In this document: piece by piece, positions 1 to 64,000 of the stretch
How the letters are laid out: each line of letters opens with the position of its first letter
How positions within the stretch are numbered: the first letter of the stretch is position 1
Assembly: GCA_023205875.1 (NCBI GenBank)
Contig: CP060756.1
Location: forward strand, 1,364,001 to 1,428,000
DNA length: 64,000 nucleotides
Direction: 5' to 3'
From: Chloropicon primus
Taxonomy: Eukaryota
Notes under the pieces: generated by a model
What the model saw: the letters and a program-made list of their open reading frames with translations, nothing else
Told to the model about the DNA's origin: nothing
Databases searched by the model: none
Made by a program: the position numbers and the translations under genes

Positions 1-310
1 GCATCCAACTCGAGGAAGAATCGGATTCCATGCTGTGCAGAGCTTCATACGATACCTCGAGAAGAAGACGTTGGTGAGGATCCATCCAACACGCCTCAGA
101 GCGAGATACGCCAAAACATGGTATATCGAAGAGCTCTATGCCGTCAAGGAAACCACCAAAACGGATTGGCACAATGGGCGCACCATCCTTGTAATCCTCA
201 TCAGCGTCCCAGCGCATGTGTGGAACCCTCCAAATACTGTCCCCAGCATTGGAAGTCTGGCAAAGATTGTGTTCAGGAGTGGGTAACCGTGCCGCAAGAC
301 TCAACATATG
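1..310 (-). other. PKS module 8: N-terminal part of KS, truncated by the window edge
   Basis: Same KS N-terminal sequence as at 8725-9035. Confidence 0.8.
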
Positions 311-3300
311 AACACTCACAGATCCTTCAGAGACTGTCCGAATGCCTGTCGATATTGCAGCAGAAGCCAAAGGCACCTGCTTCGGACCAAGCAAGGTCTC
401 TGCGTATTCAATGATAGCATGAACGCTTGGATAGTCAAAGATCAGCATCCCAGGCAAATCAATACCAAGGCTTTGCTCAAGAGATGAACGCAACTCCATC
501 GCACCAAGGGAATCAAGACCTGCAGCCATCAATGGATCGTCTGGGCTCACCTCATGACCCACGACAGCATGCACAGCTTCCTTGACCTTCTGCTGTAATA
601 CGTCCGCATCCAAAGTCATGCCGGATGCAGCGCTGGCAGATGTGTTGGACATTCTTGTGGCATCGATAGAAGAACCGTGACCATGAGATGCAGTGTCATG
701 CATATTTGAGAATAGTGGAGGAACATGTGTCATGCGAGAGAGGAATCTATCCCACATGAAGCGCTGAACAGCAACTTGGGCGTGAGATGACCACATCGCA
801 TTGTCCAAGCAACCACCACCACCACAAACACGACCTGCAATACTCTGCAAGGCGAACAATCCTTCATACGGAGACAACATGTAAAGACCCATCTGCTCCA
901 TGCGCTTGGCATGCTTGACTGCCATGCCACCAGATGCCCAAGGACCCCACTGGACACTCACAGCACTCACGCCTGCATTCTGCCACATGTGAGCTTGGGC
1001 ATCCAATACAGCATTGGCTGCAGCGTAATTCGTTTGTCCAGCTGATCCAAGCAAAGCAGCAACAGAAGAGAAGAGAACTTGAGCACCCATGGCTTCCATT
1101 GCAAATGTCTTCGCCAGCTGATGCAAGCCCACAACCTTGGGAGCAAATACTTGCTTCACAGATTGTGCTGTCTGGTTGCTGAGCACAGAATCAGCAAGGA
1201 CTCCGCCAGCATGCATCACACCTTGTACGCCAAGACCTCCAAGCAAGTGACAATCTTCAGCACAGGACACATCGCAATGCAGTATTTGCACCTCCGCACC
1301 GCAACTGTGACCACACAAACCCTTGCTCATGGACTTGATGTGACCAGTGCGACCCAACATCAACACGCAATCGATTCCGTGTTGAGTGAGATGCTGTCCT
1401 GTCAGCAGTCCAAGAGCACCAGTGCCTCCCGTCACAACCCATGATCCTGCCACGGAAGACAGTGACTGAGAAGAATGAGGGAAACATGGAACCATAGCTG
1501 CAGTCTCCACCATGCTCTGATCCACATATACACACCAGCCTCCGCCATTGTGAATCTCACTTAGAGGCAAACAAGACTCATCAACCTTATTGCTTGTGTC
1601 ATGAGATCCAAAGTGCAGTGAAGTGGATTGTACGCCACTCAGAGCACAAGCTCGTAGAATGCCGTATATCATAGCATTTCCCTGGTCCCCGACAAAAGGT
1701 GCAGGAACACCACAAGAGGTGGATGTGGTTGATTTGGAAACCAACTTGAGGTCGCAAGAGCTCATTTGGTTGTATTTGTCCTGAAGGACAGCAATTGTAC
1801 TCAGGGATAATGCCACAAGGGACGCAGGGTGATCGAGCAAGCACGATTTCTGCTCAACAAAAGAGTCAGCGTCTCCTCCGCTCCATACGTGGCATGAAGA
1901 TGCACTCATGTCATCCAAGACTTGCGCAGAAGAGATCACAGGGCACACAGATTGCCATGACAACGTGTACTGCACTTGCTCGGAGAGGTCCGCGGAGCTT
2001 CTCATACGGCTCAGCGGCACCGACAAGTCTTTCCTATGTAGAGTACCATTCAACTCCACCGCACCGAATCTTGACATCTCCGTACGACTGGACTTGCCAC
2101 GGTTGGCCAAGCATAGCCAATCCCCGGCACTGGAATACGAAGATGTTCCCATCCTCATAGCATCTGCGCCACAAGCAAGTCCACTGAGATGACTCCATTC
2201 ACCAAGTCCCAAACACATTGCGAGATGAACAGGGTTCACCACGTATCCGTCTTCTGAGGAAACCATCTCGTTGATGTTTGGCAACATGTATCCCAAATAG
2301 GTTGCGGAAGGACTGGCATTGCTGAGATCAGTATCAAAGACCCTCGTGTGCTTTTGCACATCGTCTTCACTGTGATGATTTGTTGAGGGTGCCCACTGAG
2401 TTGTGCCTGCTAGACACGTTTTAGACTGAGAGGAACCTCCGCAGACTACACTAATCTCATTCTTCCTCTGCACTAGGACGTTCACAGTTTGCGACGTTGA
2501 ATCATCCAGTACAATTGGTGCGGGCATGGTGAGATTGCGCATCACATATGAATCGGTCTTTTCATTCTTGCCGCCAGATCTTAGAACGTCAATCGTACCG
2601 GCACACATCTCAATCAGGGATCCCATACCTGCAATGGGTCTGCCGTTGAATAAGTGTTGCCAAATGAAAGCATGCTGTACTCTATTCAGCATACCCTCGA
2701 GGCTAATATCTCCACCCTGCGCAAAGGCAACACGTGACAAGAGTTTTGGGAGTTTGCACACATACCAACAACGCTCACGTTGCCACAGCATGACCAAACC
2801 TGGACGAGATACAGTATCAATATTTCCAACAGATCCACTGCAATGGGATAACAGTGCATGGGCATTGGTGCCCTGGAAAGCGAAGCCGCTCACACCTCCA
2901 ACACTTGCATCTCCACATGCCAATGAGCTTGATTGACGACTCAGATCAACAGCAAGACTATTGTTCTTGTCAGAGCCACTACCAAGCATACTCAGTATGT
3001 GATGATTCAGATGTCTCAAGTGACTGATGGCACTAGCTGATTTGTGCATCAGATTGCCTGCGAGCTGAACCATACCAGCCATACCAGCTGCTGCTTCACT
3101 ATGCCCCATATTGCTCTTCACTCCAGACATGTGGACAGGGAAGTCCCGTTTGGTGGCCTCGGAGAGTAACACAGCAGATGCCGCACCGACCTCAATGGGG
3201 TCACCAAGAGGAGTACCTGTACCGTGCATCTGCAAGACCTGTACATTCCAGGCATCAAGGTCTGCCGAGTGCAAGCTCATACGCATCACTTGCTGTTGAG

Positions 3301-6300
3301 AGGGTCCGTGCGGTGCGGTCAAAGCACTGGATCGCCCATCTTGGTTCACAGCAGTGCCACGTAGCATCACCGTATCTTGTTTGGAACCATCTTCAAGAGG
3401 ACCAAGAACGCAAGCGATGCAAGCTTCAGCACGCACGTAACCGTCTGCTGATGCATCCAAGGTCTTGCAACGCCCATCAGGCGCAAGCATGCCTGCTCTC
3501 TGGACAGAACCAAATGTGTCTCGCATGACCATCACTTCACAACCACACGCCAGTCCCTTCGAGACGTCGCCAAGAACAAGGCCCATGTAGGACATGTGTG
3601 CTGCGACAAGAGAGGATGAACAAGCCGTATCAACAGCTGCACAAGCTCCTTGCAAACCATATGTGAAGGACAGTCGCCCTGCAGAAACACTCAAAGAACC
3701 TGACGTAACCGCATGAGCCTCAGACTTATGGCCATAACCAGCATAGATATTGCTGTACTCCGCATGAGAGATTCCTAAAAACACATTGGTTTTGCTCCCA
3801 TAAACCTTTCCAACTAAACTCAGACATTCATACGATACCTCGAGAAGAAGACGTTGGTGAGGATCCATCCAACACGCCTCAGAGCGAGATACGCCAAAAC
3901 ATGGTATATCGAAGAGCTCTATGCCGTCAAGGAAACCACCAAAACGGATTGGCACAATGGGCGCACCATCCTTGTAATCCTCATCAGCGTCCCAGCGCAT
4001 GTGTGGAACCCTCCAAATACTGTCCCCAGCATTGGAAGTCTGGCAAAGATTGTGTTCAGGAGTGGGTAACCGTGCCGCAAGACTCAACATATGAACACTC
4101 ACAGATCCTTCAGAGACTGTCCGAATGCCTGTCGATATTGCAGCAGAAGCCAAAGGCACCTGCTTCGGACCAAGCAAGGTCTCTGCGTATTCAATGATAG
4201 CATGAACGCTTGGATAGTCAAAGATCAGCATCCCAGGCAAATCAATACCAAGGCTCTGCTCAAGAGATGAACGCAACTCCATCGCACCAAGGGAATCAAG
4301 ACCTGCAGCCATCAATGGATCGTCTGGGCTCACCTCATGACCCACGACAGCATGCACAGCTTCCTTGACCTTCTGCTGTAATACGTCCGCATCCAAAGTC
4401 ATGCCGGATGCAGCGCTGGCAGATGTGTTGGACATTCTTGTGGCATCGATAGAAGAACCGTGACCATGAGATGCAGTGTCATGCATATTTGAGAATAGTG
4501 GAGGAACATGTGTCATGCGAGAGAGGAATCTATCCCACATGAAGCGCTGAACAGCAACTTGGGCGTGAGATGACCACATCGCATTGTCCAAGCAACCACC
4601 ACCACCACAAACACGACCTGCAATACTCTGCAAGGCGAACAATCCTTCATACGGAGACAACATGTAAAGACCCATCTGCTCCATGCGCTTGGCATGCTTG
4701 ACTGCCATGCCACCAGATGCCCAAGGACCCCACTGGACACTCACAGCACTCACGCCTGCATTCTGCCACATGTGAGCTTGGGCATCCAATACAGCATTGG
4801 CTGCAGCGTAATTGGTTTGTCCAGCTGATCCAAGCAAAGCAGCAACAGAAGAGAAGAGAACTTGAGCACCCATGGCTTCCATTGCAAATGTCTTCGCCAG
4901 CTGATGCAAGCCCACAACCTTGGGAGCAAATACTTGCTTCACAGATTGTGCTGTCTGGTTGCTGAGCACAGAATCAGCAAGGACTCCGCCAGCATGCATC
5001 ACACCTTGTACGCCAAGACCTCCAAGCAAGTGACAATCTTCAGCACAGGACACATCGCAATGCAGTATTTGCACCTCCGCACCGCAACTGTGACCACACA
5101 AACCCTTGCTCATGGACTTGATGTGACCAGTGCGACCCAACATCAACACGCAATCGATTCCGCGTTGAGTGAGATGCTGTCCTGTCAGCAGTCCAAGAGC
5201 ACCAGTGCCTCCCGTCACAACCCAGTGAGAACTTGATGTGTCAAGGATAGGAGCAAAGGACTCATTGGAGACGATGACTTTACCAATGTGAGCAGCTCTT
5301 GACATTTGCCGCAAAGCTGAAGACACGTGATTCATTCCATGAACGGTTGATGCTAAAGGCCTCGCAGTGCCAAGAGCCAAAGCATGAGACAAATCGGTCA
5401 TGACCTTCCGCACATGTGAAGGTGGTAAGAAATCCAACGCCACCAAGTTGTACGTAAGATCTGGTCTCTCCATCTTCATGGATCTTGTACTCCAAATGTC
5501 TCGCTTGCCAAGCTCCACAAATCTACCTCCGGTGCGAACACAACTTAACGAAGAGGCAATCATTCCAGAGGAAGTCAGAGAATTGATGATCAGGTCAACA
5601 CCCGAGTGGAATGCTGCACTAAATGCAGTCGACCGAGTGCTGCAAACACTCTGTACTCCAAGCGACCTGACATAACCTCTTTTAGCAACATTGCCTGCCG
5701 TGCTCCAAACATTTGCACCCAAGGCATTGCTCACGTTAATTGCTGCGGTTCCAATACCGCCAGAACCTGCGTGAACCAAGATTGTATCACTGACACTAGC
5801 ACCACAGGCCTGCTTCAAAGCAAGCCATACTGTCATGTAAACAGATGGAGTTGAAGCAGCAAGCTCAAAAGATACACCCTTACTAAGGAGGGAGACTACA
5901 GAGAATGGAACATCCACTGTTGTTGCAAAGGAACCTGATGCCAGGGCAAGGACAGCATCACCGACGAGTAGCTCTGTACCGTCGTTGGTCGAAGTACAGC
6001 ATGAATGTACCACACCGGAGCAGTCTGCTCCTGGCGGTCCAGGATCGCCAGGGTATGCACCGAGCACATTCAACACATCACGGAAATTGATTCCAACGCT
6101 GTGAACGAGAATAGAAAGAAATCCTTCCTTCTGTACTGTATCTTCACGTGCGAACTCAACAACCATATTGCTCAAGGAACCCCTTGGGTGTGGTTTGATT
6201 TGATACCTTGCACGGGTCATTGGCAGTTCTGGAACATTGAGAAGTCTTGCGTCATAGTACGCGCCTCCTTTCAAGACATTCCCGCTGTGCTTGCTGGCCA

Positions 6301-9300
6301 TGTCTGCCTCAGTTTTAGCATCCCACGTACTGAAGTGACATGGAACAGATCCCTTCTGTGTCTCTGAGGCAGCACAAGTGTCTCTGACGGACAAGAAGAC
6401 TGATCCGCTGGCAACAACACTCTTCACGATACCCCAAAGAAGTGATGCTTGCAATTGAGAATTTCCAACAACATCGGCTCCGACTGACACTCCTCCCCGA
6501 GAAGAAAAGGACATACTCTGGGACCTGATTTGTGACATGACTTGAACAGCGCCAATAGCTTCTGTACACAATCTTGCCTCATGAAGGGTTCCCTTGGAGC
6601 AGTGCTCTTGGAATGCAAACTGATTGTGACATCCAAAAGTGCTTGACGCTGATAAACCGCTGGTTTGAACTTGCCATTGAAGTCTATACTGAACGGAGTC
6701 TGGCATAAATCGCACAGCCTTCTTTTGGTCAGACGCGTTGGCCTTCAAGCTCTTTGCAATCAGTCCATTTATGCAAAGATCGAAGTTGTGAGAGGTACCT
6801 GAGACCCTGTAGTGTGTTTCTTTCTGTGTGGCCGTGCTAGAAGCAGAATCATAGACTGACAAGGCATGGTAGCTATAGCCACGCATGCATCCGCTGCCAT
6901 GCAAAGCATGGAAGCCAGCGGGAACAAAAGTCGACGATTCTCCATCATTTTGACCAGCGGAGGATACTACGGAGCACATTCCTCTTGCTGCGCCAACCTG
7001 GAGTGAGGCATCGAGCACAGCGGGACATAACTTGAAACCCCTATCTTCAGTAGGGAGAACGTTTTCAACATTACCCACTGCAATGTCAAACTGGGGTTGA
7101 TGGACCTCATTGGATCCAAGCCAAACACTTGACAGCAATGCAAAAGAAGGACCATATTGGAGGCCATGAGCAGCAAAGAAGGGATAAAGATAAGCTCCGT
7201 TCACAAGGGTACGGCTCTTTGATCTGACTACTTCTCTTGAGAAGCCTGTCCTCTCAATGTCACCATTCACCATTTTGTCTTTCGCCTGTTGCATCTGCAC
7301 TTTTCCATGGACATGCAATCTCTTTTGTGATCTGCCTGTGTTCTCCGATGAGAGTGTTAGGCCACCTGTATCCAATTGCAACTCAGCAGTACAATACAAA
7401 CTATTGACCATGTTCTCACCAAGATCCTCCAGAGAAAGAGGCGAAGCAATCACAGAGTCGCACATAGAATATTCACATGCAAGGCCAGAATCTCTCAAAG
7501 CAGAGGCGATCGAACTGTAACCAAGTTCCATGAAGGCGGCGCCTGGCAACAACGCTTGTCCAGAGATGACATGATCCCACAGATAAGCCATTGCCGGATG
7601 ATACATCTTGCAAGTAAAAATGCATGAATTTGGAAGGACACGTGCTGGTGCGCAACTCACCATCAAATCAAAGTCAACAGTGTACCAACAACGCTCACGT
7701 TGCCACAGCATGACCAAACCTGGACGAGATACAGTATCAATATTTCCAACAGATCCACTGCAATGAGATAACAGTGCATGGGCATTGGTGCCCTGGAAAG
7801 CGAAGCCGCTCACACCTCCAACACTTGCATCTCCACATGCCAATGAGCTTGATTGACGACTCAGATCAACAGCAAGACTATTGTTCTTGTCAGAGCCACT
7901 ACCAAGCATACTCAGTATGTGATGATTCAGATGTCTCAAGTGACTGATGGCACTAGCTGATTTGTGCATCAGATTGCCTGCGAGCTGAACCATACCAGCC
8001 ATACCAGCTGCTGCTTCACTATGCCCCATATTGCTCTTCACTCCAGACATGTGGACAGGGAAGTCCCGTTTGGTGGCCTCGGAGAGTAACACAGCAGATG
8101 CCGCACCGACCTCAATGGGGTCACCAAGAGGAGTACCTGTACCGTGCATCTGCAAGACCTGTACATTCCAGGCATCAAGGTCTGCCGAGTGCAAGCTCAT
8201 ACGCATCACTTGCTGTTGAGAGGGTCCGTGCGGTGCGGTCAAAGCACTGGATCGCCCATCTTGGTTCACAGCAGTGCCACGTAGCATCACCGTATCTTGT
8301 TTGGAACCATCTTCAAGAGGACCAAGAACGCAAGCGATGCAAGCTTCAGCACGCACGTAACCGTCTGCTGATGCATCTAAGGTCTTGCAACGCCCATCAG
8401 GCGCAAGCATGCCTGCTCTCTGAATAGAACCAAATGTGTCTCTACTGATTTGAAGGTCAACACCGCACACAAGACCCTTCGAGAGTTGACCTAGAACAAG
8501 GCCCATGTAGGACATGTGTGCTGCGACAAGAGAGGATGAACAAGCCGTATCAACAGCTGCACAAGCTCCTTGCAAACCATATGTGAAGGACAGTCGCCCT
8601 GCAGAAACACTCAAAGAACCTGACGTAACCGCATGAACCTCAGACTTATGGCCATAACCAGCATAGATATTGCTGTATTCAACATGCTGAGTACCCACCA
8701 TCACACCCATCCTCTGTTTCTGATGCATCCAACTCGAGGAAGAATCGGATTCCATGCTGTGCAGAGCTTCATACGATACCTCGAGAAGAAGACGTTGGTG
8801 AGGATCCATCCAACACGCCTCAGAGCGAGATACGCCAAAACATGGTATATCGAAGAGCCCTATGCCGTCAAGGAAACCACCAAAACGGATTGGCACAATG
8901 GGCGCACCATCCTTGTAATCCTCATCAGCGTCCCAGCGCATGTGTGGAACCCTCCAAATACTGTCCCCAGCATTGGAAGTCTGGCAAAGATTGTGTTCAG
9001 GAGTGGGTAACCGTGCCGCAAGACTCAACATATGAACACTCACAGATCCTTCAGAGACTGTCCGAATGCCTGTCGATATTGCAGCAGAAGCCAAAGGCAC
9101 CTGCTTCGGACCAAGCAAGGTCTCTGCGTATTCAATGATAGCATGAACGCTTGGATAGTCAAAGATCAGCATCCCAGGCAAATCAATACCAAGGCTCTGC
9201 TCAAGAGATGAACGCAACTCCATCGCACCAAGGGAATCAAGACCTGCAGCCATCAATGGATCGTCTGGGCTCACCTCATGACCCACGACAGCATGCACAG

Positions 9301-12300
9301 CTTCCTTGACCTTCTGCTGTAATACGTCCGCATCCAAAGTCATGCCGGATGCAGCGCTGGCAGATGTGTTGGACATTCTTGTGGCATCGATAGAAGAACC
9401 GTGACCATGAGATGCAGTGTCATGCATATTTGAGAATAGTGGAGGAACATGTGTCATGCGAGAGAGGAATCTATCCCACATGAAGCGCTGAACAGCAACT
9501 TGGGCGTGAGATGACCACATCGCATTGTCCAAGCAACCACCACCACCACAAACACGACCTGCAATACTCTCCAAGGCGAACAATCCTTCATACGGAGACA
9601 ACATGTAAAGACCCATCTGCTCCATGCGCTTGGCATGCTTGACTGCCATGCCACCAGATGCCCAAGGACCCCACTGGACACTCACAGCACTCACGCCTGC
9701 ATTCTGCCACATGTGAGCTTGGGCATCCAATACAGCATTGGCTGCAGCGTAATTGGTTTGTCCAGCTGATCCAAGCAAAGCAGCAACAGAAGAGAAGAGA
9801 ACTTGAGCACCCATGGCTTCCATTGCAAATGTCTTCGCCAGCTGATGCAAGCCCACAACCTTGGGAGCAAATACTTGCTTCACAGATTGTGCTGTCTGGT
9901 TGCTGAGCACAGAATCAGCAAGGACTCCGCCAGCATGCATCACACCTTGTACGCCAAGACCTCCAAGCAAGTGACAATCTTCAGCACAGGACACATCGCA
10001 ATGCAGTATTTGCACCTCCGCACCGCAACTGTGACCACACAAACCCTTGCTCATGGACTTGATGTGACCAGTGCGACCCAACATCAACACGCAATCGATT
10101 CCGTGTTGAGTGAGATGCTGTCCTGTCAGCAGTCCAAGAGCACCAGTGCCTCCCGTCACAACCCATGATCCTGCCACGGAAGACAGTGACTGAGAAGAAT
10201 GAGGGAAACATGGAACCATAGCTGCAGTCTCCACCATGCTCTGATCCACATATACACACCAGCCTCCGCCATTGTGAATCTCACTTAGAGGCAAACAAGA
10301 CTCATCAACCTTATTGCTTGTGTCATGAGATCCAAAGTGCAGTGAAGTGGATTGTACACCATTCAGAGCACAAGCTCGTAGAATGCCGTATATCATAGCA
10401 TTTCCCTGGTCCCCGACAAAAGGTGCAGGAACACCACAAGAGGTGGATGTGGTTGATTTGGAAACCAACTTGAGGTCGCAAGAGCTCATTTGGTTGTATT
10501 TGTCCTGAAGGACAGCAATTGTACTCAGGGATAATGCCACAAGGGACGCAGGGTGATCGAGCAAGCACGATTTCTGCTCAACAAAAGAGTCAGCGTCTCC
10601 TCCGCTCCATACGTGGCATGAAGATGCACTCATGTCATCCAAGACTTGCGCAGAAGAGATCACAGGGCACACAGATTGCCATGACAACGTGTACTGCACT
10701 TGCTCGGAGAGGTCCGCGGAGCTTCTCATACGGCTCAGCGGCACCGACAAGTCTTTCCTATGTAGAGTACCATTCAACTCCACCGCACCGAATCTTGACA
10801 TCTCCGTACGACTGGACTTGCCACGGTTGGCCAAGCATAGCCAATCCCCGGCACTGGAATACGAAGATGTTCCCATCCTCATAGCATCTGCGCCACAAGC
10901 AAGTCCACTGAGATGACTCCATTCACCAAGTCCCAAACACATTGCGAGATGAACAGGGTTCACCACGTATCCGTCTTCTGAGGAAACCATCTCGTTGATG
11001 TTTGGCAACATGTATCCCAAATAGGTTGCGGAAGGACTGGCATTGCTGAGATCAGTATCAAAGACCCTCGTGTGCTTTTGCACATCGTCTTCACTGTGAT
11101 GATTTGTTGAGGGTGCCCACTGAGTTGTGCCTGCTAGACACGTTTTAGACTGAGAGGAACCTCCGCAGACTACACTAATCTCATTCTTCCTCTGCACTAG
11201 GACGTTCACAGTTTGCGACGTTGAATCATCCAGTACAATTGGTGCGGGCATGGTGAGATTGCGCATCACATATGAATCGGTCTTTTCATTCTTGCCGCCA
11301 GATCTTAGAACGTCAATCGTACCGGCACACATCTCAATCAGGGATCCCATACCTGCGATGGGTCTGCCGTTGAATAAGTGTTGCCAAATGAAAGCATGCT
11401 GTACTCTATTCAGCATACCCTCGAGGCTAATATCTCCACCCTGCGCAAAGGCAACACGTGACAAGAGTTTTGGGAGTTTGCACACATACCAACAACGCTC
11501 ACGTTGCCACAGCATGACCAAACCTGGACGAGATACAGTATCAATATTTCCAACAGATCCACTGCAATGAGATAACAGTGCATGGGCATTGGTGCCCTGG
11601 AAAGCGAAGCCGCTCACACCTCCAACACTTGCATCTCCACATGCCAATGAGCTTGATTGACGACTCAGATCAACAGCAAGACTATTGTTCTTGTCAGAGC
11701 CACTACCAAGCATACTCAGTATGTGATGATTCAGATGTCTCAAGTGACTGATGGCACTAGCTGATTTGTGCATCAGATTGCCTGCGAGCTGAACCATACC
11801 AGCCATACCAGCTGCTGCTTCACTATGCCCCATATTGCTCTTCACTCCAGACATGTGGACAGGGAAGTCCCGTTTGGTGGCCTCGGAGAGTAACACAGCA
11901 GATGCCGCACCGACCTCAATGGGGTCACCAAGAGGAGTACCTGTACCGTGCATCTGCAAGACCTGTACATTCCAGGCATCAAGGTCTGCCGAGTGCAAGC
12001 ACATACGCATCACTTGCTGTTGAGAGGGTCCGTGCGGTGCGGTCAAAGCACTGGATCGCCCATCTTGGTTCACAGCAGTGCCACGTAGCATCACCGTATC
12101 TTGTTTGGAACCATCTTCAAGAGGACCGAGAACGCAAGCGATGCAAGCTTCAGCACGCACGTAACCGTCTGCTGATGCATCCAAGGTCTTGCAACGCCCA
12201 TCAGGCGCAAGCATGCCTGCTCTCTGGACAGAACCAAATGTGTCTCGCATGACCATCACTTCACAACCACACGCCAGTCCCTTCGAGACGTCGCCAAGAA

Positions 12301-15300
12301 CAAGGCCCATGTAGGACATGTGTGCTGCGACAAGAGAGGATGAACAAGCCGTATCAACAGCTGCACAAGCTCCTTGCAAACCATATGTGAAGGACAGTCG
12401 CCCTGCAGAAACACTCAAAGAACCTGACGTAACCGCATGAGCCTCAGACTTATGGCCATAACCAGCATAGATATTGCTGTACTCCGCATGAGAGATTCCT
12501 AAAAACACATTGGTTTTGCTCCCATAAACCTTTCCAACTAAACTCAGACATTCATACGATACCTCGAGAAGAAGACGTTGGTGAGGATCCATCCAACACG
12601 CCTCAGAGCGAGATACGCCAAAACATGGTATATCGAAGAGCTCTATGCCGTCAAGGAAACCACCAAAACGGATTGGCACAATGGGCGCACCATCCTTGTA
12701 ATCCTCATCAGCGTCCCAGCGCATGTGTGGAACCCTCCAAATACTGTCCCCAGCATTGGAAGTCTGGCAAAGATTGTGTTCAGGAGTGGGTAACCGTGCC
12801 GCAAGACTCAACATATGAACACTCACAGATCCTTCAGAGACTGTCCGAATGCCTGTCGATATTGCAGCAGAAGCCAAAGGCACCTGCTTCGGACCAAGCA
12901 AGGTCTCTGCGTATTCAATGATAGCATGAACGCTTGGATAGTCAAAGATCAGCATCCCAGGCAAATCAATACCAAGGCTCTGCTCAAGAGATGAACGCAA
13001 CTCCATCGCACCAAGGGAATCAAGACCTGCAGCCATCAATGGATCGTCTGGGCTCACCTCATGACCCACGACAGCATGCACAGCTTCCTTGACCTTCTGC
13101 TGTAATACGTCCGCATCCAAAGTCATGCCGGATGCAGCGCTGGCAGATGTGTTGGACATTCTTGTGGCATCGATAGAAGAACCGTGACCATGAGATGCAG
13201 TGTCATGCATATTTGAGAATAGTGGAGGAACATGTGTCATGCGAGAGAGGAATCTATCCCACATGAAGCGCTGAACAGCAACTTGGGCGTGAGATGACCA
13301 CATCGCATTGTCCAAGCAACCACCACCACCACAAACACGACCTGCAATACTCTCCAAGGCGAACAATCCTTCATACGGAGACAACATGTAAAGACCCATC
13401 TGCTCCATGCGCTTGGCATGCTTGACTGCCATGCCACCAGATGCCCAAGGACCCCACTGGACACTCACAGCACTCACGCCTGCATTCTGCCACATGTGAG
13501 CTTGGGCATCCAATACAGCATTGGCTGCAGCGTAATTGGTTTGTCCAGCTGATCCAAGCAAAGCAGCAACAGAAGAGAAGAGAACTTGAGCACCCATGGC
13601 TTCCATTGCAAATGTCTTCGCCAGCTGATGCAAGCCCACAACCTTGGGAGCAAATACTTGCTTCACAGATTGTGCTGTCTGGTTGCTGAGCACAGAATCA
13701 GCAAGGACTCCGCCAGCATGCATCACACCTTGTACGCCAAGACCTCCAAGCAAGTGACAATCTTCAGCACAGGACACATCGCAATGCAGTATTTGCACCT
13801 CCGCACCGCAACTGTGACCACACAAACCCTTGCTCATGGACTTGATGTGACCAGTGCGACCCAACATCAACACGCAATCGATTCCGCGTTGAGTGAGATG
13901 CTGTCCTGTCAGCAGTCCAAGAGCACCAGTGCCTCCCGTCACAACCCAGTGAGAACTTGATGTGTCAAGGATAGGAGCAAAGGACTCATTGGAGACGATG
14001 ACTTTACCAATGTGAGCAGCTCTTGACATTTGCCGCAAAGCTGAAGACACGTGATTCATTCCATGAACGGTTGATGCTAAAGGCCTCGCAGTGCCAAGAG
14101 CCAAAGCATGAGACAAATCGGTCATGACCTTCCGCACATGTGAAGGTGGTAAGAAATCCAACGCCACCAAGTTGTACGTAAGATCTGGTCTCTCCATCTT
14201 CATGGATCTTGTACTCCAAATGTCTCGCTTGCCAAGCTCCACAAATCTACCTCCGGTGCGAACACAACTTAACGAAGAGGCAATCATTCCAGAGGAAGTC
14301 AGAGAATTGATGATCAGGTCAACACCCGAGTGGAATGCTGCACTAAATGCAGTCGACCGAGTGCTGCAAACACTCTGTACTCCAAGCGACCTGACATAAC
14401 CTCTTTTAGCAACATTGCCTGCCGTGCTCCAAACATTTGCACCCAAGGCATTGCTCACGTTAATTGCTGCGGTTCCAATACCGCCAGAACCTGCGTGAAC
14501 CAAGATTGTATCACTGACACTAGCACCACAGGCCTGCTTCAAAGCAAGCCATACTGTCATGTAAACAGATGGAGTTGAAGCAGCAAGCTCAAAAGATACA
14601 CCCTTACTAAGGAGGGAGACTACAGAGAATGGAACATCCACTGTTGTTGCAAAGGAACCTGATGCCAGGGCAAGGACAGCATCACCGACGAGTAGCTCTG
14701 TACCGTCGTTGGTCGAAGTACAGCATGAATGTACCACACCGGAGCAGTCTGCTCCTGGCGGTCCAGGATCGCCAGGGTATGCACCGAGCACATTCAACAC
14801 ATCACGGAAATTGATTCCAACGCTGTGAACGAGAATAGAAAGAAATCCTTCCTTCTGTACTGTATCTTCACGTGCGAACTCAACAACCATATTGCTCAAG
14901 GAACCCCTTGGGTGTGGTTTGATTTGATACCTTGCACGGGTCATTGGCAGTTCTGGAACATTGAGAAGTCTTGCGTCATAGTACGCGCCTCCTTTCAAGA
15001 CATTCCCGCTGTGCTTGCTGGCCATGTCTGCCTCAGTTTTAGCATCCCACGTACTGAAGTGACATGGAACAGATCCCTTCTGTGTCTCTGAGGCAGCACA
15101 AGTGTCTCTGACGGACAAGAAGACTGATCCGCTGGCAACAACACTCTTCACGATACCCCAAAGAAGTGATGCTTGCAATTGAGAATTTCCAACAACATCG
15201 GCTCCGACTGACACTCCTCCCCGAGAAGAAAAGGACATACTCTGGGACCTGATTTGTGACATGACTTGAACAGCGCCAATAGCTTCTGTACACAATCTTG

Positions 15301-18300
15301 CCTCATGAAGGGTTCCCTTGGAGCAGTGCTCTTGGAATGCAAACTGATTGTGACATCCAAAAGTGCTTGACGCTGATAAACCGCTGGTTTGAACTTGCCA
15401 TTGAAGTCTATACTGAACGGAGTCTGGCATAAATCGCACAGCCTTCTTTTGGTCAGACGCGTTGGCCTTCAAGCTCTTTGCAATCAGTCCATTTATGCAA
15501 AGATCGAAGTTGTGAGAGGTACCTGAGACCCTGTAGTGTGTTTCTTTCTGTGTGGCCGTGCTAGAAGCAGAATCATAGACTGACAAGGCATGGTAGCTAT
15601 AGTCACGCATGCATCCGCTGCCATGCAAAGCATGGAAGCCAGCGGGAACAAAAGTCGACGATTCTCCATCATTTTGACCAGCGGAGGATACTACGGAGCA
15701 CATTCCTCTTGCTGCGCCAACCTGGAGTGAGGCATCGAGCACAGCGGGACATAACTTGAAACCCCTATCTTCAGTAGGGAGAACGTTTTCAACATTACCC
15801 ACTGCAATGTCAAACTGGGGTTGATGGACCTCATTGGATCCAAGCCAAACACTTGACAGCAATGCAAAAGAAGGACCATATTGGAGGCCATGAGCAGCAA
15901 AGAAGGGATAAAGATAAGCTCCGTTCACAAGGGTACGGCTCTTTGATCTGACTACTTCTCTTGAGAAGCCTGTCCTCTCAATGTCACCATTCACCCTTTT
16001 GTCTTTCGCCTGTTGCATCTGCACTTTTCCATGGACATGCAATCTCTTTTGTGATCTGCCTGTGTTCTCCGATGAGAGTGTTAGGCCACCTGTATCCAAT
16101 TGCAACTCAGCAGTACAATACAAACTATTGACCATGTTCTCACCAAGATCCTCCAGAGAAAGAGGCGAAGCAATCACAGAGTCGCACATAGAATATTCAC
16201 ATGCAAGGCCAGAATCTCTCAAAGCAGAGGCGATCGAACTGTAACCAAGTTCCATGAAGGCGGCGCCTGGCAACAACGCTTGTCCAGAGATGACATGATC
16301 CCACAGATAAGCCATTGCCGGATGATACATCTTGCAAGTAAAAATGCATGAATTTGGAAGGACACGTGCTGGTGCGCAACTCACCATCAAATCAAAGTCA
16401 ACAGTGTACCAACAACGCTCACGTTGCCACAGCATGACCAAACCTGGACGAGATACAGTATCAATATTTCCAACAGATCCACTGCAATGAGATAACAGTG
16501 CATGGGCATTGGTGCCCTGGAAAGCGAAGCCGCTCACACCTCCAACACTTGCATCTCCACATGCCAATGAGCTTGATTGACGACTCAGATCAACAGCAAG
16601 ACTATTGTTCTTGTCAGAGCCACTACCAAGCATACTCAGTATGTGATGATTCAGATGTCTCAAGTGACTGATGGCACTAGCTGATTTGTGCATCAGATTG
16701 CCTGCGAGCTGAACCATACCAGCCATACCAGCTGCTGCTTCACTATGCCCCATATTGCTCTTCACTCCAGACATGTGGACAGGGAAGTCCCGTTTGGTGG
16801 CCTCGGAGAGTAACACAGCAGATGCTGCACCGACCTCAATGGGGTCACCAAGAGGAGTACCTGTACCGTGCATCTGCAAGACCTGTACATTCCAGGCATC
16901 AAGGTCTGCCGAGTGCAAGCTCATACGCATCACTTGCTGTTGAGAGGGTCCGTGCGGTGCGGTCAAAGCACTGGATCGCCCATCTTGGTTCACAGCAGTG
17001 CCACGTAGCATCACCGTATCTTGTTTGGAACCATCTTCAAGAGGACCGAGAACGCAAGCGATGCAAGCTTCAGCACGCACGTAACCGTCTGCTGATGCAT
17101 CCAAGGTCTTGCAACGCCCATCAGGCGCAAGCATGCCTGCTCTCTGGATAGAATGAAACGTCGACCTCATGATAAGGATTTCATTACCGCACACAAGACC
17201 CTTCGAGAGTTGACCTAGAACAAGGCCCATGTAGGACATGTGTGCTGCGACAAGAGAGGATGAACAAGCCGTATCAACAGCTGCACAAGCTCCTTGCAAA
17301 CCATATGTGAAGGACAGTCGCCCTGCAGAAACACATAAAGAACCTGACGTAACCGCATTGCCGTCGTTCTTATGACCCAAACTTCCATAAACATAGGAAT
17401 ATTCAAGATGCTGAGTACCCACCATCACACCCATCCTCTGTTTCTGATGCATCCAACTCGAGGAAGAATCGGATTCCATGCTGTGCAGAGCTTCATACGA
17501 TACCTCGAGAAGAAGACGTTGGTGAGGATCCATCCAACACGCCTCAGAGCGAGATACGCCAAAACATGGTATATCGAAGAGCCCTATGCCGTCAAGGAAA
17601 CCACCAAAACGGATTGGCACAATGGGCGCACCATCCTTGTAATCCTCATCAGCGTCCCAGCGCATGTGTGGAACCCTCCAAATACTGTCCCCAGCATTGG
17701 AAGTCTGGCAAAGATTGTGTTCAGGAGTGGGTAACCGTGCCGCAAGACTCAACATATGAACACTCACAGATCCTTCAGAGACTGTCCGAATGCCTGTCGA
17801 TATTGCAGCAGAAGCCAAAGGCACCTGCTTCGGACCAAGCAAGGTCTCTGCGTATTCAATGATAGCATGAACGCTTGGATAGTCAAAGATCAGCATCCCA
17901 GGCAAATCAATACCAAGGCTCTGCTCAAGAGATGAACGCAATTCCATCGCACCAAGGGAATCAAGACCTGCAGCCATCAATGGTTCATCGGGATTCGTAT
18001 CATGACCCACGACAGCATGCACAGCTTCCTTGACCTTCTGCTGTAATACGTCCGCATCCATGCCAGAGGTTCCAGAGCTTTGTCTTGGCTCAATAAAACT
18101 CTCTGCGTATTCAATGATAGCATGAACGCTTGGATAGTCAAAGATCAGCATCCCAGGCAAATCAATACCAAGGCTCTGCTCAAGAGATGAACGCAACTCC
18201 ATCGCACCAAGGGAATCAAGACCTGCAGCCATCAATGGATCGTCTGGGCTCACCTCATGACCCACGACAGCATGCACAGCATCCTTGACCTTCTGCTGTA

Positions 18301-21300
18301 ATACGTCCGCATCCAAAGTCATGCCGGATGCAGCGCTGGCAGATGTGTTGGACATTCTTGTGGCATCGATAGAAGAACCGTGACCATGAGATGCAGTGTC
18401 ATGCATATTTGAGAATAGTGGAGGAACATGTGTCATGCGAGAGAGGAATCTATCCCACATGAAGCGCTGAACAGCAACTTGGGCGTGAGATGACCACATC
18501 GCATTGTCCAAGCAACCACCACCACCACAAACACGACCTGCAATACTCTGCAAGGCGAACAATCCTTCATACGGAGACAACATGTAAAGACCCATCTGCT
18601 CCATGCGCTTGGCATGCTTGACTGCCATGCCACCAGATGCCCAAGGACCCCACTGGACACTCACAGCACTCACGCCTGCATTCTGCCACATGTGAGCTTG
18701 GGCATCCAATACAGCATTGGCTGCAGCGTAATTGGTTTGTCCAGCTGATCCAAGCAAAGCAGCAACAGAAGAGAAGAGAACTTGAGCACCCATGGCTTCC
18801 ATTGCAAATGTCTTCGCCAGCTGATGCAAGCCCACAACCTTGGGAGCAAATACTTGCTTCACAGATTGTGCTGTCTGGTTGCTGAGCACAGAATCAGCAA
18901 GGACTCCGCCAGCATGCATCACACCTTGTACGCCAAGACCTCCAAGCAAGTGACAATCTTCAGCACAGGACACATCGCAATGCAGTATTTGCACCTCCGC
19001 ACCGCAACTGTGACCACACAAACCCTTGCTCATGGACTTGATGTGACCAGTGCGACCCAACATCAACACGCAATCGATTCCGTGTTGAGTGAGATGCTGT
19101 CCTGTCAGCAGTCCAAGAGCACCAGTGCCTCCCGTCACAACCCATGATCCTGCCACGGAAGACAGTGACTGAGAAGAATGAGGGAAACATGGAACCATAG
19201 CTGCAGTCTCCACCATGCTCTGATCCACATATACACACCAGCCTCCGCCATTGTGAATCTCACTTAGAGGCAAACAAGACTCATCAACCTTATTGCTTGT
19301 GTCATGAGATCCAAAGTGCAGTGAAGTGGATTGTACACCATTCAGAGCACAAGCTCGTAGAATGCCGTATATCATAGCATTTCCCTGGTCCCCGACAAAA
19401 GGTGCAGGAACACCACAAGAGGTGGATGTGGTCGATTTGGAAACCAACTTGAGGTCGCAAGAGCTCATTTGGTTGTATTTGTCCTGAAGGACAGCAATTG
19501 TACTCAGGGATAATGCCACAAGGGACGCAGGGTGATCGAGCAAGCACGATTTCTGCTCAACAAAAGAGTCAGCGTCTCCTCCGCTCCATACGTGGCATGA
19601 AGATGCACTCATGTCATCCAAGACTTGCGCAGAAGAGATCACAGGGCACACAGATTGCCATGACAACGTGTACTGCACTTGCTCGGAGAGGTCCGCGGAG
19701 CTTCTCATACGGCTCAGCGGCACCGACAAGTCTTTCCTATGTAGAGTACCATTCAACTCCACCGCACCGAATCTTGACATCTCCGTACGACTGGACTTGC
19801 CACGGTTGGCCAAGCATAGCCAATCCCCGGCACTGGAATACGAAGATGTTCCCATCCTCATAGCATCTGCGCCACAAGCAAGTCCACTGAGATGACTCCA
19901 TTCACCAAGTCCCAAACACATTGCGAGATGAACAGGGTTCACCACGTATCCGTCTTCTGAGGAAACCATCTCGTTGATGTTTGGCAACATGTATCCCAAA
20001 TAGGTTGCGGAAGGACTGGCATTGCTGAGATCAGTATCAAAGACCCTCGTGTGCTTTTGCACATCGTCTTCACTGTGATGATTTGTTGAGGGTGCCCACT
20101 GAGTTGTGCCTGCTAGACACGTTTTAGACTGAGAGGAACCTCCGCAGACTACACTAATCTCATTCTTCCTCTGCACTAGGACGTTCACAGTTTGCGACGT
20201 TGAATCATCCAGTACAATTGGTGCGGGCATGGTGAGATTGCGCATCACATATGAATCGGTCTTTTCATTCTTGCCGCCAGATCTTAGAACGTCAATCGTA
20301 CCGGCACACATCTCAATCAGGGATCCCATACCTGCGATGGGTCTGCCGTTGAATAAGTGTTGCCAAATGAAAGCATGCTGTACTCTATTCAGCATACCCT
20401 CGAGGCTAATATCTCCACCCTGCGCAAAGGCAACACGTGACAAGAGTTTTGGGAGTTTGCACACATACCAACAACGCTCACGTTGCCACAGCATGACCAA
20501 ACCTGGACGAGATACAGTATCAATATTTCCAACAGATCCACTGCAATGGGATAACAGTGCATGGGCATTGGTGCCCTGGAACGCAAATGCCCCAACTTCA
20601 CCGATGCACACATCTCCACATGCCAATGAGCTTGATTGACGACTCAGATCAACAGCGCCACCAACCATGCTCAGTATGTGATGATTCAGATGTCTCAAGT
20701 GACTGATGGCACTAGCTGATTTGTGCATCAGATTGCCTGCGAGCTGAACCATACCAGCCATACCAGCAGCACATTCAGTATGTCCAATGTTGCTCTTCAC
20801 TCCAGACATGTGGACAGGGAAGTCCCGTTTGGTGGCCTCGGAGAGTAACACAGCAGATGCTGCACCGACCTCAATGGGGTCACCAAGAGGAGTACCTGTA
20901 CCGTGCATCTGCAAGACCTGTACATTCCAGGCATCAAGGTCTGCCGAGTGCAAGCTCATACGCATCACTTGCTGTTGAGAGGGTCCGTGCGGTGCGGTCA
21001 AAGCACTGGATCGCCCATCTTGGTTCACAGCAGTGCCACGTAGCATCACCGTATCTTGTTTGGAACCATCTTCAAGAGGACCAAGAACGCAAGCGATGCA
21101 AGCTTCAGCACGCACGTAACCGTCTGCTGATGCATCCAAGGTCTTGCAACGCCCATCAGGCGCAAGCATGCCTGCTCTTTGGATGCATTCAAACGTCTTG
21201 CGTCTTACGTGGATGTCAATTCCACACACAAGACCAGAAGATAGTTCTCCTGCACGCAAACCCATAAACGACACGTGCATAGCAACTAAAGATGCTGAGC

Positions 21301-24300
21301 AAGCCGTATCAACAGCTGCACAAGCTCCTTGCAAACCATATGTGAAGGACAGTCGCCCTGCAGAAACGCTAAGAGATGCTGAAGTAACTGCATACGATTC
21401 CATCTTCAAGCCCTGATATGACATTTCATTGGAAAACTCAATGTGTTGAATGCCAACCATCACACCCATCCTCTGTTTCTGATGCATCCAACTCGAGGAA
21501 GAATCGGATTCCATGCTGTGCAGAGCTTCATACGATACCTCGAGAAGAAGACGTTGGTGAGGATCCATCCAACACGCCTCAGAGCGAGATACGCCAAAAC
21601 ATGGTATATCGAAGAGCTCTATGCCGTCAAGGAAACCACCAAAACGGATTGGCACAATGGGCGCACCATCCTTGTAATCCTCATCAGCGTCCCAGCGCAT
21701 GTGTGGAACCCTCCAAATACTGTCCCCAGCATTGGAAGTCTGGCAAAGATTGTGTTCAGGAGTGGGTAACCGTGCCGCAAGACTCAACATATGAACACTC
21801 ACAGATCCTTCAGAGACTGTCCGAATGCCTGTCGATATTGCAGCAGAAGCCAAAGGCACCTGCTTCGGACCAAGCAAGGTCTCTGCGTATTCAATGATAG
21901 CATGAACGCTTGGATAGTCAAAGATCAGCATCCCAGGCAAATCAATACCAAGGCTCTGCTCAAGAGATGAACGCAATTCCATCGCACCAAGGGAATCAAG
22001 ACCTGCAGCCATCAATGGTTCATCGGGATTCGTATCATGACCCACGACAGCATGCACAGCTTCCTTGACCTTCTGCTGTAATACGTCCGCATCCATGCCA
22101 GAGGTTCCAGAGCTTTGTCTTGGCTCAATAAAACTCTCTGCGTATTCAATGATAGCATGAACGCTTGGATAGTCAAAGATCAGCATCCCAGGCAAATCAA
22201 TACCAAGGCTCTGCTCAAGAGATGAACGCAACTCCATCGCACCAAGGGAATCAAGACCTGCAGCCATCAATGGATCGTCTGGGCTCACCTCATGACCCAC
22301 GACAGCATGCACAGCATCCTTGACCTTCTGCTGTAATACGTCCGCATCCAAAGTCATGCCGGATGCAGCGCTGGCAGATGTGTTGGACATTCTTGTGGCA
22401 TCGATAGAAGAACCGTGACCATGAGATGCAGTGTCATGCATATTTGAGAATAGTGGAGGAACATGTGTCATGCGAGAGAGGAATCTATCCCACATGAAGC
22501 GCTGAACAGCAACTTGGGCGTGAGATGACCACATCGCATTGTCCAAGCAACCACCACCACCACAAACACGACCTGCAATACTCTCCAAGGCGAACAATCC
22601 TTCATACGGAGACAACATGTAAAGACCCAACTGCTCCATGCGCTTGGCATGCTTGACTGCCATGCCACCAGATGCCCAAGGACCCCACTGGACACTCACA
22701 GCACTCACGCCTGCATTCTGCCACATGTGAGCTTGGGCATCCAATACAGCATTGGCTGCAGCGTAATTGGTTTGTCCAGCTGATCCAAGCAAAGCAGCAA
22801 CAGAAGAGAAGAGAACTTGAGCACCCATGGCTTCCATTGCAAATGTCTTCGCCAGCTGATGCAAGCCCACAACCTTGGGAGCAAATACTTGCTTCACAGA
22901 TTGTGCTGTCTGGTTGCTGAGCACAGAATCAGCAAGGACTCCGCCAGCATGCATCACACCTTGTACGCCAAGACCTCCAAGCAAGTGACAATCTTCAGCA
23001 CAGGACACATCGCAATGCAGTATTTGCACCTCCGCACCGCAACTGTGACCACACAAACCCTTGCTCATGGACTTGATGTGACCAGTGCGACCCAACATCA
23101 ACACGCAATCGATTCCATGTTGAGTGAGATGCTGTCCTGTCAGCAGTCCAAGAGCACCAGTGCCTCCCGTCACAACCCATGATCCTGCCACGGAAGACAG
23201 TGACTGAGAAGAATGAGGGAAACATGGAACCATAGCTGCAGTCTCCACCATGCTCTGATCCACATATACACACCAGCCTCCGCCATTGTGAATCTCACTT
23301 AGAGGCAAACAAGACTCATCAACCTTATTGCTTGTGTCATGAGATCCAAAGTGCAGTGAGAGTGGATTGTACACCATTCAGAGCACAAGCTCGTAGAATG
23401 CCGTATATCATAGCATTTCCCTGGTCCCCGACAAAAGGTGCAGGAACACCACAAGAGGTGGATGTGGTCGATTTGGAAACCAACTTGAGGTCGCAAGAGC
23501 TCATTTGGTTGTATTTGTCCTGAAGGACAGCAATTGTACTCAGGGATAATGCCACAAGGGACGCAGGGTGATCGAGCAAGCACGATTTCTGCTCAACAAA
23601 AGAGTCAGCGTCTCCTCCGCTCCATACGTGGCATGAAGATGCACTCATGTCATCCAAGACTTGCGCAGAAGAGATCACAGGGCACACAGATTGCCATGAC
23701 AACGTGTACTGCACTTGCTCGGAGAGGTCCGCGGAGCTTCTCATACGGCTCAGCGGCACCGACAAGTCTTTCCTATGTAGAGTACCATTCAACTCCACCG
23801 CACCGAATCTTGACATCTCCGTACGACTGGACTTGCCACGGTTGGCCAAGCATAGCCAATCCCCGGCACTGGAATACGAAGATGTTCCCATCCTCATAGC
23901 ATCTGCGCCACAAGCAAGTCCACTGAGATGACTCCATTCACCAAGTCCCAAACACATTGCGAGATGAACAGGGTTCACCACGTATCCGTCTTCTGAGGAA
24001 ACCATCTCGTTGATGTTTGGCAACATGTATCCCAAATAGGTTGCGGAAGGACTGGCATTGCTGAGATCAGTATCAAAGACCCTCGTGTGCTTTTGCACAT
24101 CGTCTTCACTGTGATGATTTGTTGAGGGTGCCCACTGAGTTGTGCCTGCTAGACACGTTTTAGACTGAGAGGAACCTCCGCAGACTACACTAATCTCATT
24201 CTTCCTCTGCACTAGGACGTTCACAGTTTGCGACGTTGAATCATCCAGTACAATTGGTGCGGGCATGGTGAGATTGCGCATCACATATGAATCGGTCTTT

Positions 24301-27300
24301 TCATTCTTGCCGCCAGATCTTAGAACGTCAATCGTACCGGCACACATCTCAATCAGGGATCCCATACCTGCGATGGGTCTGCCGTTGAATAAGTGTTGCC
24401 AAATGAAAGCATGCTGTACTCTATTCAGCATACCCTCGAGGCTAATATCTCCACCCTGCGCAAAGGCAACACGTGACAAGAGTTTTGGGAGTTTGCACAC
24501 ATACCAACAACGCTCACGTTGCCACAGCATGACCAAACCTGGACGAGATACAGTATCAATATTTCCAACAGATCCACTGCAATGGGATAACAGTGCATGG
24601 GCATTGGTGCCCTGGAACGCAAATGCCCCAACTTCGCCGATGCACACATCTCCACATGCCAATGAGCTTGATTGACGACTCAGATCAACAGCGCCACCAA
24701 CCATGCTCAGTATGTGATGATTCAGATGTCTCAAGTGACTGATGGCACTAGCTGATTTGTGCATCAGATTGCCTGCGAGCTGAACCATACCAGCCATACC
24801 AGCAGCACATTCAGTATGTCCAATGTTGCTCTTCACTCCAGACATGTGGACAGGGAAGTCCCGTTTGGTGGCCTCGGAGAGTAACACAGCAGATGCCGCA
24901 CCGACCTCAATGGGGTCACCAAGAGGAGTACCTGTACCGTGCATCTGCAAGACCTGTACATTCCAGGCATCAAGGTCTGCCGAGTGCAAGCTCATACGCA
25001 TCACTTGCTGTTGAGAGGGTCCGTGCGGTGCGGTCAAAGCACTGGATCGCCCATCTTGGTTCACAGCAGTGCCACGTAGCATCACCGTATCTTGTTTGGA
25101 ACCATCTTCAAGAGGACCAAGAACGCAAGCGATGCAAGCTTCAGCACGCACGTAACCGTCTGCTGATGCATCCAAGGTCTTGCAACGCCCATCAGGCGCA
25201 AGCATGCCTGCTCTTTGTATGATAGAAAATATGTTTTGACACACGTGCAAGTCAATTCCACAAACAAGACCAGAAGATAGCTCTCCTGCACGCAAACCCA
25301 TAAACGACAAGTGCATCGCAACTAAAGATGCTGAGCAAGCCGTATCAACAGCTGCACAAGCTCCTTGCAAACCATATGTGAAGGACAGTCGCCCTGCAGA
25401 AACACTCAAAGACCCCGCCGTGACTGAATACGTTTCCATTTTCAAGGAATGCAATCCCATTAAATCCCGGTATTCGAGATGCTGAGTACCCACCATCACA
25501 CCCATCCTCTGTTTCTGATGCATCCAACTCGAGGAAGAATCGGATTCCATGCTGTGCAGAGCTTCATACGATACCTCGAGAAGAAGACGTTGGTGAGGAT
25601 CCATCCAACACGCCTCAGAGCGAGATACGCCAAAACATGGTATATCGAAGAGCTCTATGCCGTCAAGGAAACCACCAAAACGGATTGGCACAATGGGCGC
25701 ACCATCCTTGTAATCCTCATCAGCGTCCCAGCGCATGTGTGGAACCCTCCAAACACTGTCCCCAGCATTGGAAGTCTGGCAAAGATTGTGTTCAGGAGTG
25801 GGTAACCGTGCCGCAAGACTCAACATATGAACACTCACAGATCCTTCAGAGACTGTCCGAATGCCTGTCGATATTGCAGCAGAAGCCAAAGGCACCTGCT
25901 TCGGACCAAGCAAGGTCTCTGCGTATTCAATGATAGCATGAACGCTTGGATAGTCAAAGATCAGCATCCCAGGCAAATCAATACCAAGGCTCTGCTCAAG
26001 AGATGAACGCAATTCCATCGCACCAAGGGAATCAAGACCTGCAGCCATCAATGGATCGTCTGGGCTCACCTCATGACCCACGACAGCATGCACAGCATCC
26101 TTGACCTTCTGCTGTAATACGTCCGCATCCAAAGTCATGCCGGATGCAGCGCTGGCAGATGTGTTGGACATTCTTGTGGCATCGATAGAAGAACCGTGAC
26201 CATGAGATGCAGTGTCATGCATATTTGAGAATAGTGGAGGAACATGTGTCATGCGAGAGAGGAATCTATCCCACATGAAGCGCTGAACAGCAACTTGGGC
26301 GTGAGATGACCACATCGCATTGTCCAAGCAACCACCACCACCACAAACACGACCTGCAATACTCTCCAAGGCGAACAATCCTTCATACGGAGACAACATG
26401 TAAAGACCCAACTGCTCCATGCGCTTGGCATGCTTGACTGCCATGCCACCAGATGCCCAAGGACCCCACTGGACACTCACAGCACTCACGCCTGCATTCT
26501 GCCACATGTGAGCTTGGGCATCCAATACAGCATTGGCTGCAGCGTAATTGGTTTGTCCAGCTGATCCAAGCAAAGCAGCAACAGAAGAGAAGAGAACTTG
26601 AGCACCCATGGCTTCCATTGCAAATGTCTTCGCCAGCTGATGCAAGCCCACAACCTTGGGAGCAAATACTTGCTTCACAGATTGTGCTGTCTGGTTGCTG
26701 AGCACAGAATCAGCAAGGACTCCGCCAGCATGCATCACACCTTGTACGCCAAGACCTCCAAGCAAGTGACAATCTTCAGCAAAAGACACGTTTGTTGATA
26801 TCTGGATGATATTTTCATATTTTCTGATCTTTGTAATCCTTTTGGTTCTTCCCAAGAGATACGTGAAGGCTTTGCATTTTTTTTGTAGCAGGTCTTTGAT
26901 GATATTTCCTAGTGCGCCTGTCCCACCGGTGATCATTGTTGTGCCCTTCATATGTTGGTTGCTGAATGTTGATATTTGTACTGGGCACAATCTAGGTGTG
27001 TACGATATGCTTGCTTTCAGAAGCCTCGCATATTTGTCTTGAACTATTTGTCGCTCATGAGTAAACGATGAATGCCTTGTTCCGTACTCATTGTGAATGT
27101 CATACATGGTGATCATAGCTACTTTTCCAATGGTATTTTCATACACTCTGCACAGTGCTGTTAAAACGGAAGCCATGACCCCTTGCAACCCATCGCTTGA
27201 CGCTGGTCCTAAGACTGGCGGTGCGGAGGATGTGGATGTGAATGTCGATGCGATAGAGTCCTTCATTTGCATTCGCTGCAATAAACTTATGCTTGATAGT

Positions 27301-30300
27301 GCATAAGTCGTGATTGATTCGCTTTTGGCGACGTCCATAACTTTCCGACGCGAGGATACCTCTATTTCTTCATCGGTTGAGTTAGCGATCCACATCGAGC
27401 TGTAGACAAATTTGTCTTCTTGTATATTGTCTTTCCGAAGCACCTGCAATTTATAGGAGCTCCCATATTGGACATCGTTCACTTCAGCGAGTACTTCAGC
27501 TGTTGATGAGCAGACTTGTACAGACTTTGTACAGCGGTACCCAGCCTTTCCAAAGCAACCATTTGCTGAATCATTCCTTTCACTCAGTAGGCCTTCTTTG
27601 ATCATTATCATTTTCATGGTCACTGGATTGAGATCTCGATGGTTATTGCAAACCTTGTGAGCTTGTTCGAGTGCTACAAATATATTCGCACTAGCAAGAG
27701 TGACCTTGCTGTGCAAGATCGTTTCCGTGCTTTCCTCGGAATCTAAAGGTTCATTCCTTTTTCCAAGTGTGGCCCTCGATTCAGAGCTAGGAAGAGCACT
27801 TGAAATGAGACTATCTGCAACCATCCTCTGGCTAGATTCATTGCTGAAGATTGAGCACTGACTGTTTGATGACACCTGGATTTTCAGGCACATAGATGGC
27901 ATCTTTCTCGACAGCAAAAGAGACGAGTGGAGGCAACTGTTGGTGATGCACATTTGGTTTCTGTATAATTCATACAAACAAGACCACGCCAGGTTTTGGA
28001 TGAAGAATAAAGAAAAGGCCTCTTTTCGACCATCTGAAAGAACATTGAAGGAATCAGTGTCATTGATTTTCAGATTGAAGTCAAAGACTGCATCATGAAA
28101 AGTATGATGAACAAAGCAGAAGTTTGATGACAACGACACTCCACCAATAGCCCACAGAAAGGTGGGCTCTGAATTCACATTCACTTTGTGAACAAAGTCC
28201 TTGCCAGAACCGCATGAAAATTGGACGTGAGCATTGGTGCCTTGAAAGGCAAAAGCGCTTACGCCACAGCTGCCCGTTGCATCGTCATTTGGAGTCGGTT
28301 GTGCTTGTTGACTTCGAGGAGCACTCAGGTTCCGCGATGTCGTAGTAGAATCCAGCAGGTGTGATACGTGGGGATTCAGCGATATCAAGTGGCATATTTC
28401 TGCATTTTCAGACTTCAGGCCAGCTGTTAGTGAGGTAAGCAACGCAGAAAGCCCAGCCGCTGGCTCACTATGACCATGTTGAGACTTGCCAGCTTGCAGC
28501 TCCAAGGGTCTACCAGATTGATCGTCGAAATTATCCGAAACTGCGAGGATAGCGCCCACTTCAATTGGATCCCCTAACGATGTTCCAGTTCCATGCATTT
28601 GCAGTCTTTGCAAGAATACAGGTGACCTGCTCTCTGTGAAAGCTCTTGATACAACACTTTGTTGAGCAGGACCATTGGGGGCAGTCAGGGTGCTTGATCG
28701 CCCATCTTGGTTTACGGCACTGGACAAAATAACAATGGAGTAAGACCCATACCGCGGATCGCATGAGAGATATGCACTCGCACACTCTTCACTTCTTACG
28801 TAGCCATCAGCAGATTCATCCAGAACTTTGCACCTTCCATCCATACTGAGCATTCCCGCACTATGGCATGCTTGACTCCAAGTTCTCGCTATCAACAGAT
28901 TTACCCCGGAGATTCCGGCGCTCCGTACGTCATCATTTTTCATTGCATTTGTTGCTAAGTGTACCACAACAAGAGAGGAAGAGCACGCTGTATCGATAGA
29001 AAGACATTGCCCTGTATAACCAAAGGAATAAGACAACCTTCCTGACACTACACTCAAATGGCTTGATGTAGCAGAGAAAGTTGACGTCCCGAGCTTCGAA
29101 TTTCTCAATCTGATGGCCCAAAGCAGTATCGAGTAGTCCAACTGAGATACGCCTACGAACACCGCTGTCTCTTTCGGTATCGACATGGCGTGATGGCAGT
29201 TACTCCATGATTGCAATAACTGCCTCTGTTGTGGATCCATTTCTACTGCCTCAGATTCAGATATTCTGAACAATTGTGGGTCAAACGATTCCACTTCAGC
29301 GAGAAAGAAACCAAAATGAGGCAAAACATCTATGCTATTGTCCCACATGCGGTCCCATCTCCCCGTTGGAACTCTGGAAATCAAGTCCTTCGTACAGCTG
29401 GTCCCCACGACCTGCTTCTGTGAATCCTTTGTCGAGAAGCTTCCAACGAGATAACAAACTTGCGAAGGCATCGAGTCGTGCCTGTTCCCAAGATAAACTT
29501 GTTGGGGTACACTTTCAGCTGTCAGCTTACTTGAAAGCCGTTCCACTGTAGAGCTGACTGCGCCAACAAGGCCTTCCACGTCTGGGTAGTCGAAAACAAG
29601 AGTGCTTGGCAGATCTATGCCAAGCACTGTGTTCAATTTCGACACAAAAGAAACAGCTTGTGATGAATTCAGACCGCTGAGGCCATCATCCACTTCCAAA
29701 CCAGCTTCCTCCTCCAGAGAATCGGCAATGAGTCGCCTTATAGAGGTTCTGCTAGTCCCGCTTTTATTTGGAATAGAGCTGCTTATCTTTTCCTCCAAAA
29801 AGGCACTCACGTCGCTGATTGTTGGATAGTCAAACACAAGAGTAGATGGAACGGCGAGACCAAAGGCCTCCTCAACCTCAACTGCAAATTCAACAGCTTG
29901 ACTTGATGTCATGCCATATTCCATGAGTTGCTGCTCAACATCTACATTTTGTTCGAGCAACTTACCCGCAATCTCTGCTACTCTGCCCTGAAGACTTGAC
30001 CGCATCTCTTCTATGTTCTCGCCGTTCGTCGTCAGCTGTTGAGAGAATTCCTGGTTCAAGCTTGCCAGTCCGTCTAGCATGCTTTCAAAGGAGTTCTGAT
30101 CAAACACAAAGATACTGTTCGCGTTCACCTCAGCGACATGCATGATGAGGACCTCCAAATCTACTGGCAAGGACCTGTCTGAGGTCACATTCAAGGCATC
30201 CAACGATGGTACGACAACCAAGTACAACTGAAAGTGAGGGAAACGATCCACCATGCTCAGAACAGTGTCACTCATGTCTCTGTCTGTGCAGATCACAATC

Positions 30301-32285
30301 CTCGCCATGGATAATTGGCTCAAGTCGAGCGCATCAAGGACTCTTCTCAGACAATCCGACTCGCTGGCAATAACAACGGCGCACGACTCCCCTGATTCTA
30401 CGAGGTGGCTGGAAAGCGTTTGTCGATACCCACACACCTCCCAAATAGAACTTCTCATAACAGGTTTGTGGCTATGCTGCTCCATGGTGGGACCAAACAT
30501 ATCTCGCAAGCGATTCTTCATGATCTTTCCTGAGCTCGTAGTAGGCATTTGAAGCAAGAAGTAATATTTCGTCGGAACCTTGTAGGCCGACATCCTTTCC
30601 CTGCAGTATGATCTGATCTCTGAGGTTCGATTGCCCGTCGTCTCTTCATCTTTGAGCACGATTGCAGCATTCACGAGCTCGCCCATGATGTCGTCTTTGG
30701 TGCCAAACACAGCAGCCTGCTTTACGGAAGGATGAGCGTGAAGGACATTTTCAACCTCGACGCAGTACACGTTCTCGCCACCGCACAGTATCATATCTTT
30801 GATCCTGTCCGCAATCGTGATGTAACCCAACGAACTCACATGGGCCACATCCCCAGTCCTGAACCATTCACCGTGAAAGTGTTTCGATTTCGAGTCCTGA
30901 AGCCGAAAGTACCCATCAAACACCGTCGGGCCCTTCACGACGATCTCCCCCAGGGACCGGTCATCCCAAATGACTTCACTGCCGTCTTCTTGCAGGACTT
31001 TCAATTCGATGGAGATGAAGGGACGACCCGAGGTACATATCAGCTGCACCTGATTCTCCAACGACAACTTCCTTCTGTCTTTTGGAAGCAAAGACATCGA
31101 AATTTTGCCGCAACACTCTGTCATCCCGTACGACACAAAGAACTCGCACCCGAATATCGATATGGTCTTCTTCACGTTCGAATTCGACTGCGGAGATCCT
31201 CCGCACGACATTATCCTCAAAGAAGTGTAGTCTCTCCCCCAACAAGTGGGATGGTGTATCAACATCGTCAACATCGTCGATGCAAGGTTTGTGCAACTGA
31301 CGCGTTCTCTCTCCAGCATGTCCAAGACCCCCAGCGCCGTGAACCGCGGGAAGACTACGTGACTGCCTCCAACGTGCGTGATAGCATAGATGGCGAATGC
31401 GTCAACAAGGTGGAACATGGGAGAAATATGCCCCCAGACATCCGTGGTCTGCAGGCCCATCTCCTCGATCGTTGAAAGCGCGTGCAGGCAAATTTGGTCG
31501 TGCCGCAATATCACGCCCTTCGGCTTCCCCGTGGTTCCGCTCGTGTAATACCACTGGTACTCGAAGTCCTCCTTCCAGTGGTGCCTGATTTCGGACATCC
31601 TGTCCGTGCCCGAGTCAATGCAAGACTCGTAGGTAATCCCCTCGCAAGAAAACTCGGCCTCCACAATCCCACCGACGCGCGAGTCCAACCACACGAGGAA
31701 CTTGGGCATGCCCAGCTGGCTGGCGCCGGCGGCGTCATCCACCTCGCTCAGAGCATCCTCAAGGGTTGGCGCGAGGATCGGGTGAGCGAAGATGGCGTCC
31801 ACCCTCGAGTCCTCGAGAATGAAACGCAATTCGCCAGGTTTGAGGTTCACGTTGAGATTGATCACCGTGGCCTGAAGGGCGGCGGCCGCAAAGTGCACCT
31901 CGATGATGTCATGGCAGTTGGTGCTGAAGATGGCGATCCTCGAGTGCCTGGCCACGCCTCGAGAGAACATGAAGCCCGCCGCGTCTCTTGCCCGCTGGTA
32001 CATCTCCTGGTACGTGAACAGCCTTGCGGTCTGCTCTCCGGATTCGGAGACCTTGACGTCCACGCTGCCGATCTTCCCCCCCCGGACCCTCGCGGCCTCT
32101 GACAGCCAATGCCAAACTCCGCAGTCCTCGAGCACGTCCGCAACGCCGCCATCGGGGACGGCCAGGTCCGTCGTGGACTCGAGTCCCTCCCCGTGCTCCT
32201 CCCTGCTCTTGTCGACGCCGCCCGCAAAGTCGTCCGCCAGCTCCTCCGGAGCGACCTTCCCCGTCCACTTCCTCATCGAGGCCAT
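1..32285 (-). CDS. Giant modular trans-AT type I polyketide synthase (A-ACP-ACP loading plus at least 8 extension modules); 3' end lies outside the window; +1 frameshift near 23360
   Basis: ORF 23337..32285 carries AMP-binding motifs (YTSGTTGKPKG, YGMTE, FRTGD), KS triads (DTACSSS/DTACSAS, HGTGT, GHSE/GHTE), KR (GGTGALG, YAAAN) and ACP (GLDSL). Downstream DNA is near-identical module repeats with spacings 4035, 4941, 3783, 4941, 3783 (all multiples of 3), so one frame appears to continue to position 1. No AT domain (GHSxG) seen. Confidence 0.95.
405..4095 (-). other. PKS module 7: KS - DH* - KR - ACP
   Basis: Near-identical to module 5 at offset 8724. Confidence 0.85.
4190..9035 (-). other. 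PKS module 6: KS - DH - ER - KR - ACP
   Basis: 4941-bp unit with the same DH/ER cassette as module 4. Confidence 0.88.
9130..12820 (-). other. PKS module 5: KS - DH* - KR - ACP
   Basis: 3783-bp unit with the DH* cassette and a single ACP. Confidence 0.85.
12910..17760 (-). other. PKS module 4: KS - DH - ER - KR - ACP (fully reducing)
   Basis: Manual minus-strand translation: DH LWDHVISGQALLPGAAFMEL; ER VGINFRDVLNVLGAYPG and LVHAGSGGIGTAA; KR WVVTGGTGALG. Confidence 0.88.
17855..21795 (-). other. PKS module 3: KS - DH* - KR - ACP - ACP
   Basis: Near-identical to module 2 except for the KS variable patches; tandem ACP at about 17855-18290. Confidence 0.85.
21890..25830 (-). other. PKS module 2: KS - DH* - KR - ACP - ACP (contains the frameshift)
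   Basis: KS DTACSAS/GHTEC; DH-like QHLFNGRPIAG; KR WVVTGGTGALG; two ACP copies about 255 bp apart. Confidence 0.85.
25925..29460 (-). other. PKS module 1: divergent KS - degenerate DH/linker - KR - ACP
   Basis: MDPQQR, DTACSSSL, HGTGTSLGDPIE, GHSEPAAG, FAFQGTNAH; ITGGTGALG; GLDSLGAMELR; no recognisable HxxxGxxxxP. Confidence 0.85.
29550..32285 (-). other. PKS loading module: acyl-activating (adenylation/acyl-CoA ligase-like) domain plus two ACP-like domains
   Basis: WYYTSGTTGKPKG, SYGMTECCG, WFRTGD, RIKDMILCGGENVY, PTTSSGKIMK; ACP-like GMTSSQAVEF...PSTLVFDYPT and GLNSSQAVSF...PSTLVFDYPD. Confidence 0.88.
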
Positions 32286-32993
32286 CGTAGTCGGGGTCTC
32301 CGGCCTCCCTCACTCCCTGCCGCACGACCAACGGAGTCTCTGGCGCGCTTCAATCCAGCGGAGAACTGGATCGCGAGCAGCTCCCCGGTCCCCTGGTCGC
32401 CGCCAGCCAATCAATCTCCCAACCGATTCCGATGCGAGCGCCGGCACGTCGACTCCCTCCGGACGGCTCACGCAACCCCTCTGCACTCGTCACTCGACAC
32501 TGCGAGGCTCCTCCTCGCCTCCGTCACACTCTCACAACAACAACGACGACGCTCTCACAGCAACGCACACACAAAGGAACACACGCACGCACGCACCCAA
32601 TGAATGAATACACCGCACGCTCTCTCAATCTCTCAATCCCGCGAGAATCGTTCGGGTCTCCCGCTCCGTCGCGTCTCTTTCGTATTCGTTCGCTCGCTTG
32701 TTCGCGCTCTCTCTCTCTCTGCCTCGTCTCTATCGTTCGTTTTCGCGCTTCGCTCCTCCGCTCGCCGGCCGCTCCGCTCTCTCAGCCGTTACTTAAATCC
32801 CCATTTTTGCGCGCGAAGCGTTTCGTTTCGATTTTGGTCAAATTTGGTTGAGGCCAGCAGAAGAGATTGGAGATGCCGGGGGGGAGAGGAGAACCCAACA
32901 AAGACTGCAGTGAGGATGGAATACACATTAAAATTAGAGCAAAGATCTTTCTCCACGCTCTTTGTTCTCTCTCTCTCTCTCTCTCTCTTTTCT

Positions 32994-34621
32994 TCACTGC
33001 TTGCAAAGGTCTTCCAAAACACCCATGGTCACGCTCTTTGGTCGCTCGATGGGGAGCCCCAAGGCCCTGTCCCAAACGCCCTGGCTCAGGACTCCCAAGC
33101 AACGCGACACTCCGAAGAGCACGGTGTAGAAGTTGGCCTCCTTGATTCCGTAGTGCTGCAGCAGGGCGCCGCTGTGGGCGTCCACGTTTGGCCACGGGTT
33201 CTTCACCTTTCCGGTCTGCTTCAGGACCTCTGGCACCACCTCGTACAGGAGGGAGACGAGCTTGAAGGTCTCGTCGTCGGGGAGGTGCTTGAGGGCGAAC
33301 TCCCTCTGGCACGTGTACCTCGGGTCCGTGAGCCTCAGCACGGCGTGGCCGTACCCGGGGACGACCTTGCCGTTCTTCAGGGTGTCCCACACAAAGTCCG
33401 TGAGGTCCTCCTTGGTGGGGTCCGCCCCCAGCTCGTTCTTCACGTTGTTGATCCAGAGGAGGACCTCCTGGTTGGCTAGGCCGTGGAGTGGGCCGGCTAG
33501 GCCCGTCATCCCCGCGGCGAAGGACAGGTAGGGGTCCGAGAGGGCGCTGCCCACGAGGTGCGTGGTGTGAGCGCTAACGTTGCCTCCCTCGTGGTCGCTG
33601 TGAATCGTTTGGTACAGCCTCATGAGCTCCATGGCCCCGGTGGAGCTGTAGCCCATCATGTGGGAAAGGTTAGCGGCCCAGTCCAAGCTCGGATCGGCCT
33701 CTATGATCTGGTTGTTGTGGTACGTCCTTCGGTAAATCAGGGAAGCCACCGCGGGCAGCTTGGCGATCAGGTCCATGCTGTCCTCAAAGTAAGGCTTCCA
33801 GTACTCGGACTTGTGGATGCCCCTGGTGTACGCCGCGGCGAACTCGCTGTTGGTCTGAAGGGCAAGAATTGCTTGAGTGAACTGAGTCATGGGGTGGGTG
33901 TCCGCCGGCATGGCGTTCAAGACCTTGGCGACGTGGGGAGGCAGGGCGCTCCTCTTCCTCAAGTCCACCGACAGCTGGTCCACCTGCTCCTTGGTCGGGA
34001 TCTCCCCCGTCATGAGAAGCCAGAGCATCCCCTCCGGGAGAGGCTCCCCGCCCTCCACGGCCGCAGGCAGGGCCTTCTGACACTCCGGGATCGTGTAACC
34101 CCTGAAACGAATCCCGTCCTCCGGGTCGAGCAAAGAAGTCTCCCAGAGCATACCCTGCACACAGAGAGGGAGAGAGAGAAAGAGAGAGAGAGGCGAGTGG
34201 AGGGAGTGAAGCAGACGAAAGCCCCCCAGTCAGTCAAAGCCATCCTTCAAGCTTGAATTTTTCCCCCACACACCTCCCGGTGGTGGACATGGACACGGCG
34301 AACCACATCCCACACCGAGCCCCGGGCTCCCCGCTCGCGGTGACTTACCGTGATCCCACGCATGCCGCCTATGCACATTCCAACGGTGACGTCTCCAATG
34401 ACTTTGTCCCCGTGCGCCTTCTTGATTGCCTTGAGCCTCTCCTGTTGGGCTGGAATCTTCTCCGCGACCACGGACCTCAGGTCGGTGGACGAGAGCCTCT
34501 GTTGCTGGCTCTGCCACGAGGAGGCCGACCCGAGCAGCCCCAGGCGGGGCAACCGGTACGCCAGCGCCGAGTTGCACGCGCTCCCATGCTTCGCCGCCGC
34601 GAGTGTAAACAACAACGCCAT
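32994..34621 (-). CDS. CS: Citrate synthase, mitochondrial/eukaryotic type; exons 34621-34349 and 34154-32994
   Basis: GGMRGIT|GMLWETS joined across a GT-AG intron (34348-34155); [36 protein letters not shown]. Confidence 0.95.
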
Positions 34622-34825
34622 ACTTTGCCAGCCCCTCCTCCCTCTCTCGCTTAGCTTTTGCTTTTTTTTTTAGGGCTTGACCTGGAATGACCTGGAGGAC
34701 GGGGAATCTCGGAGGGAGAGGAGAGGAGGGAGAGGAGAGGAGCGTAACGGTGACTCGGATGGAGAGACAGAAACAAAACATTTTCAGGACTGACTAAATG
34801 CCTTTATTTGAAATACGTGCGAGCA

Positions 34826-36731
34826 TCAAGAAGTTTGGGGTAGGGGTTCGGCCTCCTCCACGCTGCTGGGGGCGTAGTACTCAACACGAGAGTCGTAGTA
34901 ACTCAGGAGATCGATCTCGGAGTCTTGGAGCTCCAGCAGCTGCTTGAACTTGTCGAGCTCGATCGAGGCGTTCTCGGAGGAGCCCAGGCACTTTGCGATC
35001 TCGTCCACCATTTCCAAGGAGCACTCCGCGTCAGACTCGCACACGAACTCGGCCAACTCCTCCAGAGTGAAGACGTCGCAACTGGAGGAGAGCTGGGAGT
35101 ACATGTCCCTAACCCAGTCGTTCCACGAGTCCTGGCGCTGAATCTTGGGCCAGTCCACCAGGAACGGCGCGAGGTCCTTGACCTTGAGGGTCTCGTGGGA
35201 CAGCGAGTCGATCACCTCGCAGATCTGCGTCCACTCGTCCGCCTCGAGGTCGTAGCCGCCCGACGAGAGCATCCAGACCAAATCGTCGACCCGCACCTCT
35301 CCCGAGTTGTTGTAATCCAGCGAGTTCAGGAAGTTCTTCACGCTCTCCATCTCCTCGTCCTCCCTGTCCAGGAGGTTCATGTACTTGAGTATCTTCTGCA
35401 GCAGGACCTGCTTCAGCTTTCCGTAAAGGCCGAACCTCTGGAGCCTCGCCACCAGACTCTCCTCCAGGACGTCTTGGCCTCCCTCCAGCTCGGCCCCGGG
35501 CGCGCTCCCCCCGGAGTTCGCCCCTTTGCCGGCCCCCCCCCTCACCCACGGGTGGCTGAGGGCGTCCTTGGCCGAAATCCTCCTGCCGGAGTCCTTCTCC
35601 AGCAGCAGGGAGACGAACTCCTTGGCGGACTCCGAGATCTGGGGCCACGGCTCCCTCTCAAAGTCGGGCTGGTCGTACAGCACCGACCGCCACACCTCCT
35701 TCGGGACTTTTTGGTTCCCCTCCTCGTCCGAGAAGGGGTACCTCCCCGAGAGGAGGAGGTAGGCCATCACCCCGATGCTCCACACGTCGCAAGAGTGCCC
35801 GTAGTCCTGCCGGATCACCTCGGGGGAAAGGAAAGACACCGTGCCGCACCTCTCCAGCAGCCTCTCCTCCTCCGTGCAGAAGGCCGCCAGGCCAAAGTCG
35901 GTCAGCTTCAGGTGCCCCTGCTCGGTCCACAGGAAGTTCTCCGGCTTGATGTCCCTGAACACGATGTCGTGAAGGTTGCACTGGATCACGCTCCGGAGGG
36001 CGGACCGGAGGACCGCCGCGACCCGCTCCTCGGTGTACCTCGAGGGGGACAGGAAGGAGCTCGTGAGCAGGGTGCCTCCGAGGCACAGCTCCAGAACCAG
36101 GTGGACCCTGTCCGCCTCCTCGAAGGCCTCGTACGCGTACGCGATGTCGAGGCTCTTCCCCAGGCTCAGGTGGGCCCGGAACTCCGCCTGCACCTTCGTC
36201 TTGTACAGAGCGAGCCTCCCCGTGAAGTGCTTCGGCTTCTTCCGAATCGTCTTCACCGCCACCCGCTTTCCAGTGGCCTTGCACACCGCCTCGTGGACCA
36301 CGCCGTAGCCCCCCGAGCCCAATACCTTGCCCACCTCGTAGTGGTCCTCCAGCTTGCGGCCGAAGGACGGGCCGGATGTCGCGGACTTCGAGGACTTCTC
36401 CAGCGCCGAGGTGCACGCGCTCCCATGCTTCGCCGCCCCACCGGCCTTGGTCGCGTCCCCCAGCCACCTGGATTCCAGCAAGAACTCCTCCATGGGGTCC
36501 CTCGGCGTCCTTCCCCTCTGCTCGTACCTCCCCGGGTCGTACTTCCGATAGGCTGCTCCCAATCCCCCTAAATCCCTCCGTCGCAGCCTTCTAGTTTCTC
36601 CCTCCCGACGACGACGACGGCTGAGGCGGCTGAGAGAGAGAGAGAGATCAATCCGCTCGCCCTCCCTCCCGGCGCCGTGGCGCCAGCAGCAGTGTTCCGC
36701 CCTCGTCGTCCCCATCCCCATCCCCATCATC
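34826..36731 (-). CDS. Ser/Thr kinase, CDPK/CDPK-related, with degenerate C-terminal EF-hands; start uncertain
   Basis: LGSGGYGVV, VAVK, FRDIKPEN, DFG, SPE, DVWSIGV; junction-like RLQRFGLYGKLKQ; DYNNSGEV. Confidence 0.85.
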
Positions 36732-36872
36732 TTCGTCAAGCAGTCAGCAGAGCGATCGATCGAAGACTCCCCCTGACGGTGACGATGATGACTCACGCTG
36801 ACGCACCGAGAGGATCGATAAGATCATATCTTCTTTTTTTTGCCAGAAGAGGCGGGAGGGCGGGAGGGAAGG

Positions 36873-38126
36873 ATGATGTGGTGGGACGAGAGGGGGGTGA
36901 GGGGGGTGGAGGGGAGGAGGGGGAGGGTGGCGGTGGTGGACTTGGATTGCGAGTACACGAGGAGGGCGGTGGTGGAGGCGTTCGAGGGGCTGGAGGAGGG
37001 AGGGTGGGTGGTCAGGGTGACGGAGCCTCGAGAGGGGGAGGAGGGGGAGGAGGGGGAGGAGGAGGTCACCCCCGTGAGGGGGGCGCACGTGTACTGGGGG
37101 GAGTACGAGAGGATAGACTGGGACTCTGTCGGGGCGGGGGACGTCGTGGCCAACTGCTACTGCATCAGGAAGGGGCTCATCAGGAAGGCCCAGCTGGCCT
37201 TGGGGGTGTCCAAGTGGCGGTCGAAGAGGCCGGGGAGCCTCCTCGCCCGCTGCGTCCCGGAGACCCACGTCTTCGAGCTGTACGACATCGAGTACTTCGA
37301 CGAGGTCCTGATCGCGGACGTTCCGGAGCTCAGGGACATCAAGCCCGAGGACGTGTGGATTCTCAAGCCGAACATCACCAACCAGGCCTTGGGCGTGACG
37401 GTCTTCAACGACTTGGACACCCTGAGGTCGGTGCTTTCCAGCGACGAGGCGTGGAACCTGAGGGAGTGGGTGGTTCAGAGGTACGTGGACCGCCCCCTCC
37501 TGGTGGGGGGGAAGAAGTTCCACGTCAGGGTGTACGTCCTGGCGGTTGGGGCGGCGCCGATGACGGTCTACGTGCACGACGACATGCTGGCCCTCTTCGC
37601 GGCGGAGACATACCGCCACGCTGGCGGCTCGGGGTCGGTGCGGGAGCTGTCCGACCTGGGGGCCCACCTGACGAACACGTGCAGGGTCGCGAGCGACGGC
37701 TCGATGACGGAGGGCGAGGAGAGCGGGTTCGTCAAGCTCTTCGACGAGATTCGGGACGAGATTCGGGTCGAGGGCGCGAAGGAGGGGATCAGGAAGGTCG
37801 TGGGCGAGTGCTTCGAGGCGGTTTCCTCGGACCTGTCGTTCATGCCCCTGCCCAACTGCTTCGAGCTCTTCGGCTTTGACTTCATGCTCGACGAGGACTG
37901 GGGGCTGTGGCTGCTGGAGGCGAACGCCGAGCCCGACTTCAAGCAGACGGGGGGCAGACTGAATCGGATCATCGGGGACGCGATCAAGGGGGTTTACGAC
38001 AAGGCGGTGGCGCCCTTGACGGGGGCGGCGAGGGGCACGGGAAATTACGACGGGACCAAGTGGCGCAAGGTCTACGAGAAGATGGTTGTGTCGGGGAGCG
38101 AGGCCGTGGGCTTCCAGGTGGTCTGA
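36873..38126 (+). CDS. Tubulin-tyrosine ligase (TTL/ATP-grasp) family protein
   Basis: IRKGLIRK, WILKP, VVQRYVDRPLLVGGKKFHVRVYVL, HLTN, FELFGFDFMLDED, LLEAN. Confidence 0.88.
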   Translation: MMWWDERGVRGVEGRRGRVAVVDLDCEYTRRAVVEAFEGLEEGGWVVRVTEPREGEEGEEGEEEVTPVRGAHVYWGEYERIDWDSVGAGDVVANCYCIRKGLIRKAQLALGVSKWRSKRPGSLLARCVPETHVFELYDIEYFDEVLIADVPELRDIKPEDVWILKPNITNQALGVTVFNDLDTLRSVLSSDEAWNLREWVVQRYVDRPLLVGGKKFHVRVYVLAVGAAPMTVYVHDDMLALFAAETYRHAGGSGSVRELSDLGAHLTNTCRVASDGSMTEGEESGFVKLFDEIRDEIRVEGAKEGIRKVVGECFEAVSSDLSFMPLPNCFELFGFDFMLDEDWGLWLLEANAEPDFKQTGGRLNRIIGDAIKGVYDKAVAPLTGAARGTGNYDGTKWRKVYEKMVVSGSEAVGFQVV

Positions 38127-38221
38127 GAGCAGAGAGAGAGAGAGAAGAGAGGTCTGAGAGAGAGCATCTAGTAGCAGCGGTGCTTATTATTATTTTTCCA
38201 AGTAATTTACCTAACCTTAAG

Positions 38222-38911
38222 CTACGACGACGGCGATGCCACGCCGCTCGCCTCCTCCTCGAGCCTGTGGATGAGCCTGGACGCGAACTTGGCCTGGGTC
38301 GCGGCGTCCACGGCGTGGAAGCTCGGCACGTGCACGAACAGGGAGTACAGGCAGTCCCTCTTCTGGAACAGGCTCAGGGACGCAAAGTACGTGTAGTTGC
38401 AGACGTACCTCCCCGCGTCGTGGGAGACCTCGCAGTCGAAGCCGTCCCCCCGCAGCCGCTCCGCCACGCTCTCCACGTCGAGCCTCGTGTGGAGGCAGGC
38501 CCCCTTGTCGTACGAGGTGCTCGGCGGCACGACCGGCTCCCCCCTGGGCTGGAAGCCGTCCTCGTCCGGCAGCCGGAAGTCCGCCTCGTTGAACGCCCTC
38601 CTCTCGAGCTTGAACCCGCCCGCGCACACGTCCACCCCGAAGTGCACTACCACGAACACCCTCCTCCTCCCACCGGCGGCGTCGTCGTCCTTGAGGACCG
38701 TGTCGTGGACCACCCGAAGGTGGTCCTCCACCGTCCTCGCGGACACCTTGAGGACCTCGCACGACGCCAGCTTCCCCGCCGCCTCCTCGTCCTCCCTCAG
38801 CCCGTTCACGAGGACCTCCGTCGGGTTCGCGGGAACCCCGGGAAACTTGCCGAAGCCCGTCACCACGAAGCGAACGTCGGAGGGGGGGGAGGAAGCAGCA
38901 GCAGCAGCCAT
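38222..38911 (-). CDS. Pyroglutamyl-peptidase I (peptidase C15)
   Basis: VTGFGKF..NPT, LERRAFN (Glu), SHDAGRYVCNY (Cys), FVHVP (His). Confidence 0.92.
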   Translation of the reverse strand: MAAAAASSPPSDVRFVVTGFGKFPGVPANPTEVLVNGLREDEEAAGKLASCEVLKVSARTVEDHLRVVHDTVLKDDDAAGGRRRVFVVVHFGVDVCAGGFKLERRAFNEADFRLPDEDGFQPRGEPVVPPSTSYDKGACLHTRLDVESVAERLRGDGFDCEVSHDAGRYVCNYTYFASLSLFQKRDCLYSLFVHVPSFHAVDAATQAKFASRLIHRLEEEASGVASPSS

Positions 38912-39136
38912 GTTTTTGTTGATTGCCGCTACGATCAGGATAGGACACGATTCGCACGCGACGTCGACCAAGCCCCGGATAGGGATTCGACGCCCTCGTC
39001 GCCCTCGGCGCCCTCGTCGTCCTCGTCGTCCTCGTCGTCCTCGTCGTCTGGTGGGGGACCGGTGTTGGCTCGGCCTGCAATTCGTGTCGGAAATCGTGTT
39101 GGGGTACAAATCGCGAAATGCTCGAAAAAATCAACA

Positions 39137-39441
39137 GCCGATCTCCGTCGCGGGAGATTGTGACCCGAGTGGGGGCCAGCAGTTCGGCTCGAATGTCCTG
39201 AGAGGTTCAGACGCCTGGCACCGTGCGGCGAGGGCTCGCCCACTGTAAGTGAGGAGTTCGTGCACGTCCCCGGGAGTAGTCCGGGGGGCGGGCAACGATG
39301 AAAGCGAGATGGAACGCGACAGGCCGGCCACGGAGCATCGAACAGTTTCCGCTCTCCACGGTACATGGATCGTGAGCCCGAGGCGGTGACTCCAGAAGGA
39401 GCGCGTGGGCCCCCCAGTGCAGACGAGCCGAGCCCAAATCT
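39137..39441 (+). ncRNA. Signal recognition particle RNA (7SL), plant/green-algal type
   Basis: 5' Alu-domain-like GCCGATCTC...GAGATTGTGACCCGAGTGGGGGC resembles the plant 7SL start; helix 8 CGA-CAGG-CCG-gcca-CGG-AGCA-TCG; long-range pairings ttcggctcg/cgagccgag, caccg/cggtg, gggctcgc/gtgagccc; about 300 nt. Confidence 0.85.
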
Positions 39442-42400
39442 TGCTCCGTGAGACAATGGTTCGGTGAGAGACGTTAGTTATACAAGGGTCACAACGAGAT
39501 CGTAACGGCGGAGGACGGCGAGGAGGACGGCGAGGTGTGTGACCTGGCGGAGCTGGAGAGAGAAAGAGAGCCGCCGTAACGCCAGAGCCGCGAACGAGGC
39601 GGCCGACGAGTGGGGACGAGAAGACCACGACCAGAGAGAAAGCGATGAGTTACCTCCTGGAATACTACAGCCGCTGGTTGCCGACGAAGAAGAGGAGACT
39701 GACGAATACTGGGACGTCATGTGAAGAAGGGGCTGGTGGCGCCACCCCGGCCGCGGTTCTCCAGGGGGGTGGCGCCCAAGGATGGCGGGTGGCGCCCAAG
39801 GATTGTGGTGCCCAATGTCTCTGTCTTCACCCACTTGCAGGGCAGCGGGCAGCCGTGCGGCGCGGTGGCACTCGGAACAAGCCTGGACACCAACGCTTGC
39901 ACAGTGGCCCTGGCGATCTCCGCGGGACCTCATAGGGAGCGGGAGATGGCCGCCATCGAGGAGAACGTGGATCCGACGACGCTTCTCAATGCGGATGGAC
40001 TTCTTGCCTCTCTTCGCTTCGCAGACGACGAATCAGCTGGCCCGCGGCCCACCCTTGCACGCGAGGGTACACGGGCGGAGCGAACTCGCCAGCCTGAGGA
40101 GCTGACCCTGGTCCGCGTGGTCCGAGGCCGTGGCGGAGTCCACCTGGAGCGCGTTGAGGGCTTGAAAGAACTGACCCACTGCATCGTCTTCCTCCGCGAG
40201 TCCCTTGCGCAGGAGGGGCTTGGGAACAAGCTCGCTGGTCAGGCGGCCACGATCTCAAGCGCGTTGCTCGGCAAAGATCTTCCTAAACAGGTGAAAGCAT
40301 TTCGTTTCGTGGAGCTTGGGACCGCCAGCCGCTCGCGATGCCTCAAGGACCGCAAAGTTCTTACGAAAGCTCTTGCCCTTGCGAAGGAGAAGGGCGAGCC
40401 TTGCGCGCTTCTTGTAGCTGCCTTGTCGCGATTGTCGAGACGGTCACAAGCTGACGAGGACCTCGACTACCTTGCTGAGCGCGCAGGGCAGGCCTCTATA
40501 CTGGCGTGTATCCCGACGTCCCATGCAGCAGCTTTGATTGGGGAGGAAAAGAAAGAGGAGCTCAAAAAGTACATGAGCAAGGCTGCAAGCACCTCGGACG
40601 GGCACGCCGTGTACTCGGCGTCGCACTGCATGCTCAAGTCCGGCGCCACCCGTTGTTCTGTAGCATCGGGCCAACACACTTCTGAGGAACTTTGTCTCCT
40701 CGTCGAACACGTCGAGCACGTCCTGAGGCACAAGCTGGAGAATCTGGAGAAGCCGGGGGAGCAGAAGCACGGGAAACCCCTTCTCCTCGTAGGTATTGCC
40801 CGTACGTCGCCTGGAACTGACGTCGCCAAGTCTACTTCGATATATGTCCAACGGTGCCTACTCCTCCACGTCCTCCTCAAGGTGCGCGACAACCTTCAGA
40901 AGGATGTTGCGCTAAGCGGGAAGCTGCCGGTGATTGAAATCACAATTGGGACCTTTGCAGAGAAGTGTGGAGGCTCGACCTCGGAGGAGGCTGCCGTCCA
41001 AGAATGGGTGAAGAAGGTCTGCGACGAGGGCAAATACGCAGGAGGCGTTCTACTCTGCACCCGTGCAGATCGGCTTACAAGGGAGCTTGCGACGCTCGGG
41101 ACGCTCTTGGAAAGGTGCTGTAAGGCGAACATAGCAACGGTTGCGTGCTTGACAGAAGTGGATGCCGTCGTCACCGAGGAGAGACACGTTCAAGAGGCCG
41201 TAGCCCAGGTTCTCGCTGGAGATGAGGAGTATCTTCTTGGAAAGCGCTTTGTGGAGCAACGGGCGAGTGATCTCGTCCGCGCATGGAAGAACCAACCCAC
41301 AGTTCGTGTGCTCGTCGCTGCTTGTTCCATCACGGAAGCGAACTACGACATCATTCTTCGCGAGGAGCACATGGTGTTCCTGGAGACCTACAGGCAATAC
41401 TGCCACGTTCACTCCGTGAGGGACGAGTTGTTTGAAAACCGTGATGGACACGGCTTGGATGAAGACGCATTGAGCAGAGTCTTTGAGTACTTTGCGGATG
41501 CACTAAAGGGAGAACATGTCGATGTCGTGTTTGAGAATGAATGTTTCCCAAACACGGCGATCTCTGTGACTCAAAAAGATTTCTTCAAATGCTCCTGCGC
41601 TGATAAATGCTCTCGCAAGTCGTCCAGGACAACAGGCACCGCGAACACCGCTCCAGCACATACTCGATGCCTTTGTGCTTGTGACATGTGCAAGAGGACT
41701 CGTCCTTGCATTCTCTGGTGGACAGCGACGCCGAGGACGGCGGGGAGAGGGAGAGAGAGCTTCGCAAATTTGATGCCGCTGCATGTCCCTGTGAACGTTG
41801 CAGCAGCAGCCCCTTGAGCACTGGTACGACAAGGAAGACACAGGCCAAGACCAACACGAAAGGGAAGAGGAAGGCCAAAGCAAGGAAGCCGATGAAGGAG
41901 TTTCCTCGACTTCCTACTACAGACGGTACTCAAACCCTGCGCTGCATCTGCTGTGATTATCTTGGCCACGCTGAGTGCCCCTTGGTCAAAACAGGAGCTC
42001 TGACCCCGGTTCCTGGGGAGGAACGTGATCGAGCTGGGCACAATCCCAAGTTCCTCCTCTCGGACTGGTGCTGGTACTGCCATCGTTTCATATTCAAAAG
42101 CGGCTTTAACCAGTGGTGTTCGTTCGGATGCTTCTTGAAAGCCACGAAGTTCGTGGACAAGAAGGAGCTTTGGGACATGAGCAAGGAAATTGGCATGACA
42201 CAACTGAAGAACACGATTGGCTTCTGGTTTTGTGTTCCGTGTACAAAGAAACCTGAGTCCGAGAAAGCCTTGATCGAGAAGATCCCCTCGATCCCCTTGA
42301 TCCCAACCAACGGTTCAAAGGGCTTGAGGTGCTTGTCCTGCAGTCATAACGATTGCAAAATCGGCAAGGGGTACAAGGAGAACGCAGAAGGAGGCGGCGT

Positions 42401-42650
42401 GAACGTTGGCTCCGGCCGGCAGAAGTCCGAGAACAGAAAGGCCAAAGAGGTAGTGACCCCGCATCCAATGCTCGTCAACATGATGCTACAGGACTCCTAA
42501 GCCGATCCTAAAGACTATCCTAATCCTAATCCCCAAAAAGCAATCCTAAAGCTGAAATATTCTATCCTCCTCCACCACACTATGTATGTCTCCGTTGACC
42601 GCCGGCACATCGTTCGTTCGTTCGTTCGTTCCATCCTAAAAACGTCGTTC
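39442..42650 (+). mobile_element. Putative serine-recombinase-encoding mobile element immediately 3' of the SRP RNA; ends undefined
   Basis: Recombinase-like ORF that looks less GC-rich than flanking genes, short repeats at 39729-39812, degenerate CCTAA repeats at 42496-42642; no TIR or TSD identified. Confidence 0.45.
39946..42500 (+). CDS. Protein with two tandem serine-recombinase (resolvase/invertase-like) catalytic domains and a Cys-rich C-terminus; split into overlapping ORFs (39946-41817 and 41688-42500) by an apparent frameshift near 41710
   Basis: Domain 1: IVFLRES...LAGQ...DRKVLTKAL...LLVAALSRLSR. Domain 2: VGIARTS...SIYVQ...VLLCTRADRLTRELATL. Both fit the YxRvS...Q...DRLxR pattern. 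Tail has CxC/CxxC clusters. Confidence 0.7.
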
Positions 42651-43355
42651 AGGTGACCTTCCTTCCACGATCATGGAACTTCGCATCAACAAACGAAACT
42701 CGGGGAGAGACAAGATTCAGTGAGGGACTTGCAGAGTGTCTCCGCTGGACGCATCTCGCAATTCCAGCAGCAGCAGCAGCAGCAAGAAGAGGTGGCACCT
42801 GGCATCGATCGATCGATCGAGGAGCCCAGGTGGAGGGAGAACGAAGACCAACAGGAACAGGAACAGGCTTGTGACTTGTGGGGTGGCGTTGCGAACAACG
42901 GACGATCGGGCGGGAAGGGCGGGAGGGGGAGAGGGGGAGAGGGGGAGAGGGAGAGGGGTCACACCTTCACGCCGGTGGAGAGGCAAGGCGCGACCTTGGC
43001 ACGCAGCATGTGATAAAGTCTTGCTGAGCTGGGTGTGGCCTCTCTCTCTCTCGATCTGCTGGGACTACGAAAGACGTTTCTTTTCCAGGGAGGGGAATTA
43101 TGGGTCCTTCGATTGTACGATAGTCTCGTTTTTCAGATTAGATTAAGCTCTCGTCCGTCGATATTCCGGGCGTGTGAACAAAGATCCGATTCGCGTGAGA
43201 CCGTCGCACCCATCCCTGCACTCCTGCTGCGATACCATGCCACCAGCCTTGCCATACTCGCAGTTCATGTCCGTGACAAACTCATAGGTGCAAGGTGTGC
43301 GGCGGATGCACCGTTCCCCAAGCCAAAGGTGAAGACGGAGGCTCGAGAGCAAGGC

Positions 43356-44165
43356 ATCTCGCTCTGAGGCGTGTTGGATGGATCCTCACCAACGTCTTCT
43401 TCTCGAGGTATCGTATGAAGCTCTGCACAGCATGGAATCCGATTCTTCCTCGAGTTGGATGCATCAGAAACAGAGGATGGGTGTGATGGTGGGCATGTAC
43501 ACTCACTCAGCATGTTGAATACAGCAATATCTATGCTGGTTATGGCCATAAGTCTGAGGCTCATGCGGTTACGTCAGGTTCTTTGGGTGTTTCTGCAGGG
43601 CGACTGTCCTTCACATATGGTTTGCAAGGAGCTTGTGCAGCTGTTGATACGGCTTGTTCATCCTCTCTTGTCGCAGCACACATGTCCTACATGGGCCTTG
43701 TTCTTGGCGACGTCTCGAAGGGACTATATACACAATATGCACCGTGGCGTTCTCGGTCCTCTTGAAGATGGTTCCAAACAAGATACGGTGATGCTACGTG
43801 GCACTGCTGTGAACCAAGATGGGCGATCCAGTGCTTTGACCGCACCGCACGGACCCTCTCAACAGCAAGTGATGCGTATGAGCTTGCACTCGGCAGACCT
43901 TGATGCCTGGAGTGTACAGGTCTTGCAGATGCACGGTACAGGTACTCCTCTTGGTGACCCCATTGAGGTCGGTGCAGCATCTGCTGTGTTACTCTCCGAG
44001 GCCACCAAACGGGACTTCCCTGTCCACATGTCTGGAGTGAAGAGCAATATGGGGCATAGTGAAGCAGCAGCTGGTATGGCTGGTATGGTTCAGCTCGCAG
44101 GCAATCTGATGCATAAATCAGCTAGTGCCATCAGTCACTTGAGACATCTGAATCATCACATACTG
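43356..44165 (+). pseudogene. Inverted, detached fragment of a PKS KS domain
   Basis: Near-identical to the reverse complement of the KS of modules 4-7; about 10-bp frameshifting insertion near 43494-43504; about 140 bp (including AGMLAPDGRCK) replaced by about 21 bp of filler at 43726-43746. Confidence 0.93.
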
Positions 44166-44181
44166 TCAGTATGTGATGATT
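44151..44181. repeat. Perfect 15-bp inverted repeat (fold-back) with 1-nt spacer
   Basis: AATCATCACATACTG-T-CAGTATGTGATGATT. Confidence 0.95.
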
Positions 44182-44493
44182 GCTGCAAACACTTCGTCTC
44201 TAACCTTCACTGCGGGTAATATCGGCGCGAGGTCTTCGTTCTCCAATGACATGATGTCGTCCATGTCCATGTCTCCACGCATGCCGCCGCTCTGCTTTGC
44301 TTTGCTCTGCTTTGCTCTGCTCTGCTCCGTTCGTTCCTCCCGCTCCTCCGTAACCGCCCACCAGAGAACAACGTCTCTCAACAAACCTGGTACCCAGACA
44401 CCTTGGTGCAATCGGATCGGAGAGGGCGGACGAAAACCCACACGAAGAAGAACAACGCGATCGACGCTTGTTGTCGCCTCGACGACAAGTAAG

Positions 44494-45756
44494 ATGGGGA
44501 TGGAGGCGAGGAGGAGAGCGACGGGACCTCGTCGTCCTCTTCGTCCTCGTGGCGGTCGTCCAACGACGAGGACGATGACGACGAGGAGGTCGTCCTCGTC
44601 CCCCTCCCCCTCCGATCCAACCAACGCACCACCAACGTCGTCGTCGTCGTCGTCGTACGAGGAGCTCCGCCTGCGGGTGGATCGGGTGACGAGGGAGGCC
44701 CTCGAGCTGACGCGGGTGCTCCAGGGGTACGACGACGCCACCTCCTCCACCACCTCCACCTCCACCTCCACCTCCACCTCCACCTCCAATGATAATGCTG
44801 CTCAGAATGTTGATCTCACCTCCACCGAGGCCGAGCACCTCCGGCAGCTCCTCGTCCTCGTGGCGGAGGTGGTGGGCCTGCCCCAGGACGCCCTGGACTT
44901 GCTGTGCGCGGCGGGGTACATCAGGCAGGACGAGTGGGCGGACCTGTGGCCCAGGATGAAGGAGAGGCAGAGGCTGGCCAAGGCCCGCAGGGAGGAGGCC
45001 TTCCGCGAGGCCAAGGCCCTGGTGCTGTCGGGGGAGAGGGAGAGGGAGGACAGCCTGGGCTACGAGGGCCAGGACCCCGAGGAGTTCCTGGCGAACGTCA
45101 GGGAATTCTACGAGGAGGTGAAGTGGCACTACGACAAGGGGACCTTCCGGGACCTCCACCTGGCGGACACCCTGAGGGACCGGTCCACCAAGCCCAAGAC
45201 CCTGGAGGACCTGAAGCGGTCGGTGACCTACACCATCCCGGCCCCGACCAGGCCCGCGGAGGAACAGAGGCACTACCGGAGGGCCGAGAGACTGCTGTAC
45301 GAGATCGAGGACGCGTACGCGGGGGGGGACCACCTCGGCCGAGTCTTCGAGGCCCTGGCCCGGGGGGACTTCCTGGAGCCCGGGCTGAGGTACGAGGACC
45401 CCGTCGTCGCCGCGAGCCTGGAGGGCATGGAGGCTGTGGGCCGGGTGTACCGGAGACTGGGGGAGGTCCCCCTCGCCGCGGAGGTGGAGTTCGCGTGGCT
45501 GGAGACCGACATCGACGGCAGGGGCAACCGGGAGGGGAGGGACCCGAGGGTCGTCCACATCGACTACCGAGCGGTGGCGGAAGGCGCGGGCGCGAACCTC
45601 GAGGCGCGGGCGGAGGCGGACTACGTCATCAGCCCCCGAGGGAGGGTGAGCGAGATCAGGGTGGGCTGGATCGACCAGCCGGGGGCGGAATTCCTGGCAC
45701 TGTACTCGGAGGCCCTGGCCGGCCTGGGCGACGACGACGACGACGACGACGCGTAG
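44494..45756 (+). CDS. Hypothetical protein with a possible transit peptide and a SnoaL/NTF2-like C-terminal domain
   Basis: GC-rich codon usage; Arg/Ser/Thr-rich N-terminus; LRYEDPV...GMEAV...YR motif and terminal YVISPRGRVSEI. Confidence 0.6.
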   Translation: MGMEARRRATGPRRPLRPRGGRPTTRTMTTRRSSSSPSPSDPTNAPPTSSSSSSYEELRLRVDRVTREALELTRVLQGYDDATSSTTSTSTSTSTSTSNDNAAQNVDLTSTEAEHLRQLLVLVAEVVGLPQDALDLLCAAGYIRQDEWADLWPRMKERQRLAKARREEAFREAKALVLSGEREREDSLGYEGQDPEEFLANVREFYEEVKWHYDKGTFRDLHLADTLRDRSTKPKTLEDLKRSVTYTIPAPTRPAEEQRHYRRAERLLYEIEDAYAGGDHLGRVFEALARGDFLEPGLRYEDPVVAASLEGMEAVGRVYRRLGEVPLAAEVEFAWLETDIDGRGNREGRDPRVVHIDYRAVAEGAGANLEARAEADYVISPRGRVSEIRVGWIDQPGAEFLALYSEALAGLGDDDDDDDA

Positions 45757-45879
45757 TCACCGCAAGCGCGCAAGGAAACGAAAAGAAACGTCGAAAAAAT
45801 ATTTAAATAACACCTCTCTCTGTGTGTGTCGTGTGTGTGTGTGTGTGTCTAATTCTAATCCGCATGATGATCATCATCG

Positions 45880-47513
45880 TCAGTTTATGTTACAAAAGGA
45901 GGCGACCGTGGACATGAAGTCCTCGAACTGCAGCCGCTTGTCTCGCGTGCAGTCGGTCAGGAGCTTGTCCAGGAGCTCCACCCCCAGCGCCGAGGCGGTG
46001 GGAATCGCAGCGTCCACGCACAGCTGCCTAAGCTGCTCCGGGTAAATGTTGTTCCCACTGTCGCTCAAGCCCGTGAAGGCGTTCTTGAGCTTGGCCAGGC
46101 TGACGTCCCCGAGGGTGCCGCAGTTCTTCTGGGCCGCCCTGGACGACTTTGGGGACTCCACCGAGGCCCTCGTCCGCCTGACGTCGGACCACTTGTCGAA
46201 CAGGATCTTGTTTGGCGTGGCCAGCTCGATCTGCGGCAGCTGCATGGTCTCGGGTATCTTGATGGTCAGCTTGCCGCTGTCGCGACCCTCCGGCTCGAAG
46301 GAATTCTCCAGCTCGAAGATCGCCTTCAGCTTGGGGTTGCTGTCCAGAATCTCGTTCAGGATGCCCTCCGGCAGGTTGCTGAGGGCGTCGACCAACTCGT
46401 AGGACTTTGCAGGCTTCACCTCCCCACACCTGACTTGGTCCTTCACCCACTCTCCGACGTACTTGTAACCCGAGTCGGTCCAGAAGATCGTTCCTAGACC
46501 CTCCCTGGAGTCCTCCGACCAGAAGCCCTTGAAAACGTTGCAGCGCTTTCCCTTCACCACCAAGACGCCCTTTCCTTGCTTCTTTCCATTGTACCACTCT
46601 CCGTAGTGCACGTCCCCATTGGCGTAAGTGTACTGCCCGAGGCCGTGACACCTGTCCAGCACGAAGTCCCCTTTGTATACCTCGCCACTCCTGTAGTACA
46701 GCGTCCCCTTTCCGTGCCTCTTCCCTTGGAACCAATCCCCTTCGTATTGAAGACGCCAGCTGGGGTCCGCCTTCTTCGCGCCCTTGCCCGAGGTCGTGCT
46801 CGGCCTAGCGATCCAGTACGTCCCCCAGCTATGGGGCTTGTTCGCAAGCAAGTTGCCCACGTACTTGTTGCCGCTTTTGAATATTATCTGCTTCTCTTCC
46901 CCCTCGCCAGTGATTTGCATCCAGGTGCCGCTGGAGCCTCCTCCCCTGCTTCCTCTCCCCCTGCTCAAGCCTCTGCTGGACCGGCTGCTCCTGCTCGCGG
47001 TGCTGCGAGTGGCGGGTCGCAGAGAGTGCGTCGCTGGACGTTTGGACAAAATTGGGTTCGGGGGACTGCAAGCTCTCCTGAGAACCGTCGAGGACGGACC
47101 CGTGATCTCGGGATACTTGCAAGAAGGTGGCGAGAACAGCTTCCAAGAGTGCGTGAAAGGCTGCTGGTTGAAAGGCAGGGGCGGCTTCCCCCCGCCAAGA
47201 CTCGTTGTTGGCCGGCCTTCGAACACGGAGTCCTGCCAAAGACGAAAGGAAACAGAATTGAAAAGGTTCAGTCTTCGATGATCCTCTCTCAATTGGCCTT
47301 TGAAAAAAAAAAAAAAAAAAGTGTCCCAAGGCAGAACAATTTCGCTACAAGTGCGCTCCTCTCTTTACGAAGGACGAGTCCCTTGCTCCCTCGGGAAGGA
47401 ACGCCGAGTCAGTGGCCCTCCGAACTCACCTTTTCTTGGCTTTGATTCCTGACATCGTACGAGGTGTTGGGTCTCGGTCCGGCCCTGGTGCTCCCTCTCG
47501 CTATCGCAGCCAT
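45880..47513 (-). CDS. MORN-repeat protein with EF-hand-like C-terminus; exons 47513-47430 and 47232-45880
   Basis: Repeated YxGxWxxGKxHGxG units; in-frame GT-AG intron 47429-47233. Confidence 0.85.
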
Positions 47514-48388
47514 CTTGGTCTGCCTCACTTCTACACGACTTCAAGTCCCTTCCAGTCGTGTTCCGTTTCTCATGCAGTCTCAATCCTATGTTTTGTGGTC
47601 TCAGTACTGCCAAGGCGCCCCCTTGCGTACTTCGCGCCCATACCCAGGACGAGTAAGAGCCCCTCGTGTGTGTGTGTCAAGCCCGCCTTGGGTTGGGTTA
47701 TATCGAGTCCGCCAGACGACGACGCTTTCAGGTCTCAGGTCTCAGGTGGTCTCAGGTCTCCCTCTCCTAAATGCCAACAAAGAGAAGAGAGGGAGAGAGA
47801 GAAGCGGAGCCACAATAACATACACAATGAACAATGGGTTGTACGACACGACACGACACGACGGGAAAGAATAAGGAACGAACAAGGGAAATGCAAATGC
47901 ACCAAAAAAAAAAGAAAAAGGAAGACTCTGTTGAGACAATATCAATACCATCCCAATACCCAATCAACAAAAACATGAGAAAGAGAAAAAGAGGGGGTTG
48001 ACAACGAAAGACATTTGACGTCTTCTGTTGTGCTGGTGGTAGGAGGAGGGGTATTGGAGGGGGGATAGTGAGGGGGGTCTTTCTGTAGGGGCGCCGTGCA
48101 GAAACCATGTTGAACGACAAAAGGATATAATCATTATGCGACCCCAAACACTCCAGGGTGGTGTGTGGTGTGTACAGGCAGTTCCCATGCCATGATTGAC
48201 TTCTCTTGGAACTCTCGGTTCGCGGGAAAAATATCTTAAGAGATTTCCATCCTCCTCTCTCTCTCTCTCTCTCTCTCTCTGGAGACACGCCCCTCTAACG
48301 CCTTGGCCTTGGGCGGGAGGGAAGGCAAAGAAAAAAAATCATGGTGGATTACAATATTGTGTGCGTATAGTGATCGGACACAAAGACT

Positions 48389-50347
48389 CTATTTTTTACA
48401 TTTACAGTTGTCGCAAGAACCTTGGCACTGGTGCTTGGTGAAGGTCTCGCCAAAGTAGGACAGGATGAGTTTCCTGCGGCAGTCGAACTGGTTCTCGCAG
48501 TATTCCTGGCGACGAGACACGACAGGAGGGTCAGTGTTTGCAACTACTGCTTGAAAAAGGGAGGGGATCCGCAACCTTACCTTCATCTGGTCCACCAGGT
48601 CGACCTGAATCTGTTTGCTCTTCTTCTTCGCCTTGCCAGACCATATCAAGCTCTTGACCCTTCCCACGTCCCGCCTGCTGTACAACAAGAGGGCTTCCGA
48701 GGGCTTCCCGTCCCTCCCCGCTCTTCCGGACTCCTGGTAGTACCCCTCCACGGACTTGGGCATCGTCTGGTGGACCACGAACCTCACATGGGCGTTATCG
48801 ACCCCCATCCCGAAAGCCACGGTGGCGCAGATCACCGGCACCTTGCCCGCCTTCCAAGCGAGCTGAATCACGTTCCTCTGCTTCGGAGTCATCCCCGCGT
48901 GGTAGTGCCCAACGTTCAGGCCGTGCTCCTCCCTCAAGTACGCTGCGGTCTCCTCCGTCTCGTCCCTCGAGAGGCAGTAGATGATCCCCGAGCAGTCGAG
49001 CCAGCGCGTTTTGATGTACTCGGCGATGAAATTGACGTACTGGGGGATCCCGTCCTTGTCGTTCTTCATGTTCTTCGGCAAGACTCTCCAAAAGATGTTC
49101 GGCCTGTTGAAGCTCACTTTGAAGAACTTGGTCTTCTTCTTGTCCATTCCCAGCGTCTTCATGATGTCCTTGCAAACGTCCTCCGTGGCCGTCGCGGTCA
49201 GGGCCATCGCCGGAAGCCCAGGAAAGAGATTCTTCTTCACCGACCCGATGTTCTTGTAGTCGACCCTGAAGTCGTGCCCCCACTGGCTTATGCAGTGCGC
49301 CTCGTCCACGATCAGACGAGAGAGCAGCCCCGCGTCAAAGAGAGCTCGAAGGACGGACTGGAGGTGCTGGGACTTGACGAACTGCTCCGGCGTCAGGTAC
49401 AGCAGCTTGCACGTCGGGAGGCTCTTTTTGAGCTCCCTGAAGACCATCTTTTTCTCCTTCTCCGTCTGGCTCGAGCTCAAGTACGTCGCCGGGAAGTCCA
49501 TGTCGATCAGGGCCTTGACCTGGTCGTTGATCAGGGAGAGCAGGGGAGAGATGACGATGGCCAAGCCGCGGTCGACGGCCGCGGGGAGCTGGTAGCACAG
49601 GCTCTTGCCTCCCCCCGTCGGCATCAGCACGAACACGTCGTGCTTCTGCAAGGCGAGAGCGCAGATCTTCTTCTGCTCGTGACGGAAGCCCTTGTTCCCG
49701 AAGATCTTCATGTTCGCGAGGTCGAGCCGGTCCAGATCCTGCCACCGGCCGTACCCACCGTCCGCGCACACGGTCTCGTCCGTGACCGCGAACGAGGTCG
49801 ACGTCCTCTCGAAACCTCCCCTCAAGGAGGCCCCACGCTGGCCAGCGGGCCGCTTCCTCTTGGAGCCCCCCGCGATCCCCGCGTCGGCGTCGTGCCTCTC
49901 CAAGCCGAAGAGCCCGGGTATCGCCACAGGCGCCCCGGAGAGGTCCTCGAGCTTGCCCCCGTCGCTCCTCCCCTCGACGTACTGGACGAGCCTCTCCCTC
50001 CTCGTCGTGTGGTTGCTCTTGTTGTTGTCGTTGTTGTTGTTGTTGCGTGCGTACGCCGAGGCCGCCTCGCTCTTGGACGCTTCGAAGGCATGCTGCAGGG
50101 ACCGCCCGCCCGGATTCAGTTGGACGTCCCTCAACGCCGTCCTCTTCTTCTGCATCTGTTGCTGCTGCTGCAAAAAGTCCAGAAAGGCGTTCACCAGGTT
50201 GTCATCCAGGACGATTTTCGCTTGCGCCCTCAAGTCGCTCCTCATCCACAGGAACTTCTCTATCCCCCTCCTGGTCGCTTGCCCTTCCAGTCCGAGCCTC
50301 CTCGCGAGGTCGCTAAGTTCGCGGACATGACCCTGCGGCGCGTTCAT
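48389..50347 (-). CDS. RecQ-family DNA helicase; 75-bp in-frame intron at 48580-48506
   Basis: MPTGGGKSLCYQLP, DEAHCISQWGHDFR, ATVAFGMG, QESGRAGRDG, Zn-binding CRR...CDNC. Confidence 0.95.
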   Translation of the reverse strand: MNAPQGHVRELSDLARRLGLEGQATRRGIEKFLWMRSDLRAQAKIVLDDNLVNAFLDFLQQQQQMQKKRTALRDVQLNPGGRSLQHAFEASKSEAASAYARNNNNNDNNKSNHTTRRERLVQYVEGRSDGGKLEDLSGAPVAIPGLFGLERHDADAGIAGGSKRKRPAGQRGASLRGGFERTSTSFAVTDETVCADGGYGRWQDLDRLDLANMKIFGNKGFRHEQKKICALALQKHDVFVLMPTGGGKSLCYQLPAAVDRGLAIVISPLLSLINDQVKALIDMDFPATYLSSSQTEKEKKMVFRELKKSLPTCKLLYLTPEQFVKSQHLQSVLRALFDAGLLSRLIVDEAHCISQWGHDFRVDYKNIGSVKKNLFPGLPAMALTATATEDVCKDIMKTLGMDKKKTKFFKVSFNRPNIFWRVLPKNMKNDKDGIPQYVNFIAEYIKTRWLDCSGIIYCLSRDETEETAAYLREEHGLNVGHYHAGMTPKQRNVIQLAWKAGKVPVICATVAFGMGVDNAHVRFVVHQTMPKSVEGYYQESGRAGRDGKPSEALLLYSRRDVGRVKSLIWSGKAKKKSKQIQVDLVDQMKVRLRIPSLFQAVVANTDPPVVSRRQEYCENQFDCRRKLILSYFGETFTKHQCQGSCDNCKCKK

Positions 50348-50609
50348 CCTCCGCTCCCTCTCTCTTCGATCGATCTGTCGATTTTCATGAGAGCGGGAAA
50401 AGCATCGCATCGCGATCGATCGAGGCGCTGGGGATGGAGGAGCGGCGTTACGAGTGATCGCAGGCGATCGGCGTGGGGGGGAAGAAGGGGGAGGACGAGG
50501 GGGCGTAGCCGAGGACGAGGGGAACGCTTTGGACGGGTCTCCGGCGAATTTCGGGTCGGGGATCGCGTGGGGGAGGGGGAGGAAGAGGACGGACCGAGGG
50601 GTAGGGGCC

Positions 50610-51641
50610 ATGAGGTGCAACAAGTGCTCCGAGCCGTTCGGTCCGAGCGATCAGATGGCCCTGAGCAAGTGCGATCACGTTTTTTGCCTCAACTGCGCCA
50701 AGGAGATCGTCGACGCGGGCGAGGGCTGCGTGGTCTGCGGCCGAGCGCTCTCCAAGGCGTCCTTCAAGGTGGCCGTCTACCAGAGGGACCTCAGCGACGC
50801 TAGGTACATGCTTTGCGGGCAGAGCCCGGAGTTCATCCTCCAGAGCTGCGCCTCGGCGCTCCACTTCTTCCAGGAGCAGAGCAGGATCGAGGTGGCAAGG
50901 GCAGCGCAGGAGGAGATGGCCTCCTTCCAGCAGGCCGTGAAGGCCAAGCTCAGCGAGGTCCACAGCGCCTACAAGCGCTACAAGGCCAGGTGCAGCGAGT
51001 TCGCGGAGGACCAGGCCAGCATGCTGAGGGACAGGAGCGAGCTCCAGGAGAAGTACGCCCATAAGACCGCGCAATCGAGGAGGCTGCAAGAGATGTGCGA
51101 GAAGCTGCAGAACGAGAACGAGAGGCTGAAGAAGGTGAGAGGAGCCCCGTTCTTCGAAGGGAAGCGGCCTCAAGCAAGCGAAGACAGGCAGAGAATGGTT
51201 CCCGCGCCGCCGAGGAACAGGAACAGCTACCGGCCAGAGGTGTACCCGAAGGGCAGGGGCTCCTTCCTGAGTCATCAGCCCCATCAAGTGAGCGAGGAGT
51301 CCGAGGGCCGGAGGAACGGGCAGAGGATCGTCGCGGCGTCGTCCGCGATGCGGAAGAGGGGCAGCTACCAGCACCAGCAAGCGGAGACCCGCCCGAGGGT
51401 CAAGAGAGCGATATCTGGAGCGAGCTCCTTCCAAACGCTGCCGAGGGCGACGGTGTCCGCGGGGTTCAGGGCGAGCAAAAGGAGGATCTTCGAGATCACA
51501 AACGAGCGAAGAGGGGGCGATTGGGACAAGCAGTGGTCCATCAACCCGGGCGGGTCCCAAGGCCGGGTGATGGAAGAGGTCAACCACACGCACAAAGACC
51601 CCTTCGCGATCAACCAGAGCGCATTCAGCTATCTAAACTAG
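50610..51641 (+). CDS. HEI10: HEI10/CCNB1IP1-like RING E3 ligase (meiotic crossover factor)
   Basis: MRCNKC...CDHVFCLNCA...CVVC RING, followed by MLCGQSPEFIL...ALHFF, a coiled coil and a disordered tail, as in plant HEI10. Confidence 0.8.
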   Translation: MRCNKCSEPFGPSDQMALSKCDHVFCLNCAKEIVDAGEGCVVCGRALSKASFKVAVYQRDLSDARYMLCGQSPEFILQSCASALHFFQEQSRIEVARAAQEEMASFQQAVKAKLSEVHSAYKRYKARCSEFAEDQASMLRDRSELQEKYAHKTAQSRRLQEMCEKLQNENERLKKVRGAPFFEGKRPQASEDRQRMVPAPPRNRNSYRPEVYPKGRGSFLSHQPHQVSEESEGRRNGQRIVAASSAMRKRGSYQHQQAETRPRVKRAISGASSFQTLPRATVSAGFRASKRRIFEITNERRGGDWDKQWSINPGGSQGRVMEEVNHTHKDPFAINQSAFSYLN

Positions 51642-51707
51642 GTGACAAGACAACAACGAGTCCTCCTTTTAGTCTTCTTTATCTTCTTTATCTCTTTATT
51701 TCCATTT

Positions 51708-53556
51708 TCACCACCTCTTCTTCGTGTAGGAGTGCATGTCGTGGATTCCGCCCTCGTGCTGGGCTGCCCCCGAGCGCGTTTCCATCCTCAGGCTTCCGTC
51801 GCCGAGCATGCCGTGCGCCATCTTGACGTCCTTGGCTCCGAAATCCTGGAAGCCCTGCTTCACGGCCTGAGCGAAGAAAGGAATGAGATTCCTCACGGAT
51901 CCCTTGTCCTTGACGGTTCCAGAGACGCCCTGGGCGATCTGAATCCTTTGCGACTCTCCCAAGTACCTGGTGCTGCTTCCCTTCTTCATGGCATCCAAAG
52001 AGCCCATTCCTCTGTAGAGCTTCACCCTCACGCCGTCCTCTGTCATCATGTACCTACCAGGGGCCTCCGCCGTGCCAGCGAACATGGATCCGCACATCAC
52101 GGTGCTGGCGCCCAGGGCCAAGGCCTTGGTGATGTGCCCGCTGTTCTGGATTCCGCCATCAGCGATGACGGGGACGCCGTGCTCGGCCGCAAGCTTGCTG
52201 GTGTGGTACACAGCCGTGGCTTGGCCCCTTCCGACAGCGCAGACCTCCTGGGTGGTGCAGATGGACCCGCTTCCCATTCCCACGCGGAGGCCGTCAGCCC
52301 CGACGCCGATGAGCCTCTCCGCCTGCCTGGAGGTCACCACGTTGCCCGCAATGACCTGCAAGTCAGGGAAACTCTTCTTGATGTACTTTATCATCTCCAT
52401 CTGGTACACCGAGTCGCCCTGGCTCGAGTCCAGGATCACGGCATCGACGCCCTCCTTCACGAGGGCCTCCAGCCTCACCTTGTCGTTCTCCCTGGTTCCC
52501 ACGGCGCAACCGATGCAGAGCTTGCCCTCCTTGTTCACGGTGGCAGTACCCATGGGGGTAGGGTACTTGAAGAGCTGGTCCTTCAGCAGCCCGCGCTCGA
52601 CCACGCCCACGAGGGCGCCGTCCTCGCCGACGACCGGCAGGCGCCCCTTCTTGCTCGACGCCAGCTTGGCCCTGACGGCCTCCTCGCCCTCCGTCGCGGA
52701 AACCGTGACGAGGTCTCCCGCTTTCGTCATGACCTCTCCGAGCTTCACCTCCGCCGTGCTCTTCCCCGCCAGCATGTCAACGTCGCTCGTCGTCACGAGG
52801 CCGAGGAGCTTCCCTCCAAGCTCCCCAGTCTCCGTCACCAGCACGGTGGGGTACTTTCCTGCAGAGAGGCCCAGGCCCTCGCACTCGTCCTCCACCTGCC
52901 CGAGCGTGGCGTCAGCGGAGAGCACCAGGGGCTCGAAGGCCGACCCGGTGCAAGGGACGTACCGCTTCGCCTGCCTCACCATCGCGGCCTGCTCCTCCAC
53001 GGTGCAGTTGTAGTGGATGAACCCCATTCCCCCCTGGAGCGCCATGGCAGCCGCCATCTCGGCGCCAGTCACGGTGTCCATGGGCGAGCTCACCACCGGC
53101 ACGCTCAGGCTGATCCCCTTGGTCAGCTGCGTCTTCAGGTTCACGTCATGCGCCGCGAAGTCGATGTGTCCGGGGTGGAAGATGATGTCATCGTACGTGT
53201 ACGTGTACCCCTTGGTAAATATCGTGAGTCCCGTGAATCCTGTGCCGCAAGAGCCAAAGCCGAGTCGGGTCGTCCCAGTCCAGCGCAGACCGGGCACGCG
53301 CAAGCCGAGCGGAGCGGCCAAGAGATCACCGAGCGAGCGACACCGTCTGTCAGAGCTCCGATCACCCCAACCGTGTTCCAACCGTGTTTTCCACAACACG
53401 TTCTAGGGTTCGCTTTTTCGGATGGATTCCGGATCCAAGGGAGAGGCCCGAGGAGTGCGCGTGAAGAAAGAAAGTATCTCCTCGTGCGTGCGCTCTTTCT
53501 CCCACACTTGCGTTCTCTTCGTACTCACCGTCGACGTAATTGTTATCGTCCGCCAT
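51708..53556 (-). CDS. IMPDH: Inosine-5'-monophosphate dehydrogenase; exons 53556-53529 and 53239-51708
   Basis: TYDD, SSPMDTVT, DSSQG, GMGSGSICTTQ, YRGMGS, AQGVSG; predicted exon 1 MADDNNYVDG. Confidence 0.95.
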
Positions 53557-53967
53557 ACTTTCGTGTCTTGTCCTCGTGTGTCTTGTCCTCGTCCTCGTGT
53601 GGTGTGTTTTGTGTTCCCCCCCGACCGACAGGTGCCCCCACGTTTTATGCCTTTTTCTCGCCCGACATTTCCATCCATCCCAGGAGGAGGGTTTCAAAAA
53701 AAGAAACGGAGCGCACGAGAGAGAGAGAGAGAGGGAGGAGCGCGAGCGAGCGGACGAGAGGAAGAAGAAGGGGAAGGGGAAGGGGACTGGACTGGACTGG
53801 ACTGGGCTGGACAGAGGGGGTTGGGGTTGGGGTTGGTGTGGTGTGGTGTGAGACAAGGAAGAGGGCTTTGGGAAGAGGAAGAACGACCCGCCAGAGAGGA
53901 GCGTGCGTGTCTGTCGTAGATCAACAACGACAACAACAAACGAGGCAACGACGACGACGACGACAAC

Positions 53968-55454
53968 ATGTCTGCGATGGATCTGGAGAAGGAGATATTC
54001 GACAGCGTGGAGGAGATCGATGAGGAGATCTTGAGGATGACTGCGGACGAGATAAGCCGGAGGACGAGGCTGCTGGAGAACGAGATCAGGGTCTTGAAGG
54101 ACGAGAGCACGAGGCTGTCGCTCGATCTCTCCAGTACCAAGGAGAAGGTGAAGGACAACAAGGAGAAGATCAAGTTCAACAAGCAGCTGCCGTACTTGGT
54201 CGGAAACATCGTGGAGATACTCGACGCGAACGCGGAGGACGAGGAGGAGGACGGGGCCAGCGCCGACCTGGACGCGAAGAGGACGGGGAAGAGCGTCGTG
54301 CTCAAGACGTCGACCAGGCAAACGATCTTCCTCCCAGTCGTCGGTCTGGTCGACCCGGAGACTCTGAAACCAGGCGATCTCATCGGGGTCAACAAGGACA
54401 GCTACCTCGTCCTCGACACCCTCCCGCCGGAGTACGACGCGAGGGTCAAGGTGCGTGTCGTGTCGTGTCGTGTCGTGTTTTTTCTTTCTTTCTTTCTTTT
54501 TTTGGTCCCGTCCTCTCCCCTCTCTGGAGGAGGAGGAAGGAAGGAAGACGAAGCTGCAACGAAGCCTCGTGCGTGCTTGCTCGTGCCCGTGTCGCGCCTT
54601 CGAGCCTGCCTCGCTGACTTCTCTCTCTCTCTTTCTCTTTTCCTTCTTCGCAGGTGATGGAGGTGGACGAGAAGCCCACGGAGGACTACTCGGACATCGG
54701 AGGCCTGGACAAGCAGATCCGCGAGCTGGTGGAGGCGATCGTCCTGCCCATGACGCACAAGAAGCACTTCGAGAACCTGGGGATCAAGCCGCCCAAGGGC
54801 GTGCTCTTGTACGGACCCCCCGGGACGGGGAAGACCCTGATCGCGAGGGCGTGCGCCGCGCAGACCAACGCCACCTTCCTCAAGCTCGCCGGGCCCCAGC
54901 TGGTGCAGATGTTCATCGGAGACGGCGCCAAGCTGGTGAGGGACGCCTTTGCCCTGGCCAAGGAGAAGTCCCCTTGTATCATATTTATTGATGAGATCGA
55001 CGCGATCGGGACCAAGAGGTTCGACAGCGAGCTCAGCGGGGACAGGGAGGTGCAGAGGACCATGCTGGAGCTCCTGAACCAGCTGGACGGGTTCAGCTCC
55101 CACGACGAGATCAAGGTCATCGCCGCCACGAACAGGGCGGACATCCTGGACCCGGCCCTGATGAGGAGCGGGAGGCTCGACAGGAAGATCGAGTTCCCCC
55201 ACCCCAACCAGGAGGCGAGGGCCAGGATCCTGCAGATCCACTCGAGGAAGATGAACGTCCACCCGGACGTCAACTTCGACGAGCTCGGGAGGAGCACCGA
55301 GGACTTCAACGGCGCCCAGCTCAAGGCCGTCTGCGTGGAGGCCGGCATGCTGGCCCTCAGGAGGGACGCCACCGAGGTCAACCACGAGGACTTCAACGAG
55401 GGGGTGATCCAGGTCAGGGCAAAGAAGAAGGCGAGCCTCAACTACTACGCGTGA
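53968..55454 (+). CDS. RPT5: 26S proteasome AAA-ATPase subunit RPT5 (6A); intron 54451-54653
   Basis: [51 protein letters not shown]-terminal LNYYA. Confidence 0.96.
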
Positions 55455-55982
55455 GAAAAAGAGAGCGAGAGCGAGAGAAAGAGAGAAAGAGAGCATGTCT
55501 TCGTGTTGTGGGTGGGTGGGTGCGTTGCTGCGTCCTCCGTCCCCCCCACAAAAAAAGTCTTTTGCTTGCCTCCGGGAAAATGCTAACGCTTGAACTAATA
55601 CCTTCACCTTTGTAACAAAACAAACAAACACAAGAAAAAGATCATCTTGGTGGAGGATTGCTTGGGAGGATTGCTCGAGACAAGAAAGGAAACCCTTGGA
55701 AAAGCGTCGGTCGTTCCCGATCTCTTGCTCCTCCCCTCCCGTGGGATTGGAATGCCCACAGCCACAGATTCTGTGAAAAATCCGAAACCAATAGAATCTC
55801 CGTGTTTCCGATTGCGATAAGACGGGAGGAGATCACGATAAGCCAAAGGCGCCCTTGCGCAGGGCCGAGGGACCGACGACGCAAGGAGCGGGAGAGGGAG
55901 AGGAGGGGGGGCGGGACAGGACAGGGAACCTTGCCTTGCCTTGCCTTGTTGCTGCCTTGTTGCTGCCTTGCCCACGAAGAAG

Positions 55983-57638
55983 ATGAGGGTGACGACGACG
56001 AGGGGCCCAGGGGTGGCGAGGAGCCAGAGCGGAGTTTCCGTGGTCACGACCATGTCCGAAGGGGTCAAGGAAGGGATAGTTGTGGTGTGGCCGTACGCGG
56101 TGGTGCTGACGGCGGTGGCGGGGATGTACTACGGCCAGGTCATCTGGTTCATGGTGGAGCAGCTGGCGGCGAGCCCGACCGAGTCGGCCGCGGCGGCCCT
56201 CTTCGCGGTGTTCGTGGCCTTCCGGTCGGGGTTCCACGGCCTGCCTGCACGGGGGGAGGCCGGGGGCGCGGGGGGGAAGAGGCGGGGTTCGTTCGAGCTC
56301 GAGGCGCCCTCCCCCCCCGGGGACGCGTACGCGTACCTCACCGAGGCCGGGGGGAACCTCGCCGCCTCGCTGGACAACCTCAAGGACACCGCCGAGTTCG
56401 TCATGGACCAGATGCGGTACACGAACAGCTACATCAACCAGCAGTACGCGGAGTCGCTGCAGTACCTGCAGAGCCAGTACCTGTCGCAGCAAGTCGTCCT
56501 GGAGAAGCTGAACAGCCTGTCTCAGTACTATTGCAGCGAGCAGCAGCAGCAGGAGGAGGCGGGGGGGGAGGCCCAGGCGTTGTTGCTGGACGACGACCGC
56601 GAGGCGAGGTGGGGGGACGAGGCGAGGGAGAGGGAGGCCGTGGTTCGCCACAAGGGCCTCCACTCCTCGTTCGTGTCGTGCCTCAGCGACGTCCAGGGGG
56701 ACGGCGGCCTGCCCGACTTCGAGGCCGTCTCGAGCCTCTTCCGGTCGGCGGGGGACCCGACGACGACGACGGCGACGACGACGGCGGCGGCGAGCCCTCC
56801 GACCTGGAGCAAGATACTGACCAAGGAGACGGAGACGATGGAGTACTCGGCGTGGAGTATGCCGCTGAGGCGCGGCTTCAACGTGTACAGGACGGAGACC
56901 GTCTTCAGGGACGCCACGGCGGGGGAGTTCATCCGGTTCATGACGGACGACGCGTTCCGGAGGAAGTGGGACGAGAACTCGACGGTGTGGGACGCGGAGA
57001 GGGGCGCTTGCGTGCGGGAAGGCCTCGCGGAGGGCAGGGACGAGACCCGAATCAGGGACCTGTACTGCAGGATGAAGATTCCCCCTCCGTTCCGGGCGAG
57101 GCAGTACTTTTTGCAGAGGAGCCTGTGGGCCAACTCCGAGACGGGGGACGGGGAGATCATCATCTCCACCAGGCCCCCGGCCGAGGCCGCCGGGGAGGCG
57201 GACAGGGGCATCGGGAACGTGACGGTGGACGACTACCTGTCCCTGTGCTCGGCCAGGACGCTGCCGGCCGCCGACGGCGAGGGGGGCTCGAGCGTCAAGG
57301 TCACCTTCATGTACTTTGAGGACACCAAGCTCCCCTCTCAGCTCGTGAACCAGATCGTCAAGTGCCGGATGGGCAAGACCCTGGCGAAGACGGAGGAGGC
57401 GATGAGGTCCTACATCAGGAGGGCGAGGTCCAGCAAGGCCGGGATCCCCATGCCGCCGGAGGAGGAGAGCGAGGAGGAGGGGGTGAGCGCGGAGGGCGCC
57501 CCGGGCAAGAGGGCCCTGGGGAGGATAGCCCCGATGTTCACGATGGTTTGCCTCATGCCCTACAGCGCGAGGTGGGTCGTGCCGGTCCTTCTGTCCGAGT
57601 ACACCAAGTCCAAGCAGCAGTCGAGGTGCTGCAAGTAG
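55983..57638 (+). CDS. START/SRPBCC lipid-binding domain protein with N-terminal hydrophobic segments
   Basis: YRTETVFRDAT...FMTDDAFRRKWD, KIPPPFRARQY; start uncertain (55983 or 56052). Confidence 0.75.
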   Translation: MRVTTTRGPGVARSQSGVSVVTTMSEGVKEGIVVVWPYAVVLTAVAGMYYGQVIWFMVEQLAASPTESAAAALFAVFVAFRSGFHGLPARGEAGGAGGKRRGSFELEAPSPPGDAYAYLTEAGGNLAASLDNLKDTAEFVMDQMRYTNSYINQQYAESLQYLQSQYLSQQVVLEKLNSLSQYYCSEQQQQEEAGGEAQALLLDDDREARWGDEAREREAVVRHKGLHSSFVSCLSDVQGDGGLPDFEAVSSLFRSAGDPTTTTATTTAAASPPTWSKILTKETETMEYSAWSMPLRRGFNVYRTETVFRDATAGEFIRFMTDDAFRRKWDENSTVWDAERGACVREGLAEGRDETRIRDLYCRMKIPPPFRARQYFLQRSLWANSETGDGEIIISTRPPAEAAGEADRGIGNVTVDDYLSLCSARTLPAADGEGGSSVKVTFMYFEDTKLPSQLVNQIVKCRMGKTLAKTEEAMRSYIRRARSSKAGIPMPPEEESEEEGVSAEGAPGKRALGRIAPMFTMVCLMPYSARWVVPVLLSEYTKSKQQSRCCK

Positions 57639-57851
57639 TGAAGAGGCGAGAGAGGGAGGGGCGAGGTGGAGGTGTGCAGGGGCGCAGAGGAAGAGACTTA
57701 ATTAGCCGAAATAAAATGAAAAATACACGTTTGTTTCAATTCGCACACGCCGAGGACGACGATGACGACGAGTTTTGGTATTTTGGTTTTGTCCTCCAAA
57801 CTCCCCTCGTCGAGCTCTCGCTACCATCAAAACATACTACTACTACTACTA

Positions 57852-58997
57852 CTACTGCTGGTTCATCTCCGTGAGAGCGGGAAGCAAGTCCGCGAGCTTG
57901 GAGGTGTAGAGGTCCGGGTGGATCGTGTTCTCCTCGCTGAGCAGGGTCTCCTCCCTCGTGACGCCGCTGAGGACGAGCATGGTCTTCAGCCCCCCGTTCT
58001 TGCCGAACTGGATGTCGGTGTCCAGCCTGTCCCCCACCATGCAAATCTCGCTCTTGTCGATCTTGAACTGCTCCGCGATGTCGTCCAGCATGAAGGTGGA
58101 GGGCTTTCCCACGGTCGTGGGCTCCCTGGCCGCGCTCCCCGCGATGGCCCCCACCATGGACCCGTTCCCGGCCCACTCCTGGGCGTCCGTCAGGTGCGTC
58201 ACGGCGTCCCTGTTGGTGGCGATGAACTCGCACGACTCGTTCTCCCTGATGCAGAGGGTCGCGTACTGGATCTTGTAGTAGTTGATCTCGCGGTCGAACC
58301 CCACGATGACCGCGGAGACGTTCTCGTCGTGGGGCATCTTCACGCCCTTGCCCAGGGTGATCTTCGCCTCGGCGTCCTCGGGCCCCCCAAAGTGCGGGAT
58401 GCCCGCCAGGGTGAGCTCCTCCATGATCCCGACCTCGCCCACCACGTAGACCTTCTTGGAGCCGTCCGTGGGGAAGTTCTTGCTCTTCAGGTACGCCGCC
58501 GCGGCGTACGAGCTGCTGTAGATCTCGTCCGCGGAGATCTCCAGGCCGAGGGAGAGGAACTTCTTCAGGTACCCCTCGCGGGACTTGGTGGAGTTGTTCG
58601 TGACGAAGATGAGCTTCTTGCCCGCCTCCCTGAGGCCCTCGATCGTCTCCGGAATGCCCTCGATGAGCTTGTCCCCGCGCCAGATCACCCCGTCGCAGTC
58701 GAAGATGAAGGCCTTGGCGCTGCTCAGCAGGTCCAGGGAGGAGGAGGGGGACAGCTTCGAGGTCGGCGCCTGGGACAGCGCGGTGGTGCTCATGGCGCTC
58801 GCCCTCGTCGTCGCCAGCAGCTTCTGCTCGTGCTGCTGCTTGGCGGACAACGACGAAGCAGAAGCACCTGGGTTGCTGCCGAACAAGGTGGAGGCGTTCG
58901 AGCGAGGGGAGGAGGCAGGGCTCTTCCGGACGGCCCCAGGGCCCTGGAAAGGTCTCGTCGTCGTCGTGGTTCTCAACAAGGCGGTGGTGGCCTTCAT
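57852..58997 (-). CDS. PGLP1: Phosphoglycolate phosphatase (HAD IIA), plastid-targeted
   Basis: FIFDCDGVIW, FVTNNSTKSR, QEWAGNGSMV, GKP, MVGDRLDTDI; Ser/Thr-rich transit peptide. Confidence 0.93.
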   Translation of the reverse strand: MKATTALLRTTTTTRPFQGPGAVRKSPASSPRSNASTLFGSNPGASASSLSAKQQHEQKLLATTRASAMSTTALSQAPTSKLSPSSSLDLLSSAKAFIFDCDGVIWRGDKLIEGIPETIEGLREAGKKLIFVTNNSTKSREGYLKKFLSLGLEISADEIYSSSYAAAAYLKSKNFPTDGSKKVYVVGEVGIMEELTLAGIPHFGGPEDAEAKITLGKGVKMPHDENVSAVIVGFDREINYYKIQYATLCIRENESCEFIATNRDAVTHLTDAQEWAGNGSMVGAIAGSAAREPTTVGKPSTFMLDDIAEQFKIDKSEICMVGDRLDTDIQFGKNGGLKTMLVLSGVTREETLLSEENTIHPDLYTSKLADLLPALTEMNQQ

Positions 58998-59235
58998 GTC
59001 GCGATGCCGATGCCGATGTCCAACTCAATCAGGAGGAGGAGGTCGTCCGTCGCCGTCGTCGCCCGTCGTCGTTCTCTTCTTTCTTCTTCTTCTTCCTCTG
59101 GCGAGCGAGGTTGGGTGCTGTTCTGGGCCGCTCGTTTCCATCCAAAAAACAACGTGGACAATCGTGGAGATCCAGATCCAGAGATGCGATCTACCTATAT
59201 TTATGCGCAAAATTGTCTCCTGGGAGGAGAGTAGA

Positions 59236-59322
59236 GTTCGCGTGGTGTAGTCGGTTATCACGTTCGCCTCACAATGCTGAGAAGCTCGCGAAAGGTCCCC
59301 GGTTCGATTCCGGGCGTGAACA
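59236..59322 (+). tRNA. tRNA-Val(CAC) with a 13-nt intron (59274-59286)
   Basis: Acceptor GTTCGCG/CGTGAAC, D-arm GTGTAGTCGGTTATCAC, anticodon arm TTCGC-CT-CAC-A^C-GCGAA, T-arm GGTTCGATTCC. Confidence 0.92.
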
Positions 59323-59323
59323 C

Positions 59324-59338
59324 TTTTTTTTTTTTTTT
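59324..59338 (+). terminator. RNA polymerase III oligo-T terminator
   Basis: Long T run directly after the tRNA. Confidence 0.85.
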
Positions 59339-59385
59339 ACTCCTCCTGGACTCCGCTTCGATCGACGACCCTACAGAAACAGACC

Positions 59386-60432
59386 ATGGTGGCGAGCGCG
59401 AGCGGGATAGGGCCCTCGGAGGGGCTCGTGGGGGCCCTGGCCTCGGCCTTGGCCTCCGAGGAGATCATGGTGGCGATCGTGGTCGCGGTGAACGACGAGG
59501 AGACCGAACTCGTCGCGCGGAAGGTGGTTCAACTCGACAAGCTGGACTCCTCCTCCGCGTCGTCGTCGGCCTTGGCCAAGCGGGTGTGCTCCGAGCTGGA
59601 ACACGACCAGGCCGCGTACGTGCTCGCCAAGTACGCCTCCTCGGATGATTTGTACCTGCTCGTGACCCACATTCCCGAGGCGTGCGCGGTGCGCAAGAAG
59701 ATGATCTACGCCTCGACCCAGGGGAAGCTCAAGCTGACGGTGGGCCTGGACAACATCGCGAGGGACGTCCGCACGGACTCCCTCGAGGAGCTCGAGGCGG
59801 AGCTGGTCCAGGGCACCGAGGACCCCCTCGAGGAGGAGGCCTCCTCGGCCCCCCCGCTGACCGAGGAGGAGGCGATGCTGCAACGCAAGAACTGCAGCGT
59901 GCACTCCAAGTCGAACGCGTCCTACTTCGAGGACAGGCGCGCACTCCAGCAGTCGACCGAGACCAAGACCACGACCTGCCTCGCGGTGGACCCCGCCGTC
60001 GCGTCCGGGGCCAAGGACCTCGGCGAGGGCGACGTGCTGCGGGTGGTGGTGAGCCCCGAATCGGAGACCCTGAAGCCGGACGGGTCCGACCTGCCGGAGT
60101 CCGCCGGCACGAGGACCTGCTTCCTGATCGCCAGGCGCCGTCACGCGGCGGCCTCCCCACCCCTGCTGCTCTTCCTCCTCTGCACGGGCGAGGCGACAAT
60201 CAGGGAGAGGATGGTGTTCTCCATCGCGACCCAGTCGCTGCAGGACGCCCTGAGGAGCGCCGCGCTGGACTTCGAGTCCAGGGCGGTGGACAGCGCCGAG
60301 GAGATCTCCGAGGCCCTCGGGTCCGCCGACGACGGTGGGTCCGCCGAGGCCAAGAAGGCCTCCGGGTTCTCGAGGCCGAAGCGACCGGGGAGGGGAAAGA
60401 GGGGCCTCGTCTCCAAACCCGCTGCTGCTTGA
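59386..60432 (+). CDS. Twinfilin-like protein (two ADF-H domains plus basic tail)
   Basis: MVASASGI start; IPEACAVRKKMIYAST and ATIRERMVFS ADF-H motifs; tail FSRPKRPGRGKR. Confidence 0.75.
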   Translation: MVASASGIGPSEGLVGALASALASEEIMVAIVVAVNDEETELVARKVVQLDKLDSSSASSSALAKRVCSELEHDQAAYVLAKYASSDDLYLLVTHIPEACAVRKKMIYASTQGKLKLTVGLDNIARDVRTDSLEELEAELVQGTEDPLEEEASSAPPLTEEEAMLQRKNCSVHSKSNASYFEDRRALQQSTETKTTTCLAVDPAVASGAKDLGEGDVLRVVVSPESETLKPDGSDLPESAGTRTCFLIARRRHAAASPPLLLFLLCTGEATIRERMVFSIATQSLQDALRSAALDFESRAVDSAEEISEALGSADDGGSAEAKKASGFSRPKRPGRGKRGLVSKPAAA

Positions 60433-60517
60433 AGACTCTTTCGGGGATCTCCAAAAAAGAAAAAAGTATATTTATTACTATTAGCTTTTGTCTTCCGCCG
60501 CTTTTGCAGCCTGCTGC

Positions 60518-62012
60518 TCACAGCCTGCTCTTCAGGACCTGGCCGTACTTCTTCTGGGCCATCTTGACGGCCAAGTCGAGCATGATCTCCTCGGATCCTC
60601 CCGGGATCGCAAAGGCTCTCACCTCTCTGTAGAGCCTCTCCACCTTTTCGCCCTGGCCTCCCCTGACGTAGCTCGATCCGCCGAAGATCTGGGCGGCCTC
60701 CCTGGCGCAGAACTCAAACGTCTTGGTGGCCTGGACCTTGAGGAGGGAGATGTCCATGATGAGGTCGAGGTGGGTGAAGTGCTCCTCCCTCGGGATGGTG
60801 TTGAGCTGGTGCGTGATGAACTCGAGGTGGGCGTGGGTGCTCTCCACCTGCCTGGCCATCTCGGCGAGCTTCCACTTGATCATCCCGTGCTCAACGAGCT
60901 TCTTGCCAAAGGTCCTCCTCTTGTTCGCGTACTTGAAGGCCTCCTCGAGGCAGACCCTCGCCAGCTTGGTGGCCTGGGCGATGATGCCCCACCTCTCGTA
61001 GTTGAAGTTGTACATGATGTACATGAACCCCGCGTTCTCCATGCCGATGATGTTCTCCTTCGGAACCTTGACGTTGTCGAAGGTGATGTACGTCGTCCCG
61101 CTGGGCCACACGCCCATGCAGTCCATCTGCACGCACTCGATGCCGGGCATGGTCTTCTCCAGGAGGATGAGGGAGATGCCACCGATGCCGGGGCCGCCCG
61201 TCCTCGCGGCCACGGTGAAGTAGTCCGCGAACACCCCGTTGGTGATCCACTTCTTCTCGCCGTTCACGATGTAAAAGTCCCCGCTGGGGTCCTTGGTCGC
61301 CGTGGTCCTGATGTTCGCCACGTCGCTCCCGGCGTAGGGCTCGGAGATGGCCAAGCAGATGAACTTCTCGCCCGTCAGGCAGTCCCTCGCCACCTTCTGC
61401 TGCAGGTACTCGGATCCGAAGTGGAGGACCGGGGGAAGGCCGATGCCCATGCCGCCCATGAGCGCCCACAGCACGCCGCCGCTTCCGCACCTCCCGAGCT
61501 CCTCGATGAAGATGAGGGAGTGGAAGGCGTCAAAGTCCTGGGGGCCGCCCTCGCCCACGAAGTCGGTCGGCCACGGGGAGCCCACGATCGCGGGGAGCAG
61601 GCCCGCCCTGTACATCTTCTTGTAGATCTCCTTCGGCACCTTCTTCTCCTCGTCCCACTTCCTCACGTTTCCCTCGATCTCGGACTCCACGAAGGCCCTC
61701 ACCTTCATGCGCCAGTCGTGGTGCGTCTTCCTGTAGTACGGGCTGTTGTACCTGAGTCAGGGAGCGGGTGGGTGGAGCACAAGAAAAAAGAAAAGCGGGC
61801 GGGCCAAGGGAAACCAAAAGTCAGAAACGAGGAGTCCGGAGCCGTGCGCCAACGTTGCCACGACGAAACAGCGTGGCACGCACGACGAAAAAGTGCACGA
61901 AGGAGGGAAGGAAGGAAAGCAGGCCCACTCACCCCCTGTACCACGCTGGATCCCCCCAAGGCACCAACTCCCCAAACTCCTTTGGGAACTCTTCGTGATC
62001 TTCCGTCGCCAT
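60518..62012 (-). CDS. Acyl-CoA dehydrogenase; exons 62012-61933 and 61751-60518
   Basis: LAISEPYAGSDV, NGEKKWITNG, FNYER, RRTFGKKL, QIFGG, IPGGSEEIM; GT-AG intron 61932-61752 joins PAWYRG|YNSPYY. Confidence 0.93.
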
Positions 62013-62484
62013 CTCTCTCTGTCTCTCTGTCTCTCTGTCTCTCTGTCTCTCTCCTTTGCTCCTTCGTGGCGTTTCTCGCGCTTTTGCCTTTTTTGGCGCT
62101 CTGACGTCGTCGAGTCGAGTCGACTGCCTGGGACGGACAAAAACCAAAATCATGGGAAGTAATCTGACCTGGAAGCTCAGGATGGGGAGGGGAGAGGGGG
62201 AGGGAGGGGGAGGACAAACACCGGAGTTTAGTTCCCAAAGGGAGGAGCGAACAAGAGCAAGTGAGAGGGATGAAAACCCTTGGACCACATGTTTATTATT
62301 CACTTTTACGCAAACAAGAGCAGACACAGACACAAGGGAAAGAGAGGAGTCAGATCAGATCGGGTTCGCACACACCCACGCACGCACGCACGCACGCACA
62401 TAAAAAAACAAGAGGCCCGTGGAGCTGAATTGCGATCTTTTTGCGGTCCCCAGCACGCTGCGCTGACGCAATCCCAAAAGGCAC

Positions 62485-64000
62485 TTACCCGTACATACAA
62501 AAATGGCCGTGAATCCCCGTGGCCATCCAAAGCCTGTACACAAAATTTTCCGCCCGGATCGGGTGGGCGCTGCTCACTTTCATTCTCGGGATAAAGTACT
62601 TGCCGCCCCCCGAGGAGAAGCCGTACATGTCGACCCTGTCGCAGACCCCGAGCCTCAGCAGCTCGATGATGGCCCTCACCCTGGTCACCCCCCCCGACGC
62701 GTGCTGCTGCTTTTCCTTCCCGTACGCCCTGATCACCACGTGGATGTTCTTCGCCTCCTTGTACAGCTCGATCATTTGGTTGGCGTCCCTCCTCCACTGC
62801 GAGAGGAAGGGCGCGCCGTACAGCAAGGGCTTCTTTCCCCCCGAGAGCTTGGCCGGGTTCAGCTCGTTTGGGATGTACTTGGGGAAAAGGTTGTAGGTGG
62901 TCGGCGTCGTGTCCGGCGCGAACTCGGTCCCCAAGTAGTTCATCTTGTCGAACAGGCCGTCCGACCTGCTGCCCACGGCCTCCTGGAAGGGCTTGGTGAT
63001 TACGTTGTAGCGTATCACGAAGTCGTGCTCGTCAATCTCCTCGCCGAACTTCCCCTTGATCACGTTGTCCGCGTTTCCGACAACCGCGCAGGTTCCCAGC
63101 CTCAGCTTCTTGAAGTCCTCCAGCTTGCTCAGCTTCTCCTCCCACTTCATCTTGGACTTGACGAAGTAAGCCTTCTCGTACCACTGCCTGAGCTTCTTCG
63201 CCCCCGAGTTGTACGTCTCGTCAAAGCAGTCCTGGTGCAGGATGAGGCACGGGTACTTCTCAGCGGACACGTGGAGGATCTCCCTGGAGACGTTCAGGGG
63301 CAGGACCGCCCAATCTGGCGGAACCCTCTCGCCCCCCGTGGAAGCTCTATTCTTCTGCCTTTTCCTCCTCCTCCTCCTCAGGAGGGTCCTCCTGCCCGCG
63401 GGCGCCCCGGACGCGACGTCTTCCTTTGGCCGGGCGGCGTTGCCCTTTGGAGACTTGTAGCAGTACTCTGGAGGCTTGAGGGAACCGTCAAAGTCGTCCA
63501 CTACTTTTTGCACCTCTGGGTCCAGGACGATCTTCCGGCCGGCCTTGGACTCCTCCATGTGCTTCTTGATGGCCTGGTACTTCTTTTTCCGCTTCTTCTC
63601 CCTCTCCCTGTCGTACTTGTCAGTCGAACCGGTGGCCGCCCTGAACTCTCTCTCGAGCTTCTCCACCTCTCGCCTATCGAGTTCGTACTGTCTTCTCTCC
63701 TCGCCCGTCCTCCGCTGGTTCTCCGCCATGCGCTGCTTCCCCGCCTTGATCTCCTCCGCCAGCTTCGCTGCCTCCGCGCTCAGCTCCTTGGCCTCCTTGC
63801 CCCCACTGGCACTACTGGCGCTGTCCCCCTTGCTCTTCTTCTCCTTGTCCTTCTTCTTCTTCTTCTTCGTCGCCGCTGCCAAGGCCTCCTCCACCTCCTC
63901 CTTCCGTATCTCCTCCTCCACTTCGAACTCCACCAGCGCCGCTTCCGCGTTCACCAAGTCCCGCTTCACCTCCTTCTCCACCATGTCTCCCACCTTCACC
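62485..64000 (-). CDS. GT29 sialyltransferase-like protein; 5' end probably beyond the window
   Basis: Sialylmotif L CAVVGN...GEEIDEHDFVIRYN, motif S SGG...CDRVDMYGF, VS-like HPIRAE. Confidence 0.82.
   Translation of the reverse strand, partial: VKVGDMVEKEVKRDLVNAEAALVEFEVEEEIRKEEVEEALAAATKKKKKKDKEKKSKGDSASSASGGKEAKELSAEAAKLAEEIKAGKQRMAENQRRTGEERRQYELDRREVEKLEREFRAATGSTDKYDREREKKRKKKYQAIKKHMEESKAGRKIVLDPEVQKVVDDFDGSLKPPEYCYKSPKGNAARPKEDVASGAPAGRRTLLRRRRRKRQKNRASTGGERVPPDWAVLPLNVSREILHVSAEKYPCLILHQDCFDETYNSGAKKLRQWYEKAYFVKSKMKWEEKLSKLEDFKKLRLGTCAVVGNADNVIKGKFGEEIDEHDFVIRYNVITKPFQEAVGSRSDGLFDKMNYLGTEFAPDTTPTTYNLFPKYIPNELNPAKLSGGKKPLLYGAPFLSQWRRDANQMIELYKEAKNIHVVIRAYGKEKQQHASGGVTRVRAIIELLRLGVCDRVDMYGFSSGGGKYFIPRMKVSSAHPIRAENFVYRLWMATGIHGHFCMYG

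Follow-up and report, generated by a model that had tools for sequence, protein, structure and literature searches.

Gene conversion that spares selected sites is a principle already published for the bacterial rapamycin-family synthases. According to the 2014 account of these PKSs (PMC4256081), their KSs group by gene cluster, KS mutations are mostly limited to the site of substrate binding and to the dimer interface, and KS conversions are proposed to be less neutral; for the trans-AT pederin and psymberin clusters, that paper found no such branching. Extreme module homogenisation by gene conversion, together with clustering by strain, is described for the mycolactone PKS, where 9 of 419 KS residues vary and the homogenised KSs accept many substrates without correlation (Pidot et al. 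2008, PMC2569948). Giant AT-less trans-AT PKSs are known from the green picoalgae Ostreococcus and Micromonas, with KS and ACP domains 98-100% identical between modules (Shelest et al. 2015, PMC4661987). Duplication is invoked there, the term 'gene conversion' occurs 0 times in the text, and the available parts of that paper do not cover Chloropicon or variable patches. KS gatekeeping positions 1-4 sit on a dimer-interface loop and form the motifs TNGQ or VMYH (Ray et al. 2024, PMC11321453). Among the hurdles to re-engineering polyketide assembly lines, KS gatekeeping, also beyond the beta-carbon, has been named the principal one (PMC11294587).

The window, a stretch of 64,000 nucleotides from Chloropicon primus, carries the 5' part of a giant AT-less type I PKS (Table 1) that is similar to those of Ostreococcus and Micromonas. 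The repeated KS-(DH/ER/KR)-ACP modules share one frame, and their KS Cys and His motifs are intact. No AT family was found among the Pfam matches of three scanned PKS segments. In a Foldseek search, the algal KS reached TM values of 0.83-0.85 to CurL and bacillaene KS2. Modules downstream of the window are known from the proteins P0246 and P0384 only. The end of ORF A is due solely to a 1-base insertion at 23360, likely an assembly error. A genuine gene break at this position was rejected; the frameshift is regarded as false.

Table 1 Features of the PKS locus in the window (module domains following each KS are given in the last column)
Feature	Position	Strand	Patch 1	Patch 2	Content or remarks
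ORF A, PKS 5' part (2982 aa)	23337..32285	-			AMP-binding ligase, 2 ACP, KS1, degenerate DH-like region, KR, ACP, KS M2, DH0
ORF B, PKS continuation (7792 aa)	2..23377	-			modules M2 (KR) to M8 (start); AT domain absent; open at window end
Tandem two-module repeat	1..18060	-			1-9336 vs 8725-18060, 99.3% identical
KS M2	24501..25844	-	25416-25487	25218-25256	DH0-KR-ACP-ACP
KS M3	20465..21808	-	21380-21451	21182-21220	DH0-KR-ACP-ACP
KS M4	16406..17773	-	17345-17416	17147-17185	DH-ER-KR-ACP
KS M5	11486..12832	-	12425-12496	12227-12265	DH0-KR-ACP
KS M5 own shorter segment	12497-12550	-			
KS M6	7682..9049	-	8621-8692	8423-8461	DH-ER-KR-ACP
KS M7	2762..4108	-	3701-3772	3503-3541	DH0-KR-ACP
Detached, frame-broken KS fragment	43356..44173	+			11 kb from PKS gene

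The six KSs M2 to M7 differ from each other at 1-6 of 948 bases in their flanks (99.4-99.9% identity) and at 23-62 of 111 bases in two patches of 24 (patch 1) and 13 residues (patch 2), except for M5 and M7 with 0 patch differences. The patch sequences quoted in an earlier note on this DNA are present in the minus-strand sequence exactly as written there, as are the GHTEC/GHSEA difference between modules and the common patch variant of M5 and M7. For each of four comparisons, 5000 codon shuffles were run, of which 0 attained the observed density of clustered differences. KS M4 and KS M6 are identical at 438 of 456 residues, and 17 of their 18 differences lie inside the two patches; for M2 vs M3 the share is 20 of 23. 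For these pairs, variation is largely confined to the patches as had been claimed, but not for M5 vs M6 (11 of 37) and M3 vs M4 (22 of 52). Among all six KSs, 31 of 86 variable amino-acid columns (gap columns counted) belong to the patches (19 to patch 1, 12 to patch 2) and 55 lie outside, namely 21 in columns 95-119 (M5/M7 only), 10 in 170-196, 3 in 340-347, 16 in 380-417 and 5 elsewhere. The blocks 170-196, 340-347 and 380-417 split the early modules (M2, M3) from the late ones. Mosaic tracts with differing histories along the repeat are evident from conflicting partitions, from identical islands between saturated blocks and from the recombinant detached KS copy. M5 and M7, whose KSs are one residue apart, had been taken as two instances of a variant following ER modules. 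They agree because of the tandem two-module duplication (8.7 kb) and represent a single event; like the further copies in P0246, they derive from one duplicated unit.

The pattern is best explained, with a probability of about 0.7, by frequent short-tract gene conversion that would homogenise the modules of the PKS gene and leave the KSs near-identical save for blocks that align with the substrate-gating loops, where selection likely purges conversions overwriting residues that each module needs for its own incoming chain. KS flanks are identical at 314-316 of 316 residues within the window and at 284-285 of 316 to the C. roscoffensis orthologue P0121; between P0121 and its own relative P0002, 323 of 325 flank residues agree. 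Paralogous modules are closer to each other than orthologous modules of sister species, as is typical of concerted evolution. The cross-species patch comparison covers one named orthologous module, M2, which matches P0121 M2 at 14 of 24 (patch 1) and 11 of 13 residues (patch 2) vs only 7-11 of 24 and 2-6 of 13 for its own paralogues. Similarly, the flank tree groups the KSs by species (100/99), whereas the patch tree joins M2 of C. primus with M2 of C. roscoffensis (95/95). At the sequence level, species-grouped flanks together with position-grouped patches carry the signature of selection-sieved gene conversion. Grouping by substrate clade, as in bacterial trans-AT KSs, was not found for the whole domain, of which the bulk clusters by species and the patches alone by position. 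Metagenome relatives repeat the M5-type (11-12 of 13 residues) and the M6-type patch 2 (10 of 13), and P0368 has the short segment of M5 type together with Ser at position 2.

The locus resembles the rapamycin-family PKSs in the grouping of its KSs and in variation at the binding site and interface. In contrast to these, it is eukaryotic and AT-less, its flanks are almost fully homogenised, and module position allows the spared blocks to be paired between species. A codon-sharp, eukaryotic, AT-less case of this kind was found neither in print nor among 2273 comparison pairs. A scan of JGI metagenomes gave 24 pattern matches and 0 relatives; among 150 matches listed for 50%-identity representatives, nothing exceeded 43% identity and no further Chloropicon modules were present. 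If the conversion reading is true, near-identical algal PKS modules, hitherto ascribed to duplication, would be maintained by ongoing gene conversion.

Silent difference amounts to 0.27-0.91 in the patches vs 0-0.07 in the conserved blocks, and a 22-codon island between saturated blocks has 0 differences at 19 silent sites. Positive selection in the patches was rejected: only M2 vs M5/M7 in patch 2 shows more replacement than silent difference, and that marginally. Near-saturated silent sites instead indicate that the patches are, judging from their codons, old variants retained and not newly selected ones. The same saturation and the at most marginal replacement excess also fit a neutral barrier, in which recent duplication and conversion bypassed variable loops that are too diverged to convert and are tolerated, not needed. 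With a column identity of 0.19-0.24, patch 1 is one of the least conserved regions in the KS family, its types recombine freely with those of patch 2 in relatives as well as the detached copy, and near-complete homogenisation is tolerated in the mycolactone KSs. However, between M4 and M6, 0 of 194 equally variable columns beyond the patches differ, compared with 16 of 31 inside them. Moreover, islands of 66-96 bp between diverged blocks are homogenised, and conversion tracts therefore work at that scale, and M2 patch 2 is retained across species although its flanks are 10% diverged. A neutral barrier is thus unlikely. In contrast to the mycolactone PKS, with which the alga shares its extreme homogenisation, deep and old patch variants persist here.

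The placement of the patches at tunnel and interface is derived from alignment, a monomer model and papers. The start of patch 1 aligns with gatekeeping positions 1-4 of the dimer-interface loop, i.e. the same four columns as the TNGQ and VMYH motifs, and column 121 aligns with EryKS3 Ala154. Patch 2 corresponds in the alignment to the active-site cap helix, which in DEBS KSs carries Met-x-x-Pro...Phe (predicted helix 203-211). The cap, Met229-Gly242 of DEBS M5, was put at columns 200-213 via Cys199 of DEBS M5. Hirsch et al., in 2021, reportedly defined 32 KS tunnel positions.

In the cis-AT comparison set, columns 120-123 are TNGQ in 29 of 86 KSs after KR-only modules and VMYH or VMYN in 10 of 21 KSs after DH modules. 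The algal KSs have (T/I)QH(L/I/V) and ISHA instead, and position 2 varies with the predicted incoming beta-chemistry as in the bacterial motifs (PMC11321453). All four KSs with a predicted beta-hydroxyl substrate have Gln at this position; in M5/M7, KS1 and the terminal KS, for which a saturated incoming chain is predicted, it is Ser, Ser or Gly. Of 10 AT-less KSs that follow ER modules, 10 have S/G/C/A at position 2; after KR-only modules, a crude motif classification gave small residues in 47 and Gln in 0 of 59 AT-less KSs, and Gln occurs in at most 1 of 86 cis-AT KSs. Position 2 matches the predicted upstream chemistry in all 8 window KSs, the terminal KS, P0121 M2 and P0002, which amount to few independent events. 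Position 2 of the window KSs would fit the proposal that variants track the upstream module; patch 2 and the GHTEC/GHSEA block do not simply follow the type of the preceding module, and the metagenome contig P0123 runs counter to the proposal, with a Gln-type KS straight after an ER module. The P0123 contig is joined across a shared repeat of 1.4 kb, possibly wrongly. P0002, P0126 and P0127 combine a Gln-type patch 1 with an M5-type patch 2. Where module types alternate, the type of the upstream module is confounded with that of the downstream one.

The patches could also be selected for protein contacts, either the dimer register of near-identical modules or docking with ACP or DH/ER neighbours. 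Positions 1-4 are located on the dimer-interface loop (PMC11321453), rapamycin-family KS variation likewise falls at this interface, intermodular KS-ER recognition is known (PMC9899208), and the M5/M7-specific block 95-119 and block 380-417 contain low-confidence surface segments. Yet M5, M7 and the further P0246 copy are identical, and register is therefore not fully encodable. The ACPs upstream of all KS variants are near-identical, and position 2 tracks upstream chemistry, not the downstream domain, with Gln before both DH0 and DH-ER. Contact selection is accordingly considered improbable.

Under conversion sieved by incoming substrates, domain motifs suggest a beta-hydroxyl as the outcome of DH0-KR modules and a methylene as that of DH-ER-KR modules, in which case each of the five KS variants would face a chain of its own. 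The predicted chains are beta-OH, short (M2), beta-OH and delta-OH (M3), beta-, delta- and zeta-OH (M4), beta-CH2 and delta-OH (M5/M7), and beta-OH and delta-CH2 (M6). The algal Gln at position 2 would take the role of Asn in the bacterial TNGQ motif, and recognition of the delta position and of chain length would fall to patch 2 and the remainder of patch 1. More tentatively, two independently exchangeable, graftable cassettes of 24 and 13 residues might hold the whole beta/delta/chain-length code with an alga-specific Gln/Ser switch. The earlier note's concerted evolution sparing substrate-pocket regions is supported by the flank/patch split, the gatekeeping alignment and the 194-column control. 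Its residue-level 'minimal map' of specificity is not, as each patch forms a linked block whose silent sites are close to saturation, and most variable columns lie elsewhere. Pairs like M4/M6, nearly all of whose differences fall in the two cassettes, offer a ready swap experiment with no background noise. If the more tentative cassette reading is true, the five KSs would form a natural isogenic panel, and grafted cassettes would re-programme AT-less assembly-line gatekeeping. Substrate-sieved conversion further predicts an undescribed triol-plus-skipped-polyol product of an abundant oceanic picoalga.

Collapsed or mis-polished repeats could in principle have produced the mosaic. The false frameshift lies within the window, and the second assembly has fewer units, with an M6-type start at the M3 position followed by a frame break. 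Against such an artefact, four of the five patch variants (M2, M4, M5, M6) recur in the second assembly (proteins P0247 and P0384), M2 and M3 patch 2 are on separate X1 contigs of similar depth (173, 193), and other species contain related variants; it is therefore very improbable. Runs X1 and X3, both from one sample, yield a contig that contains M3 patch 2 with 0 differences. For M3 patch 1, the window sequence is the sole source, with no contig cover in X1 and X3; M2 patch 1 is likewise uncovered in X1 though present in the second assembly, and this coverage hole is therefore uninformative. In the detached KS fragment, patch 1 is a mosaic of M6-type and M5-type sequence and patch 2 is deleted; X1, X4 and X6 show the junctions of this fragment as loose ends.

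The long intra-PKS repeats of >80% identity with positive coding-strand G and T skew resemble GRINS (Nivina et al. 2021, PMC8256042), which are defined by repeats of >500 bp, >80% identity and mean absolute GC and TA skew >0.15. In contrast to GRINS, the skew threshold is reached by the KR-ACP repeat only (GC/TA skew 0.16-0.17 / 0.17-0.18), not by the KS repeats (0.10-0.12 / 0.15). A single-copy helicase gene also gives values like those of the KR-ACP repeat (0.16 / 0.18).

The KSs of the successive PKS modules M2 to M7 carry the two variable patches (24 and 13 residues) as the earlier note had quoted them. Between KS pairs, 1-6 of 948 flank bases differ versus 23-62 of 111 patch bases (0 for M5/M7), a contrast that is only descriptive because the flanks were defined once variation had already been seen. 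The clustering of KS differences was matched by 0 of 5000 shuffles in each of four comparisons. Outside the KS, 3 bases in 3.5 kb separate M4 from M6. The proposed confinement of variation to the patches applies to M4/M6 (17/18) and M2/M3 (20/23) but not overall, with 31 of 86 variable residue columns inside the patches. Further variable blocks are located at alignment columns 95-119, 170-196, 340-347 and 380-417.

Concerted evolution that spares the patches, as first suggested from the sequence, is supported across species. The flanks are identical at 314-316 of 316 positions within the window versus 284-285 of 316 to M2 of C. roscoffensis, whose flanks match those of a related protein (P0002) at 323 of 325. 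The two M2s share 14/24 residues of patch 1, 11/13 of patch 2 and 8/8 at GHTEC; identity of the window M2 to its own paralogues is lower (7-11/24 and 2-6/13). Trees were based on 11 rows, without M7 and the partial P0122. The flank tree groups by species (support 100/99), and the patch tree joins the two M2s (95/95), with long branches flagged. Near-identical algal modules are explained as duplications in the accessible text of Shelest et al. 2015 (PMC4661987); here, recent duplication alone is ruled out by species-grouped flanks together with M2 patches joined across species.

The patches are not merely naturally variable loops of the KS family. At the 225 columns variable across 717 comparison KSs (31 in patches, 194 outside), M4 and M6 differ at 16/31 inside versus 0/194 outside, and all six window KSs vary at 27/31 and 33/194, respectively. 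Taking one KS pair, the closest, from each of a further 21 proteins, the patches hold 252 of 1131 differences, i.e. 22% versus 11% expected from family variability. An excess in the patches is thus a general tendency of KSs; the sharpness seen here is not. In a sample of search matches rather than a census (2273 KS pairs from 350 other multi-KS proteins), 8 pairs reach 95% identity outside the patches, with 0-2 differences inside; the nearest case to the window pattern has 9 of 28 differences within patches. A second C. primus PKS (P0248, P0004, P0125) shows 1-6 differences between modules, 2 of them in patches in 6/8 module pairs. Its KS-DH-like-KR-ACP modules are 99% identical, the few differences recur at cap-helix columns 204 and 209, and the second gatekeeping column at the start of patch 1 (position 2) is Glu.

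[quoted passage not shown] 2014, PMC4256081), the same principle as in the algal PKS, and mycolactone KSs are homogenised without correlation with substrate (PMC2569948). The C. primus genome paper counts 12 gene models for PKSs, notes that G+C is low at their loci, and lists six 'fragmented PKS' models (Supplementary Data 3); a module analysis was not found in its accessible text. Nor was a spared-patch pattern in an alga found in the published literature covered, which largely excludes subscription journals. The pattern is real. It is an unusually clean instance of an already published principle in a eukaryotic, AT-less PKS rather than a new mechanism, and the array is useful as a test system.

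In patch 1, silent difference amounts to 0.27-0.82 and replacement difference to 0.09-0.41; the corresponding values for patch 2 are 0.41-0.91 and 0.31-0.55. Replacement exceeds silent difference only for M2 versus M5/M7 in patch 2 (0.53 vs 0.50). The variants are old ones retained, rather than newly selected. Islands of 22 and 32 codons without any difference sit between saturated KS blocks; homogenisation therefore acts at a scale below 100 bp.

Features of the PKS locus and its surroundings (window coordinates unless stated)
Feature	Position	Strand	Remarks
ORF A, giant frame	32285-23337	-	abuts second giant frame 23377-2
ORF B, giant frame	23377-2	-	abuts ORF A
Tandem ACPs of M2 and M3	17845-18315 and 21880-22350		95% identical; later modules have one ACP
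ACP and condensation-like HxxxDG domain	P0246 residues 4570-5134		hydrophobic insert; in place of thioesterase
Detached, frame-broken KS copy	43356-44173	+	95-98% identical to modules; patch 2 deleted
698-aa ORF	39721-41817	+	resolvase N-terminal domain match, E 1.6e-10; ~1.5 kb from detached KS copy

A Pfam search of three segments from the two giant frames found AMP-binding, KS, DH, ER, KR and ACP domains and no match to an AT domain. ORF A shares a 90% cluster with a Chloropicon primus protein, and its nearest named orthologue is P0121 of C. roscoffensis. Genes near the PKS are eukaryotic (cofilin-like, tubulin-tyrosine ligase, sialyltransferase). A single surplus base at 23360 splits the PKS; it is missing from the three aligned sister modules and from contigs of three sequencing runs (X1, X4, X6), and P0247 in a second assembly lacks it too. 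Given its absence from runs and second assembly, the break probably reflects a faulty assembly. The PKS modules (window 1-32285) have a third-position G+C of 0.43-0.52, compared with 0.83-0.88 in four neighbouring genes; in the PKS repeats, T skew of the coding strand is positive.

The PKS starts with ligase, ACP, ACP and KS1...KR-ACP, followed by M2 and M3 (DH0-KR-ACP-ACP) and M4 (DH-ER-KR-ACP); thereafter M5/M7 (DH0-KR-ACP) alternate with M6 (DH-ER-KR-ACP). The DH of M4/M6 has both the Asp and the His motif; DH0 is without the Asp motif and, in C. roscoffensis, without the His motif as well. The PKS end, visible in P0246 and P0384, comprises a divergent terminal KS, an ACP and the condensation-like domain. 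In P0384, the alternating units are fewer than in the window and P0246 taken together. Contig depth in X1 is 173 and 193 over single patches, 822 over DH0, 1482 over KR and 1851 over the KS core; these values hint at about 9 or 10 homogenised modules, depth not being equal to copy number. The PKS is predicted to make an acyl-primed 1,3,5-triol that continues with a hydroxyl on each fourth carbon and would be released through the condensation-like domain.

The predicted structure of the M6 KS has the standard fold (pLDDT 85.9). By alignment, patch 1 opens with gatekeeping positions 1-4, located on the dimer-interface loop, and patch 2 overlaps the cap helix of the active site; swapping this helix in CorA alters substrate range according to the accessible text (PMC13691573). 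Block 340-347 encloses the second catalytic His. At position 2, M2, M3, M4 and M6 carry Gln (input predicted beta-hydroxy); M5/M7 and KS1 (Ser) and the terminal KS (Gly) are predicted to receive saturated input. In the window, position 2 fits the proposed tracking of the upstream module, and P0368 repeats Ser at position 2 with a short 95-119 segment. Three observations speak against such tracking: Gln follows an ER module in a metagenome contig (P0123); P0002, P0126 and P0127 combine a Gln-type patch 1 with an M5-type patch 2; and after KR-only modules, too, 47 of 59 AT-less KSs have small residues at position 2. The KSs of M3, M4 and M6 differ although all follow one module type, which would fit KSs that sense the delta position and the length of the chain, a behaviour known from the accessible part of PMC11294587.

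Within patch 1, the detached KS copy switches from M6-type to M5-type, and its junctions are found in contigs of X1, X4 and X6; recombination among variants has therefore occurred. The nearby 698-aa ORF is possibly a mobile-element recombinase.

Follow-up and report, generated by a model that had tools for sequence, protein, structure and literature searches.

Serine recombinases work as four separate subunits. Among bacterial systems, the large resolvase TnpX/TndX of Tn4451/Tn5397 is a serine recombinase and the sole enzyme of a transposon that has precise ends, makes no target duplication and forms a circular intermediate, and CcrA and CcrB act as a heteromer. Cryptons are small single-gene eukaryotic elements with a prokaryotic-type recombinase and without terminal inverted repeats; their site-specific recombinase is of the tyrosine type, and their ends carry short direct repeats. 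As far as excerpts of three papers go, eukaryotic serine recombinases have been reported almost only as IS607 transposases (PMC6188088, PMC3627910, PMC2715888), and the excerpt of PMC3627910 also names Cryptons. In Saccharomyces kluyveri the serine recombinases are selected but mostly immobile copies, according to the excerpt of Rolland et al. 2009 (PMC2715888).

We analysed a 64-kb stretch of DNA from the tiny marine alga Chloropicon primus (the window, meaning the whole stretch) and found in it the body of a multicopy element of ~3.2 kb at 39440..42647 on the plus strand. The limits of 39442-42650 given in the initial annotation agree closely with the high-copy stretch seen in read contigs and depth (39440 to about 42630-42650). 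In run X1 the depth was ~750-1400 on long contigs of the element versus ~150 on the flanks. The element carries a recombinase gene (39645..42500, plus strand) that encodes 949-950 aa in intact copies. Relative to other copies, the window copy has one extra base at 39811 and two extra bases at 41712, and the gene is broken at both places. We conclude that the window carries a recent copy of a 3.2-kb family, damaged by frameshifts.

The four motifs on which a two-domain recombinase had been proposed all lie in one open frame (39703-41817) at the places first reported: FLRES at 40189-40203, LSRLSR at 40423-40440, GIARTS at 40792-40809 and TRADRLTR at 41059-41082. The predicted Cys-rich clusters after the catalytic domains are also present, as CxC and CxxC clusters in a Cys/His-rich basic tail (41590..42410, plus strand), although in the window copy they fall in two frames because of the frameshift at 41712. 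By eye, one tail motif, CxxC...WCSxxC, resembles an FCS/TRASH finger; the tail gave no family over the cut-off in Pfam, PHROGs or Atlas. A basic stretch near the N-terminus, PTKKRR (39681-39698), resembles a nuclear import signal, again by eye. GC3 is 0.64-0.68 in the recombinase gene versus 0.91-0.95 in three neighbouring host genes, and the codon use of the gene is foreign.

Pfam found Resolvase (PF00239) as the sole family on the whole frame (E 1.7e-10, 41.6 bits, in 2 stretches). The possible outcome that neither half would match a resolvase did not arise, as domain 2 alone gave E 2.4e-6 and 28.2 bits and domain 1 alone gave E 0.0015 and 19.1 bits, the latter below the 23.3 cut-off. With a 33-row bacterial serine recombinase profile, domain 1 scored 12.8 bits and domain 2 scored 22.6 bits; none of 2000 shuffles of either reached these values, the best giving 11.2 and 5.0 bits, respectively. 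Since its profile and Pfam scores are both lower, domain 1 is the weaker call. Domain 1 (40168..40626, plus strand) carries R-x-S, Q, E, an R equivalent to gamma-delta R45, and S-R-x-x-R, with a divergent last helix. Domain 2 (40774..41292, plus strand), which follows after a 50-residue linker, carries R-x-S, Q, E and D-R-x-x-R; its last helix is canonical (E...R), and it lacks the R45 and Y6 equivalents. Thus R-x-S and (D/S)-R-x-x-R, the motifs of the serine recombinase superfamily, are in register in both domains. Alignment with the bacterial rows showed that the nucleophile serine is kept in both, as first suggested, together with the motif A and C arginines; in all, the serine and three arginine equivalents are kept in each domain. 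The bacterial rows were chosen by these motifs, so that their 27/27 counts are true by construction and Pfam is the independent test.

Structure prediction, which had been proposed for each half, was informative for domain 1. Its model (pLDDT 76.8) had 13 top fold matches that were all serine recombinases (Z 8.1-11.6, next 6.9), TnpX among them, but is partly circular as 27 of the 31 alignment rows are bacterial recombinases. The single-sequence model of both domains reached a pLDDT of 35.7, and a fold search of that model was meaningless. Sequence search of solved structures returned no recombinase, whether the query was the complete protein, one of its halves or alignment A1. A recent internal duplication of the catalytic domain was rejected, as domains 1 and 2 have no detectable similarity to each other. 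The two are thus a pair of unlike serine-recombinase domains in one chain.

We then compared the element with the described systems. Like IS607/Fanzor2, it occurs in a eukaryote and has a serine-recombinase domain as its sole candidate transposase (excerpts of PMC6188088, PMC3627910 and PMC10711439), and both lack terminal inverted repeats and target duplication, at one locus in the case of C. primus. In contrast to IS607, the C. primus protein has no N-terminal HTH and no NF033518 match, is 949-950 rather than about 200 aa long, and has two catalytic domains and a Cys-rich tail. Consistent with the original statement that no TnpB partner is visible, Pfam found no TnpB/Fanzor, RuvC or OrfB family in either frame. 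No subterminal repeats or GG crossover were seen at the window locus, whose junctions are damaged and whose copy may stop short of the true left end. In a 38-row tree, from which P0009 was omitted as too short, domain 1 (4 rows) and domain 2 sat on very long branches without a supported neighbour and did not fall with the three IS607 rows. The S. kluyveri family is likewise multicopy, species-specific, from a unicellular eukaryote, under purifying selection and of unproven mobility. Its proteins, however, are of the single-domain IS607 type with an N-terminal DNA-binding domain, unlike the two domains and different tail found here, and 5 of its 6 loci are fixed among strains whereas 4 of 12 are strain-private in C. 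primus (all from the excerpt of PMC2715888).

CcrA/CcrB of SCCmec, large serine recombinases encoded in a two-gene operon (excerpt of PMC12648241), resemble the C. primus enzyme in that two unlike serine-recombinase catalytic domains are encoded in tandem on a mobile unit. However, CcrA and CcrB come from two genes, both carry Recombinase and zinc-ribbon domains, and they use a fixed attB; the C. primus enzyme is one chain, and its element lies at dispersed sites. TnpX/TndX is bacterial with one catalytic domain, and the C. primus enzyme is eukaryotic with two. The Recombinase and zinc-ribbon/coiled-coil domains of large serine recombinases were not found in Pfam, where PF00239 was the only family, and weak XisF and integrase matches span the catalytic part alone. 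Small resolvases and invertases are also a poor fit, as there is no C-terminal HTH and the protein is far from about 190 aa. Compared with a Crypton, the gene has serine-type motifs only and no tyrosine recombinase, and would be its serine counterpart.

The initial annotation had suggested a eukaryotic mobile element, with a single-copy syntenic orthologue as the outcome that would speak against it. We found the element to be multicopy and polymorphic between strains: 9 loci in one published C. primus strain and 11 in the other, 12 in total, spread over 9 chromosomes and all C. primus-specific (PMC12301720 File S1). By locus number, 8 of the 12 are common to both strains and 4 are strain-private, including the intact copy 02p16300. 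Copies lie in unrelated neighbourhoods; 02p16300, for example, is flanked by MED6 on one side and a conserved gene on the other. The majority of loci carry deletions, truncations or frameshifts. The family is absent from C. roscoffensis orthogroups. Dispersed copies and presence/absence between strains, the general criterion for a transposable element, are therefore both seen here. Fusions with a ferrochelatase and an FAD oxidoreductase (P0007, P0008) were excluded as loci since they may be gene-model splices. Intact copies appear transcribed, with values of 38-60 in PMC6731263 Supplementary Data 2, which we took as RNA-seq depth via the matching column of Data 3; runs X3 and X5, which may be RNA, were left out of the expression evidence.

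At the window site an allele without the element is present. The joint 39439->43158 occurred in runs X1, X3 and X5, that is in three of the four runs examined (of 21 listed), from three studies, while the fourth, X7, has the filled right part (contig 41600-43299, 0 differences). On chromosome 3 of strain CCMP1205, the gene order as published has the peptidase followed directly by polyketide synthase (PKS) fragments. An ORF and family scan inside the element found no other transposase, reverse transcriptase or HUH gene. The end-repeat search at one locus found no terminal repeats, and no crossover dinucleotide could be named at the window junctions, where one junction pair is readable. No end-to-end (circle) joint was among the joints listed for the runs examined, and the end motifs were not found in part 1 of 5 of the PMC6731263 heterozygous-indel table, within the first 400 characters of each cell.

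The left junction of the window copy (39439..39440), placed by this joint and a depth step, lies just 3' of the host SRP (7SL) RNA gene (39137..39434, plus strand; Rfam Plant_SRP, 125.3 bits, E 2.2e-35, model 1-305), which ends 5 nt before it. The first four-T run 3' of the SRP RNA gene is at 42228. Three contigs have loose letters before 39439 (median 20 letters); since other copies differ there, the true left end of the family may be a few tens of bases further left. The right end is ragged (42611..42647, plus strand), with loose ends and joints over a (GTTC)n run followed by CCTAAAAA at 42635-42642, the telomere unit as given in PMC6731263. Four other copies exit at 42629, 42632, 42637 and 42647, up to 18 nt apart, and one copy stops at 40868. 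Beyond the end is a low-copy spacer of ~510 bp (42650..43157), covered without differences by the X7 contig and, over 42962-43159, by an X1 contig. As it is also present in X1, which lacks the filled left junction, the spacer probably comes from another locus. In the empty allele 229 other letters, by record lengths, occupy the insertion place. The right flank (43158..44173, plus strand), a 198-bp repeat and a rearranged fragment of the giant PKS gene of 1-32309, is in both alleles. This flank of the window copy is common to another locus; the chromosome-9 copy has a ketoacyl-synthase (PKS) fragment directly 3', and the private chromosome-16 copy is at a PKS-fragment cluster by locus number. 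A clean recombinase insertion would not have left such junctions. The joints 42632->44563 and 43060->44627 and a MIR156 match were set aside as simple-repeat matches.

Among 13 gene models, variable columns numbered 1/173 in domain 2 (covered by fewer models, mean 5.6 vs 8-10, which lowers its count), 11/152 in domain 1, 27/174 in the N-terminus and 54/309 in the tail. Among the base changes listed in the coding part, 2 of 2 in the catalytic part and 3 of 34 outside it were synonymous. The catalytic domains thus vary far less between copies than the rest of the protein. The copies are mosaics, with all four combinations at 435 of 780 site pairs, which indicates active host gene conversion. A derivative subfamily has a 440-bp deletion (40789..41228, plus strand; joint 40788->41229 in X1 and X5, with 3 nt of shared letters and a frameshift) that removes domain 2 almost exactly. 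Four loci carry the domain-2 deletion, and translation across it gives the C-terminus of models P0010, P0012, P0013 and P0024.

We give about an even chance to the reading that this is an undescribed recombinase-driven element whose joins would often be finished by host repair. The imprecise ends, the 229 replaced bp, the 510 bp of extra flank, the mosaics and the shared right flank count against clean transposition. They raise the question of whether the recombinase gene was acquired horizontally, is retained because it serves the host or has some other function, and was spread passively by ectopic gene conversion and repair between dispersed repeats, with the enzyme uninvolved in its own movement. 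Since copies are mosaics, gene conversion alone could explain the window copy and the four domain-2-deletion loci. Passive spread also fits the homology on one side of the window insertion, the PKS-fragment cluster at the private chromosome-16 copy, the 8 of 12 loci common to both strains, the apparent transcription of intact copies and the yeast precedent of selected, mostly immobile copies in the excerpt of PMC2715888. We nevertheless consider it unlikely, since a common left limit, unrelated neighbourhoods, decay of most loci and absence from C. roscoffensis orthogroups are the profile of a selfish element and not of a host gene. Even a selfish element could be the passenger of other machinery, either LINE retroposition of its transcript or Helitron/Replitron-type rolling-circle copying. 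Its limits fit a transcription unit, the 3' end is ragged with a (GTTC)n run, 3' flank was carried along and one copy stops at 40868. Helitron 5' ends read A|TC, as does the window junction; however, it is the one junction that does so, other copies having C and not A before TC in consensus. We found no HUH family and no fixed CTRR end; neither end showed a hairpin (z 0.0 and 0.3), and the window locus has no poly(A) or target duplication. A passenger would also leave the conserved catalytic residues unexplained, and we regard this origin as improbable.

A further question, compatible with a recombinase-driven element, is whether only domain 2 cuts, with domain 1 as a structural or regulatory partner and four chains still needed. 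Domain 2 has the full D-R-x-x-R, the canonical last helix, the higher score and the least variable sequence, and the derivative that spread lacks exactly this domain. In contrast, domain 1 keeps R-x-S, Q, E, R and R-x-x-R, also in P0021 and P0023; its D-to-S change is found in 7 of 27 bacterial rows as well, and it has the arginine that is missing from domain 2 and present in 26 of 27. Cutting by domain 2 alone is possible but somewhat doubtful.

Under the recombinase-driven reading, the two-domain enzyme likely starts the spread of the element by cutting DNA, and host repair probably completes many of the joins. The intact 950-aa protein would enter the nucleus, where its Cys-rich tail would bind the element ends in place of a bacterial HTH or recombinase domain. 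Domains 1 and 2 of the same chain would pair with each other; two chains instead of four would then supply the four active sites of the synapse, and an asymmetric site could be cut. For the window copy, the simplest history would be that a break just 3' of the SRP RNA gene was mended with sequence copied from another locus, at which the element was already followed by the same PKS-fragment repeat. The repair would have used homology on the right and a non-homologous join near the left end of the element, with loss of 229 bp of target. The PKS fragment 3' of the chromosome-9 copy indicates that the predicted donor arrangement exists.

Tentatively, and with somewhat less than even confidence, we suggest that these elements may form a previously unrecognised superfamily of DNA transposons in eukaryotes, independent of IS607/Fanzor and corresponding, with a serine enzyme, to the Cryptons. 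Its transposase would be a natural single-chain heterodimer with two unlike active sites, directed by a zinc-binding tail that changes fast. The superfamily would be active in living Chloropicon strains and would have distant relatives in other marine organisms. If so, a recombinase class would be added to the eukaryotic transposon catalogue, a chain with two different catalytic domains would reveal how subunits joined by a covalent tether can still pair and rotate, and each half-site would be separately addressable, as sought by engineers of heterodimeric recombinases. Should its role end at making breaks, which host repair then fills, the enzyme would be a serine recombinase employed in the manner of a homing nuclease. 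The system is tractable: the alga can be cultured, two telomere-to-telomere assemblies are published, and there are intact 950-aa copies as well as four strain-private loci.

Searches of the full-text literature, with subscription journals and Repbase outside their scope, returned no account of the family and none of a serine recombinase that naturally has two catalytic domains, in keeping with the initial annotation's description of the element as possibly undescribed. We found no relatives in JGI metagenome contigs or viral contigs, and no domain 2 relatives among proteins <520 aa. Plasmid tblastn gave only rows of E 3-10, 5 of 13 annotated as recombinases. The protein word search covered lengths up to ~1090 aa, and a search of cluster-representative proteins without length limit gave 5 matches. 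Two distant environmental relatives, at 33-38% identity, keep domain 1 and the start of domain 2.

The initial annotation had read four serine-recombinase motifs in the element (window copy ~39440-42647), and all four lie where it had placed them, in a single open frame (39703-41817). The sole Pfam family on this frame was Resolvase (E 1.7e-10, two stretches). The proposal that each half is a resolvase catalytic domain was borne out separately for domain 1 (40168..40626, plus strand; E 0.0015, which falls short of the curated threshold) and domain 2 (40774..41292, plus strand; E 2.4e-6), with Resolvase again the sole family when each domain was run alone. The two-domain stretch also fell into resolvase clusters in a language-model Atlas (score 0.91, 170/256 features). 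With a profile of 33 bacterial serine-recombinase domains, chosen by motif out of 54 loci, we obtained 12.8 bits for domain 1 and 22.6 bits for domain 2, scores that none of 2000 shuffles reached for either domain. Since the best domain 1 shuffle scored 11.2 against the real 12.8 bits, domain 1 is the weaker call of the two halves.

Catalytic residues were read from alignments with 27 of the 33 profile rows, in gamma-delta numbering. Domain 1 retains the equivalents of R8, S10, Q19, D/E36, R45, R68 and R71; its D67 position is a serine, as in 7/27 bacterial rows, and its last helix is divergent. Domain 2 retains R8, S10, Q19, E36, D67, R68 and R71 together with the E...R of the last helix. It lacks equivalents of Y6 and of R45, a position that is arginine in 26/27 bacterial rows. 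The model predicted for domain 1 (pLDDT 76.8) had serine recombinases as its top 13 fold matches, a result that is partly circular as bacterial recombinase rows were inside its alignment. Direct comparison detected no similarity between the two domains, and the tree placed neither. A bacterial large serine recombinase (L092:1495-1959) carries the motif pair YLRQS and LSRLSR as in domain 1 and the protein P0009; the tree did not group them.

The element is real, multicopy and polymorphic: a dispersed unit differing between strains, with foreign codon use and a sole gene encoding two conserved recombinase domains. Every close relative is a gene model of Chloropicon primus labelled 'hypothetical', the nearest (P0003) being 99% identical, and an intact copy consists of one uninterrupted frame of 949-950 aa. 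Against contigs of the sequencing runs X1, X3 and X5, the window copy is longer by one base at 39811 and by two bases at 41712. Because a contig of a further run, X7, matches the window exactly over 41600-43299, the break at 41712 is real; that at 39811 is unconfirmed. GC3 is 0.64-0.68 in the element gene versus 0.91-0.95 in neighbouring host genes. File S1 of PMC12301720 has the family as two C. primus-specific orthogroups; one strain has 13 models spread over 9 loci, the second 15 models over 11 loci. Pairing by locus number would give 8 common and 4 private loci on 9 chromosomes, where private means a gene model missing from the other strain's list, which is not the same as missing DNA. By word search, resolvase and recombinase appear in the main text of neither C. 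primus genome paper.

With three single-copy contigs as the reference, contig depth in X1 was ~9 for domain 1, 3.8 for domain 2 and 3.6 for a joint that removes domain 2; these values are not copy numbers, and their order agrees with the published locus lists. This joint, from 40788 to 41229 with three shared letters, accounts for the gene models that are split. Searching 1.84 billion representatives without a filter returned five matches: a cluster of C. primus plus four unnamed proteins. In the distant environmental relatives P0021 and P0023, at 33-38% identity, domain 1 is retained and is followed at equal spacing by the R-T-S-P start of domain 2, after which the frames diverge. Two models, P0007 and P0008, join the element's 5' part to ferrochelatase and an FAD oxidoreductase and are possibly more partial copies ahead of host genes, or splice artefacts. 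In the 5' leader (39470-39529), other copies differ by a short tandem duplication or by the loss of 29 bp.

The element starts 5 nt past the host SRP RNA gene directly upstream (39137-39439, including the gap to the junction). The first run of four T beyond that gene is at 42228, after 2.8 kb, so the window allele has probably lost its usual terminator. This loss in turn suggests that the element-bearing allele is derived; on it, polymerase III transcription may continue past the element's start, or the 3' end of the SRP RNA may be changed. In three of the four runs compared, which come from three studies, 39439 is joined to 43158, with 229 letters between them that are absent from the window (record lengths, all three runs). 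The X1 contig is unbroken at 39439, and therefore the filled left junction is absent from X1. The chromosome 3 order listed for CCMP1205 in Supplementary Data 2 and 3 of PMC6731263 (citrate synthase, kinase, tubulin-tyrosine ligase, pyroglutamyl peptidase, PKS fragments) agrees with the element-free allele. Because three X1 contigs show short stretches of differing letters ahead of 39439, the family's left end may lie slightly further out than in the window copy.

On the right, the high-copy stretch stops near 42630-42650, and in the region of a (GTTC)n run other copies exit at 42629, 42632, 42637 and 42647. A further 510 bp (42650-43157) is found in X1 too; since X1 has no filled left junction, we infer that another locus carries it, ahead of the same right-hand repeat. 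The predicted order of element then PKS fragment was found on chromosome 9, where the gene model that follows the copy is a ketoacyl-synthase fragment. By locus number, the private chromosome-16 copy would lie at a PKS-fragment cluster; two copies on chromosome 2 have neighbours other than PKS fragments. The window locus has no target duplication, terminal repeat or hairpin.

A rearranged fragment of the giant PKS gene, in pieces 84-100% identical, occupies 43356-44173, with a perfect 15-bp inverted repeat (1-nt loop) at its right end (44151-44181). Fragments of this kind are present on chromosomes 9 and 16 as well, and X3 and X5 have them with different ends; they may be cargo or landing pads of the element. 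Five CCTAA words, one a full telomere unit CCTAAAAA, lie within 150 bp near the right end (42496-42642), and the consensus left of other copies ends CCTAACC; this is possibly chance or telomerase healing.

When 13 gene models were compared with P0017, variable columns numbered 1/173 in domain 2, 11/152 in domain 1, 27/174 in the N-terminus and 54/309 in the tail (41590..42410, plus strand); domain 2 was covered by fewer models, and some models represent one locus in two strains. Of the base changes listed in the coding part (at least 36), two fall in the catalytic 1.1 kb, both synonymous. The 34 listed outside it include 3 synonymous changes versus 8.0 expected (p 0.024). Together, these patterns suggest that purifying selection acts on catalysis and, perhaps, that change in the tail is diversifying. 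Copies are mosaic in sequence: all four combinations occur in 435/780 informative column pairs (8 loci), a count that assembly chimeras may have raised, and such pairs rise with distance (13/84, 109/204, 313/492).

The element's way of working, if any, would resemble that of the serine-recombinase transposons IS607 and Tn4451. Unlike IS607, as delimited in PMC6188088, PMC3627910 and PMC10711439, it has no N-terminal HTH, TnpB/Fanzor or NF033518 match, and its protein has neither the Recombinase domain nor the zinc ribbon found in large serine recombinases. The closest eukaryotic precedent without Fanzor is a yeast family (PMC2715888), whose proteins, however, are single-domain and IS607-like, and the closest two-enzyme layout is CcrA/CcrB (PMC12648241), which are two genes. 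The C. primus Fanzor2 elements, described with inverted repeats and target duplications, are a separate family. A full-text literature search, outside subscription journals, Repbase and bioRxiv supplements, returned no description of this family or of any natural two-domain serine recombinase. The element is apparently undescribed, and it could represent a new eukaryotic superfamily based on a single-chain heterodimer, a reading we hold tentatively and stop short of favouring.

We see an even chance that the recombinase starts the element's spread, with host repair often finishing the joins. The Cys-rich tail would bind the element's ends, and domains 1 and 2 would pair inside one chain, giving two chains per synapse. 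Only one junction pair is readable, and it is not what clean recombinase action would yield. It fits a scenario in which the DNA broke behind the SRP gene and a donor locus served as repair template, through homology on the right side and end-joining near the element's left end. Copying would then have run for 3.7 kb and stopped no more than a few tens of bases from the family's end, which is a hint, short of proof, that the DNA was cut at that point or a protein was bound to it. The gene might instead be kept for another purpose while its spread is passive, which we regard as unlikely; carriage by a LINE or rolling-circle element seems to us less likely still. On the enzyme alone, a separate question, cutting by domain 2 only has a substantial minority of our belief.

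Elsewhere in the window, the minus strand of 1-32309 encodes a giant type I polyketide synthase, already in PMC6731263; its GC is low, its modules share 96-99% identity across kilobases, and two frames overlap near 23340-23377. ARAGORN called an unusual 88-nt tRNA-Cys with anticodon ACA at 59236-59323, possibly a false or intron-containing call.
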